From: Escherichia phage MirsaeidiM_Esher7
Length of the DNA stretch: 40,430 nt
Reading direction: 5' to 3' (one strand)
Sequence record: PQ593108.1
Each line of letters starts with the position of its first letter. Positions within the stretch are counted from its first letter, which is position 1. The notes below the pieces were generated by a model that saw only the letters and a program-made list of their open reading frames with translations, made no database searches and had not been told where the DNA came from. Shown here piece by piece: positions 1-40,430 of the stretch. The position numbers and the translations under genes are program-made.

Positions 1-55
1 GGTCTTCAATGGGCGTATTCCCACTCCGTCTTATAGTCCTCTTCAGAGAACGAAC
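1..55. repeat. terminal direct repeat copy, identical to 40376-40430
   Basis: First 55 bp are identical to the last 55 bp of the window; T7-family genomes have direct terminal repeats. The true repeat may be longer than what is represented here. Confidence 0.8.
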
Positions 56-109
56 CGTAAGACTCTTCGTCCATACTACCTCCTTTCGTTGATTGTTACC
101 ATTACGGCG

Positions 110-268
110 TTAATGACACTCAGACACCAGAGAACATATGAGAGTCTCGACCCACCCGACCCACTGACTTCCAGCAGTAACGCCAGCAGCAAGTAGAACA
201 GCAGCAAGAAACCTGTATGTAGCTCGATTGGTCGCCAGAGCTTTAAGTACAGCTTTGGTCTTTGCCAT
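110..268 (-). CDS. gene 19.5-like small protein (52 aa)
   Basis: ATG at 268 preceded by GGAGG; product MAKTKAVLKALATNRATYRFLAAVLLAAG... resembles my recollection of T7 gp19.5 (TYRFL motif, hydrophobic); sits downstream of the phiOR-like promoter as in T7. Confidence 0.5.
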   Translation of the reverse strand: MAKTKAVLKALATNRATYRFLAAVLLAAGVTAGSQWVGWVETLICSLVSECH

Positions 269-416
269 ATGCTACATACCTCCTGTATCTATGGTCTGTG
301 ACTATCTGTATTGGAGGTGATAATAATCATAATCACTCCTGACTATATGGAGACCTAGAGTCCTTACCTATATGCTAACTTTTAGTCGGCATACTATAAG
401 GTCCCCCTAGGTCCCC

Positions 417-439
417 CATCCCTATAGTGATAGTTAAGT
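417..439 (-). promoter_or_regulatory. phage RNAP promoter (phiOR-like, right-end promoter)
   Basis: Plus-strand motif ccctatagtgatagttaagtt, one of 11 copies of the conserved 23-bp promoter; position after the terminase/HNH genes matches T7 phiOR. Confidence 0.7.
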
Positions 440-452
440 TAACCTATTGAAT

Positions 453-995
453 TTACTTGTGGTTTCTATGAGACCTATCTCGCTTAGGGGACCGTAGGTT
501 TACTGCGTACTTCTTGTGCTTCTCTGTTCGTAAGGCGTCCAGCCAAGCCTCTAGTTCCTCTATGGAGTCCGAGGTCTTCGTGAAGCATTTACCTTTAACC
601 CGGAGCTGAGCACGATACTTGCCCGTTGGCTTGAAGAAGCTGATTCCTTTGGGCAGACCGTTAGTCTCCCCGCCTTCTGAGTTCCAGCGGTTCTCCAGCT
701 CAGTCACAAGCCTATAGTTCTCAGGCCTATCGTCAAGTCTATCACCATTAATATGGTCTACCAACATTCCATTAGGTATTCGACCTACAGCTAGACTATA
801 TATGATTCTTGAGCGTCTATATCTGCTTCCCAGCACCTTCACTATAGCATACCCGGATGGATGCACAGAGAAGCCCATTGGTTCACCCGGAATCTTCTTC
901 GAGCTACCGAAAGGCTTCTTGCACACCAAGTTTCCGTCAACATATGCGTAGTGGTTAAAGAGGGCCACCCTGTCGATGGCCTTCTGTTTACTCAT
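453..995 (-). CDS. HNH endonuclease with C-terminal AP2-like DNA-binding domain (putative homing endonuclease)
   Basis: 180 aa; HNH motif region VDHINGDRLDDRPENYRLVT; C-terminal GISFFKPTGKYRAQLRVKGK...SIEELEAWLD resembles an AP2 domain; ATG with AGGAGGAG RBS; T7 has no such gene here. Confidence 0.8.
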   Translation of the reverse strand: MSKQKAIDRVALFNHYAYVDGNLVCKKPFGSSKKIPGEPMGFSVHPSGYAIVKVLGSRYRRSRIIYSLAVGRIPNGMLVDHINGDRLDDRPENYRLVTELENRWNSEGGETNGLPKGISFFKPTGKYRAQLRVKGKCFTKTSDSIEELEAWLDALRTEKHKKYAVNLRSPKRDRSHRNHK

Positions 996-1008
996 AGTTC
1001 TCCTCCTA

Positions 1009-2772
1009 TTAATGGAACGTAACGTATGACCCTAGCCCCAGCTCGTCGTCCGTATCGTGAGTCACCCGGACCCCATTGTCCCAGAACTCAGTGTGGATGG
1101 ACTCGAAGCCTTTCCGTGGGTTATCCATCTGTTCTTCCAGCCACTCCTCAGTGACTTCACGTTCGCCTTTGTTGGCATCCTTAGCCATAGACTCAACGAA
1201 GAACTGTACACCGATAGCCAGCGCATCAAGTCGGTCATCGTGTGCCAAGGCTCCACGTTCACGAGAGATACGTGTCATCTGGTAGAAGAGAGAGTAGATA
1301 GGGTTACGAACACCATCCTTATCAGAGGCCGACTGGTAATCTTGGACGATAGCAGCAGCGTTGACGATAAGTCGGTGAGACCCCATGATAGGCTCCAGAA
1401 CGTCACAGATGCGGAGTTCCTTCTGACCCTTACTCTTCACTTCAGTTACAGCAGCAGGATGAATACGGGCAGCTACAGGCTTGAATAGCTCAAGGTACAT
1501 ACCATCACCGAAGTTACCCTCAATGACGTATTCGTTGACCTTCCACTTACGACCAATCTTAGCCAGAGCTTCCAGAGTAGAGTCTTCATAACCACCACGC
1601 ATACCACCAACTTCCATAGCGAAGATGTAGCCGTTGAGCTGATACAGTACCGCATAGCCAGTTTCATCCTTACCACGACCACTAGGGTCAATGACCAGAA
1701 TCTTCTGGGTGTACGAACTGAAGGCAGAACCTACAGTCTGATACGTGTGGTATGAGTCACCCATGAGTCCAACGTTAGGAACGTCCTCACGCTTGTTCTG
1801 AGGGTTAGGAAGCCATTGGTAGACCATTGGGCTGGACGCTGGGTCCAAGTCGGCTACGATAAGGTCACGGAGCTTCAGAGGGTACTTCTCAGCATCACTC
1901 AGGTTAGGGTTAAGCATGAACTGTAGAGCGAAGCCAGCTTTACCATAGGATAGCTCACGTTCCTTCAGGTCCGTATCATCGAATCGTACCTCATCGGTCG
2001 GACGCCAGTAGAAGGACTCAGGGTCCTCTTCAAGCTCTGCCTGAAGCATAGGAGCCAGACGGTCACCGTAAGACTGCCAATCCTTCCTGTCGCGTGGATA
2101 ACGAGCAGGCCAGATAGTAGTGGTATATCCACGACCTTCAAGCTCACGATACAGGGTCATCTCGTTCTGAGGAGTGCCCAGATAGATGATTGTACCTCCC
2201 GGCTTCAGGATAGCGTCAAACTCTTTCACAAGCTCTGACAGACGGTCTCGTGCAGCCTGAGTCGCTGAGTTGTTCGGAACCTCCACGTCATCGGCAATCA
2301 GGATGTCAGCACGACTACCAGTCAACTGACCAGTGATACCAACGGACTTAACCGAAGGTGAGTGGTCTGGCTTGGCTGGCCCAACGTCGAAGCTGATAAC
2401 CGCATCTCGCTGACCCTGCTTAGGTTTGAGTTCCCGAAGCTGAGGCATGAGGTCGATGATTCGCTTGATGAAGATGGAGTTAGCATCGGCTCGTTCCTTT
2501 GAGGCCGACACAATCATGAACTTCAAGTCTGGGTTGTTCCATAGCTTCCAGACAACGAAGGCACACGTAATGAAGGACTTCCCGATACCACGGAACGCTT
2601 GTAGGATGAAGCGCCTGTTGTCCCCAGCCGATAGTTTCTTCGCCATGTCAATCTGACAGCGAGTCGGTACTGGTAGTGACAGAGCTTTCCACAGGACGAA
2701 CAGGAAGAACACGAAGTCTGCCTTCATACGGGCAGTCATGAGCGCCGGACGCGCCACTAAATCTTTACTCAA
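1009..2772 (-). CDS. terminase large subunit (T7 gp19-like)
   Basis: 587 aa, collinear with T7 gp19 ([14 protein letters not shown], Walker A-like [23 protein letters not shown]). The codon at the T7-homologous start is TTG (2772-2770), preceded by AAGGAGG and overlapping the Rz stop; first in-frame ATG is at codon 12. Confidence 0.93.
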
Positions 2773-3218
2773 TGCGTCACCTCCTTATCTTGCTGCAAGG
2801 CTCTCACAGTGTCCTGAAGGGCCTTAATCCACTTGTCCCCTTTCAGTCCGATGGCGATAAGACGTTTAGCATCTCGTTCGTCAAGTTCGGCGAAATCATC
2901 AATGACGCATCGACCGTCACTTTGCGTGGTTCCACTCGTTGGTTTGACTCGGATGCGCAACCGCTTATTGTCAGACTGAAGGTCAGCAATAATCCTATCA
3001 GTGCTGCCTTCCAGCGAGGACATTTCGTCCTGAAACCGTTTGGACACTTTGTTGACTTCAGCTTGGACAGCAAGCCTTGTATCTTCCGATGCCTTAAGAT
3101 TCGAGGTGTATTCTTCATTGACCTTAGCCTCCCACTTATTGTTAGCGGTGTGGTATCCACCAGCAAACATCACTGCTGCAAGTAACCACGGAGCCGCTCT
3201 CTTTAAAAATTCGAGCAT
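2769..3218 (-). CDS. Rz-like i-spanin (T7 gp18.5-like)
   Basis: 149 aa, N-terminal TM segment ([21 protein letters not shown]), close match to recalled T7 gp18.5; position after small terminase. Confidence 0.9.
2843..3118 (-). CDS. Rz1-like o-spanin lipoprotein embedded in Rz (+1 frame)
   Basis: ORF wholly inside Rz in another frame with lipobox LTISGC after a hydrophobic stretch ([12 protein letters not shown]). Start uncertain: the ORF extends to 3166; I chose the internal ATG at 3118. Confidence 0.55.
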   Translation of the reverse strand: MKNTPRILRHRKIQGLLSKLKSTKCPNGFRTKCPRWKAALIGLLLTFSLTISGCASESNQRVEPRKVTVDASLMISPNLTNEMLNVLSPSD

Positions 3219-3272
3219 AGTTGCCCTCCCGGTTTATCAGATTTCACGTAGAGTCTCCTCCACTAGTTAGTG

Positions 3273-3319
3273 TTAACCATAAAGGCCACTACATATAGTA
3301 ATGACCTTGAGTCTAACAC
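3273..3319 (-). promoter_or_regulatory. conserved imperfect hairpin, candidate RNase III processing site (R18.5 position)
   Basis: Element cataaaggccac...atgaccttgagtct immediately after the gene 18 stop; the minus-strand RNA folds into a stem of about 11 bp with G-U pairs; two more copies at 26811 and 34074. Confidence 0.4.
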
Positions 3320-3583
3320 TTATTGAACACCATACCCGGTGTCATTATCTTCCGTAGCCGAGAGCACCTTATCGTACTCTGCGTTCAGGGCCTCCATATC
3401 AGCCAGAGTCTTCTCGTCGACAGACACCTTGCTTAGCACGAAGTTGTGACGAGCCAGTAGCTTCTCAATGGCGTTGTAAAGCTGAGGTGAACGCTTAGTG
3501 TCATCCCGCAGGTCTTGCAGCATGAGTCGAGCACGTTCAGTATCTAGCATCAAGAGGAACTTCTCTAAGTCCATCTGCGTCAT
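3320..3583 (-). CDS. terminase small subunit (T7 gp18-like)
   Basis: 87 aa; ...FLLMLDTERARLMLQDLRDDTKRSPQLYNAIEKLLARH matches recalled T7 gp18; ATGA overlap with holin stop. Confidence 0.9.
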   Translation of the reverse strand: MTQMDLEKFLLMLDTERARLMLQDLRDDTKRSPQLYNAIEKLLARHNFVLSKVSVDEKTLADMEALNAEYDKVLSATEDNDTGYGVQ

Positions 3584-3777
3584 GTTTTACCACCTCCTCC
3601 TTTAATCGTTTTGTAGACTAGCACACCAATCTGGACAACGGTGTACGCGATAGCTGCAACGTAGAACCATTCGTTAAGTGTGAGCCCGAAGAAGAACCGA
3701 CTGGCACCATCAGCCGCAGCGGTCCCGACTATAGGAGAGGCTTTAAGGACCTCATTCTTGAAGTCTAACTCAATCAT
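3580..3777 (-). CDS. holin (T7 gp17.5-like)
   Basis: 65 aa with one hydrophobic TM segment and charged C-terminus; GGAGG RBS; located between tailspike and small terminase. Confidence 0.8.
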   Translation of the reverse strand: MIELDFKNEVLKASPIVGTAAADGASRFFFGLTLNEWFYVAAIAYTVVQIGVLVYKTIKGGGGKT

Positions 3778-3886
3778 AAAACCTCCAGTTTAAAGCGGGT
3801 CGTCCGTGACCCAAAGTTGTTACCCTACGTTGGTTAGCGTGTAGTTAGCCTCTACCCCACCAACTTAATGGCAAAGGGTTTGTTTA

Positions 3887-6800
3887 TTACTTCTGTTCAA
3901 GAGCAGAAAGTCTGGCTTCGATTCTTTCCAGTTTTCTTCTCTGATAAGCGGCTTCAGCAAAGAAAATTCCGTCAGGCCGAACACCCCACTCCTCACCCTC
4001 TTCGTGAATAACCACCTCGGTGTACACAGGTTCTTCAGTAGTAGTGACATTACCCTCCTCGTCAGTGTGTTCAATGATTTCATTGTGCGAAAATACCGTA
4101 TCGGTCATCCGTGGATACTTGTCATAGCACAGAACAGCATAACGACAATTCGTACTGTTTTCATCCATCAGACCATGTGCAATGAATACATCACGAATTT
4201 GCTGAGCAATAACCCCGAAGTGAATACGAGCATCATTGCCTTTCAGTTGAACAGCATCTAACCACTGGTACATGATGTAGTGAACGTCACCCCAAGCATC
4301 TAGGAAAGCATCATCAAAAACTACCGGCTCTGTTTTCCTCTCCCCGTTAGAAGTAACAATAGGGTTACTTCCAAGGTATGCAGTGGAGAAACGGTTGCGA
4401 GGCCCACCAAGCGCAGTGACGTTATCGTTATAAGGCTTAACATCAGCAGTCTGGAACAGATGCTCAGCTCCGTTGTAAACTATCCGCCTTGAGTCGGTGT
4501 TATTTGCACCATAAAGCGTAATCTGTGCGCCAGAAGAAGAACTGGTACTGTCGCCTCCGCAAAATATGGTGCGCTGCCCTGCAGGGTTATCAGTCGGTAT
4601 AGATTTCCCGATAAACCCATATTCACCTTCCATTAAAACTTCAGAGCGAATGTTACTACTGGTGCTGGCTCTAATGGTCACATGACCTAAACCCAAATCC
4701 CCTGTAAATTCCATTGGCGCAGGAACAGTGCGAATCCCATTCGTATCAAAAAACACGGGAACAGCTCTGTTAGGTACAGCACCATACCTGAAATCACGGG
4801 AAACATGATTGCTTGGGCCAATCTTCATTTTGTAGCAATACAAATCTGAGGGATGACCATCCGATTTGAATGGGTCCTTCGCTGAGTTATCTCCATATGT
4901 CCATGGGTTAAAATGGTCCTCTCCACCAAACATGTAGTAGATGTAATTATCCTTCACAACTACCGAACCAACACCTACACCTGAGTTAACTATTCCGCCC
5001 TGATAAATCTGGTCAGTGATGTTAACCCATTCAATATCATCTGCATTCCAATTGTTTACATTCAAGCGTGCATAGAAGGTGCGAGGATAAGATGCCTTGT
5101 AACGATCATCTGGTGCACCTGCTTCCCATTCATTTTCTGCACGTTCTGAACCAAACATAATAAGGTCATCCCCTACTTTAGCAAAAGGTAATGTAGTATG
5201 ATGAACATTATGTGGAAATCTCAGTGACTCCCAAGTCTGACCTATGTCTCTACTACGATGCAAAGAGCTACCTAGTCTATCCCCACGAGTACCACGAGTG
5301 ATAAGATACAATACACCATCATAGTACTTGATGCACGGTTCTGACGCATCTGGTTCATACTCAGCTGGTATCTGACGACGAACATAGTTAGCTGGATTGT
5401 CGAAAGCATTAGGGAAGTAGAAGAGTCCAACTTCGCGTGGAGCTACATCGCCTTGATGATAACCCATAACAAAGCCATTGTTATCAATAGTAGCAAAGCT
5501 ATGCACCTCTGTGACACGAGGGATTAGACCAAGGTCTGTCTTACGCCATGGAGACTTATGGAAAGAAGTACCCATGTGCCAATTCTTTCCAGCGTTATTC
5601 AAATCTGAAGTCTGCTGGTTGGATGTAAGAACCGTGAAGTTGTCCTTATCTATTATGGTTGCAACAGTCATATCACCGGATACACCTGTTACCGCAGAAT
5701 TAGAGAAGTTAACAAAATCACCCACGAATAGTCCGTGGTCTGGTACATGTATTGTTGCATATGGCTGATTTGCATCTTTAGTGATACCACCAGTAAGATG
5801 CAGGCTACGAGACATGGGGCGATCCCACAATGCACAATTGGTTAATTCGTTCTTGGCTAAAGTACGTGTTTCAATCATGGCAAACAGACGGTTGCGACAT
5901 ACGCCCATACTCATACAGTGATAGTTCACTGTAGGGTAATCTGGATGCAGATCAGTTAACCACTCTGGAGTAGACCATGTTTGACCATCATCACCAGACT
6001 TAACCCATGATACATGCAGACGACTAACACCATGACGATCGCTACCCATGTAAGGTGCATATATTACATTATCATATACGAACGCTTTATCCTGAGGCCA
6101 CGCATTGTAATAAGGGGTGTCCGTTATTTTGAACAACTCCCCCTGAACAAATTCCTCAGAGGCATAATAAAGAGGTTGTCCGGGAATGCGCTCATAAACG
6201 AAACGAGTGTTGATGAAGCGACTAATGTCAGGCAGGGATGTGACCTTATATGTCTTCCCATTGCCATTAATCTTTTGTCCAACCGGTATGTCGTTTAATG
6301 CGCTCGTTAACGCTGCTGTATCATCAGTGACACCATCCCCTTTAGCACCCCAACCACGAACATCATTTTCATCAAGCCAGCGTGCTCTATGTAATTCAGG
6401 GTAGAGTATTGCCCCTTCCGGGTTTGAAATCTGACTTCTTAAAGCAGCATCACCAACACTAACCCACGCACCTAATCCAATCCCACCAGAAGTTTCAGGA
6501 GTTGAACCAGCAGGAACGTTCTTTGGAAGCGTACCATCCCAGCGGTAATAATCACCATCCTCTTCCCATAGCAGGACCTCGCTCCATGTTGTAACGTTGT
6601 AGCCTTTCTCGAAGGAGCGACGGGTCATATAGCCAATTAGACCAGCTTCCCTGATACTCTCAGCGATTCGGCGTGCTTCGTCCTCGCTATCCTTAGCGTT
6701 GCCAGCAGAGCTACCAGCAGCATCGGCATATTCCTTCGCTAAGTCAACCGTTTGGTCTCGACCTTCTTCTGCAATATGGATAGCCTGAAGCTCTGAATTG

Positions 6801-7081
6801 GTCAGGTCACTAGCTGTCAACACTGAGCCATTCCTGAAGTCTACCACTAAGTCAGTTCCAGTCTGACGGTGAATACGAACGATGTCGAAACCTGATTGGT
6901 CAACCAACATCTCAATCATCGTTGGATTAAGGAATCGGTAATCTCGACCAACTTCCAGTACACGGTTCAGGGTAGGGTTAGAGCTATTCACCAGCGTAAC
7001 AACAACAAACGTTCTAGCTAGGTAATCGAACTCAATCCTGTACTGAGTGTTCCCTGAAGGGAATTGTGTAATCGTGGACAT
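3887..7081 (-). CDS. tailspike: endo-N-acetylneuraminidase (K1 capsule endosialidase, endoNF-like) with T7 gp17-like N-terminal adaptor and C-terminal intramolecular chaperone domain
   Basis: 1064 aa. N-terminus (IEFDYLARTFVVVTL) resembles the T7 gp17 tail-attachment domain; two Asp-boxes SGDDGQTW (aa 362-369) and SRDIGQTW (aa 610-617); E581, R596, R647 and S911 fall exactly where I recall the endoNF catalytic residues and the maturation cleavage site. Confidence 0.93.
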   Translation of the reverse strand: MSTITQFPSGNTQYRIEFDYLARTFVVVTLVNSSNPTLNRVLEVGRDYRFLNPTMIEMLVDQSGFDIVRIHRQTGTDLVVDFRNGSVLTASDLTNSELQAIHIAEEGRDQTVDLAKEYADAAGSSAGNAKDSEDEARRIAESIREAGLIGYMTRRSFEKGYNVTTWSEVLLWEEDGDYYRWDGTLPKNVPAGSTPETSGGIGLGAWVSVGDAALRSQISNPEGAILYPELHRARWLDENDVRGWGAKGDGVTDDTAALTSALNDIPVGQKINGNGKTYKVTSLPDISRFINTRFVYERIPGQPLYYASEEFVQGELFKITDTPYYNAWPQDKAFVYDNVIYAPYMGSDRHGVSRLHVSWVKSGDDGQTWSTPEWLTDLHPDYPTVNYHCMSMGVCRNRLFAMIETRTLAKNELTNCALWDRPMSRSLHLTGGITKDANQPYATIHVPDHGLFVGDFVNFSNSAVTGVSGDMTVATIIDKDNFTVLTSNQQTSDLNNAGKNWHMGTSFHKSPWRKTDLGLIPRVTEVHSFATIDNNGFVMGYHQGDVAPREVGLFYFPNAFDNPANYVRRQIPAEYEPDASEPCIKYYDGVLYLITRGTRGDRLGSSLHRSRDIGQTWESLRFPHNVHHTTLPFAKVGDDLIMFGSERAENEWEAGAPDDRYKASYPRTFYARLNVNNWNADDIEWVNITDQIYQGGIVNSGVGVGSVVVKDNYIYYMFGGEDHFNPWTYGDNSAKDPFKSDGHPSDLYCYKMKIGPSNHVSRDFRYGAVPNRAVPVFFDTNGIRTVPAPMEFTGDLGLGHVTIRASTSSNIRSEVLMEGEYGFIGKSIPTDNPAGQRTIFCGGDSTSSSSGAQITLYGANNTDSRRIVYNGAEHLFQTADVKPYNDNVTALGGPRNRFSTAYLGSNPIVTSNGERKTEPVVFDDAFLDAWGDVHYIMYQWLDAVQLKGNDARIHFGVIAQQIRDVFIAHGLMDENSTNCRYAVLCYDKYPRMTDTVFSHNEIIEHTDEEGNVTTTEEPVYTEVVIHEEGEEWGVRPDGIFFAEAAYQRRKLERIEARLSALEQK

Positions 7082-7128
7082 TATGCCTCCTGTTATGAAT
7101 TAAAAGGAGACCTATGGTAGCGCCTCCA

Positions 7129-7151
7129 GTTTCCTATAGTGATAGTTTAGT
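7129..7151 (-). promoter_or_regulatory. phage RNAP promoter (phi17-like)
   Basis: Plus-strand motif cctatagtgatagtttagtcc overlapping the end of gene 16, upstream of the tailspike gene. Confidence 0.75.
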
Positions 7152-10100
7152 CCTTGATGTGGATGCCCTGCTCCTCAAACGTTCCAAGCAACAGCTTCTG
7201 GGTAATGGGGTCGTTCGGAACCAGTTCACGGAACGTATTATACATCCCGGTCATGTAGTCACGCTCGTTGACACGAGTATCAGCCTTGAGGTAGCCAGCC
7301 AAGTTGTAAGCAGAAACGCCAACGTTAGCAGCATATCCGAAAGCTGGAACCTGCTCCAAGAAGTTACCAACAACATTCATCACAGGGTCACTTGTAGCCG
7401 CACCAAACGTGATGGCACGTTCAGGCTTCTCTGTAGGCGAACGAGGTAGGATAGACGAACGGAGCATCTTAGTGTCCTCATACCCAGCTATGCCACCTAG
7501 AATGTTAGCTACCCCAAGTGGTCCACCAAGGTGTGAACTACGGGACAGAGCCGCATATCCAATCATCGTCGGGTCCAGAGCTTGCTTGAGGTATTCACGG
7601 TCTCTGCCATCCTGCATAGCGTAAGCCTTTACGTGAGCCTGAGCCATGTAGTAGATACCAGATAGACCCATAGAGATCACAGTGGACAGGGCAGCGTCAA
7701 TCGCTCGGTTGTTCTTCGTGGCGTTATAGAAGGTACGCATGGTTCGCCCATTGATGGACTTGATGACGAAGTTCTTAAACTGAAGGACAGTCTTAGCGAT
7801 AGGACCATAAGCCTTTGCGTCCATGTTGGACAGCTTATGAGGACGTAGTAACGTTTCGTCAGCGATGGTGTCACCCATACGCCACAGGTCCATAGCCCTT
7901 GGGTCCTGACTGAACGCCTTCTTATCCTTGATGGTATACTTCCAGTCTGGACCACGAGTCACTGACTCACGGATGAGGGACTTAATGCCCTTCCACTGCT
8001 CGTCAGAGATACCAGCGGTCTTCAGCCATCGGTCATCGAACTTACGCTTACTACCAGTCAGGCTATGCTCCACGATGTCAGACAGGAAGCCTTGACGTCC
8101 AGCATCTAACAGGTAGTTGGTCGTACCGTTGAGGACTTTAGTGAACGGAGAGCGTACTGCAAGTTCGCCAGTGTAATACTTGGCAGTCCCCAGAGCTGTA
8201 GCTGTACCACGACCGAGGTCACTGTAAGATCGCAGACGGTCAATGACATCCTGTTTAGACGGACGGATTGAGTCATCCAGTTCCTTACCGAAGATAACAT
8301 TGTGCAGGTCCTTAATCTCTGAGGCCCCAACCTTCTTGTTACGGAAGGCTAGGTCACGGAAAATTGGGACTCCATGCAGCATTGCACGAACGTTGCCACG
8401 AGCCAGCATACCACCAATCTCCGTTAAGTTCTGAACACCCATGTAGGCATTCTTAGCGAAGAACGATAGGTCTGTCATTGTGCGCATCACGGTAGCGAAG
8501 GCTGCATCATCAGCACCATCACGTCGAGCACGACCAGTTAGAATCTTCAAGGTGTCACGTAAGGTAGATACTTCACCTTTCAACTTACCGTCATCCCCAG
8601 CCTTGTTCATCATGGTCTCAACCAAGTCCTTCATGTCCTTCGTGGTTTTGCCTGTACCAGCCATGATAGCAATATCGCCATTAATTCGACGGTTGTAGGC
8701 CGGGACAATCTTGTCCATGTCCCACTCACGCAGGTTGTTGACACTGAAGGTCTGACCATTAGGTAGGACGATTGACATATCGCTATCGAACAGGTTACGA
8801 GCCTCAAGGAAGCTGTTGTTCTCCAGACCCACCAGACCATTGATGTTCTCTTCCATTACGGATGAACGCTCGAACTGCTCGGTGTGAGAGATACCATAAG
8901 CCTTATCGTTGGCGTACTTATCGACCGCAGCCGCAAGTCCTTCTGGAGTCAACGTAGGATCAGCCTCTAAGAGTGCCTCGTCCACACGTTTCTTGACCTC
9001 AGGTCGAGACGCATAGCTGGTCAACCATGACTTCTTGATGGCCTCCTGTAGTGCCTCTGGACTCCCAAGCTCCTTGATGTACAGCTCCTTCATCTGGTTG
9101 CTATACACATGCGGGACGTAGGTTCCCTTGAAGCGGCTGCCCGGAAAGATAGACTGAGCGTCTGGACGACCAAACATCGCCGGGTTCTCCATCATCTCAC
9201 GCTTGGCGTCAAACTGGCTCTTCAGCAGGTCATAGACTTTCAGTTCTCCCGGAGTCAGTTCAGCCTTCAGGTTCCCACTTCCGTCTTCAATAGCCATAGA
9301 CACACGCTGGTAGATGTCCTGACGGAATGCGCCAGAGTCTCGCCAGAATGCTGTCTGGAAGTATGGGTCCTTGAGCGCCTCAGTAACCGCGTCGTCGATG
9401 TCGTTGTAGAACCGATGGTCCACAGCACGAAGTCTCTCGAATACGTCTGACGCAGTGGTCCCGATTTTACCTGAGGCCCCTGACTGCATACCAGTCGGTG
9501 AACGCACTAAGTCAGCAGCTACTCCACGAATCTCAGGGTTCTCAGACCGAAGCAGCTTCAGGCCAATCTCGGTAAGTCCACCAAGGTTCACACCAGCAGC
9601 GGCACGTTCTGGCTCAATCACTTCGTCAAAGACCTTACGTGTCTTAGGGTTCAGAGGGTTCTCACCAATCAGGATTGAACCATCTTCCAGTCGTACACTA
9701 CCCGGCTCATTCGGAACGTCAGCGAACTTAACTCCTTGATGACTAAAGGTCTGCTCACCTTCCTGAATAGGGAGACGAGACAGGTCCTGACCATCAATGT
9801 TACGAGCGGTCTCACGAGCTTCCAGACGTGTAGCTGGGCCAGCGAACTCATTAGTGTTGCGACCTAAGGCTCTGCCTAACCCATCAGCGATAGCAGTCAT
9901 ACCACCACCGAAGAGAGCACCACCAAGGATAGCTTCAGCCACATGAGTATCGCCACCAGCCACTGAGGTACGGGCCATCTCGGACACACCAGCAAGTGCT
10001 CCAGATTGAGCAGCCACGGTGAACATCTTGTTGACCAGCTTCGCACCTTTGCCAACCTGTCCAGCGATAGGAACGTAGGTCAGCGGGTCTACACCAGCAC

Positions 10101-11043
10101 CAATCACACCAGCTGCTAACTGAGCACCAGTCCCAGCCTTGGCCTTCTCTTGGTCCAACTTCTGGTTCTCAAGCGCCAAGTTAATAAGCTCGGTCAGGTT
10201 CTGAGGAGAGCCACCAGTAATGACACCGTAATACTGAGGGAGAACTCCAGCGTTACGAATCTGGTCCAGCTCCTCACGAGACCACTTATGGTTGTTCCAG
10301 CGGGTAGGGTTGAACACATCGCCAATGACATCAAGTGAGTCCTCGGTCTGACCAGCGCGGATAGCCACGCCGACCATAGAGTTCTTCACTTCAGCTTCTG
10401 TAGCCGAGCCGAAACCGAACCACGTAGAGCGGCCCTCTCGTTCCTGCATGGTCTCGCCAGTAGACTTATAGAACATCTCACCGAACGATTCGTTGGGAGC
10501 TTCAGGTGCTTGACCCTCAATGTTTAGACCAGCAGCGGTCGGAAGGTTCTCACCCAGAGCTACTTTAGGTTTAGCCTTGAGTCCTTCCGTGAGTGCGTCA
10601 AATACGTTAGCGCTTACTGGTGGAGTCTTTGGGGTTATGCCTCCCGCACCACTTAAGGCACGAGAGACGCCAGTCTTGTAGACCTCAGGGTCATACCGGG
10701 AACCAGTCTCGTGGTAGCCGATAGCCTCAGACAGAGAGGCTAGGACATCAGGGTTCGTCAAGTCGATACTTTGGGTCGCTGGAATGCCAGTAGCAGCCAC
10801 AACCGAGTCTATGTAAGACTGAGTGTCGTTCTCGCTGGGGGGCGCCCATCGGTTGATAATCTTCTCGATTGAGTCATAGCCTTGGCGACCGTAGCTTTGA
10901 AGGTTTTTCGCTAAGGCTCGGACCCCAGATTCAGGACTGTCGAAGATGACGAATTCACCATCGTCGCCTATAGCACCTTCCCACTGGTCTTTGGACTTAC
11001 GGAGGTTACCGGGGTTTGCGTTCCTTACACCACGTGTTGCCAT
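7147..11043 (-). CDS. internal virion protein D (T7 gp16-like) with N-terminal lytic transglycosylase domain
   Basis: 1298 aa; size and position match T7 gp16; N-terminal region is consistent with the gp16 transglycosylase domain. Confidence 0.9.
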   Translation of the reverse strand: MATRGVRNANPGNLRKSKDQWEGAIGDDGEFVIFDSPESGVRALAKNLQSYGRQGYDSIEKIINRWAPPSENDTQSYIDSVVAATGIPATQSIDLTNPDVLASLSEAIGYHETGSRYDPEVYKTGVSRALSGAGGITPKTPPVSANVFDALTEGLKAKPKVALGENLPTAAGLNIEGQAPEAPNESFGEMFYKSTGETMQEREGRSTWFGFGSATEAEVKNSMVGVAIRAGQTEDSLDVIGDVFNPTRWNNHKWSREELDQIRNAGVLPQYYGVITGGSPQNLTELINLALENQKLDQEKAKAGTGAQLAAGVIGAGVDPLTYVPIAGQVGKGAKLVNKMFTVAAQSGALAGVSEMARTSVAGGDTHVAEAILGGALFGGGMTAIADGLGRALGRNTNEFAGPATRLEARETARNIDGQDLSRLPIQEGEQTFSHQGVKFADVPNEPGSVRLEDGSILIGENPLNPKTRKVFDEVIEPERAAAGVNLGGLTEIGLKLLRSENPEIRGVAADLVRSPTGMQSGASGKIGTTASDVFERLRAVDHRFYNDIDDAVTEALKDPYFQTAFWRDSGAFRQDIYQRVSMAIEDGSGNLKAELTPGELKVYDLLKSQFDAKREMMENPAMFGRPDAQSIFPGSRFKGTYVPHVYSNQMKELYIKELGSPEALQEAIKKSWLTSYASRPEVKKRVDEALLEADPTLTPEGLAAAVDKYANDKAYGISHTEQFERSSVMEENINGLVGLENNSFLEARNLFDSDMSIVLPNGQTFSVNNLREWDMDKIVPAYNRRINGDIAIMAGTGKTTKDMKDLVETMMNKAGDDGKLKGEVSTLRDTLKILTGRARRDGADDAAFATVMRTMTDLSFFAKNAYMGVQNLTEIGGMLARGNVRAMLHGVPIFRDLAFRNKKVGASEIKDLHNVIFGKELDDSIRPSKQDVIDRLRSYSDLGRGTATALGTAKYYTGELAVRSPFTKVLNGTTNYLLDAGRQGFLSDIVEHSLTGSKRKFDDRWLKTAGISDEQWKGIKSLIRESVTRGPDWKYTIKDKKAFSQDPRAMDLWRMGDTIADETLLRPHKLSNMDAKAYGPIAKTVLQFKNFVIKSINGRTMRTFYNATKNNRAIDAALSTVISMGLSGIYYMAQAHVKAYAMQDGRDREYLKQALDPTMIGYAALSRSSHLGGPLGVANILGGIAGYEDTKMLRSSILPRSPTEKPERAITFGAATSDPVMNVVGNFLEQVPAFGYAANVGVSAYNLAGYLKADTRVNERDYMTGMYNTFRELVPNDPITQKLLLGTFEEQGIHIKD

Positions 11044-11048
11044 TATTA

Positions 11049-13331
11049 TTACTCCTTACTGATTAAGGTGTTTGCGATACCCTCCAGTGAGACGTCATTG
11101 TACATCCCACCGCGCTTCTCGATGTTGGCCTCTCGGTCAGCTCGACGTTTGTCACCAGCAGCTTTAGTCCCGACGATACGCGCTCGCTTGTTAGCGTCAC
11201 GTTCTGCCTGAGCATATGCGGCATCTTGTGCCTTCTGCTGTTGTTCGCGGTAGAGTTTACCTACAAGTTCTTTATCGTAGCGAATACGAATAGTCCCTGT
11301 AGCGTCTTGGAGGAAGATAGAGCCGTTCTGTTCAACAACGGACAACTGAGAGTTAACTACCCAAGGGTTGGCCTTAATGAGCTGCTTACGAGCGGTGTCT
11401 ATAATGTCTCGACCAACCTGCCACGACTCTGGGTTATCCCCGACCATAAGCTGGTGCTTGGACGCCATGCCGATGGACTTACCGTCAGAACCTTCAGACT
11501 GGAACGTTACGGTGTTCTCATTCAGCCAGCGTTGAGTCTGCTGAGTTGCAGCGTCAGCGTTACCTGTACGATAGTACCATGAGTCCCAGACCTTACGAGC
11601 ACTTGAGTCTAGAGACGTAGGAAGACGCGAAAGGTCCTTATTCCGAGAGTCGTTCTTCAACTCCTGCCACGCCCTGTCTGACTCCATGCGCATCTCACGG
11701 CTTTGACTTGCAGCTTGCTTATCAGCTTCAATCATCGTCTGAGGGTCCAGACCCATCTTATCCATCTGGTCGAACGTAGAGAACAACTGAGCTTGATCAG
11801 GATACAGAGCAGCGAAACTTGAAGGGTCCTGAGTGTAGGCACGACGAAGAGATTCGAAGCGTTGCATCTTGTCTGGGTCGTACTGCCCACGGATGACCGC
11901 AGCTTGCCACTCACCAGCAGCGTCCTGAGTAAGCGTTTGGAAGGCATTACGGAACGGACCGTTGTTAGTGTCAGCTCTTAATAATGCAACCTTCTGTGCG
12001 TCCTTAGCAGCCTCAGGGATGTCCATCTGGTCAATCTGCTGTAGCTTAGCAGACGCATAGTTGTTCATGTCTGAACGCTTGAACTCTCCTGTGGATACAG
12101 AGACCGGAAGGTCCTCATAGTTGGTGGACACGTTGTCTCCAGCCAGACGTCGCTGATACACTTGGTCAATGACCAGTTGCTTGTTCTGGGTCTGGATTAA
12201 CTTCGTGTTCTCCTTCGCCTGTTCAGCAGACTTACGCTTTACCGCTTCCAGTAAGCTGGCTTCGGCATTAATAAGCATCTGACGCTGAGGCGTGAGTTCT
12301 TCACCCGGTTGAAGCAGGTTGTTCTGCTCCTTGAGTTTTTGAATCTGGGCCAGACCGATGGTTGGGTCATCCTGAAGAATCGCAGACTGAACGCCTAACG
12401 ACAAGTCTTCCTGATACTTAGCCACCAGCTTGTACTCAGTTCCTTGTGCCTCAACAATAGCAGCGTTGAAGACATCAGGTCCTACAATCTCTTCGACTGT
12501 AGCATCCACGCCGTTAAGGGTGATTCGCTCGCCTCGTACTTGCTGTAGGAAGTTTGAGCCGCCTGACTTCTGGATTGCGTCACGGACCGTCTGGGTAACG
12601 ACCTCCCGCGCTCGCTGGTCCGAGGGGATAGCAGCAGTAGTCAGTCCATCACGAAGGTAAGCCATGAATGTCTTGCCAGACTCAGGTGAACGCATCAGGT
12701 CGCCATCGTTCAGGAATGAGTTCATCTCAATACGAGTGTTCAACATTGCTGTCTCTTCAGACTGCTTGCTGAAATACTTATTGAAAGACCCATAGATAGC
12801 GATGTTGCGGTCTGTGATGTTATCGTTGAACCCACGCTGGAAGAACTCGTCTGTAGGGTTAATACCCGCCTCTTCAGCATAGGACTTAGCGGCGTCCTGA
12901 AGTCGCTGGTGGCGATACTCTTCCATGTCCTGACGTGTACGGAACTCACCGTTCTGAATCTTAACGTTAATCTCGTCGTCTACAGCAAAGGCAGCATTAC
13001 GACCAGTCTTGACTCGAAGTGCTTCCATAGCGTAAGGGTCGTCCTGATACAGCAGTGTGCCGTTCTGGATAGCCTCACGTCTTTGTTGAGGTGTCAGCTT
13101 ACGGATAATCTCGTTAGACCGCTCGTCGGCCCGTGTCTTCTCCTCGTCCTTGAACTGCTTGTACAATCCAGTCCCAGACTCAACGAAGTTGGTTAACGCC
13201 CGAGCCAGACCTGAGTCACCAGTTGGAGCCTGAACGCTGGCTGCTTGATAGTTGACGGCGATAGTTTTACCCGGCGCTCTGCCACGACCCATAGTCCGAT
13301 TAGCCAGAGCTGATTCAATATTACTAGCCAT
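11049..13331 (-). CDS. internal virion protein C (T7 gp15-like)
   Basis: 760 aa; size and position (T7 gp15 is about 747 aa). Confidence 0.85.
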   Translation of the reverse strand: MASNIESALANRTMGRGRAPGKTIAVNYQAASVQAPTGDSGLARALTNFVESGTGLYKQFKDEEKTRADERSNEIIRKLTPQQRREAIQNGTLLYQDDPYAMEALRVKTGRNAAFAVDDEINVKIQNGEFRTRQDMEEYRHQRLQDAAKSYAEEAGINPTDEFFQRGFNDNITDRNIAIYGSFNKYFSKQSEETAMLNTRIEMNSFLNDGDLMRSPESGKTFMAYLRDGLTTAAIPSDQRAREVVTQTVRDAIQKSGGSNFLQQVRGERITLNGVDATVEEIVGPDVFNAAIVEAQGTEYKLVAKYQEDLSLGVQSAILQDDPTIGLAQIQKLKEQNNLLQPGEELTPQRQMLINAEASLLEAVKRKSAEQAKENTKLIQTQNKQLVIDQVYQRRLAGDNVSTNYEDLPVSVSTGEFKRSDMNNYASAKLQQIDQMDIPEAAKDAQKVALLRADTNNGPFRNAFQTLTQDAAGEWQAAVIRGQYDPDKMQRFESLRRAYTQDPSSFAALYPDQAQLFSTFDQMDKMGLDPQTMIEADKQAASQSREMRMESDRAWQELKNDSRNKDLSRLPTSLDSSARKVWDSWYYRTGNADAATQQTQRWLNENTVTFQSEGSDGKSIGMASKHQLMVGDNPESWQVGRDIIDTARKQLIKANPWVVNSQLSVVEQNGSIFLQDATGTIRIRYDKELVGKLYREQQQKAQDAAYAQAERDANKRARIVGTKAAGDKRRADREANIEKRGGMYNDVSLEGIANTLISKE

Positions 13332-13342
13332 TAGTCCTCCTC

Positions 13343-13909
13343 TTAGCTATGACCTGTAGGTGTGCCTTTAGCAGCACTAATCGGTGCAGCACCATCACCA
13401 GAGCTGGACGCTCCAGAGATTGACTTACCAGCAGCGTACCCCTGCATCCCGGCGCTTGCAACATTAAGTGCATGAGCCAGTGGGCTGGTCTTGATGATTT
13501 TACCTTGACCGTGGATAGCAGACTTGGTGTTCTCAATGTTGGCGATACGGTTCCCGAAGATAGCCGCATAGTCACGGTTGTAGCTTTCGGTAATCCCTGC
13601 TCGCTCCTTGACTGTATCTCCTGCGACCTGACGTTCAATCCTGTCCATAGAGTTACCTTCCAGACCGGACTCAGCCACCGCAGCTCGGACCATACCCTGA
13701 TTGCGGATACCGTTGAGCGTGGTCTCTGTCAGTTCAGCCATCTGCTGCTCCTTCAGGTCTCGCTCCTGCATCTTCAGGTTGGCATCAGAGTAATTCATTT
13801 GTTTAATCATCTCCTGAGCCTGACGGTTCTGAGCGTCAATTGCTGCACCTTCGGCCTTGGCTTGTTGAGACGCGGACATAGTGGCCCCTGCTACAGCCAT
13901 AACGCCCAT
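13343..13909 (-). CDS. internal virion protein B (T7 gp14-like)
   Basis: 188 aa; size and position between gp13 and gp15. Confidence 0.8.
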   Translation of the reverse strand: MGVMAVAGATMSASQQAKAEGAAIDAQNRQAQEMIKQMNYSDANLKMQERDLKEQQMAELTETTLNGIRNQGMVRAAVAESGLEGNSMDRIERQVAGDTVKERAGITESYNRDYAAIFGNRIANIENTKSAIHGQGKIIKTSPLAHALNVASAGMQGYAAGKSISGASSSGDGAAPISAAKGTPTGHS

Positions 13910-14007
13910 GCCGATAGAAATTGGTTCGCAAATTTTCTAATCCCCCTTCCGGCTATCAGCCAGATACTTAGCAGCCTTCTCAATCTTGCAGACTGTGCAG
14001 ACCTTCG

Positions 14008-14466
14008 TCATACGTCCTCCTTGGAGATTGTGAATAATTGAAAACGCTCACCAGTGACAGGACTCTCGGTCCAATCATCATGGAATTTAGCGCCAAGCAA
14101 CTTCAAGAATTTAATGTGAGACTTATTGTCTGACCACACGTAGTTCCAGATGGTCCCGTATTGGTCTAACATTAAGTCCATGTACTCAGAGATACGCTTT
14201 ATGAACTCCCGCTTCTCTTTAGGTCTCAGCTTATAGACAAGACCTGAAGTCAAGAACCATACGTTATCCCCTTGGTTTCCACCATAGGCAAACACTTCGC
14301 CTACACCGTTCGTTAAAACCACAGATGACGGAGATAAATGCTTAAGCAGTCTTTCAGAGAGACCCACGGTTGACCCGTAGTTTGCTTTGCATTCATTAAC
14401 ATCATCTGCCGAAAGATGCCGCATAAAGTAGTGGACATCTGGTTCCGTAGCCTTGCGAATATACAT
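14008..14466 (-). CDS. gp13-position protein (internal virion protein A slot)
   Basis: 152 aa ORF with ATG start between the phi13-like promoter and gp14; assignment is by position only. Confidence 0.55.
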   Translation of the reverse strand: MYIRKATEPDVHYFMRHLSADDVNECKANYGSTVGLSERLLKHLSPSSVVLTNGVGEVFAYGGNQGDNVWFLTSGLVYKLRPKEKREFIKRISEYMDLMLDQYGTIWNYVWSDNKSHIKFLKLLGAKFHDDWTESPVTGERFQLFTISKEDV

Positions 14467-14495
14467 AAAGTCTCCTTATAACCTTAAGGGCCTAT

Positions 14496-14518
14496 AGTCC
14501 CTATAGTGATAGTTAAGG
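14496..14518 (-). promoter_or_regulatory. phage RNAP promoter (phi13-like)
   Basis: Plus-strand motif tccctatagtgatagttaaggta between gp12 and gp13. Confidence 0.75.
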
Positions 14519-14542
14519 TAAATCTATAGGCCCTTCAATAAG

Positions 14543-16900
14543 TTAGACGGAACGAGCTTTCTTAGCGTATGACGCCTCCCAGCCACATCCAACGATTGAC
14601 ACTGGGGTAGGATAGTCGGACTCTAAGGTTAGACTCGTGGTTAATGCGTTACCATTCATAGCGAAGCGATACTGCCCGTCACCAATGTTAGTAGTCCCTA
14701 TGGTTTGCTGACCAAGGGTGTACCCATTAAAGGTGTTAACGAACTCTCGCTCACCGTTTCTGACAATGAGTCTCAGAGCGCCAGTGTCCTTGTAGTTGAC
14801 CCAAGCCCGACGAAGCTGTAGACGACCAGTGTCTTCAGACTGAGTGCCACTATTATCTTCAATCTTAATCAGGAACCGTGAGAACTTGTAGGACATCAGA
14901 TAGGGCCGTCCGATGAACACTGTACGTCCTGACCAATCGCCGTTGAGGGTAATCACAGTAGAGATACTGGTCAAGTCCCCAATGTCCACATAAGCACCCT
15001 GACTGTCAATCAGATAGTACCGACCGGGAGACGGAGCGTTACCACCATAAGCAGCACCAATGTCAACCGTAGTCTTATATGTGTCAGCATTAAACGAGCC
15101 AATTGGGATGACCATAGACACCTTGGAGTCAACGTGGAGTCTATACGGCTCTGACGGAAAGTCAGTTGCCTCCTTGATGAACTTAAGGTGCTCAATGTCT
15201 ACCCCTCCTTGGTGCTGACGAACGATGAACATGGTAGAGCCAATAGAAGCAGACGCAAGAATCTTATCATCTTTAGGGAACTCCCAGTGTGACCAAGAGG
15301 CTTGAAGCTGTACGCCGTCCTTAAACAAGAACTTGTAGATGTAGATACGGTTGTATGCACCTGTAGAGTTGACGCAGATGTAGTTCTCAGTCCCTGTACC
15401 TTGAATATCAAACACCCCGTTAGGGATGTAGGACAGTACGTGACCAGTTGTATCATCTGCATCCTTCACATCAGACACATCAGCTACAGCGAAGTATCGC
15501 TTAATGCTGGTGAAGGACCCACGAGGAGCTGAGAAGAAGACTGAGCGTCCTACAGCGAACGGTCTGGCATTGTCACCTAGGGCAAACTCTGAGCCTACAT
15601 CAAGCTGGATAGACTTCGAGGTAAGGACCCCAGAGCTTGTCATCACGAACTGAACCTCATCCGACCAAAGTAGCAGCTGCTCGCTAAACGGAACGGCATA
15701 CTTAAGGATTGAGATTCGAGGGTGACTTACAGCTACATCAATAGGGTCATCATCACTCAGTGTCGCCACACTCTTAGGGAAGAACGAAAAGTAGCTGGCT
15801 GAACGGCTCATGATTACGTTCTCACCCGACAAGAACCCAAGTCTGTTCCTGTAGAAGAACACATCATTAATCGCAGCATCCACGAAGCTAGGCATAGGGT
15901 TTGTGTCATCATTACCAGCACCACGCTTGGACCAATCCAGAGTCTTGAACTCAAAGGAGCCATCAGATTGTCGTACCAGAGCGTGTGGCATTGTGGTGTT
16001 ATCGAACCCAGTGACAACTCCCGGCTCCACTGTCTCCTTCCACGTCTTAGTGTTGGAGTCATACATCACGTAGTATTCATCGGCGCTACTGTTTGTTTCA
16101 CCCTGAATCTTAATGATATACCCATTAGGAGCAGCAAGAGGTAGTTTAGAGATTGTCTGCACAGTGTCTAGGACTGGGCTTATTAGCTGGTTAGCGTAGC
16201 CATCCTCCGTCTCCACTGAGTTAATATCGGTCCCTGAAGGAGCTGTGATTAGCAGGAATCCAGACCCAAGGTCAAACGTGAAGGTAGGATAGGAAGCAAC
16301 AAGAAGGTCTCTCAGAGCTGCACCAATGGCTTGAGCGTCAACCTTAGGTGGGTCCTTCTCGGCATCATTACCTGCTGGTAGCTTATGCGAGACCTTAACG
16401 CCACCGTTGATGCCCACCTTAAGGGTTCGACCATACTGCCCACCACGCAGGTTAATTAAAGCTCGTGCTTTGAGGTTATAACCAGAGTGTGACTTCTCGC
16501 TTCCACCTTTGACGACAACCTTACGGTTAACGACGAACGTATAGTCTGCCACGGTAACGACACGGATGTCATCTCGTGGGTTGGAGGACTTAACGTAGTC
16601 TACCGCACCTGACACTGAGTATTGATTACCACTCAAGTCAACTACCTGAATGTTGGACCCATTGAACACGATGTAATACTGCTCCTGCTCATCACGGTTA
16701 ATCAGGTGGAACTTAGGGTTGCTCCCAACGTCGATGTTAAGACGTCGCTTGAAGACTGTAGGTGGACGCTTCTGGAGGCCATCACTCTCTGATGACCAGC
16801 AGTTAACCTGTGCCTCGCCTTGGTCTGAGAACCTCAGGATGTCAGGCTGTTGGCTAATGCCACCCTTAAGATTTTTTATGCTTTGCGTAATAAGCGGCAT
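14543..16900 (-). CDS. tail tubular protein B (T7 gp12-like)
   Basis: 785 aa; size and position; TAATG overlap with gp11 stop. Confidence 0.9.
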   Translation of the reverse strand: MPLITQSIKNLKGGISQQPDILRFSDQGEAQVNCWSSESDGLQKRPPTVFKRRLNIDVGSNPKFHLINRDEQEQYYIVFNGSNIQVVDLSGNQYSVSGAVDYVKSSNPRDDIRVVTVADYTFVVNRKVVVKGGSEKSHSGYNLKARALINLRGGQYGRTLKVGINGGVKVSHKLPAGNDAEKDPPKVDAQAIGAALRDLLVASYPTFTFDLGSGFLLITAPSGTDINSVETEDGYANQLISPVLDTVQTISKLPLAAPNGYIIKIQGETNSSADEYYVMYDSNTKTWKETVEPGVVTGFDNTTMPHALVRQSDGSFEFKTLDWSKRGAGNDDTNPMPSFVDAAINDVFFYRNRLGFLSGENVIMSRSASYFSFFPKSVATLSDDDPIDVAVSHPRISILKYAVPFSEQLLLWSDEVQFVMTSSGVLTSKSIQLDVGSEFALGDNARPFAVGRSVFFSAPRGSFTSIKRYFAVADVSDVKDADDTTGHVLSYIPNGVFDIQGTGTENYICVNSTGAYNRIYIYKFLFKDGVQLQASWSHWEFPKDDKILASASIGSTMFIVRQHQGGVDIEHLKFIKEATDFPSEPYRLHVDSKVSMVIPIGSFNADTYKTTVDIGAAYGGNAPSPGRYYLIDSQGAYVDIGDLTSISTVITLNGDWSGRTVFIGRPYLMSYKFSRFLIKIEDNSGTQSEDTGRLQLRRAWVNYKDTGALRLIVRNGEREFVNTFNGYTLGQQTIGTTNIGDGQYRFAMNGNALTTSLTLESDYPTPVSIVGCGWEASYAKKARSV

Positions 16901-17466
16901 TAGTCCCTCCCGATGGCAGACATCATGTTGTAGCGACCAGTATCCATCTCGTATTCCATGACCTGCTGATAGAGTTCTGCTTCCTGCTCACGAAGGTATA
17001 GCTCTGACTCTGGGCTACCGAAGAACTTAGCGTTGAACTCACGGCTAGCTTTAGTGACGATGTAGTCCCTGAAGACCACAGGCATCTCGGAGAATGGCTT
17101 CATCTCCACAAGCTCTACCGTGATAGAGTCGGTGAAAGTGGTGGACTGAGTGGATAAGTCGTACAGGTATCCACCCATGTTGCTGTAGTAGCTGGTGGCC
17201 CCAGCGGTCATTACACGAAGGTATGACGGTAGGAATCGAATCCTGTTGTCTTGGACATCAGGTGTCAGGACAGCAGCTTCATTAATGTTAAAGTTCCAGC
17301 CTTTAGCTTGGACCTGACGATTGACACGATGCAGGATACGTTGGGCGTTCGAGACGTCAGCGTTCCCATCGTCAAGCTGTAGGACTGCTGGTTCACCGAT
17401 AGCTGCTAACATATCGTTGATGGCGTCTAAGTCATCGTTAGCATTCAGTGGAATGTACTGAGCCAT
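16900..17466 (-). CDS. tail tubular protein A (T7 gp11-like)
   Basis: 188 aa; position after capsid and terminator; TAAGGAG RBS. Confidence 0.9.
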   Translation of the reverse strand: MAQYIPLNANDDLDAINDMLAAIGEPAVLQLDDGNADVSNAQRILHRVNRQVQAKGWNFNINEAAVLTPDVQDNRIRFLPSYLRVMTAGATSYYSNMGGYLYDLSTQSTTFTDSITVELVEMKPFSEMPVVFRDYIVTKASREFNAKFFGSPESELYLREQEAELYQQVMEYEMDTGRYNMMSAIGRD

Positions 17467-17580
17467 AGGTTTACTCCTTAATGGTCATAGGGGCTAGACG
17501 GTGAGCTGGGCAGCAGGTACGCCCAGAATAAGACGAATAGTGCTAACCATGTGTAAATAAGGAACATAGTCCCTCCTCCG

Positions 17581-17618
17581 AAAAAAAACCCCTCAAGCAC
17601 CCGAAGGCACCCAAGGGG
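17581..17618 (-). terminator. T-phi-like intrinsic terminator after the capsid gene
   Basis: Minus-strand RNA CCCCUUGGGUGCC-UUCG-GGUGCUUGAGGGG followed by U8; resembles the T7 T-phi stem-loop in sequence and position. Confidence 0.8.
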
Positions 17619-17624
17619 TTTCAA

Positions 17625-18799
17625 TTAGTTGTTGGACTCAGCCAGTTTAGCGGCCCTGTTCGCAGCACGAGTACGCGCAGCTTTCTGTTGAGGAGTTAGA
17701 GTCTCCTCTTCAGGTGCAGCCGCTACTGTAGCGACGTTAGGTTGGCTAAAGGTGCTTACGCCGCTGGGCTGAAAACCAGTGCGCCAGCCGCTTCAGGACG
17801 CAGACCACCGTGACCCATAGCGTATTTACCAACAATCAGGTCACCCTGAGCATCTACGTCACGGTCACGTTCCAGCGCCAAGTCACGCAGCTTCACAGTA
17901 CCCACAGCAGAACGGTGAGAGAACAGACCCACAACGTTGTCCAGAGCAACTTTAACATCACCAGCAGCAGTAGCTGGGAAGGCGTGCTTCTGACCAGTCG
18001 CAATAGTGATACCATCGGCACCACGAGTTTCACCAGCACCACCCTGAGTCAAGTGTGGAACTTCAACAACCACGAAGCCCATTACGTTACGGATGTTACC
18101 AGTCTCTGGGTCAATCAGCGCAGCATAGTTAGCAGCGTTCGGCATCAGAGCCGCGAGGATTGCAGAGTAGTTGTCAGGCGTTGTATAGAAATAACGGTCA
18201 CCAGCAGGAACGTAGTTGGAGGTCAGCTTCGCACGAGCAATGGTCAGTTGACCAATTATTGCTTCACCCAGTTTAGCCGGGGTGTTTAGGTCAGCTTTCT
18301 TACCAACTCCAAGTACGGACGCAGTGCCCAGACCAGCGATGTTCTCGTTGGATGCAGCCGGGAGGTTACACAGGATAGCCATTTCAGCCAGCACCGCACC
18401 ATCAGCAGCGATAGCCAGAGCTTCACCCAACTGGTTGGAGTACTCGCCAGCCACGTCGTAGTGGTTCATTGCGTCTTCAATGTCGAAAATCATCACATCG
18501 GCAGTCAGCAGACCATCAATGGTAATCACTTTCTCGGTATGCTTGATACCTTTACGCTTATCGGACAGTCGCTCACCAGGAGCCAGATACACACCAGAGG
18601 TGCGCCCCATGACCGGGAACTGAGCAGACTTACCGTTCTGAATGGTACGGACAATATGCTTGTCAGCAGTTACAGAGCGGCGAGTGAATGCGGTCAGGAC
18701 TTCACCAGCAAATACCTTCAGGAACAACGCCAGAGCGTCGGTACTGGATTTACCTTTACCTTGGTCTATACCAATTTTCTGACCCGGAACGTTTGCCAT
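17625..18799 (-). CDS. minor capsid protein 10B produced by -1 programmed ribosomal frameshift
   Basis: Slippery heptamer G GTT TTC (plus 17771-17777) seven codons before the 10A stop; the -1 frame stays open for 48 codons (QPSGVSTFSQPNVATVAAAPEEETLTPQQKAARTRAANRAAKLAESNN) and stops at 17625-17627, just before the terminator. Same heptamer as I recall for the T7 gene 10 frameshift. Confidence 0.6.
17756..18799 (-). CDS. major capsid protein 10A
   Basis: 347 aa (T7 10A is about 345 aa); downstream of the phi10-like promoter. Confidence 0.95.
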   Translation of the reverse strand: MANVPGQKIGIDQGKGKSSTDALALFLKVFAGEVLTAFTRRSVTADKHIVRTIQNGKSAQFPVMGRTSGVYLAPGERLSDKRKGIKHTEKVITIDGLLTADVMIFDIEDAMNHYDVAGEYSNQLGEALAIAADGAVLAEMAILCNLPAASNENIAGLGTASVLGVGKKADLNTPAKLGEAIIGQLTIARAKLTSNYVPAGDRYFYTTPDNYSAILAALMPNAANYAALIDPETGNIRNVMGFVVVEVPHLTQGGAGETRGADGITIATGQKHAFPATAAGDVKVALDNVVGLFSHRSAVGTVKLRDLALERDRDVDAQGDLIVGKYAMGHGGLRPEAAGALVFSPAA

Positions 18800-18901
18800 A
18801 TGATAATTCTCCTATTCAATTGAAAGATAAAGTTTATTACTTACTGTATGCCCAATCCGTATGGACTGAAGTAATAGGGAAACCTTGAGTCTGTCTCTTG
18901 G

Positions 18902-18924
18902 TCTCCCTATAGTGATAGTTTAGT
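18902..18924 (-). promoter_or_regulatory. phage RNAP promoter (phi10-like)
   Basis: Plus-strand motif ccctatagtgatagtttagtcc immediately upstream of the capsid gene. Confidence 0.8.
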
Positions 18925-18925
18925 C

Positions 18926-19810
18926 CTACAGGCTTGAGGCAGCTACCTTAGCGCGAACTTCCATCGTGTACTTAGCGTCACGCAGGTATCGCGGGTCACT
19001 CATAGCCTTAACCATGTCAGCCTTGGAGCTGAATGCTTCGGTCTGAGGAGCCTTAGGTGCGACCACAGGTTTAGCCTGAGTGGTGATGGTACGCTGAGGT
19101 TTAACACCCACAGCTTTACCCAGAGTCTTGCCAGCCAGATTCAGCAGAGCTTTGGTAGTCGCAATGTCCTTACGAACGATAGCAGCTTCCAGTGCTTCAC
19201 GAGTTGACGGGTCGTTGGACTCAAGGTGTGACAGGATGCGATTAAACTGTTCAGCACCACCAGCGTAGCGAACCACACCAGCAGCATACTGTTCAGCCAG
19301 AGCTTCCTGACCACGGACAAACGAATCTACGAAACGCTTGGTGTAACCTGCTTCCTGCAACTTAGCGTAGGATGCGTCAGACAGCTTACCGTCCTTGGCG
19401 TATTCGGCCTTGATAGCGGTAATTTCATCAGCAGTGACCTTGCCAGCTTCTACAGCAGAAGACACCATGTCGTCGAATGCAGCTTCGTTTTCATCCAGAG
19501 CGGTGACACTTTCAGTCAGCTCTTTAGGTGCATCACCAAGTTCGACGAACTCAGGCTGCTCACCATCGGTCTCAGACTCTTCGTCATCGGACTCGTTGTC
19601 TTCAGCACCCTCAGTCTCTTCGACGTTCTCGTCTTCTGCGGCGGCCTCTTCGTTTTCGGCTTCCAGTTGCTTGAAGGTAATAGCGTCGTCGCCATCACGA
19701 ACAGCTACGTCCTGTTCAAGCATAGACTTCTGGTGTTCGTTCAGGTCCTCAACGGAACCAGTGATTGCATTAGAGCTAACGCCGAACTCGGCATAAACTG
19801 ATTGAGACAT
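18926..19810 (-). CDS. scaffolding protein (T7 gp9-like)
   Basis: Acidic protein; the start was moved from the upstream GTG (19846) to the ATG at 19810, which has an AAGGAG RBS and aligns with the recalled T7 gp9 N-terminus (SVYAEFGV vs DVYASFGV). Confidence 0.85.
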   Translation of the reverse strand: MSQSVYAEFGVSSNAITGSVEDLNEHQKSMLEQDVAVRDGDDAITFKQLEAENEEAAAEDENVEETEGAEDNESDDEESETDGEQPEFVELGDAPKELTESVTALDENEAAFDDMVSSAVEAGKVTADEITAIKAEYAKDGKLSDASYAKLQEAGYTKRFVDSFVRGQEALAEQYAAGVVRYAGGAEQFNRILSHLESNDPSTREALEAAIVRKDIATTKALLNLAGKTLGKAVGVKPQRTITTQAKPVVAPKAPQTEAFSSKADMVKAMSDPRYLRDAKYTMEVRAKVAASSL

Positions 19811-19889
19811 TAAGTCATTCTCCTTTAAGTCGTTAATAGGAAACACCTGCCTCGTCTAGTTTACTCCCCTAGAGTTGGACTTACGGTGT

Positions 19890-19912
19890 TGTTCCTATAG
19901 TGATAGTTTAGG
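19890..19912 (-). promoter_or_regulatory. phage RNAP promoter (phi9-like)
   Basis: Plus-strand motif cctatagtgatagtttaggc overlapping the portal gene end. Confidence 0.75.
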
Positions 19913-21476
19913 CTTGAGCCATGTCCTCACCAGCTCCCTGACCTACAGCAGCACCCATGTTAGCACCAGCAGCACTAGCACCTTGGACAACTGCCTGTTG
20001 AGACGACTGCTCAGCCATGCGCTGAATCTTCTCGTCTTGCGTCAGGAGTAGGCCAGCGGTGTCGATACCCAGAGCGTTCAGGAGTCGTAGCTTAAGGGTC
20101 GGCAAGTTGATGTCCGGGTCCTGAGATAGCGGCTGAAGACCAGTCATCATGTTAACCGCCTGAGTTAGCTTCTCCAAGTCCTGACCACGACCTAACGCTT
20201 CCAGACCAGTGGAGACAGTAGGCTCTACCGCTTCTTTCGGAAGGTCAGGAATCATGCCAGCAGACTGAAGTTGGTTCATCAGTACACGGACTATAGGTAA
20301 CTGAAGCTCTTGGGATTGTACTGAGTACACGCCACCTAAGGTCGCCTCCAGTTCGCCAGCAACATAACGAATCTCTTCAGCAGTGACTCGCTCGGCATTA
20401 CGCTGAACAGCACTATTAAGAAGGAAGGCCCAGCCTAAACGTTGCTCGATAGCGTCAGCCACCGATTTAGCAATCGTAAAGTCCTGACCTTTCGTCAGTT
20501 GCAGGAAGTTGATGTCCTCAACGCGACCAGCCACGAACTCACCTGTAGCCGCCTTATTCAGACGACGAGGTTGCGTGATACCGTTCGGGTTAACGAGGCC
20601 CACCACCTTGGAGGCTACCTTAGCCATTTTGGTGATAGCTTCTGTAATCGTCTCCAGCGAGTTCAGGTCTCCCAGATACTCCTCGCAGTAAGAACGACCA
20701 TAGTCTTCACCATCCAGTCGAACCATTCGTACCGGGATGTATGGACATGCAGTCAGTGGGTAGGAACCATCGGTCCCTGATACCTCAATGCCTTCCACTT
20801 CTTCATAGCGCAAATACTCGTCGTCCTGACGGTAGATGTGCGTATATACTTCCAGCTCTGTGTCAGGCTCATAGTCGTCTGCGTTGAGTTGTGACTTCAC
20901 GTCTTCCGGTAGAGCACTAAACGCTACCTTGTCGAGAGTCACAATCTGTAAGATGTTACCGAAAGCATCACGTTGAACAACGTATGACACTAAGCGGTAC
21001 ATTCGCATAGGACTGTAGGTTCCCTGTTCAGGCTCTGGAATGTAGAGCAGACAGTTACCTGAGACGATAAGCTGCTTCAGAGCTTCGAACAATGGCACCC
21101 GGAAACTGTTAGTCTCCATGTAGGCCATCAACACACGCTCGACCATAGCAAGCCCTTCGTCAACACGAGCAGCCGCCTCTGAGTCCTGACTCAAGGTCTT
21201 GGCCTCATATTCGGAGACTGTCAGTCGCATCCACGGTGACTGAGGGAATAACGCCAACATCAGCTTTGCAGCCAAGTTGTTCAAGCAGCGAGCACCTACA
21301 GCTTGCCACGGCGTCACGTATTCCGTAGACGAGTTGTCGGACTCCTTAGGAAACAGTGACGGGATAGTGACAGCAGCACAGTTCTGAGCGCGCGTCTCAT
21401 ATGGCTGTCTACCGTTCTTCAGTCGGTCATAGACCGCTTTGGCTCCTTCAGCAGCGAACCCTTCACGTTCAGCCAT
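19908..21476 (-). CDS. portal (head-tail connector) protein (T7 gp8-like)
   Basis: 522 aa; size and position upstream of scaffold and capsid. Confidence 0.93.
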   Translation of the reverse strand: MAEREGFAAEGAKAVYDRLKNGRQPYETRAQNCAAVTIPSLFPKESDNSSTEYVTPWQAVGARCLNNLAAKLMLALFPQSPWMRLTVSEYEAKTLSQDSEAAARVDEGLAMVERVLMAYMETNSFRVPLFEALKQLIVSGNCLLYIPEPEQGTYSPMRMYRLVSYVVQRDAFGNILQIVTLDKVAFSALPEDVKSQLNADDYEPDTELEVYTHIYRQDDEYLRYEEVEGIEVSGTDGSYPLTACPYIPVRMVRLDGEDYGRSYCEEYLGDLNSLETITEAITKMAKVASKVVGLVNPNGITQPRRLNKAATGEFVAGRVEDINFLQLTKGQDFTIAKSVADAIEQRLGWAFLLNSAVQRNAERVTAEEIRYVAGELEATLGGVYSVQSQELQLPIVRVLMNQLQSAGMIPDLPKEAVEPTVSTGLEALGRGQDLEKLTQAVNMMTGLQPLSQDPDINLPTLKLRLLNALGIDTAGLLLTQDEKIQRMAEQSSQQAVVQGASAAGANMGAAVGQGAGEDMAQA

Positions 21477-21487
21477 TCGTCACCTCC

Positions 21488-21736
21488 TTAAATAGAAATA
21501 CCGCCACCAGAGGTGCGAGAGACCTGAAGGCTACGCTTACCTGAACGCTTCACTTTCTTCTCGTCAGATGCGGTTGCTTCGGTATCCACATCTTCCACTT
21601 TATCGTTCGGTACTTCCACTGGTGCTGCTGGGGTCTGGGCCTCAACAACCTTAGGTGCATCGTCAGAGCCAAGACCTACTGTCCCTAACGTACTTTTCAC
21701 CACTTTCTTGAAAGCCTTACTGATTGATTTACCCAC
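21488..21736 (-). CDS. gp7.3-like tail/ejection protein
   Basis: 82 aa, lysine-rich; MGKSISKAFKKVV... and C-terminal ...RSLQVSRTSGGGISI match recalled T7 gp7.3; start codon is GTG with an AAGGAG RBS. Confidence 0.75.
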   Translation of the reverse strand: MGKSISKAFKKVVKSTLGTVGLGSDDAPKVVEAQTPAAPVEVPNDKVEDVDTEATASDEKKVKRSGKRSLQVSRTSGGGISI

Positions 21737-22151
21737 GGTTAATCTCCTTGTTCGTGCTAACGCACTTGGTTGTTACGATGTCTACCGACCCAGAAACATG
21801 CTTGACACGAGAATACCAGCCAAGACCCCAACGCTTGCACTCTTCGTCTATGATGTGTCTGACAGTCTCAAGAACCTTGCGGGAGGACTGCGAGTCACGA
21901 CGAATAGCGACGATTGAAAGGTCAAGACCGGGAGTCGGTCTGTGCCAAGATGCGGTAGCCAGCATGTAGAGATACGCTACTGGTTGACCTGATACATCGT
22001 AGATTGTGTATTCTTCACCGTCGAACTCGTCAGCCATACGGTAAGTATGAGCCTTGAAGTCCTCGAATGACTTGAAGTTAGACTGCCCGTCTTCCCAGAG
22101 GCGACAAGCGCACATGTGGCGACCTTCGCGTGAGTTGAGATATGGTAGCAT
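21729..22151 (-). CDS. gp7-position hypothetical protein
   Basis: 140 aa ORF with ATG start between gp6.7 and gp7.3; assignment is by position only. Confidence 0.5.
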   Translation of the reverse strand: MLPYLNSREGRHMCACRLWEDGQSNFKSFEDFKAHTYRMADEFDGEEYTIYDVSGQPVAYLYMLATASWHRPTPGLDLSIVAIRRDSQSSRKVLETVRHIIDEECKRWGLGWYSRVKHVSGSVDIVTTKCVSTNKEINRG

Positions 22152-22155
22152 TGTC

Positions 22156-22380
22156 CTACCCCATGTTGACGCCAGAGTTACGCATAGCGCGACTTACTGA
22201 CGATTTATCTTTAGGTGCAGACTCCTTCTTGACCTTCAGGTCTTTGATACCTTTGGTCTCGTTGGTGCCCACATCCGATTCAGCCCCGATGTCAACTGAC
22301 GCAACTTCCTCACTCAGAGGTGCTGGTTCAGGCGCTTGGACCGAAGGCTTCGGAGTGCTAATCTTTGGACTGAAACACAT
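22156..22380 (-). CDS. gp6.7-like small virion protein
   Basis: 74 aa beginning MCFSPKI..., as I recall for T7 gp6.7. Confidence 0.7.
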   Translation of the reverse strand: MCFSPKISTPKPSVQAPEPAPLSEEVASVDIGAESDVGTNETKGIKDLKVKKESAPKDKSSVSRAMRNSGVNMG

Positions 22381-22394
22381 AGTCCCTCCTACAG

Positions 22395-22667
22395 TTAATC
22401 AAACTGAACGGTATCTTTCAGCTCACGACGCATAGCAATCGCAGAGTCGAGAGTGTCAGAGCAATACTGGAGACCCTTGATGAATCCGGCAATGAACGCA
22501 TCGCTGTAGCCCTGCTGCTTGAGGAGACTAATAACTCCCATCTTCTCAGCGTAGCTTGCGTTGAACAATACGTGCAGGAACTGGATAGCAGACTGGGAGA
22601 TGTTCGGGACATCAAGTCTTTCTTCCTGTAACTGCTTAACAACGTTTTCAATAGCATTAATAGCCAT
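22395..22667 (-). CDS. gp6.5-position hypothetical protein
   Basis: 90 aa ORF with ATG start directly downstream of the phi6.5-like promoter. Confidence 0.6.
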   Translation of the reverse strand: MAINAIENVVKQLQEERLDVPNISQSAIQFLHVLFNASYAEKMGVISLLKQQGYSDAFIAGFIKGLQYCSDTLDSAIAMRRELKDTVQFD

Positions 22668-22728
22668 CTTGAATCTCCTCTTTAAGTTAAGACTAAAGTC
22701 TATCTTATAGTCATATCTTAGGTCCTAA

Positions 22729-22751
22729 AGTCCCTATAGTGATAGTTTAGT
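22729..22751 (-). promoter_or_regulatory. phage RNAP promoter (phi6.5-like)
   Basis: Plus-strand motif ccctatagtgatagtttagtg between the exonuclease gene and gp6.5. Confidence 0.75.
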
Positions 22752-22877
22752 GTTTCACCTATTGATGACTGTTGGATTGATAGGATATGACTATCGGTTA
22801 GACTCAGTGTTTAGGTCGGTTGTTCGACCCGAACCACTTGTACATGCAGTAAAGGGCCAGAAGTCCGACCCAGTAAA

Positions 22878-23744
22878 TTACATGGATGGTGTCCATATGA
22901 TGACCTCCTTGGACTTAGGGTCATAGTCAGATGCTCGACAAATACGAGCGACCTGAGCTTGGACCAGAAGCTCCTCCTCTGTCATCCCAGCTTTAGCAGC
23001 CAGAGTCACCATGCAGTCCCACAACGTCATGTCTTCACGCTTCGGATACTTCTTCCACTCAGTCTTAATCTGGCCTTTGTTCTTGCCAGTCTTAAGCTCG
23101 CGGCTCTCCTGCACGAAGTAGTACGGCTCGTCAAGGAATGCACGAGTGGTATCCTCACCCATCCCAGGAATGCCACCGTAGCCATCTGTAGTGTCACCTT
23201 TGATGGTCTGCTCCATGTGCCAGTAGTCTGCCTCAGCAGTCGTATGACTCAGGATTTCACCAGTGGTTAACCAGAAGAACTCACAGTTCGGGATGGTCTT
23301 GAAGTCCTTATCGCAGGACACCAGAACAGCATGGTCACAGCCTACAATCTGAGGTCGTGTCCCGATGATACCCATACAGTCATCGCCTTCAAGCGTAGGA
23401 CGCAGGAAGCTGTTGAACCGTTGGTCGGCCATCACTTCGGCTACGAACTTCTTGTATCCTACAGGCTTGCGCGAACCTTTACGGTTGGCCTTATAGGTAG
23501 GTAATATTGACTTGCGCCAGTTCACGTCATCGGTGAAGCACATCACAATCTTAGCGTCTTTCCACGCCTTGCGCTTCTTAACGATTTCAGCGATGGTGTT
23601 CTCAAGGATACGACGAGCCTTGGCGTGGTCGCAGATAAGGGTCCAGATGTCATCACCCCAGTCAGTCTCGTCCTCGGCAGCAGCCATGGAAGAATAGACC
23701 AGATAGTCGCCATCCAGTACCAGAGCAATCTTCTTGTCAGACAT
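22878..23744 (-). CDS. 5'-3' exonuclease (T7 gp6-like)
   Basis: 288 aa; strong similarity to recalled T7 gp6 (VLDGDYLV, CDHAKAR, YKANRK, CDKDFKTIPNC, IKGDTTDGY, WDCM, AKAGMTEE). Confidence 0.92.
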   Translation of the reverse strand: MSDKKIALVLDGDYLVYSSMAAAEDETDWGDDIWTLICDHAKARRILENTIAEIVKKRKAWKDAKIVMCFTDDVNWRKSILPTYKANRKGSRKPVGYKKFVAEVMADQRFNSFLRPTLEGDDCMGIIGTRPQIVGCDHAVLVSCDKDFKTIPNCEFFWLTTGEILSHTTAEADYWHMEQTIKGDTTDGYGGIPGMGEDTTRAFLDEPYYFVQESRELKTGKNKGQIKTEWKKYPKREDMTLWDCMVTLAAKAGMTEEELLVQAQVARICRASDYDPKSKEVIIWTPSM

Positions 23745-23962
23745 TACGCCTCCTCAACGATACACACTGAAGAGAATGCACGTACCGTCTCGACTTCCTC
23801 GGTAACTCCTTCCCAGCGTGTAAATGTCTTGTGCTTGATGGCTACCGTCTTAGGCATTACCCGGACGACTTCGCCTATACACATTGCGTATGACTTTCCA
23901 GCCAGACAGAAAGCAACCTTCTGTCCTACCTTAAGTTCGCGTCCTGATACGTCTTGATTCAT
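23744..23962 (-). CDS. hypothetical protein in the gp5.9 slot, not resembling T7 gp5.9
   Basis: 72 aa; ATG with GGAGG RBS; start overlaps the gp5.7 stop (ATGA) and stop overlaps the gp6 start (TAATG); sequence is unlike the acidic T7 gp5.9 that I recall. Confidence 0.6.
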   Translation of the reverse strand: MNQDVSGRELKVGQKVAFCLAGKSYAMCIGEVVRVMPKTVAIKHKTFTRWEGVTEEVETVRAFSSVCIVEEA

Positions 23963-24168
23963 AGACAGCCTCCGTGTTGATTTAGGAACTTGGTGCCTTC
24001 AGCGGTAATCTCCCACGCACCGTTGTTACGCCCATCCATAGACAGGCAGCTTAGATGTCCACGACTCGCAGCCTCAGCCACAAGTGCAGCGTTGTTGCGC
24101 ACATAGTTGGACTGGAAGGTCTTCGGGCAGGACTTAAGGGCCGCTAGGACCAGTAAGTATTCACTCAT
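23959..24168 (-). CDS. gp5.7-like protein
   Basis: 69 aa; near-identical in pattern to recalled T7 gp5.7 (LKSCPKTFQSNYVRNNA.LVAEAASRGH...GAWEITA.GT.FL). Confidence 0.85.
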   Translation of the reverse strand: MSEYLLVLAALKSCPKTFQSNYVRNNAALVAEAASRGHLSCLSMDGRNNGAWEITAEGTKFLNQHGGCL

Positions 24169-24458
24169 CGTTCGAACTCCACCCGGAAGTTACCAAAGCT
24201 CGGCTGGTTCCGATAGCAATTGCTCAGTTCTTCTTTCAGCCTCCCGACGATACCTTTCTTGAAGATCAGTTCGACTACAGCTTCCAGACCTTCAGTTACA
24301 CCAACCTCTACCATCTTACGCTCGAACCCTGAGACTTTCTCACCGTTCAGAACCTTACGGCTCAGCCCACAGAGAGACTTCTCGAACTGCTTCACGTCTT
24401 CAGTAGACAGCACAGCACCCAGCGAGAACGATACTCGCATACGTTTGGTCATAGCCAT
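24165..24458 (-). CDS. gp5.5-like protein
   Basis: 97 aa; begins MAMTK... like T7 gp5.5; position after the DNAP-distal small ORF. Confidence 0.7.
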   Translation of the reverse strand: MAMTKRMRVSFSLGAVLSTEDVKQFEKSLCGLSRKVLNGEKVSGFERKMVEVGVTEGLEAVVELIFKKGIVGRLKEELSNCYRNQPSFGNFRVEFER

Positions 24459-24619
24459 TAGTCTTTCTCCTCTTCGGCATCAGGTGTAAGAAGCTCACGG
24501 ATGTCAGAAGCACAAGACCCTGACAAGTTCGGGCAATAGCGAGAGGTCTCGTGACCACTCCACCAAGCACTTCTCATAAGGTCTATGACCTCCTGTCTTG
24601 TAAAGGTCTGCTTCTTCAT
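24458..24619 (-). CDS. small hypothetical protein (53 aa) in the gp5.3 slot
   Basis: ATG at 24619 overlaps the DNAP stop (TGATG), GGAAGGAG RBS upstream, stop overlaps the gp5.5 start (TAATG). Product MKKQTFTRQEVIDLMRSAWWSGHETSRYCPNLSGSCASDIRELLTPDAEEEKD. Below the 60-aa cut-off of the supplied ORF track. Confidence 0.45.
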   Translation of the reverse strand: MKKQTFTRQEVIDLMRSAWWSGHETSRYCPNLSGSCASDIRELLTPDAEEEKD

Positions 24620-26790
24620 CAATGACACTCCTTCCACGTTGGTCCAATCTTACCTTCGGTATCAAGGACACATTTAAAGTTATAGAACTCACCAACCTTA
24701 CGCATAGCAAGTTGAGCAATTTCTACTACGCGTTCTGCTAAGTCCTTGTTTTTACAGGCAATTTGTAGCTCATCGTGCACCCATGCCATGTACGCAAAGT
24801 CTCCATCCCAGCCGTGGACATATCCTTCGGCTTCGAGCATACGCTCGGTCTCGACAATCCAGTGCTTACAGACCACAGCACCATCACCTTGAAGTAATGC
24901 GTTAAGTGCTGAGTGTGGAGACCGGATGTGGATGCGTCGACCATCCAAGCCTTTAAGCCAGCGGCGTTTCCACTTCACGATATTCTCACCGTCTACCCAT
25001 TTGGACTCAGAGATTAACGTATTACTCACAGCTTCCCTGAGGTCCTTGATGGCTGGTGTACCCTCAATGAATTTCTTCATCAGGGCCGCACCTTCCTTCT
25101 TACCACCGCCAACTATCAGTCCAATCTTCGCGGCCCCTGCACCATACAGGAACGCATAGATGAACGTCTTGGCGTTATTACGGAAAGCATCGTGGTCGTG
25201 GTTCGACTTATCGCGTTGGACGTTAGGTGCTAACCCAGCGTTGACAGCGTTGGCCCAGTGGATGTCACCTTCTACCACAGTCTTGGCGTATTCACCACCA
25301 TCAAACGGAGCCGCTCGGTTCCCCAGACAACGAAGCTCAAGACCTGAAGCATCCACACCCACTTGAATCCAAGGGTCTGGCTTACCATCCGTCTTGTTCC
25401 AAGCTGCACCGAAAGCACCACGGCAAATCTCACCATACGGAGCACCGTTAGCAGGTACCTGAGCCATGTTTGGTGAACTGTGAGTCGCACGTCCAGTTAC
25501 TGCTCCGCATGGGTTGATTGAACCGTGCATACGTCCGTCTGGACCTACAAGTTTCAACCATGCGTTCTTACCTTCAGCAGCCTGACCTATGCGCTTCTGG
25601 ACTACCAGATACTCACGGACCAGCTCTACGCAAGCCTGAGCCTCTGCGTCCGGTAACTTAACGTGTTCTAACGTCTCGTCATCGACTACAGGTTTCCCGG
25701 TGTCAGTGAAGTCCACAGGCTCCCAGCCACGCTCCATCAGAACTTTCGCTAAGTGGTCCCCGCTTCCCGGATTAAACTCAACGTAAGTGATAGGTGTGAA
25801 CGGCGCTCCCTCCATCGTGTCTCGTGAGTCTAACTCGCAAGGCTCCAGACCTAAGCGTTGAGCTTTGTTCTTCGGCTTCTTGAATACTGACCCGACCTTA
25901 GGATACACGACGCGCGGATACTTCGGAAGGTCCTTGCCTGTCCGTGGGTGCTTTAAAAACTCCTTGCCACCCTTCGGTGCATACCAGCTACCGAAAGTCG
26001 AACGCAGCTTGTCCAGCAGCTCTGCACGTTTGACGGTTAGTTCACGATATAAGCCTTCGACCATCTCGGTGTTCATCGGATAGCCGTTACGCTCCATCTT
26101 CGCACAGGTCCACGCAGCATCATGTTCCAGACGCAACGCATAAATCTGGTCGAAAGCGAACTGTTCAGACTGGAAGTAATACTTGTCAGTCAGGAACTTC
26201 TTGAACAACGCCAGTGTGACCACAACGTCTTGAACGTTATAGTCCAGCATCTCCTGAGACGGGAACAACCATTCGTCTCCAGCCTTATATTCGATACCTT
26301 CAGCCTTGCACTTGGCAACGTAATCGTGTTTGTACTCACCTTTCATCTCACCGAGACGATAGCCCCAAGCCTCAAGAGACTGGCGTCCCATCATCTTAGG
26401 TGGCAGACGACCAGCTTTCACCGCGCCCATGTCTGAGAACTTAATGTTTGGATACATCAAGCGTCCCAGAACTAAGGTATCAATCATCTTATGTTTCGGG
26501 AAGTTAAAGCGTTTCCCAAAGTACAAACGCTTCAGCTTGTCTATAGCCGGGACGTCATAGTTGATACCGTTATGGAATACCAGCATACCATCAGGTGATG
26601 CGGCAATCTCTTCCACTTTATGAACATACTCTTTGAAGCCGCCGACGATACCGACCATCGGAGCTACCCCATACTTAAGGGTCTCATTCGACTCGGCGTT
26701 AATCAGGACCCCACAGTGAAACTGGGAGACTGTATCAAGGAGACCGTTGGTCTCGATGTCAGAACCCCAGATACTCTTAAGGTCAAACAT
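24619..26790 (-). CDS. DNA polymerase (T7 gp5-like, family A with 3'-5' exonuclease)
   Basis: 723 aa; extensive similarity to recalled T7 gp5 (DIETNGLL, QDVVVT, NGAVTGRATH, GIDASGLELRCL, AKTFIYAFLYGAG, DFAYMAWVHDE, terminal ...GPTWKECH); GGAGG RBS. Confidence 0.97.
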   Translation of the reverse strand: MFDLKSIWGSDIETNGLLDTVSQFHCGVLINAESNETLKYGVAPMVGIVGGFKEYVHKVEEIAASPDGMLVFHNGINYDVPAIDKLKRLYFGKRFNFPKHKMIDTLVLGRLMYPNIKFSDMGAVKAGRLPPKMMGRQSLEAWGYRLGEMKGEYKHDYVAKCKAEGIEYKAGDEWLFPSQEMLDYNVQDVVVTLALFKKFLTDKYYFQSEQFAFDQIYALRLEHDAAWTCAKMERNGYPMNTEMVEGLYRELTVKRAELLDKLRSTFGSWYAPKGGKEFLKHPRTGKDLPKYPRVVYPKVGSVFKKPKNKAQRLGLEPCELDSRDTMEGAPFTPITYVEFNPGSGDHLAKVLMERGWEPVDFTDTGKPVVDDETLEHVKLPDAEAQACVELVREYLVVQKRIGQAAEGKNAWLKLVGPDGRMHGSINPCGAVTGRATHSSPNMAQVPANGAPYGEICRGAFGAAWNKTDGKPDPWIQVGVDASGLELRCLGNRAAPFDGGEYAKTVVEGDIHWANAVNAGLAPNVQRDKSNHDHDAFRNNAKTFIYAFLYGAGAAKIGLIVGGGKKEGAALMKKFIEGTPAIKDLREAVSNTLISESKWVDGENIVKWKRRWLKGLDGRRIHIRSPHSALNALLQGDGAVVCKHWIVETERMLEAEGYVHGWDGDFAYMAWVHDELQIACKNKDLAERVVEIAQLAMRKVGEFYNFKCVLDTEGKIGPTWKECH

Positions 26791-26810
26791 GGTTAATCCT
26801 CCGCTTTAGT

Positions 26811-26855
26811 CTAATCATAAAGGCCACTCGCTATGAATGACCTTGAGTCTAGACC
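26811..26855 (-). promoter_or_regulatory. conserved imperfect hairpin, candidate RNase III site (R4.7 position, upstream of DNAP)
   Basis: Second copy of the cataaaggccac...atgaccttgagtct element, with compensatory changes preserving the stem. Confidence 0.4.
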
Positions 26856-27019
26856 TAGAAGTCTGTACGCAAGAAGTGATACATAAACTTCCGGTTAGCT
26901 TTCTTCCATGCCTTAGAGTTGAACCGCTGGTCTCCCAGAATGTTCGACAGGCAGGTTGCTTCATCGCTCCACCATTTGTACATGAACCGATGGTAGCGAG
27001 CTTTAAGTTTCTTTAACAC
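26855..27019 (-). CDS. small hypothetical protein (54 aa, GTG start) between primase-helicase and DNAP
   Basis: GTG at 27019 preceded by GGAGG at 7-nt spacing; basic product (V)LKKLKARYHRFMYKWWSDEATCLSNILGDQRFNSKAWKKANRKFMYHFLRTDF. Position corresponds to the T7 4.x genes. Low confidence. Confidence 0.35.
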   Translation of the reverse strand: MLKKLKARYHRFMYKWWSDEATCLSNILGDQRFNSKAWKKANRKFMYHFLRTDF

Positions 27020-27061
27020 TAACGGTCCTCCGTAAAATTCTTATAGTCAGCGATGTCCCGA

Positions 27062-28768
<1,707 letters not shown>

Positions 28769-28815
28769 TCACTCCTTAATCACAAATGCTAACAAAGGGA
28801 CAGGACTAATGGTCC

Positions 28816-28838
28816 CATCCCTAAGGTGATAGTTTAGG
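28816..28838 (-). promoter_or_regulatory. phage RNAP promoter variant upstream of primase-helicase
   Basis: Plus-strand motif ccctaaggtgatagtttaggc (TAAGG instead of TATAG in the core); the predicted transcript starts GGGAUGGGAC-CAUUA-GUCCUGUCCC, a 10-bp 5'-terminal hairpin. Confidence 0.6.
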
Positions 28839-29049
28839 CTTTGAAGAACTGAGCCAATTGGTCAGCTTTGGTATCAGCCTGACGAGCCTTCATGCCAGCT
28901 TCCAGTGACGCGATGGTCAGCTTGTCAGCCAGAGCAGCAGCATCAGCCGCACCGTCCGCAGTCTTCTTTTCTACCTTTCGTTCCAGTACCGCAGCACGAC
29001 GATAACCACGCACCACCATACGACCAAGAAATTCGATAAGTTTAATCAT
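28834..29049 (-). CDS. hypothetical protein (3.8 slot)
   Basis: 71 aa, Ala/Lys-rich; ATG with AAGGGAGAA RBS. Confidence 0.55.
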   Translation of the reverse strand: MIKLIEFLGRMVVRGYRRAAVLERKVEKKTADGAADAAALADKLTIASLEAGMKARQADTKADQLAQFFKA

Positions 29050-29073
29050 TGGGTTGTTCTCCCTTAGAGTTTA

Positions 29074-29532
29074 TTAACCACGGTCGGAAGTGACCAGTTC
29101 ATTGGTAGACAGCCAGCGTTGCAAGTCAAAACTTGGACACGCCTTAGGTGCTATGTCATGGTGTGCTTTGATTTCTGCCTGAGGATACAGGACCTTCAGT
29201 TCATCAAGCTTGTTGCGCAGGGAGTTCATCTGGGCTGGAGTGAAGTTAGCTTCAAACTGACCCTTAGCGTCAATTCCACCTACAAGGCAGACGCCTACGG
29301 ACTTGGAGTTCCAGCCCTTAACGTGTGACCCTACGACGTTTACCGGTCGTCCCTCTTCCACAGTACCATCGCGCTTGATGATAAAGTGGTAGCCTACGTC
29401 CAGCCAGCCTTGCTGCTTGTGCCACATACGGATGGTCTCTACCCCGATGTCCATCTCTGGCTTGGTAGCCGAACAGTGAACGAAGATAGCGTCAGTCCTG
29501 GACCGTGGGTTGAACTGTACCTTACTTACCAT
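29074..29532 (-). CDS. N-acetylmuramoyl-L-alanine amidase / T7 lysozyme (gp3.5-like)
   Basis: 152 aa; near-collinear with recalled T7 lysozyme (TDAIFVHCSATKP, WLDVGYHFIIKRDGTVE, GVCLVGGID, APKACPSFDL, NELVTSDRG). Confidence 0.95.
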   Translation of the reverse strand: MVSKVQFNPRSRTDAIFVHCSATKPEMDIGVETIRMWHKQQGWLDVGYHFIIKRDGTVEEGRPVNVVGSHVKGWNSKSVGVCLVGGIDAKGQFEANFTPAQMNSLRNKLDELKVLYPQAEIKAHHDIAPKACPSFDLQRWLSTNELVTSDRG

Positions 29533-29977
29533 TGTACACCACCAATTCTACGACCACTAGATTCAGGTGCTGGGTGAAGCGTTGTGCGTCAGTGGTGTGC
29601 ATCTGTAGACGCTTATGGTTGAAGACGTGTGAGTTGCTAATCTTCACGTAAACTTCTTCAGGCTTTCCATGGACGATGAACGTCTGGCCTACACCAATCT
29701 TGTCGATGGTCAGGACTTCACGCTTCACAGTCACAGGTGGTACGCTCGAAGCTGGCAGGGCCTGAGGCTGTTCAACAACTTCTACACTGTAGTTCTCGTG
29801 ACCATTCCAGCTGGTAGTCTCACCAATGTAATCCTCAGGATGCCACCCCTTCTCAACAATTACGCTATGGTCTTCTCGCTTTTCGAAAACAGCATCAGTG
29901 AATTGAGGGTTATTCATCAGGGTGTTCTTTGAGAATCTGTAACGTGTTCCAACTTCAAGGTCTTTACAGGTAATCAT
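29522..29977 (-). CDS. hypothetical protein inserted between endonuclease I and lysozyme genes
   Basis: 151 aa; ATG at 29977 overlaps the gene 3 stop (TGATG) with an AAGGAG RBS; T7 has no gene in this position as far as I recall; no motif recognised. Confidence 0.6.
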   Translation of the reverse strand: MITCKDLEVGTRYRFSKNTLMNNPQFTDAVFEKREDHSVIVEKGWHPEDYIGETTSWNGHENYSVEVVEQPQALPASSVPPVTVKREVLTIDKIGVGQTFIVHGKPEEVYVKISNSHVFNHKRLQMHTTDAQRFTQHLNLVVVELVVYNGK

Positions 29978-30429
29978 CACTTAACTCCTTTCTTCTTGGG
30001 GATGAGGATACCTGAGGGCAGACGTACAGTCTCCTCTCGCAGCCACTCAACCGGGATAAACTTGTCGGCATACTTAAAGCCGTTCTTTTCGCACCATGCG
30101 CCATACGTGGTCGGAGATCCTTTGTATAGCTTGGAGCGGGAACTTGAGAACACGAACCGGATGTCTAACTCTGGGTGCTGTTCTCGTACCAGAAGGTGCT
30201 TCTTACGGTCATCACTATCGAAGATACCTTTGGTCTCCACGATAATACCGTTAGGAAGGATAAAATCTGGTGTGTACTTGTGGTCGGAAGCCGGAATCAC
30301 ATAGTTGATATAATGGCTTTCGTACTCCGCTTTGACGCCGTTCTGTTCCAGCCACTGCTGGTTCTTGGCTTCAAGTCCAGAGCGGTAGGCACCCACAGAG
30401 TGCCCCCGTTTTGGTGTCCATGCAGCCAC
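29977..30429 (-). CDS. endonuclease I, Holliday junction resolvase (T7 gp3-like)
   Basis: 150 aa; matches recalled T7 gp3 (FRSGLE, YVIPAS.H.YTPDF.LPNGI.VETKG, DDRKKHLL.REQHPELDIR.VFSSSR.KLYKGSPT). The apparent start codon is GTG at 30429. Confidence 0.9.
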   Translation of the reverse strand: MAAWTPKRGHSVGAYRSGLEAKNQQWLEQNGVKAEYESHYINYVIPASDHKYTPDFILPNGIIVETKGIFDSDDRKKHLLVREQHPELDIRFVFSSSRSKLYKGSPTTYGAWCEKNGFKYADKFIPVEWLREETVRLPSGILIPKKKGVK

Positions 30430-30431
30430 GA

Positions 30432-31130
30432 TTAGAAGTCGTAGTCGCCACCGGACGCAGAGTCATCACCACCATCGGAACCATCTTCACCGAAGTCGTC
30501 AGACCCGAAGTCACCGTCAGTAGACGCTTTGTAGCCAGTACCGAGGTCTTCATCATCACCCCAGCCACCATCGCCACCCGCACCATCACCTTTCCACTCC
30601 TTCAGTTCTACCAGAAGGCAGGACTCAAGCTGGAGCTTAACGCTTGCACCAGTCGCAGCGTTCCACTTGAACGGCAGGACTTTAAACTTGACCTTCAGCT
30701 TAGACCCAGCGCCAATATTCGGGACGTCACGGATGAGTTTAGCATCGGTGTCGTAGAACCGTAATACGATAGGCTCGGACTTGCCGTCTTTAAGGTAAGA
30801 CGCAAAGCATTTAAACTTAAGGGTAACAGTACCGTCACCATTCTCAATCCACGGCATGTCGCCTTCACGCGGCTCGATAGGCTTCTTGCCACGCTGAACC
30901 TGAGGTGGGTTCTTCTCGTGGTCTGCGAGTGCTTTCGCATACGCATCGTCGTGAATCTTCTGTAAGACATCAATCATCTTACGGACCTTCGGGTTGCTCA
31001 GGTCGAATGTCAGGTTAACCTTATGCTCACCACGCTCGTTAAACTTGGTGTCTGCTTTGTTCAGCCATGCGTAAGGCTCAACGATACCAGCTACCGGAGT
31101 GGTGAAAGTCTTCAGTTGCTCTTTAGCCAT
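30432..31130 (-). CDS. single-stranded DNA-binding protein (T7 gp2.5-like)
   Basis: 232 aa (same length as T7 gp2.5) with acidic C-terminal tail ending DYDF. Confidence 0.93.
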   Translation of the reverse strand: MAKEQLKTFTTPVAGIVEPYAWLNKADTKFNERGEHKVNLTFDLSNPKVRKMIDVLQKIHDDAYAKALADHEKNPPQVQRGKKPIEPREGDMPWIENGDGTVTLKFKCFASYLKDGKSEPIVLRFYDTDAKLIRDVPNIGAGSKLKVKFKVLPFKWNAATGASVKLQLESCLLVELKEWKGDGAGGDGGWGDDEDLGTGYKASTDGDFGSDDFGEDGSDGGDDSASGGDYDF

Positions 31131-31170
31131 TGGTGTAAATCTCCTAATTTAAAAGTTACGAACTGGACGT

Positions 31171-31193
31171 CTGTCCTACAGTGATAGTTTAGG
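31171..31193 (-). promoter_or_regulatory. phage RNAP promoter variant (phi2.5-like)
   Basis: Plus-strand motif cctacagtgatagtttaggtc upstream of the SSB gene, overlapping the end of gene 2. Confidence 0.6.
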
Positions 31194-31347
31194 TCTCAGG
31201 ACGAATCCGTCCGACCACAAAACCAGCGTCCTCATACTCTTGGGACTTCAGGGTAGCCTCTTCAAGAGACTTTGCGTACAACGGAACCTCGAAGGACTGA
31301 ACGCGTCCCTCAAGCTCCACGATGTACTTCTTTTCTACGTCAGTCAT
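31189..31347 (-). CDS. host RNA polymerase inhibitor (T7 gp2-like), 52 aa
   Basis: ATG with GGAG RBS; product [52 protein letters not shown] resembles recalled T7 Gp2 (SFEVPIYAETLDEA...GFEVTRVRP). Below the ORF-track size cut-off. Confidence 0.7.
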
Positions 31348-31434
31348 AGACCACGCTCCTTCCATTGGTTGTATAACGTAATGTAGTCTGTGTTGAGAGT
31401 CTTCTCATACATCTCCCGGCACCACTCACTTGGT

Positions 31435-31662
31435 TTAAGCATATCGGTTCACCATTACACAGTCGTCAGAATGGTCATACTCCTCTACCCTAATAATCAT
31501 ACTAGGAGTCTTCATATAAGCAAACGGTAGGAGGTCATAGTCACAATACTCACTGTGTCCTAATGAGAACGCTAACATACCCTTACGTAGCGCCTTGTAT
31601 GCTCGGTAAAAACTGAGCGCTCTACGCTTCACCCCTACAGCTTTAAGTTCTTCACGCGTCAT
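31435..31662 (-). CDS. hypothetical protein (1.8 slot)
   Basis: 75 aa, ATG with AAAGG RBS, overlaps the gp1.7 stop by 11 nt. Confidence 0.5.
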   Translation of the reverse strand: MTREELKAVGVKRRALSFYRAYKALRKGMLAFSLGHSEYCDYDLLPFAYMKTPSMIIRVEEYDHSDDCVMVNRYA

Positions 31663-32191
31663 AACACTTACCTTTATGTAGGTCGAACAGCTCCTGATAG
31701 AAGGCTGCTTTGTTCAGGTCCTTCTCCATAGTCGCCAGCTCTGACTTCTTACCAGCCCGGAGTCGATACTTCAGGACGTTACCCATGCAGAAACCACGGA
31801 ACTCGCTGACAGTCAGGGACCGAGCGATAATCTCAATGGACTCCACACCGTCAAAGACCTGATAGTGGGACGGCTTGCGTACGTCGTCGATAGCCTTAGC
31901 GTAAGGCTGGTCGTCTGTAGTAGTTACCTCTGGTTTCTCCAGTTTAGGCTTACGTATGTCCATCGCTCGGATTTCACCTAAGGTTATCTTTTTATTGATA
32001 TTTACAGGGCAGAGGTAGCAAGGGACATTATGGCAGAAAATACCGCAGCCATTCAAATCATCTGGGCGACCTTCGTTATTATCTACCAACTTAATGATAA
32101 TCTCTTGTTCAAGTGCGTTCATACTGTTAGCTCCTTTATTACAGGTGTGTGGATAACGGTCATCCTTCTCTAAGCAAGCTATACACCCCAT
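31652..32191 (-). CDS. gp1.7-like nucleotide kinase
   Basis: 179 aa; strong match to recalled T7 gp1.7 (GCIACLEKDDRYPHTCNKGAN, IIKL.DNNEGRPDDLNGCGI, GNVLKYRLRAGKKSELA). Confidence 0.85.
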   Translation of the reverse strand: MGCIACLEKDDRYPHTCNKGANSMNALEQEIIIKLVDNNEGRPDDLNGCGIFCHNVPCYLCPVNINKKITLGEIRAMDIRKPKLEKPEVTTTDDQPYAKAIDDVRKPSHYQVFDGVESIEIIARSLTVSEFRGFCMGNVLKYRLRAGKKSELATMEKDLNKAAFYQELFDLHKGKCYDA

Positions 32192-32445
32192 CAGAACACC
32201 TCCTTCACTACCTCAACGAACAGACGAACGCGAGGCCACCTAGTGTAGACCACAGGTACGTTGGACTCACGCTTCTGGAGAGCCTCTTCAGCTTTGCTCG
32301 GAGTAATCAGAGCGTAGACTGTAGGTGATAACTTAACAGCCTTCCCGAAGTAGCCCAGCTTCTCGTTGCGCTTAATGCAAGCGAACGGGTTGTGAGACAG
32401 GTGGAAGGTATTGGAATAACGGTTGAACATTAAGTTCTTAGACAT
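32191..32445 (-). CDS. gp1.6-position hypothetical protein
   Basis: 84 aa; ATG with TAAGGAG RBS; immediately downstream of a phage promoter. Confidence 0.55.
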   Translation of the reverse strand: MSKNLMFNRYSNTFHLSHNPFACIKRNEKLGYFGKAVKLSPTVYALITPSKAEEALQKRESNVPVVYTRWPRVRLFVEVVKEVF

Positions 32446-32470
32446 AGAGTCTCCTTAGGTTGTTGATGGT

Positions 32471-32493
32471 TGTCCTATAGTGATAGCTTAGTG
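32471..32493 (-). promoter_or_regulatory. phage RNAP promoter (phi1.5/1.6-like)
   Basis: Plus-strand motif cctatagtgatagcttagtg. Confidence 0.7.
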
Positions 32494-32511
32494 TCCAGCT
32501 GGTGGCCCAGA

Positions 32512-32545
32512 CGCAAAGAACCCAGCAGTCATAAGACCACTGGGT
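32512..32545 (-). terminator. TE-like intrinsic terminator after the ligase gene
   Basis: Minus-strand RNA CCCAGUGGUC-UUAU-GACUGCUGGG (10-bp stem) followed by UUCUUUG; position directly after ligase matches the T7 early terminator. Confidence 0.6.
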
Positions 32546-32555
32546 TGACGTTTAG

Positions 32556-33596
32556 TTAGCTCTTAATGGTAGGGTTATCTTCCGTCCCGCGCCACTGGTC
32601 AAACGAGGGGTGTCGCAATGAGCCATCTGGTGTCTCCTCCATGTAGGTAATCTGGCAAGCCCACCCCTTGTAGTAGTCAGGGTCTGACTTAACGTTCTCC
32701 GTGAACTCGGACATAAGGGCGCGACTAATGTTAGTTGCGGAGACCTCCATCCCGTTCTCGAGCATAACGTCGAAGCCGATGACCAGACCTTCGTTGGCTA
32801 GACCTTCAGTTCCCCATACCGGACGAACAACATGGCCGTCTGCCTCTTCGCTTGGTTTCATCTTGAACATACCTGACTTCTTGCCACGCTTCCAGCGTCC
32901 CAGTGGGTCTTTAACCACCAGACCCTCATGGCCCTCTTCTCTCTTCTTCTCATACAAGTCAGTAAGCTCGTCTAAGCTAAACACTGTATGACTCTCAGAT
33001 AGCACCCAGTCGATTTCCGGGAAGTATTTCTGGAGGAGAGGGACGATAGCTTCGGCCTTCAGGCGTGTGACGCTATGGATAGGACCTTCAGCTTTCGGGT
33101 CGAGGATGACGTTAAGGTCCACGATACCGTAGACGACTACCTTGATGTGCTTCTTGTCAAGACAGAACGGTAGATTCTCTTTCTTCCAGTTCTTACCCCA
33201 GTGCTCACCAGTTGAAAACTCAAAGTTCTTTTGCTTTACCCACTTCGTTCGGATAAGACCTGAAGATGTGTTGAAGTCTACACCTTTTACCATCACCTCA
33301 CCATCAATCATCAGGCCTGTCCCTTCGTAGCCGGATTGCTTCAGGAACCATCGCCAGTCGCTTGCCTTGGTCGCCCCAATGTCCTCACCGGATGTGTTCA
33401 TCCAGCTAAGGGAAGGAAGTGGTTTAGACTCACGGCTCAACCATTGGGTCTCGCCTGATGGGAAGACTGGAAGGTTCAACCGGACACCATCGTACTTCAC
33501 TTCAGCTTCCAGAGACCCGGCTGCTTCCAGTGCCTTCTTAATGCCATACTCAGAGTAATCTACAGCGCGGTGCGGGTTGGTTTTAATAGTTGTCAT
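32556..33596 (-). CDS. ATP-dependent DNA ligase (T7 gp1.3-like)
   Basis: Adenylation motif KYDGVR; start placed at the ATG at 33596 (MTTIKTNP..., GGAG RBS, TAATG overlap with the gene 1.2 stop) rather than the upstream ATG at 33611. Confidence 0.9.
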   Translation of the reverse strand: MTTIKTNPHRAVDYSEYGIKKALEAAGSLEAEVKYDGVRLNLPVFPSGETQWLSRESKPLPSLSWMNTSGEDIGATKASDWRWFLKQSGYEGTGLMIDGEVMVKGVDFNTSSGLIRTKWVKQKNFEFSTGEHWGKNWKKENLPFCLDKKHIKVVVYGIVDLNVILDPKAEGPIHSVTRLKAEAIVPLLQKYFPEIDWVLSESHTVFSLDELTDLYEKKREEGHEGLVVKDPLGRWKRGKKSGMFKMKPSEEADGHVVRPVWGTEGLANEGLVIGFDVMLENGMEVSATNISRALMSEFTENVKSDPDYYKGWACQITYMEETPDGSLRHPSFDQWRGTEDNPTIKS

Positions 33597-33859
33597 TATG
33601 CTTTGCTCCATGTGTCGAGATGGTCAGCGAGACCGTTGAGGTAGTCTGTTGCAGTATTATACAGCACGTCTTCATCGTAGTGTGCGAAGGTCTCAAGCGC
33701 GAAGATGTTACCAGCTCGGTCCTAAACCCTGAGTTTCATGCACTCTTGGCGTGACGTATAGTCTTGAAACTCTTGAGATATGACAGCGAAGTCTAACTGG
33801 TAGAGCCTGTTACACGCTGCCCTGAAAGCGTTGAGGTTGCCACTATAGAGTTGGCCCAT
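33596..33859 (-). pseudogene. gene 1.2 homolog (dGTPase inhibitor) interrupted by an in-frame amber codon
   Basis: The reading frame MGQLYSGNLNAFRAACNRLYQLDFAVISQEFQDYTSRQECMKLRV-TAG-DRAGNIFALETFAHYDEDVLYNTATDYLNGLADHLDTWSKA aligns with recalled T7 gp1.2 across its length, but codon 46 is TAG (plus 33722-33724). Confidence 0.6.
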
Positions 33860-33863
33860 TTGG

Positions 33864-34043
33864 TTATGCTCCTACGAAGTATTTCTCTTGGTTGATCATA
33901 GAGTCTTTACCTTCAGCATTACGGAAAGCGCCTTTGACACCACCGCCACGTTTAGTCTTGTTCAGCTTGCGGCCCTTAGGAATGTAACCTTCAGTCTGCT
34001 GACGTTCACGGATGCGCTCGAAGTTGATAGTGTTCTGATACAT
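33864..34043 (-). CDS. gp1.1-like small basic protein (59 aa)
   Basis: ATG with GGAG RBS; contains KGRKLNKTKR, shared with recalled T7 gp1.1. Below the ORF-track size cut-off. Confidence 0.7.
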   Translation of the reverse strand: MYQNTINFERIRERQQTEGYIPKGRKLNKTKRGGGVKGAFRNAEGKDSMINQEKYFVGA

Positions 34044-34073
34044 TGTTGTAGCTCCAGTTGTTTAGGTTATAGG

Positions 34074-34121
34074 GTTAATCATGAAGGCCACGACTTTGAG
34101 TCATGACCTTTAGTCTAATCC
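34074..34121 (-). promoter_or_regulatory. conserved imperfect hairpin, candidate RNase III site (R1.1 position)
   Basis: Third copy of the hairpin element, between the phi1.1-like promoter and gene 1.1. Confidence 0.4.
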
Positions 34122-34138
34122 TATAGTGATAGTTTAGG
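34116..34138 (-). promoter_or_regulatory. phage RNAP promoter (phi1.1-like)
   Basis: Plus-strand motif tcctatagtgatagtttaggtt. Confidence 0.75.
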
Positions 34139-34212
34139 TTAACCTCTTCTGCGTTGGATTAAAGTGAATACTGCGAGTGCTCCTAGCCACAAGGCCAGTA
34201 ACTGTAGGTCTG

Positions 34213-34428
34213 TCATTTGGCCTGCTCCAGCTTGGACACTGCGTCCTTCAGGTACTTCTCGTGGCTGGACTCGACCAGATCTACAAGAGTCTTGAACGGG
34301 ATGTTAAGCTGCTTGGACATCTCGGTCGGGATGACCGTGGTCTTCACCAGACCCTTGCCGTTGTGTTCTGTTACGGTCACTATTTGAGTCCCACCATTAA
34401 CGCCAGTATGCTTGTGTGCATATTTCAT
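34213..34428 (-). CDS. hypothetical protein directly downstream of the RNAP gene
   Basis: 71 aa; ATG with AGGAGAGAGAG RBS. Confidence 0.55.
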   Translation of the reverse strand: MKYAHKHTGVNGGTQIVTVTEHNGKGLVKTTVIPTEMSKQLNIPFKTLVDLVESSHEKYLKDAVSKLEQAK

Positions 34429-34442
34429 AGCTCTCTCTCCTG

Positions 34443-37124
34443 TTAAGCGAATGCAAAGTCTGAAGACAGAATGTCTTCGATATTCAGTTTACCTTTCTTC
34501 GGAAGCTCAGGCAACTTGTCGCGCTGGCTCTCATGAAGCTGGTATTCAAACTGCTCGTAGAAGTCATGCAGCACATCGTTGTCGCGGTAGGTCTCGACCA
34601 TCGTCTCACGGACACCACGGAACAGATATTCAGCGTCAGCCGGGATGGTCCCGAAGCTATCATGAATCACTGCGAATGACATCACGCCATACTTGCGATG
34701 CGTGTGGACTACAGTCTTGCGTAGGTGACTACCATCTTGTGAGTGGACGAAGTTCGGGCTAATGCCTGACTCCTGCTTGTGCTTGTCCAGCTCTTTCTTC
34801 GTGCCTTTGTTGACGGTAGGCTGAAGGTTGAATGACCCTAAGAACATCAGGTTCAAACGTGTGGTATCCTTCTTGCGGTATTCCTGCCAGACCGGGAAAC
34901 CATCAGGTGTTACCCAGTGTACCGGAAGGCAAGGCTTCAGGATTTCACCAGTCTTCTTGTCCTTCACTTCAGCAGCCAGCAGCTTGGCAGCACCCTGAAG
35001 CCACTTCATCGCGTCAACCGCAGCAACTACGGTCACGCTCACAGCTTCCCAAATCATATTAGCCATGAAGCGAGCCGCTTGGCTTGGCTCGGTGAACATA
35101 GCGCCAGACCCTGAGTCAATCGCTGGCATCACGATGTCCTCATAAACTTGGTCTGCGAAGCCGTACTCTTTCGACCCGTATGCCAGAGTCATGACTGAAC
35201 GCTTAGTGACCTTGCGTGACATACCGTATGTCAGCCACTGACGGGCCAGCTCTCGTGTCCCCAGCTTGATACGTTCGGTAATCTCACCAGTTTTCTTATC
35301 CTCGTGAGTGACCATCTCGTTGTCAGTACCGGTAATCAGCAGGACTTTAAGCTCTTCCTCAATGCGGTCAGACACGATGCGGTAGATGTCTTGGACCTCA
35401 CCGGAAGGCGTCAGGTTTACTGCATGTCCACCGATGTGATCACGAAGCATCGCGCTAAAGTGCTGAATCCCTGAGCATGACCCATCGAACGCTATCGGCA
35501 GTGAGCAGGAGTAAGACAATCCGTGGTGCATTACACCAGCATACTCGAAGCAGAACGCAAGGAAGCAGAACGGAGAGTCTAACTTACCCCACCACTCAAT
35601 GCTGTCCATCGGTGCCTTAGCAGTAGCCATGATGTTGTCGTGGTTATCTTCCACCCACTTGATGCGCTCCTCGAAGGTTACTTTATCAATACCCGCACAG
35701 TTTGCACCGTGGACCTTCAGCCATCTGAAACCGTCAGCACCAATAGGCTTACCGACTGCCAGAGTCAGGAGACCCTTCTGCATGTCGTTACCCTGAGGGT
35801 TGAACATCGGCACAGCGTAGACTCGACCGCGCCAGTCCATGTTGTATGGAAACCAGATGGCCTTGAACTGAGAGAACTTATTCGCTTGGTTGATGATAAA
35901 GCTCAGTGATAATCTGCGTGACTGTCGGGCCTTCTCGCGGCGATAGATACCAGCAGCAGCTTTCTTCCACGCCTTGAGTTCCTCTTCAGTCTCACCAGCA
36001 TAGTCCTCAGGCTTCAGCGGTTCCATCTGAGGGATGTCATCAATAGGCGTGTTGTTCAGCTTCTCGACCATGTTCACCACGTTCAATACCTTCTTGTTCA
36101 CTTTCCAAGGTGTATTTTGAATGATGTTCACAGCGTCATAGACTTCAGGCATGTACACGTCTTCATAACGTGCTACCGCAGACTTAGACCCTAAGCGAAT
36201 CAATGGTAACGGTCTGCGACCTTTGGCCCAGTACCCACCGCCTACTACACCAGTCCACGGTTTAGGTGGAACGACGCAAGGCTGATAGACTGGCGCAATA
36301 CCAGCAAGGCTGAATCCACGTTGTGCCATCTTCTTTACCCAGAAGTCTGACAGGTGGACCATCTCAACGTCAGCCGCCGCATTGCCAGCACCATAACGCT
36401 TAAGCTCTACCAGTTGTGTGGACTGGATGACAATCTCGAGCATCTTGATGCCAACGTGTACCGCTTCGGTAGGACTCCAAGTCCCCCACGCATCTTCCAG
36501 TTGGCCTTGCTCCAGCATGGATGCCTCTACAGCTTGCATGTAGGCTTTCTTGTAGGATGCCCCAGCTCGCTTGTTCAAGTTCTCAGCTATCGCCTTCTTG
36601 AAGTGCTCCTTCTCCTTGTCACGGATGCGACCGAAGCGGATTTCGTCCTCAAGTGTGCGACCTAACGCTGAGGCCATAGGTGTAATCGGTATCCCTTCAG
36701 GCTTGACCAGCTTGGAGAGTATGACCTTCAGTATGATAACCGCAGCGGACTCACAGGAGATGCGAAGAGAGCGGTCCTTGACGGCCTTCTCTTCAGTGCT
36801 CAACGTGGTGAACGCTACGCTAGGACGAGAGGTTGACAGCTTCCCGTCTGGACCTTCGTGCCACTCCTTGACGGCTTGCGCAATCTTAGGAACCAGAGTC
36901 TGCATCAAAGGCTTGGCGACCTGATTGTCTGCCAGTTCCCCTCGCTCAGTCTGTCGCTCAAGGTTCTTGATGAAACGTCGCTCGCCTTCAGTGTATGCCT
37001 CATGCTCAAGCTGAAGCTGCTTGACTGCAAGGTCTTGCCCGTAGTGGTCGGCAAGCAGGTTAAACGGCTCAATTGCGTTCGACACATCAGTGAAGTCGTG
37101 TTTGTCAATAGAGATGACGCTCAT
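34443..37124 (-). CDS. DNA-directed RNA polymerase, single-subunit (T7 gp1-like)
   Basis: 893 aa; near-collinear with recalled T7 RNAP (FNLLADHYG, PVYQPCVVPPKPWTG, IWFPYNMDWRGRVYA, DGSCSGIQHFSAML, VHSQDGSHLR, terminal DILSSDFAFA). Confidence 0.98.
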   Translation of the reverse strand: MSVISIDKHDFTDVSNAIEPFNLLADHYGQDLAVKQLQLEHEAYTEGERRFIKNLERQTERGELADNQVAKPLMQTLVPKIAQAVKEWHEGPDGKLSTSRPSVAFTTLSTEEKAVKDRSLRISCESAAVIILKVILSKLVKPEGIPITPMASALGRTLEDEIRFGRIRDKEKEHFKKAIAENLNKRAGASYKKAYMQAVEASMLEQGQLEDAWGTWSPTEAVHVGIKMLEIVIQSTQLVELKRYGAGNAAADVEMVHLSDFWVKKMAQRGFSLAGIAPVYQPCVVPPKPWTGVVGGGYWAKGRRPLPLIRLGSKSAVARYEDVYMPEVYDAVNIIQNTPWKVNKKVLNVVNMVEKLNNTPIDDIPQMEPLKPEDYAGETEEELKAWKKAAAGIYRREKARQSRRLSLSFIINQANKFSQFKAIWFPYNMDWRGRVYAVPMFNPQGNDMQKGLLTLAVGKPIGADGFRWLKVHGANCAGIDKVTFEERIKWVEDNHDNIMATAKAPMDSIEWWGKLDSPFCFLAFCFEYAGVMHHGLSYSCSLPIAFDGSCSGIQHFSAMLRDHIGGHAVNLTPSGEVQDIYRIVSDRIEEELKVLLITGTDNEMVTHEDKKTGEITERIKLGTRELARQWLTYGMSRKVTKRSVMTLAYGSKEYGFADQVYEDIVMPAIDSGSGAMFTEPSQAARFMANMIWEAVSVTVVAAVDAMKWLQGAAKLLAAEVKDKKTGEILKPCLPVHWVTPDGFPVWQEYRKKDTTRLNLMFLGSFNLQPTVNKGTKKELDKHKQESGISPNFVHSQDGSHLRKTVVHTHRKYGVMSFAVIHDSFGTIPADAEYLFRGVRETMVETYRDNDVLHDFYEQFEYQLHESQRDKLPELPKKGKLNIEDILSSDFAFA

Positions 37125-37193
37125 ACTTAAAGTCCTTGTTATTAGTCTTTCACTTAAAGTCTCTTTGGTCTTTCACTTGGAGTCTTAGACCTT

Positions 37194-37216
37194 GAGTCCT
37201 ATAGTGATAGTTAAGT
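37194..37216 (-). promoter_or_regulatory. phage RNAP promoter-like motif immediately upstream of the RNAP gene
   Basis: Plus-strand motif cctatagtgatagttaagtc with a divergent initiating region (GGACUC rather than GGGAGA); +1 is about 75 nt upstream of the RNAP ATG. Confidence 0.5.
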
Positions 37217-37221
37217 CATAA

Positions 37222-37482
37222 TTACTTGCATATCAGTGGGTTAGCGTGAAGATGACTGAAGTCACCGTGAGTCGTGTGCTTGATGGTTGACCGTTGGTCT
37301 ATCGCCTTCCAGCCTGAGACTAAAAGTTTACCATCGTCAGTGCTCGGTCGTCCACCATACGCCAGACACATCAGTTCGGACTTATGGCCCTCAGCCTCCA
37401 TGCGGCGGTGTAAGAACACGTCACGCTGTATTTGCTCTACACTGCTACGGATAGATGGTCTGTTAATGTATACGGTTTTCAT
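37222..37482 (-). CDS. hypothetical early protein
   Basis: 86 aa; ATGA overlap with the upstream nuclease gene stop. Confidence 0.5.
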   Translation of the reverse strand: MKTVYINRPSIRSSVEQIQRDVFLHRRMEAEGHKSELMCLAYGGRPSTDDGKLLVSGWKAIDQRSTIKHTTHGDFSHLHANPLICK

Positions 37483-37931
37483 TGTTGGTGTTCCCTTAAG
37501 TATTTGATTGCGTTGGATAATACCGCCTGTGAATCGTTAAACTTACCGAGGGCAAGATTACACTCCGTGCAGAGTAGACCTCGTACCTTGCCTGTTACAT
37601 GGCAGTGGTCTACCGCAAGACGCCGCTGGAGTGCGTCAGGATTTCCACATATTGCGCACACTCCTCCTTGCTCCTGAAGCATTTCTGCGTACTGAGCGGA
37701 TGTGATGCCATACCGTTTTTTTAGAGTTGAGTTAAGACACGCGTCCTTGTACGCATCTGACTTACGGTAGCGGCTTCTTAGCTCTTGCGCCATTTTCCCA
37801 GATTTATATTGAGCGATTTTCTCGTTTCGACACTTCTTGCAGTGGCCTTGGTAGCCATCTTTGTTCTTGGAGTCCTTATAGAACTCGCTCTTGGGTTTTA
37901 ATTCTCCACACTTACTACAAGTCTTACACAT
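37479..37931 (-). CDS. endonuclease VII-family (HNH-type) nuclease with N-terminal zinc-ribbon
   Basis: 150 aa; motif GGVCAICGNPDA...LAVDHCHVTGKVRGLLCTECNLALG is the Endonuclease_7 signature; N-terminal CKTCSKCG...HCKKC zinc ribbon. Confidence 0.8.
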   Translation of the reverse strand: MCKTCSKCGELKPKSEFYKDSKNKDGYQGHCKKCRNEKIAQYKSGKMAQELRSRYRKSDAYKDACLNSTLKKRYGITSAQYAEMLQEQGGVCAICGNPDALQRRLAVDHCHVTGKVRGLLCTECNLALGKFNDSQAVLSNAIKYLREHQQ

Positions 37932-38128
37932 TACAGTTTGCTCCCAAGTGTTGCTATATCCCAGACGTTCGCTAAATTGCGCACGAATCGTCCGTTAGGC
38001 TGACGTACAGTCCAGCGGCCCAGACGTACATAGTTGAATTTGTAGACTTTACGCGCCTTGTTAATGTCTCTCATCAGCACGTAGGCGATAAGTACATAGC
38101 TTATGGCTATCAATAGTGCAAGACTCAT
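37931..38128 (-). CDS. hypothetical early protein with N-terminal hydrophobic segment
   Basis: 65 aa; MSLALLIAISYVLIAYVLM then basic tail; TAATG overlap with downstream gene. Confidence 0.45.
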   Translation of the reverse strand: MSLALLIAISYVLIAYVLMRDINKARKVYKFNYVRLGRWTVRQPNGRFVRNLANVWDIATLGSKL

Positions 38129-38131
38129 AGT

Positions 38132-38299
38132 TTATCCCGCCAGTCCAATCCACATCAAGATACCGCGCACGACACCTACCGGAGAGAATATAATGTCCAC
38201 TGCCAGCCAGCCCAATCGTAATGCGTTACCATCAGTGAGCACCGCAGTAAGCCAAGATAGAATAATGGTTACGTAAAGTGCGATGATTGTAAATTTCAT
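38132..38299 (-). CDS. small hydrophobic early protein (55 aa)
   Basis: Start placed at the internal ATG (AGGAG RBS) rather than the upstream GTG at 38341; two predicted hydrophobic segments. Confidence 0.45.
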   Translation of the reverse strand: MKFTIIALYVTIILSWLTAVLTDGNALRLGWLAVDIIFSPVGVVRGILMWIGLAG

Positions 38300-38365
38300 A
38301 GTAATTCTCCTATCAATGTAAGTGGTAATCTTTGAGGCCACCTATCAGTCGTGACCTCTCGTCTA

Positions 38366-38515
38366 TCACTCAGTGTGTAAGCTGTCGTGCATACGTTTGC
38401 GGCGCTTATAGACCACCTTCAGGAGACGCATAGACTCCTCGTGGTTTAATCGCCCGGTCTTGACCATAAGCCGGGCGATGGTGACGTGGTGCTGGCAGAG
38501 ACCATAAGTTACCAT
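38366..38515 (-). CDS. small hypothetical protein (49 aa) translationally coupled to the Ocr-like gene
   Basis: ATG overlaps the Ocr-like stop (TGATG), GGAGG within the upstream coding end; basic product MVTYGLCQHHVTIARLMVKTGRLNHEESMRLLKVVYKRRKRMHDSLHTE. Below the ORF-track size cut-off; low confidence. Confidence 0.35.
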   Translation of the reverse strand: MVTYGLCQHHVTIARLMVKTGRLNHEESMRLLKVVYKRRKRMHDSLHTE

Positions 38516-39039
38516 CACTCGCAGTCCTCCTCAGCAGCCTCAGGATCGAACACTACGTTATCGTTGATGTCTTCGACCTGCATGTGAAAACCTTCCTCAT
38601 AGAGTTCTTTTGCACATGCAATAGCCTCGTAAAGTGATACAGCTGCCTCAATTATCTCGCCTGTTCTAGTGTCAACTACCCAATATTCAGCCTTTTCGTC
38701 TTCCTCTTCAGCCTTTTCGTCGCTCTCTTCAGCCTCAAACCAGACTACATCCGAGCTATTAGACACATCGTTATACAGTGCCTCATAGATGCGAGCTTGT
38801 AGTATACGCGTTACGTCCTTGGTCTCAGGCATCAGCCCAGAGTCTTCGAACTCGTGGTCTATACCATCAGCAGCCATCACCGTAAAAATCTCGTGGTAAT
38901 AGTGCGGAACCTGACCGTCTACGACCTCATGCAGCGCATCGCTGTAGTCATCGCCTTCAGCTATTTCGTCGTACTGAATACGCTCATTGAACAGCTTAAC
39001 GGTTTCAGCCAGCAGCTCATAGTATGCGTTACGTTCCAT
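38515..39039 (-). CDS. ocr: Ocr-like anti-restriction DNA-mimic protein (gp0.3) with C-terminal extension
   Basis: N-terminal 118 aa closely match recalled T7 Ocr (VPHYY..IF.VMA..GID.EFEDSGLMP.TKDV.RILQARIYE); an additional 56 acidic residues follow (174 aa total vs about 117 in T7). Confidence 0.85.
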   Translation of the reverse strand: MERNAYYELLAETVKLFNERIQYDEIAEGDDYSDALHEVVDGQVPHYYHEIFTVMAADGIDHEFEDSGLMPETKDVTRILQARIYEALYNDVSNSSDVVWFEAEESDEKAEEEDEKAEYWVVDTRTGEIIEAAVSLYEAIACAKELYEEGFHMQVEDINDNVVFDPEAAEEDCE

Positions 39040-39066
39040 AGTTATATCCTCTCAAAGTTAATATGT

Positions 39067-39120
39067 GTTAGTGACTATCAGTCAGGCCGCTATGAGTCTA
39101 ACGACCTGTAGTTAATCACT
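39067..39120 (-). promoter_or_regulatory. imperfect long hairpin E1, candidate RNase III site upstream of the Ocr-like gene
   Basis: Arms gttagtgactatcagtcagg and cctgtagttaatcact are imperfectly complementary; a second copy lies at 39384-39443. Confidence 0.4.
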
Positions 39121-39121
39121 C

Positions 39122-39376
39122 TCAGTTAGCGAAATAAGGAGCTAAGACGCCCGCTGTAGAACTCACGGTTATCTGTGAGTCTATCAGGTAGGTCTCGTTG
39201 TTTATACGCACAGTATCTACGCTGTAGTTGCTGAACGGCTTGCTTGAGACCTTACGCACTACCACACGGTGACGCGCTCCTGTCATCTCTTTAAGCTGAA
39301 TCCACGCATAACCTTTAGTGTTCACGAATACTTCATTGCGATTAGTGATTGTGCTTAAGTGTTTCATAGTGTCCAT
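39122..39376 (-). CDS. hypothetical first early protein, upstream of the Ocr-like gene
   Basis: 84 aa; ATG with AAAGGA RBS; bracketed by hairpins E1 and E2; T7 has no gene before 0.3. Confidence 0.55.
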   Translation of the reverse strand: MDTMKHLSTITNRNEVFVNTKGYAWIQLKEMTGARHRVVVRKVSSKPFSNYSVDTVRINNETYLIDSQITVSSTAGVLAPYFAN

Positions 39377-39383
39377 CCTTTAA

Positions 39384-39443
39384 GTTAGTGACTATCAGTC
39401 AGGGCCTTCAGATGTAGACTCAAAGGCCCTGTAGTTAGTCGCT
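39384..39443 (-). promoter_or_regulatory. imperfect long hairpin E2, candidate RNase III site (R0.3-like)
   Basis: Shares the 20-mer gttagtgactatcagtcagg with E1; inner stem CAGGGCC/GGCCCTG is perfectly complementary; immediately 5' of the first early gene RBS. Confidence 0.4.
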
Positions 39444-39554
39444 ATCGGCGCACATTAAGAGTTTATCCAGATTGTTAAAGAGCATTCCCTTCAGTCAGAG
39501 GACTTCAGGTAGACCATTTCAGTGTTGGTCATCACCGCGTTGTTTCGATGTGGT

Positions 39555-39590
39555 ACATATTACTTTAAGTCGTTACTGCCTGTCAACTAC
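39555..39590 (-). promoter_or_regulatory. sigma70-type early promoter candidate (T7 A3-like)
   Basis: Minus strand TTGACA, 18-nt spacer, TAATAT, followed by GTACCACAT as I recall downstream of T7 A3. Confidence 0.4.
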
Positions 39591-39695
39591 TTTCTGTCGG
39601 TTGCCTGTTGTTCGTATGTCTTACAGGCTGACTACTTAACCGGACCGGACCGGCGTCTTCACTATCCGGTTGTTGCCGTGTCGTGTTGACGGAAG

Positions 39696-39730
39696 CTATT
39701 AAGCCATAGCCTAGACCTATAGTCAATAGG
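39696..39730 (-). promoter_or_regulatory. sigma70-type early promoter candidate (T7 A1-like)
   Basis: Minus strand TTGACT, 17-nt spacer ATAGGTCTAGGCTATGG, CTTAAT; layout resembles T7 A1. Confidence 0.35.
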
Positions 39731-39837
39731 TAATTTGAAATAATATTGATTAAGCTATCGTCGGCCCCATGGTGTAAGAGGATATAGTCTTTGACTAACA
39801 TGTCTTTGACCTTAAGTCTATAGCTCTGTGTCTAGTA

Positions 39838-39941
39838 ACTGTAGGTCTATGACTGTAGGTGTTGGTGTCTTATGGTTATGAGACTGTAGGTTAGTGAGAC
39901 TGTAGGTGTAGGACTGTAGGTTAGTGAGACTGTAGGTGTAG
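39838..39941. repeat. array of ACTGTAGGT 9-mers including a perfect 30-bp tandem duplication
   Basis: Six copies of actgtaggt between 39838 and 39937; the 30-mer gactgtaggttagtgagactgtaggtgtag occurs twice in tandem (39882-39911, 39912-39941); two further copies near 40228-40251. Confidence 0.6.
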
Positions 39942-40375
39942 GACGTAATGTTATACTATAACACTATACAGATAGAGACTCAAAGAAGACCTATAGCCCC
40001 TACCTATCGTCCTTCCCTAAGCCATAGCCTAGACCTATCGTTGACCTGAAGTCTTGACCATCGGTCCAACCTTATGATAGACTGGCTGTGACTGCAAGGA
40101 GCAGTAACGGGTAGGGCCTTTGGTATGGACTTAAAGAGGGCCTATGGGGAGACTTGAGGTTCTTGAACTGTGAGATGTGGTCTCAAACTTTTGGTCCAAA
40201 ACTCATCGAAGACTGTGGTGACAGCTACTGTAGGTCAAGGACCGTAGGTCAGGCGACACTAGGATAGACCAATAAGTAGGATGACCCTAAGTGAGCTTCT
40301 CTTAAGGTGTTACCTAAAGTCCTTGACTACAGTAGCTAAGGTCAGTAGAGTAGCGTCAGCTATGAACTGACCTTA

Positions 40376-40430
40376 GGTCTTCAATGGGCGTATTCCCACT
40401 CCGTCTTATAGTCCTCTTCAGAGAACGAAC
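40376..40430. repeat. terminal direct repeat copy, identical to 1-55
   Basis: Exact 55-bp match to window start. Confidence 0.8.

Follow-up and report, generated by a model that had tools for sequence, protein, structure and literature searches.

We propose that the Kayfunavirus Ocr is a two-part early protein, in which a DNA mimic carries a tethered accessory binding domain that acts together with it, a reading to which we give a probability of roughly 0.6. The proposal comes from analysis of the window, i.e., the whole stretch of 40,430 nucleotides from Escherichia phage MirsaeidiM_Esher7 (PQ593108.1), which is a K1F-like (Kayfunavirus) phage genome in the reverse orientation, its bases 36000-40430 being 92-94% identical to K1F, PhiNW-B1 and their relatives. 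It is noted that Ocr is the textbook DNA-mimic anti-restriction protein, an inhibitor of BREX and the trigger that is sensed by PARIS, and that, to our knowledge, nearly all of the mechanistic work on Ocr has been done on the 117-residue T7 protein. In the literature covered here on Ocr in Kayfunavirus, on K1F and on Ocr homologs, with the K1F genome paper lying outside this coverage, the proteins are called simply Ocr and an extra domain is unmentioned; likewise, in the records and literature examined for the long-form Kayfunavirus Ocr the module is neither annotated nor discussed. Thus, the protein is known and annotated, while the inserted domain, its position in the tail and its presence/absence polymorphism appear to be undescribed.

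The gene lies where it would be expected in a phage of this kind. Small early ORFs precede Ocr, the gp0.4 homolog follows it and the RNA polymerase gene lies further on, in the same way as T7 gene 0.3 is placed in the early region immediately upstream of gene 0.4, and as one or two small ORFs (homologs of gp0.1 and gp0.2) stand before Ocr in K1F. The coordinates of the gene, of its parts and of its downstream neighbour are collected in Table 1. The gp0.4 homolog shows 34% identity to T7 gp0.4 (BLASTP, E 3e-5) and is 56% identical to a neighbour gene that is precomputed as PF26807 Phage_T7_GP04. It is also noted that a 150-aa ORF in the early region (37479-37931, minus strand) matches Recombination endonuclease VII (PF02945, E 2.1e-27); since K1F aligns to bases 36000-40430 in two pieces with 84% coverage, this ORF may be an inserted homing-type endonuclease with no counterpart in K1F.

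Table 1. Features of gene 0.3 and its downstream neighbour in the window.
Feature	Coordinates	Strand	Basis
Gene 0.3 (long-form Ocr), complete	38515..39039	-	ORF of 174 codons plus TGA stop at 38517-38515
Ocr DNA-mimic domain, residues 1-101	38737..39039	-	Pfam ocr; BLASTP against T7 Ocr; PDB 1S7Z
Disordered acidic linker AEESDEKAEEEDEKAE, residues 102-118	38686..38736	-	AlphaFold pLDDT; Tandem Repeats Finder
Accessory module YWVVD...VVFDP, residues 119-166	38542..38685	-	Predicted beta-beta-alpha-beta-beta fold (AlphaFold); conservation
Terminal acidic tail EAAEEDCE, residues 167-174	38518..38541	-	Codon comparison of long and short forms
gp0.4 homolog (49 aa from its ATG)	38366..38515	-	BLASTP against T7 gp0.4

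The N-terminal part of the protein is an Ocr. Residues 4-94 score 110 bits against Pfam PF08684, for which the cut-off is 25, and there are matches to PHROG 2568 ('ocr-like anti-restriction', E 4.5e-54) and to PDB 1S7Z, the solved T7 Ocr chains (E 2.3e-27), with a BLASTP identity to T7 Ocr of 54% over residues 1-92. The first-pass annotation of this DNA, which was made from the letters alone, had the first 118 residues match T7 Ocr. This stands for the N-terminal part but not for its full extent, because the clear homology covers residues 1-92 and ends near residue 92-101. Residues 93-101 (SNSSDVVWF-E) form a motif conserved in the non-T7 Ocr branch, and the alignment of residues 102-118 with the acidic tail of T7 Ocr is compositional only, being that of low-complexity acidic sequence. 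By contrast to the window Ocr, which diverges after residue 92, the 117-aa T7 protein goes on as a long helix that gives way to a short acidic tail without order, with neither the 48-residue folded domain that is inserted here nor the Cys-containing EDCE end. The full-length AlphaFold model, which was built on an alignment of 119 sequences, has Ocr-type helices as far as residue 93; comparison of this model with the PDB by Foldseek gave nothing meaningful and missed Ocr itself.

Features that characterise T7 Ocr as a DNA mimic are kept in the window protein. Residues 1-92 have a net charge of -16, a value that describes the total charge rather than its spatial pattern, and T7 Ocr is strongly acidic as well. 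F52 does not vary among the 119 long forms and L80 shows at least 90% conservation in them, and the two residues align with F54 and L82 of T7 Ocr, which form the dimer interface and are also contacted by the PARIS sensor AriA (PMC10802264). Because the dimer-interface residues are kept, the Ocr domain should dimerise and, like T7 Ocr, should block BREX and the type I restriction-modification enzymes. A small peculiarity of the window copy is its N-terminus, MERNAYY, where almost all relatives have MERNANAYY, corresponding to a two-codon deletion (39022-39039).

Next to the Ocr domain comes the linker, in which residues 105-115 have pLDDT below 50 in the full-length model. A tandem repeat with a period of 21 and 2.4 copies (38686-38735, Tandem Repeats Finder) coincides exactly with it, and the 21-bp duplication adds seven residues (DEKAEE-type) relative to K1F. 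The same duplication is present in a few metagenomic relatives, and a linker of the same extended length is found in P0001, P0005 and Mt1B1_P3 (176 aa). Among the relatives the span from residue 93 to the module ranges from 12 to 30 residues and is usually 19. The GA-rich linker appears to be prone to slippage. Separate translation of the module was considered and rejected, because there is no in-frame start codon in the linker or at the module start.

The first-pass annotation described a 56-aa acidic C-terminal extension (38518-38685), and this piece is present in the 174-aa ORF with the exact sequence given and a net charge of -14. The extra piece is real, but it does not follow a standard Ocr end: the module sits ahead of a terminal EEDCE that is also present in the short relatives, and the last codons, GCT GAG GAG GAC TGC GAG TGA TGG, are found in both the long and the short forms. 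Since both forms end in the conserved terminal motif, the comparison of their codons indicates that the module is an in-frame insertion within the acidic tail rather than an addition after it. The codons GAGGAGGA (38532-38525) are the Shine-Dalgarno sequence of the gp0.4 homolog, the ATG of which overlaps the Ocr stop (TGATG). The junction is overlapping in T7 as well, where gene 0.3 occupies 925-1278 and gene 0.4 occupies 1278-1433. This dual use of the terminal codons, for coding on the one hand and for the Shine-Dalgarno sequence and start overlap on the other, may explain why the terminal EEDCE is kept in the long and short forms. Throughout the non-T7 Ocr branch a Cys is kept in this tail, also in the forms of the Klebsiella phages (EDCDD, EGCDD), whereas T7 has no such Cys.

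One explanation of the module that was raised at the outset is that a gene which stands apart in T7 (gp0.4, 0.5 or 0.6) was fused to Ocr, and another is read-through or a sequencing artefact. The fusion is suggested by the presence in T7 of a 51-aa gene directly after 0.3 and by similar fusions that have arisen by deletion in P0109 and IMEP24 (see below). However, when the HMM of the module was run with filters off against the ORFs in all six frames of T7 bases 1-3300, no match was obtained at E up to 10, and the gene that comes next after Ocr is an intact gp0.4 homolog of its own. As for the artefact, no hidden stop or frameshift is present near codon 118, and the long ORF is the conserved state, occurring in about 70 phage records and in more than 110 protein clusters, so that a sequencing error or a private read-through as its origin is excluded. 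The conservation of the module, its dN/dS of 0.22-0.60 and its confident fold when modelled alone also speak against a chance read-through. Both ideas are refuted.

What survives of the earlier description is an extra module fused to Ocr. Modelled alone by AlphaFold, residues 117-168 reach a pLDDT of 96.8 and a pTM of 0.80, and based on this the module is predicted to be an autonomous folded domain of about 48 residues on a flexible acidic tether. In the full-length model a beta-beta-alpha-beta-beta unit is present at residues 119-165 with pLDDT of about 85-88, and the pTM of this model, 0.48, gives no placement of the module relative to Ocr. Structure searches with the module returned matches that are weak for a 52-residue query and cover their targets partially, with no BFVD match at E 0.001. 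Four small alpha/beta domains, namely ClpS, the T4 antitoxin Dmd, AcrIF9 and the C-terminal domain of L7/L12, resemble the module as a fold-level analogy with partial overlap, and they are 6-21% identical to it, with no sequence similarity.

The likeness to ClpS would allow the module to be an adaptor mimic that binds ClpA, protecting Ocr or redirecting the host proteolysis. This is very improbable, for the match extends over only some half of the ClpS core (80-85 residues) and has 12-20% identity, the Pfam ClpS profile gives no match even at E 1, and L7/L12 and many unrelated proteins score similarly. The matched part of ClpS is presumably a generic strand-helix-strand, with the part that forms the N-degron pocket having no counterpart in the module, as judged from the general structure of ClpS rather than from a residue-level alignment.

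The conservation within the module is uneven. G150, V155 and P166 are invariant, at least 90% conservation is seen at Y119, W120, D123, T126, L136, A139, H152, EDIND (156-160) and V162-D165, and the second hairpin, G-x-H-x-x-VEDINDNVVFDP, is almost invariant. The module is thus kept through 110 distinct sequences in the 119 aligned long forms, and its variation is concentrated in the first hairpin and the helix and gives two main allelic types, the K1F type, TRTGEIIEAAVSLYEAIACAKELYEEGFHMQ, with a net charge of -9 and the common type, AKTGVFIEQAVSLEVATACAKDHYAIGRHLK, with a net charge of -4. This pattern of variation fits a conserved functional site together with a variable surface.

The acidity of the module raises the possibility that it extends the DNA mimicry, with the acidic hairpin E-D-I-N-D-N-V-V-F-D perhaps binding a divalent cation and with phosphate-like charge being placed at both ends of the Ocr rod, so that enzymes contacting longer DNA would be engaged. 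The net charge of the module in the window phage, -9, and the invariant D/N-rich motif of the hairpin are in line with this, and the motif recalls the cadherin-type DxNDN calcium sites, Cadherin-17 being a weak PDB sequence match. However, the disordered tether would not keep the module aligned with the mimic, the acidity of the consensus allele is mild and the likeness of the motif is short and statistically insignificant (E 0.13), and we regard both the cation binding and the extended mimicry as quite improbable.

The module evolves faster than the domain that carries it. The pairwise dN/dS is 0.22-0.60 in the module as against 0.10-0.29 in the Ocr domain, and protein distances in the module are on average 2.1 times those in the Ocr domain. 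The distances of the two parts are only weakly correlated (Mantel r 0.15, a value reached by 24 of 999 permutations), so that the Ocr domain and the module recombine as separate cassettes.

The long form is the usual but repeatedly lost form in the K1F-like phage group. With tblastn at full length, the window protein is 91.5-93.8% identical to the Ocr of K1F (gp0.3), Mt1B1_P3 and ASO2B, the value for the latter two being 93.8%. K1F gp0.3 (169 aa; AM084414, DQ111067) has the same architecture, the identity being 91.5% for the whole protein and rising to 98% for its final 56 residues; relative to it the window copy has gained the seven residues of the linker duplication and lost two N-terminal residues. 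That protein is already annotated in public records as 'putative ocr protein', the long form having been available there ever since the sequencing of K1F, and the rarity that the earlier description implied is thus wrong. The 56-residue piece is found at full coverage in 70 phage records, each match lying under an Ocr-type gene, and among the best 120 clusters from a collection of 5.8 billion proteins nearly all are long forms of 162-179 aa. As for whether relatives have the standard Ocr length, both lengths occur, the short forms of 110-116 aa being found in roughly as many close relatives as the long form.

The short forms of close relatives have an Ocr domain up to 94% identical to that of the window, the ending VVWFE, acidic tail and EDCE, and the same junction with gene 0.4, and they have no module. 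They include phiHAO1-1 gp01 (111 aa, C-terminus ...VVWFEAEEDCER), TM1 (114 aa, ...VVWFEAEEADEEEDC), IMG/VR loci of 110-114 aa, among which eight of the same clade end in ...VVWFEAEEDCE, ...EESDEEDCE or ...EEGDE, and Klebsiella phage P293 (116 aa, ...EEEEEEDCDD); a truncated form of 122 aa also occurs among the relatives. At least four different deletion junctions are present, namely GCT GAA GAG/GAC TGC GAG, AGC GAC GAG/GAG GAC TGC GAG, GGC GAC GAG/TGA and the variants of TM1 and phiHAO1-1, with the stroke marking the junction. Short direct repeats, GCT GA(A/G) GAG and the GAC GAG type, border the module in the long forms, and it is noted that repeats of this kind promote slippage deletions. 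The short-form junctions, which differ from one another and lie between GA-rich direct repeats, are as would be expected for independent deletions. In a neighbour-joining tree of the Ocr domain the short forms are scattered among the long forms, with the most diverged long forms (overall identity of 66-70%) splitting off below the Klebsiella-phage group, in which all forms are short. We favour an old module that was lost many times over a single insertion that was spread by recombination. In a presence/absence matrix of the early genes for a small sample, no neighbour gene tracks with the module.

The frequent loss and the elevated dN/dS could equally reflect relaxed constraint on a nearly neutral passenger, i.e., a solubility or stability tag or a spacer that is kept mainly by linkage and binds nothing specific. 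The repeated loss, which came about by frameshifts and by deletions with several different junctions in phage genomes that are otherwise intact, would be expected of such a passenger, as would the module dN/dS being above that of the Ocr domain and the occurrence of the short form in T7 and in the relatives from Klebsiella phages. By contrast, the dN/dS of the module is below 1, the 18-residue second hairpin is almost invariant in 119 sequences that include the lineages 66-70% identical overall, and its conserved charged residues E156, D157, N159, D160 and D165, which are probably surface-exposed, suggest a functional site. A passenger of this kind is thus considered unlikely.

Relatives of the module outside Ocr were sought in several collections. 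The profile search of Pfam, PHROGs, NCBIfam, PADLOC and the PDB gave insignificant matches only. The module HMM obtained three matches among 1.84 billion cluster representatives, all of them spurious repeat proteins (TPR and others); the long-Ocr family itself is unlisted there, presumably because its cluster representative has no module. A word-indexed search of the 5.8 billion proteins with the module profile found two short ORFs only, the intact long forms being unlisted there as well, and these two were rejected as standalone modules because they are long-form genes broken by single-base homopolymer indels. As the intact family is missing from both lists, the two large protein searches are less than exhaustive. 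Bacterial and archaeal genomes (185,579 species), plasmids and IMG/VR gave no context for the module other than Ocr, and on the window its HMM found nothing besides the Ocr copy. In the collections searched there is thus neither a true standalone copy nor a fusion partner other than Ocr. The 61-aa gene gp02 of phiHAO1-1 (1003-1188), which overlaps the short-Ocr stop and occupies the place of the gp0.4 homolog, was considered as a relative of the module and rejected, with an hhalign probability of 1.5%.

These searches bear on an alternative in which the module is an independent effector against a host factor unrelated to the targets of Ocr, such as another defence system or a toxin, with the fusion to Ocr serving only for the earliest co-expression and for the two-fold valency of the dimer. 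The autonomous fold on a long flexible tether is in keeping with such an effector, there is a likeness of the module to small phage proteins that stand alone and to inhibitors, T4 Dmd and AcrIF9 among them, and its quick evolution, its two allelic types and its recombination independent of the Ocr domain point the same way. However, because an effector would act freely, it would be expected to occur solo somewhere, and no true standalone gene and no non-Ocr fusion was found, the short ORFs being frameshifted long forms. This alternative deserves weight, but we think it rather less probable than not by a clear measure. The module is found with Ocr only, is dispensable, evolves fast and is similar to small binding domains, and the tethered accessory binding domain is the best-supported reading.

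Based on the two-part reading, the following mechanism can be proposed. The first part (residues 1-101) is the canonical Ocr DNA mimic, which would be dimeric, and the second part (residues 119-166) is a small domain inserted in frame into the acidic C-terminal tail of Ocr and joined to the mimic by the 17-residue disordered polyacidic tether (102-118). The original tail end, EEDCE, follows the module, its codons providing the ribosome-binding site and the overlapping start of gene 0.4. In the Ocr dimer, two modules would then hang from the DNA-mimic rod. As a protein-binding accessory domain the module would add a contact to the Ocr-target complex or, alternatively, would alter which host proteins engage Ocr, including those of Ocr-sensing defences such as PARIS; an altered anti-restriction or anti-BREX specificity is possible. 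The module would be conditionally useful rather than essential, which would account for its fast evolution, its recombination as a cassette and its repeated loss. A bolder form of the proposal is that the module is a second anti-defence head, which shields Ocr from the PARIS-type AriA cages or neutralises a second host defence. We put this forward only tentatively. If it is true, the Kayfunavirus Ocr would be a natural two-headed anti-defence protein, and the presence/absence of the module and its two alleles would record an arms race with the variable defence repertoires of E. coli.

The K1F-like Kayfunavirus phages are a large group of therapeutic-candidate coliphages that carry Ocr with the extra folded domain, and the natural deletion, swapping and breakage of the module provide ready, isogenic-like comparisons of the long and short forms. 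If the module changes which defences are blocked or triggered by Ocr, it would help to explain the host-range differences among these phages and would provide a small fold that is new among inhibitors; if it has no measurable effect, it would clearly illustrate how an essential early gene can carry a domain that it does not need.

Finally, we note several variants in which the module has been rearranged or broken. IMEP24 (MZ648215.1, 562-1122) has a chimeric Ocr of 186 aa, in which the first half of the module leads, through an 'AIA' microhomology, into the C-terminal 50 residues of another early gene in place of its own second half; in Mt1B1_P3, SH3, Dev2 and others that gene, of 115 aa, stands by itself. 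In P0109 (167 aa; metagenomic, seven contigs of up to 38.9 kb) a deletion with its junction behind the helix of the module links it in frame with the C-terminal portion of the gp0.4 homolog, giving Ocr, half of the module and gp0.4 in one protein, for which PF08684 and PF26807 are precomputed. In two Logan contigs (L033, 2667-3180; L036, 1070-1569) the long-form Ocr is split by single-base homopolymer indels, with GGG becoming GGGG at the first codons of the module and AAAA becoming AAA in the first hairpin. The GGG to GGGG variant occurs in three samples of one study, and such copies are either real mutants or assembly errors.

What the first reader, a model, noticed from the sequence alone, without database searches (positions are those of the whole stretch)
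39067..39443. Extra first early gene bracketed by duplicated hairpin elements
An 84-aa ORF (39122-39376) lies upstream of the Ocr-like gene, where T7 has none. It is flanked by two related imperfect hairpins (E1, E2) that share an identical 20-mer. This looks like an inserted gene that brought or duplicated an RNA-processing site; first-expressed genes in T7-like phages are often anti-defence or host-takeover factors.
Basis: partly seen in the sequence, partly recalled or inferred. Interest (0 to 1): 0.5.

Follow-up and report, generated by a model that had tools for sequence, protein, structure and literature searches.

The report
Hairpin-bounded early gene cassette (gp0.2)
The extra first gene of this K1F-like coliphage is the already annotated but uncharacterised gene 0.2, and it sits in a swappable cassette whose two borders are copies of the RNA hairpin that phage T7 uses as its first RNase III cutting site.

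Summary
The window is a complete K1F-like (Kayfunavirus) genome read backwards, so its genes lie on the minus strand.

- **The gene.** The ORF is K1F gene 0.2 (PHROG 10124). It most likely starts at the second ATG (39367), giving 81 aa. It is under purifying selection, has no known function, and a confident AlphaFold model matches no solved fold.
- **The hairpins.** E2 (39380-39447) and E1 (39063-39124) fold only as minus-strand RNA. They belong to one hairpin family with four further copies in this genome. A covariance model built from this family recovers eight T7 loci, which lie where I recall the mapped RNase III sites. E2 is the positional orthologue of T7 R0.3.
- **The cassette.** Close relatives have 0, 1 or 2 small genes at this spot (gp0.2, a 58-aa gene, a 92-aa gene). 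All but one of these genes (the 51-aa gene in L022) is followed by its own near-identical hairpin. Two phage groups carry gp0.2 and the 92-aa gene in opposite order. Relatives without the gene differ by one clean 317-bp indel ending in the repeated 20-mer.

RNase III cleavage and an anti-defence role remain untested. The result is a modest new variant of known things.

The parts
39557..39586 (-). Sigma-70 early promoter, homologue of T7 A3 (TTGACA-18-TAATAT). The predicted start is near 39549, about 100 nt upstream of hairpin E2.
   Evidence: Promoter scan, 10/12 match. The downstream GTACCACATCGAAAC matches T7 GTACCACATGAAAC at the A3 start, nt 750.
39380..39447 (-). Hairpin E2 ('A-type'), the positional orthologue of the T7 R0.3 RNase III site. 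It has an 8+1-bp lower stem (with a C.A mismatch as in T7 R0.3), an asymmetric internal loop and an upper stem of at least 10 bp.
   Evidence: Fold -25.6 kcal/mol, z -3.9. CM R1 score 71.6 bits. The conserved 5' flank GCTCTTTAACAATCTGG is shared with T7.
39384..39403 (-). 20-mer CCTGACTGATAGTCACTAAC, copy 1. It forms the 3' side of the internal loop and the lower stem of E2. By homology to T7 R0.3, the cut is predicted between 39397 and 39396.
   Evidence: Exact repeat. CM alignment to T7 R0.3. The T7 cleavage position is from my memory of Dunn & Studier 1983.
39376..39380 (-). Shine-Dalgarno AAGGA for gene 0.2, 8 nt before the ATG at 39367.
   Evidence: Sequence read directly.
39122..39367 (-). 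Gene 0.2 (81 aa; the ORF is also open from the ATG at 39376, giving 84 aa). A small, basic, all-beta protein of PHROG 10124, function unknown.
   Evidence: PHROG match 1.5e-39. 97.6% identical to K1F gp0.2. pN 0.21 against pS 0.74 versus the Klebsiella phage homologue. AF2 pLDDT 90.
39063..39124 (-). Hairpin E1 ('B-type'), which ends the cassette. It has the same architecture as E2, a fully paired lower stem and a different upper stem (GGUCGUUA/UAGCGGCC).
   Evidence: Fold -23.8 kcal/mol, z -3.8. CM R1 score 75.1 bits. The same hairpin follows three unrelated genes in relatives.
39067..39086 (-). 20-mer copy 2, in the 3' half of E1. The cut is predicted between 39080 and 39079, which would give a 317-nt processed gene 0.2 mRNA.
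   Evidence: The cut position is an inference, as above.
38515..39039 (-). The ocr (gene 0.3) homologue, 174 aa, which follows the cassette. Its leader is the same as in relatives that lack the cassette.
   Evidence: Pfam ocr 8.7e-32. PHROG 2568. Leader comparison.
38314..38374 (-). Third hairpin of the same family, in the position of T7 R0.5 (after the 50-aa gene that follows ocr).
   Evidence: CM R1 score 56.9 bits, E 7e-12.
34064..34126 (-). Family member between the 71-aa ORF 34213-34428 (which follows the RNA polymerase gene) and the next small gene (R1.1-like position), abutting a phage promoter copy.
   Evidence: CM R1 score 34.3 bits. ORF map. Promoter repeat at 34119-34139.
26801..26860 (-). 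Family member just upstream of the 723-aa ORF 24619-26790, which I take from its size and position to be the DNA polymerase gene.
   Evidence: CM R1 score 34.3 bits. ORF map.
3262..3324 (-). Family member between the 87-aa ORF 3320-3583 and the 149-aa ORF 2769-3218 (R18.5-like position by T7 gene order).
   Evidence: CM R1 score 47.5 bits. ORF map.

Best explanation
The region is a one-gene early cassette of a K1F-like phage.

**Layout.** Host RNA polymerase starts at the A-type early promoters and transcribes, in order:
1. hairpin E2, the R0.3 orthologue;
2. gene 0.2;
3. hairpin E1;
4. ocr.

**RNA processing (inferred).** Both hairpins belong to the T7-group RNase III processing-site family. 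Host RNase III is expected to cut once in the 3' side of each internal loop. That would release a roughly 317-nt monocistronic gene 0.2 mRNA carrying a protective 3' hairpin. The ocr mRNA would keep exactly the 5' end and leader it has in phages without the cassette.

**DNA-level behaviour (inferred).** The repeated hairpin also serves as a patch of homology: 53 bp between B copies and about 30 bp between A and B copies. Phage recombination can use this homology to insert, delete, replace and reorder such gene-plus-hairpin units. The module that moves is therefore the same as the processed mRNA.

**The protein.** Gp0.2 is a small, basic, all-beta accessory early protein. It most likely acts by binding a host component (host takeover or counter-defence), but its target is unknown.

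**Status of each step.** Shown here: the anatomy, the homology, the covariation and the cassette polymorphism. Inferred: RNase III cleavage, the recombination mechanism and the protein's role.
For: **Identity**
- The window is a Kayfunavirus genome.
- The ORF is K1F gp0.2 / PHROG 10124.
- It is under purifying selection: pN 0.21 against pS 0.74 versus a Klebsiella phage homologue, and dN/dS 0.3-0.7 among close relatives.

**Hairpins**
- They are stable only on the transcribed strand.
- In 66 distinct family members 95.6% of cells are paired. 15 of 19 pairs show double (compensatory) changes. Slid controls give 27-50% pairing (a smaller unfitted alignment is).
- All six window hits are on the minus strand. 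The three outside the early region lie between the main ORFs (the one at 26801-26860 overlaps small unsupported ORFs).
- The model hits eight T7 loci, at 850-907, 1425-1486, 3098-3155, 5845-5902, 6410-6459, 13851-13909, 18499-18580 and 36814-36873. These are where T7 R0.3, R0.5, R1, R1.1, R1.3, R4.7, R6.5 and R18.5 lie, from memory of Dunn & Studier 1983. That R0.3 lies between A3 and gene 0.3 is stated in PMC3276506 for T3.
- There is no terminator-like U tract.

**Cassette behaviour**
- Single hairpin, no gene: L004, L005, L006, L008, L010, L013, L014.
- A-0.2-B-ocr: the window, K1F and L012.
- A-58aa-B-ocr: L009 and L011.
- A-92aa-B-0.2-B-ocr: Vec13 (L007).
- A-0.2-B-92aa-B-ocr: PM129 (L055).
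- The same units precede a different downstream gene in ST31 and GA2A.
- The indels are clean: 317 bp and 349 bp.
- L012, L055 and L056 carry a chimeric A/B hairpin.
- A Klebsiella phage has the gp0.2 gene followed by a homologous B hairpin with compensatory stem changes.
Against: - No experiment shows RNase III cleavage in any Kayfunavirus. The T7 cleavage coordinates are recalled, not retrieved.
- T7 R0.3 was one of the 11 training sequences of the model. The other seven T7 hits were not in the training set.
- The 71-sequence alignment was fitted to the model, which biases the pair counts upward.
- Recombination at the hairpins is inferred from end points and arrangements. It was not observed.
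- L022 carries a 51-aa gene after the A hairpin without a second hairpin, so the rule is not absolute.
- Gp0.2 homologues in N4-like, Phapecoctavirus and Ermolevavirus phages lack such hairpins.
Confidence: 0.75

Rival explanations
1. The two hairpins are only a local tandem duplication of the R0.3 site. The ORF between them is chance open reading frame, not a gene.
For: The 3' halves of the hairpins are identical and lie 317 bp apart. The ORF has no Pfam family.
Against: - The protein family is conserved in five phage lineages down to about 38% identity with the frame intact.
- pN is far below pS.
- PHROG 10124 matches at 1.5e-39.
- A confident AF2 fold (pLDDT 90) is shared with other phage proteins.
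- The upper stems of the two hairpins differ. The B type recurs behind unrelated genes.
Confidence: 0.03
2. The hairpins act as transcription terminators or attenuators, or as generic mRNA-stabilising stem-loops. They are not RNase III substrates.
For: They are stable GC-containing stem-loops at gene ends. Cleavage was not tested.
Against: - No U tract follows either hairpin, and the terminator scan found none.
- ocr and the RNA polymerase gene lie downstream and need read-through.
- The conserved asymmetric internal loop and its flanking sequence align with the hairpins at eight T7 loci, which lie where I recall the mapped T7 RNase III sites.
Confidence: 0.1
3. The repeated hairpin is a DNA-level target for a site-specific enzyme (a homing endonuclease or recombinase) that moves the cassettes. 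RNA processing is incidental.
For: Cassette end points coincide with the repeat. An endonuclease VII/HNH-like gene lies in the same early region.
Against: - Pairing is kept through G-U pairs that would be A.C mismatches on the other strand, and E1 folds only on the transcribed strand.
- The same hairpin family sits at conserved intercistronic positions genome-wide, where there is no gene variation.
- The cassettes carry no recombinase, and K1F lacks the Endo VII gene yet has the cassette.
- By my own knowledge, general homologous recombination in T7-type phages works on short homologies. That suffices to explain the pattern.
Confidence: 0.07
4. Gp0.2 is not a host-directed factor. It serves the phage's own early gene expression, for example as a small nucleic-acid-binding protein acting on phage RNA or DNA.
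For: - The protein is basic (10 K/R against 5 D/E, read from the sequence).
- It is all-beta.
- It shows weak, unconvincing similarity to small beta-barrel modules.
Against: - It is absent from many close relatives that are otherwise collinear, so it cannot be needed for the core programme.
- It moves between unrelated phage families with different transcription strategies.
Confidence: 0.15

Closest known systems
T7 RNase III processing site R0.3, and the other T7/T3 early and late R sites
   Same: - The position matches: after the last early sigma-70 promoter and before the first early gene.
- The conserved upstream flank is the same.
- The two-stem hairpin with an asymmetric internal loop is the same, including the C.A mismatch in the lower stem of E2.
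- A model built mostly from the Kayfunavirus hairpins finds eight T7 loci, which lie where I recall the mapped sites.
   Different: - Here the site occurs twice in tandem around an added gene.
- The second copy has a distinct upper stem and an identical 3' half.
- Cleavage has not been tested in this genus.
Gene 0.2 of coliphage K1F (CAJ29341, record AM084414); PHROG 10124
   Same: - It is 97.6% identical in protein sequence.
- It has the same position and the same flanking hairpins.
   Different: Nothing of substance differs. The RefSeq K1F record does not annotate the gene. No function is assigned anywhere.
PeSL mobile regulatory cassettes of T4-type phages (Arbiol et al. 2010, PMC2839356; Comeau et al. 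2014, PMC4122927)
   Same: - Short conserved regulatory stem-loop motifs are repeated between small non-essential early ORFs.
- Insertions, deletions, replacements and reorderings between close relatives end in the motif.
   Different: - PeSLs are an early promoter plus a terminator stem-loop.
- Here the motif has neither a promoter nor a terminator. It is an RNase III-type processing hairpin inside one operon.
- Mini-circles were not looked for.
- The phage family is different.
Phage accessory regions holding counter-defence genes next to ocr (Silas et al. 2023, bioRxiv 10.1101/2023.04.06.535777)
   Same: It is a variable set of small genes in a fixed hotspot adjacent to a known anti-restriction gene.
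   Different: Gp0.2 peptides are not in that paper's supplementary files. No phenotype is known.

Membership tests
T7-group RNase III processing sites | An irregular hairpin of about 20 bp: a lower and an upper stem separated by an asymmetric internal loop. | tested here: met
   MFE folds of E1 and E2. The 19-pair structure is 94.7% paired in 11 sequences and 95.6% in 66 sequences, against 25-50% when slid.
T7-group RNase III processing sites | The structure is maintained by compensatory changes, showing RNA-level selection. | tested here: met
   5 of 10 upper-stem pairs show double changes in an unfitted MAFFT alignment. 15 of 19 pairs do so in the model-fitted alignment (note the fitting bias).
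T7-group RNase III processing sites | Lies on the transcribed strand in intercistronic positions. | tested here: met
   All six window hits are on the minus strand. The three outside the early region lie between the main ORFs (the one at 26801-26860 overlaps small unsupported ORFs). The plus-strand fold of E1 is no better than shuffles.
T7-group RNase III processing sites | Sequence and structure homology to experimentally mapped T7 sites. | tested here: met
   Model R1 finds eight T7 loci. They coincide with R0.3, R0.5, R1, R1.1, R1.3, R4.7, R6.5 and R18.5 as I recall them from Dunn & Studier 1983. R3.8 and R13 were not found. T7 R0.3 itself was in the training set.
T7-group RNase III processing sites | Cleaved by host RNase III at a defined bond in the internal loop. 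| not testable with these tools
   This needs 5'-end mapping in rnc+ and rnc- hosts, or in vitro cleavage.
K1F gp0.2 / PHROG 10124 | Full-length profile match and high identity to the named protein. | tested here: met
   PHROG 10124 at 1.5e-39 over residues 4-84. 97.6% identity to K1F gp0.2.
K1F gp0.2 / PHROG 10124 | The same genomic position: first early gene, upstream of ocr. | tested here: met
   K1F nt 785-1030, before gene 0.3 at 1114.
PeSL-type mobile regulatory cassettes | A repeated conserved motif flanks variable small ORFs, and indel or replacement end points fall in the motif. | tested here: met
PeSL-type mobile regulatory cassettes | The motif is a sigma-70 early promoter plus a terminator stem-loop. 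| tested here: not met
   There is no promoter-like or terminator-like site in either hairpin. The region works like PeSL cassettes but is not a member of that class.
PeSL-type mobile regulatory cassettes | Excised mini-circles form by recombination between neighbouring motifs. | not testable with these tools
   This needs outward-facing PCR on infected-cell or virion DNA.
Intrinsic (Rho-independent) terminators | A GC-rich stem followed by a U tract. | tested here: not met
   0 terminator-like sites in 38900-40430. The hairpins are followed by ACACAU... and UUAAAGG.
Known protein families (Pfam, NCBIfam, PADLOC, PDB) | A significant sequence or fold match of gp0.2. | tested here: not met
Bacterial SH3 (SH3_5) domains | Domain-length profile similarity. 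| tested here: inconclusive
   The gp0.2 profile hits the last beta-hairpin of five SH3_5 repeats in one protein. hhalign covers only 31 columns with probability 32%. No Pfam SH3 hit appears for any of 31 family members.

The most novel reading that the evidence does not exclude
In the T7 group, RNase III processing hairpins may double as the recombination joints of a cassette system. In that system each mobile unit equals one mature monocistronic mRNA (leader, gene and 3' hairpin). Phages could then add, drop and reorder first-expressed accessory genes without disturbing the processing or translation of their neighbours. Gp0.2 would be one such cargo: a new-fold counter-defence or host-takeover protein shared by at least five lineages of enterobacterial phages.
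Probability: 0.35. Interest if true: 0.6.

Novelty: new variant of a known kind. Interest (0 to 1): 0.38.

Why it matters
- **How early accessory genes turn over.** If the hairpins are both processing sites and recombination joints, this explains how T7-type phages change their earliest-expressed accessory genes while keeping ocr and RNA polymerase expression intact.
- **A practical rule for engineering.** A payload could be inserted as a leader-gene-hairpin unit at R0.3.
- **A candidate for functional screens.** Gp0.2 is a compact, strongly conserved, phage-only protein with no fold match. It is expressed first, next to ocr, which makes it a reasonable candidate for counter-defence or host-takeover screens.
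- **Limits.** The gene itself is already annotated, and the hairpin class has been known since the T7 sequence.

Tried and rejected
- **Rfam.** Scan of 36900-40430 at E up to 1: only a chance snoRNA hit, so no curated family covers these hairpins.
- **Sequence libraries for gp0.2.** Pfam, NCBIfam, PADLOC and a PDB profile search gave nothing usable.
- **Fold searches.**
  - Foldseek against PDB, using the first, poor model, gave nothing.
  - BFVD returned only uncharacterised phage proteins.
  - AFDB50 was not available.
- **SH3_5 lead.** From a multi-repeat amidase hit; rejected as unconvincing.
- **Kissing-loop idea.** The apical loops of E1 and E2 are complementary over 8 nt in the window, but over only 3-6 nt in K1F, Vec13, PM129, L009 and GA2A, with no co-variation. 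It is not a conserved feature.
- **Literature.**
  - No paper holds both 'K1F' and 'gp0.2'.
  - No paper combining K1F or Kayfunavirus with RNase III was informative.
  - The K1F genome paper is not held.
  - Gp0.2 peptides are absent from the Silas et al. supplements.
- **E. coli genomes.** The cassette DNA has no match in 5,426 complete genomes, so it has no prophage or chromosomal source.
- **Terminator reading.** Rejected.

Full report
**What the window is.**
- The 40,430-base window is a complete genome of a K1F-like phage (genus Kayfunavirus, T7 group), presented as the reverse complement.
- Its first and last 55 bases are identical.
- The single-subunit RNA polymerase gene (34443-37124), the ocr homologue (38515-39039) and all 13 phage-promoter-like repeats lie on the minus strand.
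- The best DNA matches are Kayfunavirus genomes at 86-94% identity.
- The genetic left end is therefore at the right of the window, and the finding sits at the very start of the early operon.

**Checking the observation.**
- The ORF 39122-39376 (minus strand) is there.
- The Shine-Dalgarno AAGGA overlaps the first ATG and lies 8 nt before the second one at 39367.
- K1F record AM084414 annotates the 81-aa form as "gene 0.2, gp0.2 protein", and all close database homologues are 81 aa. The protein is therefore most likely 81 aa.
- The 20-mer CCTGACTGATAGTCACTAAC occurs exactly twice in the genome, 317 bp apart. No other site matches within three mismatches, and 0.01 matches are expected by chance.
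- Both elements fold well as minus-strand RNA (-25.6 and -23.8 kcal/mol, z about -3.9). The plus-strand version of E1 is no better than shuffled sequence.
- T7 indeed has no gene between its hairpin and gene 0.3.

**What the hairpins are.**
- E2 follows the same conserved stretch (GCTCTTTAACAATCTGG...) that precedes the T7 hairpin at nt 850-907, downstream of an A3-like sigma-70 promoter. E2 is thus the positional orthologue of the T7 R0.3 site. R0.3 is the RNase III site between promoter A3 and gene 0.3 (stated in PMC3276506 for T3).
- I aligned E1, E2, relatives' hairpins, a third window hairpin and T7 R0.3. The consensus has a lower stem of 8+1 bp, an asymmetric internal loop and an upper stem of 10 bp.
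  - It is 94.7% paired, against 25-46% when the partner is slid.
  - It has seven pairs with double changes.
- A covariance model (R1) finds six copies in the window, all on the minus strand:

| Window position | Place in the gene order |
|---|---|
| 39380-39447 (E2) | before gene 0.2 |
| 39063-39124 (E1) | before ocr |
| 38314-38374 | after the small gene behind ocr |
| 34064-34126 | beyond a 71-aa ORF that follows the RNA polymerase gene, before the next small gene |
| 26801-26860 | before a 723-aa ORF that I take to be the DNA polymerase gene |
| 3262-3324 | between an 87-aa and a 149-aa ORF, the R18.5-like position by T7 gene order |

- In T7 the same model finds eight loci. As far as I recall the coordinates of Dunn & Studier 1983, these are R0.3, R0.5, R1, R1.1, R1.3, R4.7, R6.5 and R18.5. 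Seven of them were not used to build the model.
- Over 71 hits in related loci (66 distinct), 95.6% of cells pair and 15 of 19 pairs show compensatory changes. That alignment was fitted to the model, which flatters the count.
- Neither hairpin is followed by a U tract, and the terminator scan finds nothing.
- Rfam has no family for them.
- I therefore file E1 and E2 as members of the T7-group RNase III processing-site family. The defining biochemical feature, cleavage, is untested.

**What the comparative data add.** I fetched 31 IMG/VR loci through the ocr protein, 16 through the 20-mer, and several GenBank records. The interval between the first hairpin and ocr is polymorphic in a very regular way:

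| Arrangement | Genomes |
|---|---|
| A hairpin, then ocr (no cassette) | L004, L005, L006, L008, L010, L013, L014 |
| A - 0.2 - B - ocr | the window, K1F, L012 |
| A - 58-aa gene (PHROG 20418) - B - ocr | L009, L011 |
| A - 92-aa gene (PHROG 9817) - B - 0.2 - B - ocr | Vec13 (L007) |
| A - 0.2 - B - 92-aa gene - B - ocr (opposite order) | PM129 (L055), 22664UKE3-2 (L056) |
| Same units in front of a different downstream gene (174 aa, PHROG 11084, replacing ocr) | ST31, GA2A |

- The seven genomes with no cassette have the same ocr leader as the window.
- The B hairpin (GTGATTAACTACAGGTCGTTAGACTnATAGCGGCCTGACTGATAGTCACTAAC) is nearly identical behind three unrelated genes. The stop codons of the 58-aa and 92-aa genes overlap its first bases.
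- Pairwise alignment shows single clean indels: 317 bp against L004 and 349 bp against PM129. Their ends fall in the repeat.
- L012, L055 and L056 carry a chimeric first hairpin, with the B-type 5' arm on an A-type upper stem.
- A T7-like contig (L025) has the 92-aa family between a T7-type R0.3 hairpin and a second hairpin before ocr.
- A Klebsiella phage has a gp0.2 homologue (68% identical) as its first early gene. It is followed by a homologous B hairpin whose upper stem differs by compensatory changes.
- One exception is L022, which has a 51-aa gene without a second hairpin.

**How it most likely works.**
- Each unit runs from just after ...CACTAAC, through a gene-specific leader and Shine-Dalgarno sequence, the gene, and the next hairpin.
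- If RNase III cuts where it cuts T7 R0.3 (in the 3' side of the internal loop, ...U^GAU..., from memory), the unit is exactly one processed mRNA. For gene 0.2 that mRNA is about 317 nt and keeps the hairpin at its 3' end.
- The downstream ocr mRNA would retain the same 5' end and leader whether or not a cassette is present. This would insulate ocr expression from the insertion.
- At the DNA level, the repeated hairpin gives 53 bp (B-B) or about 30 bp (A-B) of homology. The end points, the swapped order, the chimeric hairpin and the identical 20-mer are all what recombination within the hairpin would leave.
- The direct repeats also predict easy loss of the gene, which fits its patchy presence.
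- Status: the anatomy and the polymorphism are shown. Cleavage and the recombination mechanism are inferred.

**The protein.**
- Gp0.2 is basic (10 K/R against 5 D/E) and all-beta.
- Its family is tiny: 41 clusters at 90% identity and 17 representatives at 50% identity among 1.84 billion proteins.
- Homologues sit in the early regions of unrelated enterobacterial phages:
  - Klebsiella T7-likes;
  - Ermolevavirus (PGT2, phiKT);
  - N4-like Gamaleyavirus, 2-3 kb from the left end;
  - about 150-kb Phapecoctavirus.
- In the three non-Studiervirinae lineages (Ermolevavirus, Gamaleyavirus, Phapecoctavirus) there is no R1-type hairpin nearby.
- Non-synonymous divergence is far below synonymous divergence: pN 0.21 against pS 0.74 versus the Klebsiella homologue.
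- With distant homologues added, AlphaFold2 gives pLDDT 90.
- Pfam, NCBIfam, PADLOC and PDB sequence searches are empty. A weak SH3_5 lead did not hold up.
- The cassette has no counterpart in 5,426 complete E. coli genomes.
- Of the records that match the 2-kb region, 59 are Salmonella phages. Only one Salmonella phage record carries the gene. This hints at host-dependent usefulness.
- My best guess is a stoichiometric binder of a host component, acting in takeover or counter-defence. This rests on position and distribution only.

**Comparison with what is known.**
- The gene is already annotated (K1F gene 0.2) and belongs to a PHROG of unknown function.
- The hairpin class has been known since the T7 sequence.
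- I could not find any description of the gene-plus-hairpin units behaving as interchangeable, reorderable cassettes.
- The closest concept is the PeSL cassettes of T4-type phages (PMC2839356, PMC4122927). These work alike at the DNA level, but they are promoter-terminator motifs, which these hairpins are not.
- I therefore rate the finding a new variant of a known kind and of moderate interest.

Noticed in passing
window 1-55 and 40376-40430: The two ends of the window are identical over 55 bases. The window is therefore a whole genome with a terminal overlap, either part of a terminal repeat or an assembly overlap.
   Followed up: no
window 38515-39039 (-), especially 38686-38727: The ocr homologue is 174 aa, but the Pfam ocr domain covers only residues 4-94. 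The C-terminal part is an acidic extension with an internal 21-nt repeat (EKAEE-type).
   Followed up: no
window 37479-37931 (-): A 150-aa endonuclease VII/HNH-like gene sits in the early region just before the RNA polymerase gene. K1F has no gene of this kind there. It is possibly a mobile nuclease insertion.
   Followed up: partly
window 39090-39100 and 39415-39425: The apical loops of E1 and E2 are complementary over 8 nt (UAGACUCA / UGAGUCUA; 0.2% of shuffles reach this). The match drops to 3-6 nt in K1F, Vec13, PM129, L009 and GA2A, so it is not conserved.
   Followed up: yes
L044 (rc 1578-2102), L045 7250-, L047 134-, L039 1310-: In several relatives ocr is replaced, behind the same hairpin, by a 174-aa protein of PHROG 11084 (MKLIGKGAFTKCYL...). 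Its function is unknown.
   Followed up: partly
L055 (PM129) 2776-3083: A further copy of the A-type hairpin sits at the R0.5 position. It precedes a 75-aa, Cys-rich gene (PHROG 32657) that the window lacks. Cassette turnover is therefore not limited to the R0.3 site.
   Followed up: partly
L012 2088-2155; L055 and L056 1279-1346: The first hairpin in these phages is chimeric: a B-type 5' arm (GTGATTAAC) joined to an A-type upper stem. This is what a crossover inside the hairpin would produce.
   Followed up: partly
L054 (PGT2) 1196-1462 and 2001-2249: The Ermolevavirus PGT2 carries homologues of both the 92-aa cassette gene and gp0.2 close together in its early region, without R1-type hairpins.
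   Followed up: no
window 39874-39944: A tandem array (30-nt unit, 2.1 copies; 16-nt sub-period GGTTAGTGAGACTGTA) lies between the genome end and the early promoters. A 24-nt direct repeat lies at 39700-39723 and 40018-40041.
   Followed up: no
window 34119-34139 and 34064-34126: A phage-promoter repeat directly abuts, and overlaps by a few bases, the hairpin that lies beyond the 71-aa ORF after the RNA polymerase gene. This resembles the T7 phi1.1/R1.1 arrangement.
   Followed up: no

Follow-up and report, generated by a model that had tools for sequence, protein, structure and literature searches.

Short-repeat arrays flanking the predicted terminal repeat of a K1F-like Escherichia phage

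Results

A cluster of short repeats in non-coding DNA

The window analysed here is the whole 40,430-nucleotide stretch deposited for Escherichia phage MirsaeidiM_Esher7 (PQ593108.1), and close to its last positions lies a cluster of short direct repeats (39838-40251). Exact copies of ACTGTAGGT start on the plus strand at 39838, 39852, 39883, 39899, 39913, 39929 and 40227; an eighth copy at 40241 on the same strand, ACCGTAGGT, departs from ACTGTAGGT at one base. A sequence-only reading of this DNA had counted at least eight copies of a 9-mer: seven of them stand as exact copies, the eighth only with its mismatch. Over both strands the window holds 12 exact copies against 0.50 expected, and in 100 dinucleotide-preserving shuffles the count never exceeded three. 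Seven of the 12 are packed into 412 bp (39838-40249, the one-mismatch copy included); the other five, at 1729, 16755, 21012, 32318 and 34201, lie mostly within long ORFs. The 30-mers at 39882-39911 and 39912-39941 are identical, and this perfect 2 x 30-bp tandem duplication, already claimed from the sequence, was returned both by the repeat search and by Tandem Repeats Finder (39882-39944, period 30, 2.1 copies, 100% matches). Because the copies and the duplication far exceed chance expectation, we count them as real.

Does the cluster encode anything? No ORF longer than 37 amino acids occurs in 39838-40251, so that the interval is non-coding, as the sequence-only reading had held, and a coding reading is ruled out. 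Rfam returned no match for the interval at E<=1. Folded as a single strand, the six copies from 39838 to 39937, referred to below as the left array, do worse than shuffled controls (z = +1.46), which together with the empty Rfam search rules out a structured RNA or DNA element as a reading of this array. T7 primase sites have the form (G/T)(G/T)GTC, which by eye the units lack, and a primase-site reading was dropped.

Orientation and true ends of the genome

Where in the phage genome does this cluster lie? The last 1 kb of the window matches 223 phage records, mostly of Kayfunavirus (K1F-like Studiervirinae), the best of them with 94.6% identity on the opposite strand. All 13 copies of a phage-promoter-like 21-mer are on the minus strand, which makes the window the reverse complement of the conventional orientation. 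The repeat search also found an exact 55-bp copy of positions 1-55 at 40376-40430. We infer that this identity is the k-mer overlap of a circular assembly and not a biological terminal repeat, and the ends of the window are therefore not ends of the genome. The claimed position near the left genome end fails on this point.

The K1F record (NC_007456) carries an identical 178 bp at both of its ends, and this sequence aligns to the window from 40175 to 39975. By homology, we place the direct terminal repeat (DTR) of the present genome inside the cluster interval, at 39974-40175 on the minus strand, as a single collapsed copy of 202 bp that would run from TCTCACAGTTCAAG... to ...TTTGAGTCTCT. Compared with K1F it contains a 24-bp insertion at 40086-40109 (about GTTACTGCTCCTTGCAGTCACAG), common to LM33_P1 and PDP21P1, which brings its length to about 202 bp. 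That the DTR appears only once is a consequence of the circular assembly.

The first 19 bases of the K1F repeat, used as a probe against IMG/VR, gave 28 loci, and seven IMG/VR genomes start at, or at most 2 bp from, TCTCACAGTTCAAG / TCTCACAG, and in six of the seven the same 179-191 bp is exactly repeated at the opposite end. Deposited Kayfunavirus right ends mostly stop at ...GAGTC(T/C)CT, that is, at the T just before ATCTGT, the same position at which the T7 end ...GTGTCCCT precedes ATCTGTT. Run-off sequencing has fixed the ends of two of the end-matching genomes, those of the Citrobacter phages SH3 and SH4 (183 and 190 bp, respectively; PMC4925675).

The contig is, then, a circularised and reverse-complemented assembly in which the DTR has shrunk to one copy and the opening point, about 200 bp away from the true junction, is arbitrary; collapse and misplacement of the DTR are well documented in short-read assemblies of T7-like phages (PMC10438801; PMC3350473). 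Judged by these alignments, 39838-40251 straddles the concatemer junction of a K1F-like phage that was assembled as a circle. The repeats had been described as one array between the early promoters and the terminal repeat. Instead, the DTR lies inside the interval, with six copies on its promoter side and two on the other, and the copies fall into two separate sets, a variable left-end array and an invariant right-end pair. They are better labelled as arrays flanking the terminal repeat than as one array 'near the left end'.

The left-end array and the junction site

On the minus strand, the left array (39838-39937) consists of six ACCTACAGTC units (the genome-orientation form of ACTGTAGGT) with spacings of 16, 14, 16, 31 and 14 bp, and it lies just inside the left DTR, about 30-37 bp past TATCTGTAT. 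Its proximal block, which varies in copy number, is the 2 x 30-bp duplication itself (39882-39941), with four ACCTACAGTC units spaced at 16, 14 and 16 bp. The distal pair, ACCTACAGTcatagACCTACAGT in genome orientation (39838-39860, 14-bp spacing), closes the array in most of 26 relatives, one subgroup ending differently. Between the two blocks, at 39861-39881, stands a degenerate unit (...ACCATAAGACACCAAC / ACCATAAGAC in genome orientation), which accounts for the spacing of 29-32 bp in all relatives.

The junction site TATCTGTAT (39966-39974, minus strand) is found in all relatives. It lies at the right boundary of the terminal repeat, where a class II site at a concatemer junction (CJ) is expected, and resembles the T7 concatemer-junction class II pause site. 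The class II signal is defined by the heptamer ATCTGTT, strictly conserved at all seven positions, after an A, C or T (PMC11617373; bioRxiv 10.64898/2026.02.12.705533). The window and all 26 relatives read T-ATCTGTA, which agrees with six of the seven bases and falls outside the strict definition; the altered heptamer counts against CJ-like pausing. The requirement of the Kayfunavirus polymerase may differ, and a CJ-like action of the ATCTGTA site is possible. In the GenBank records of PE3-1 and K11 the corresponding site is annotated as 'concatemeric junction'.

Overlapping the junction site and pointing into the array is a sigma-70 extended -10 promoter-like site, TTGAGT-17-(TGt)TATAGT (39955-39983, minus strand); in T7 the CJ is at the same time an extended -10 promoter used by E. 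coli RNA polymerase (bioRxiv 10.64898/2026.02.12.705533). A second sigma-70-like site with a TG extension is located inside the DTR on the plus strand (40054-40083) and is directed toward the left genome end, a position like that of the leftward A0 promoter annotated in T3.

Downstream of the left array follow the early-promoter region and then an ocr-like gene. Twenty-four nucleotides of the first early-promoter region (39700-39723; minus-strand TTGACT-ATAGGTCTAGGCTATGG-CTTAAT) recur with 96% identity in the DTR, at 40018-40041, where the -35 reads GTCAAC, an arrangement also present in K1F. An exact 20-nt repeat, GTTAGTGACTATCAGTCAGG, is found upstream of two early genes (39067-39086 and 39384-39403) beside GC-rich hairpin-forming sequence; these are possible RNase III processing sites of the kind present in the early region of T7. 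A 21-bp tandem repeat (38686-38735, 2.4 copies, 89% matches), located just within the early-gene region, is probably part of coding sequence.

The right genome end

On the other side of the DTR, the two right-end repeat copies (40227-40249; -74 and -60 from the DTR start) belong to the right-end pair ACCTACGGTccttgACCTACAGT (40223-40249, minus strand), which does not vary among 23 genomes and makes up one arm of an inverted repeat of 24-27 bp. The second arm, AGCTACTGTAGTCAAGGACTTTAGGT (40312-40337, minus strand), contains two motif-like units in the opposite orientation. A third right-end copy has decayed to CACCACAGT (40212-40220, minus strand) at a position where most relatives keep (A/G)CCTACAGT; with its two good units and this decayed one, the right-end set spans 40212-40249, about 40-75 bp before the DTR. 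A nearly invariant 13-bp palindrome, TTTTGGACCAAAA (40189-40201), lies 14-26 bp outside the left-end cut position as part of the conserved block CGATGAGTTTTGGACCAAAAGTT. Further from the DTR, a hairpin with perfect 11-bp stems, CTAAGGTCAGT / ACTGACCTTAG, is predicted at 40336-40376 (minus strand), the stems being invariant in relatives while the loops vary. The last promoter-like site for the phage RNA polymerase before the junction, at 440 to 420 on the minus strand (420-440), is phiOR-like. Its location, about 570 bp upstream of the DTR, is that of phiOR in T7, and transcription from it would run across the junction. An iteron-type replication origin, in which a dedicated initiator protein binds iterated sites beside AT-rich unwinding DNA, was also briefly considered for the repeats; replication origins of the T7 group depend on RNA polymerase promoters.

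How strongly is this end held constant? Among the 23 genomes, GACCTACGGTCCTTGACCTACAGT and its partner arm are almost invariant (the arms are unchanged in 22-23 of 23), whereas the intervening DNA diverges and has in some of them been replaced. Pairing is retained at 97.8% in the long inverted repeat and at 100% in the hairpin. The right-end inverted repeats showed no covariation in these 23 genomes, the one compensatory pair being in the hairpin loop; since the arms do not vary, pairing is uninformative as to whether structure or sequence is constrained. Treated as a single strand of DNA, the 215 nt ahead of the DTR (40176-40390) are predicted to fold far better than shuffled sequence (z = -4.82, reached by 0 of 200 shuffles). 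The equivalent T7 stretch is far less structured (z = -1.6, against -4.8 for the Kayfunavirus right end), and a search of it for a long inverted repeat found only short, weak ones. For this reason we do not equate the Kayfunavirus inverted repeat with the T7 'hairpin' intermediate.

Downstream of the phiOR-like promoter, a 22-codon ORF, MDEESYGSFSEEDYKTEWEYAH, with a strong Shine-Dalgarno sequence, AAGGAGGT, runs on the minus strand from 74 to 1 and continues from 40375 to about 40383. It occurs in K1F and a few relatives; most have other sequence there.

Copy number and conservation among Kayfunavirus relatives

We compared the left arrays of 26 distinct Kayfunavirus junctions by an unbiased k-mer count. 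An array of ACCTACAGT(C) is present at all 26 junctions, with ACCTACAGT and CCTACAGTC repeated at least twice in 26/26 left arrays; no 11-mer is repeated in more than 15 of the 26. Between the retained 10-mer ACCTACAGTC cores these genomes have 17 distinct short spacers. Spacings of 14, 15 and 16 bp dominate, with 29-32 bp over the degenerate unit. Comparing copy number among relatives, a check that the sequence-only reading had proposed, gave 3-8 copies for the left array and an invariant number at the right end.

Variation in the left array takes the form of independent whole-unit tandem duplications, of 15, 16 and 30 bp, in the proximal block. SH3 and ZG49 carry 5 x 15 bp, another genome and Mt1B1_P3 4 x 16 bp each, ASO2B 3 x 16 bp, and PDP21P1 an expansion of a 15-bp unit. 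ECO104 4-5-2 and PH1061 have the 30-bp unit of the present genome once, between the same flanks, which makes the duplication seen here, two units long and with undiverged copies, the derived state. A search of IMG/VR did not return the exact 60-mer of the duplication, and matches of GenBank phages to the junction region do not exceed 96.5%. From these comparisons the 30-bp duplication is probably a recent two-unit slippage or unequal exchange, and probably nearly neutral; the suggestion of a recent slippage event is borne out by the one-unit relatives and by the different expansions in ASO2B, Mt1B1_P3 and PDP21P1.

That the 10-mer is kept while the duplicated block is not argues for selection on the unit, rather than for mere recent duplication. 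The published Kayfunavirus genomes (K1F, LM33_P1, ASO2B, Mt1B1_P3, PDP21P1, PH1061, SH3, SH4, ZG49 and CR44b) share with the present one, in homologous sequence, the motif, the flanks, the distal pair and the right-end pair, and differ from it only in the number and arrangement of the proximal units. The 2 x 30-bp allele is accordingly the sole part particular to this genome, a minor strain marker.

Counterparts in T7, T3, K11 and SP6

In T7, the 160-bp terminal repeat is followed by ATCTGTT and then by about 12 (A)CCTAAAG units at a spacing of 13-15 bp; further units lie before the right terminal repeat and inside the terminal repeat, and tandemly duplicated units, gaccagacctaaagaccagacctaaagac, also occur. 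The T7 unit ACCTAAAGT and the Kayfunavirus unit ACCTACAGT are identical at eight of nine positions. Both genomes have the order terminal repeat, (T)ATCTGT(T/A), same-orientation array with its units 13-16 bp apart, and related units before the right terminal repeat. They differ in that the window has six units against about 12, lacks a phiOL-type phage promoter after the array, and has its right-end copies within a long inverted repeat whose predicted single-strand fold is strong. T3 shows a terminal repeat, ATCTGTT, and then CCTAAAG/CTTAAAG units together with two ACCTGTAGT-like units. In K11 the terminal repeat is followed by TATCTGTT and ACCTGAGGT-type units, and in SP6 TATCTGTT is followed by (A/T)CCTTAGT units. 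In all four phages, then, the terminal repeat and the junction site TATCTGTT are directly followed by short repeats of ACCTnnnGT type.

The T7 arrays were reportedly named SRL and SRR by Dunn and Studier in 1983, who are said to have proposed a role in concatemer formation or maturation from their position; the names themselves found no match in the accessible literature. We take the ACTGTAGGT/ACCTACAGTC copies to be the Kayfunavirus counterpart of these short-repeat arrays. In the window, an array lies immediately internal to the left DTR and related units precede the right DTR; a 7-10-bp unit is iterated in one orientation at a spacing of about 13-16 bp with variable spacers; the unit is related to T7 ACCTAAAG(T); and the DNA is non-coding, with no ORF above 37 amino acids and no Rfam match. 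As a kind, such arrays are already known, recognisable by sequence in T7, T3, K11 and SP6 as well as in each Kayfunavirus genome that we examined. Their assignment to a T7-family class of short repeats, made in the sequence-only reading, is well founded, given the layout shared by these four phages and the ACCTACAGT(C) array in 26/26 Kayfunavirus genomes.

A similar arrangement has been described in another genus. The T7-like fPS phages of Yersinia carry 11-34 repeats between the left terminal repeat and P1 (Salem and Skurnik, 2018; PMC5923468). Like those of the window, these are non-coding repeats that extend from the left terminal repeat to the first promoter and are also found beside the right terminal repeat; their copy number varies among genomes that are 90-97% identical, most of all close to both terminal repeats (PMC5923468). 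Unlike those of the window, they are built from other repeat units and reach much higher copy numbers (PMC5923468).

Packaging signals offer a further point of comparison. In T3 and T7, PacB is the signal recognised in the concatemer by the small terminase gp18, and PacC is the site cut by gp19 (PMC9860248). The right-end pair and the conserved block by the left-end cut are plausible positional counterparts of the pac signals: pair, palindrome and cut-site flanks are invariant, pac itself being functionally defined. Coordinates for PacB and PacC were not found in the accessible literature. How T3/T7-type phages initiate and terminate packaging is regarded as less understood than the corresponding steps in cos or headful systems (review, 2026; PMC13595956), and in a 2026 preprint the sequence that follows the CJ in T7 is termed 'unassigned' (bioRxiv 10.64898/2026.02.12.705533).

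Discussion

What could such arrays be for? What we see is their position and orientation, a 10-mer that is kept between variable spacers, turnover of copies at the left end and invariance at the right. Taken jointly, these features are in our opinion best explained by a concatemer junction with SRL/SRR-type arrays that act in cis during maturation, the 30-bp duplication having arisen by slippage or unequal exchange, and we regard this joint explanation as likely. An action of the arrays in cis in concatemer maturation is probable. Their position makes a role in packaging or concatemer processing plausible, and the more specific proposal, that the maturation machinery recognises the units, is a tentative one, with a reasonable chance of being right. 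No experiment on a unit-binding protein or on a requirement for the array, even in T7, was found in the accessible literature.

Under this explanation, the 10-mers would serve as cis-acting protein-recognition sites during maturation of the concatemer. The phage RNA polymerase, starting from the phiOR-like promoter, would cross the right-end structures and the terminal repeat and pause at TATCTGTAT, and terminase would act on either side of the DTR, cutting the right end where the terminal repeat stops. Essential signals would come from three elements: the right-end set, the palindrome and the TCTCACAG flank. The left array might act as a redundant multi-site platform or buffer, with only weak selection on how many units it has. 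That left-array units are freely gained and lost argues against a strict requirement for this array; of the two, the invariant right-end set is the more likely to be an essential pac-type signal. The period of about 15 bp is out of helical phase and does not imply simple cooperative binding to one face of the DNA. The contrast between an invariant right pair within an inverted repeat and a left array that keeps its 10-mer, not its copy number, suggests targets for mutation.

Could the iterated 10-mer be more specific still? It might be the recognition element of the small terminase, or of a polymerase-terminase complex, that marks both flanks of the terminal repeat, with the lineage variants as a packaging-specificity code. 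We consider this unlikely, if worth stating. If it were true, the variants ACCTAAAGT in T7, ACCTACAGT in Kayfunavirus, ACCTGAGGT in K11 and CCTTAGT in SP6 would constitute that code, and left-array copy number would tune efficiency, in a group of phages in which recognition and cutting of the concatemer are still described as poorly understood (PMC13595956).

Four other explanations have to be weighed, all of which we rate below arrays that act in maturation. The arrays could simply be functionless, slippage-prone simple sequence that persists in non-coding DNA beside the terminal repeat. Such sequence would be expected to behave much as the left array does, drifting between 3 and 8 copies among relatives by whole-unit tandem duplication while degenerate units decay in place, and no established function for the array was found in the accessible literature. 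It would not be expected to retain a 10-mer core in 26/26 genomes despite 17 spacers, to place the same motif on both sides of the DTR, or to keep the right pair invariant in 23 genomes while the DNA between the arms diverges; nor would it explain an architecture kept across T7, T3, K11 and SP6 with lineage-specific motifs. A lack of function is therefore rather improbable.

A transcriptional role could take two forms: a very early array RNA made from the extended -10 promoter, or units that, as partial mimics of the phage promoter, hold RNA polymerase near the junction. The first would fit the direction of the promoter-like site (TTGAGT-17-TGtTATAGT, from 39983 to 39955), which points into an array with notably little single-strand structure (z = +1.46). 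It would also agree with T7, where the CJ is a strong extended -10 promoter and a possible RNA-level function has been suggested; stable T7 transcripts from the region are, however, not abundant (bioRxiv 10.64898/2026.02.12.705533). The TATAGT box, moreover, exists in only a subset of relatives, and K1F differs in sequence there. As to mimicry, the unit (reverse complement ACTGTAGGT) matches the core ACTATAGGA of this phage's promoters at seven of the nine bases from -7 to +2, but this is the melting and initiation part only, without the recognition element from -17 to -5 (PMC11617373), and the resemblance is weak for K11 and SP6. We regard a transcriptional role in either form as quite improbable.

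Might the duplication have been created by the assembly, from a phage with a single unit? The 55-bp end overlap and the collapsed DTR are those of an uncurated assembly of the short-read type, and errors in repeat regions are documented for T7-like phages (PMC10438801); the failure to find the 60-mer in IMG/VR, or a GenBank phage above 96.5% over the region, would fit as well. Against this, the repeated stretch is 63 bp long with a self-overlap of 33 bp, shorter than a k of 55, and should form no cycle in a k=55 graph, and independently sequenced relatives carry analogous expansions of 15-, 16- and 30-bp type at the same spot. To an assembly artefact we consequently attach very little weight.

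Finally, the left array could serve in genome entry or end protection, as a buffer or platform for ejected internal proteins or against exonucleases, but this is hardly credible. Nothing but its location speaks for such a role: the array comes after the left DTR and ahead of the early promoters, among the first few hundred bp that reach the cell, and the host polymerase transcribes once the left end is in the cell (PMC5923468). The role explains neither the presence and invariance of the motif at the right end nor the conservation of the core instead of array length.

Arrays that flank the terminal repeat and probably act in maturation thus remain our preferred reading, and the location of the repeats within the record bears on the record itself. 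The contig needs to be reverse complemented, reopened at TCTCACAG (window position 40175), trimmed by 55 bp and supplied with a second terminal repeat of about 202 bp. In the deposit of Providencia phage EPr2 (OM256482.1), a 179-bp 'direct terminal repeat' is annotated at 1-179 and again at 501-679, which suggests that this sequence carries right-end DNA before the true left end.
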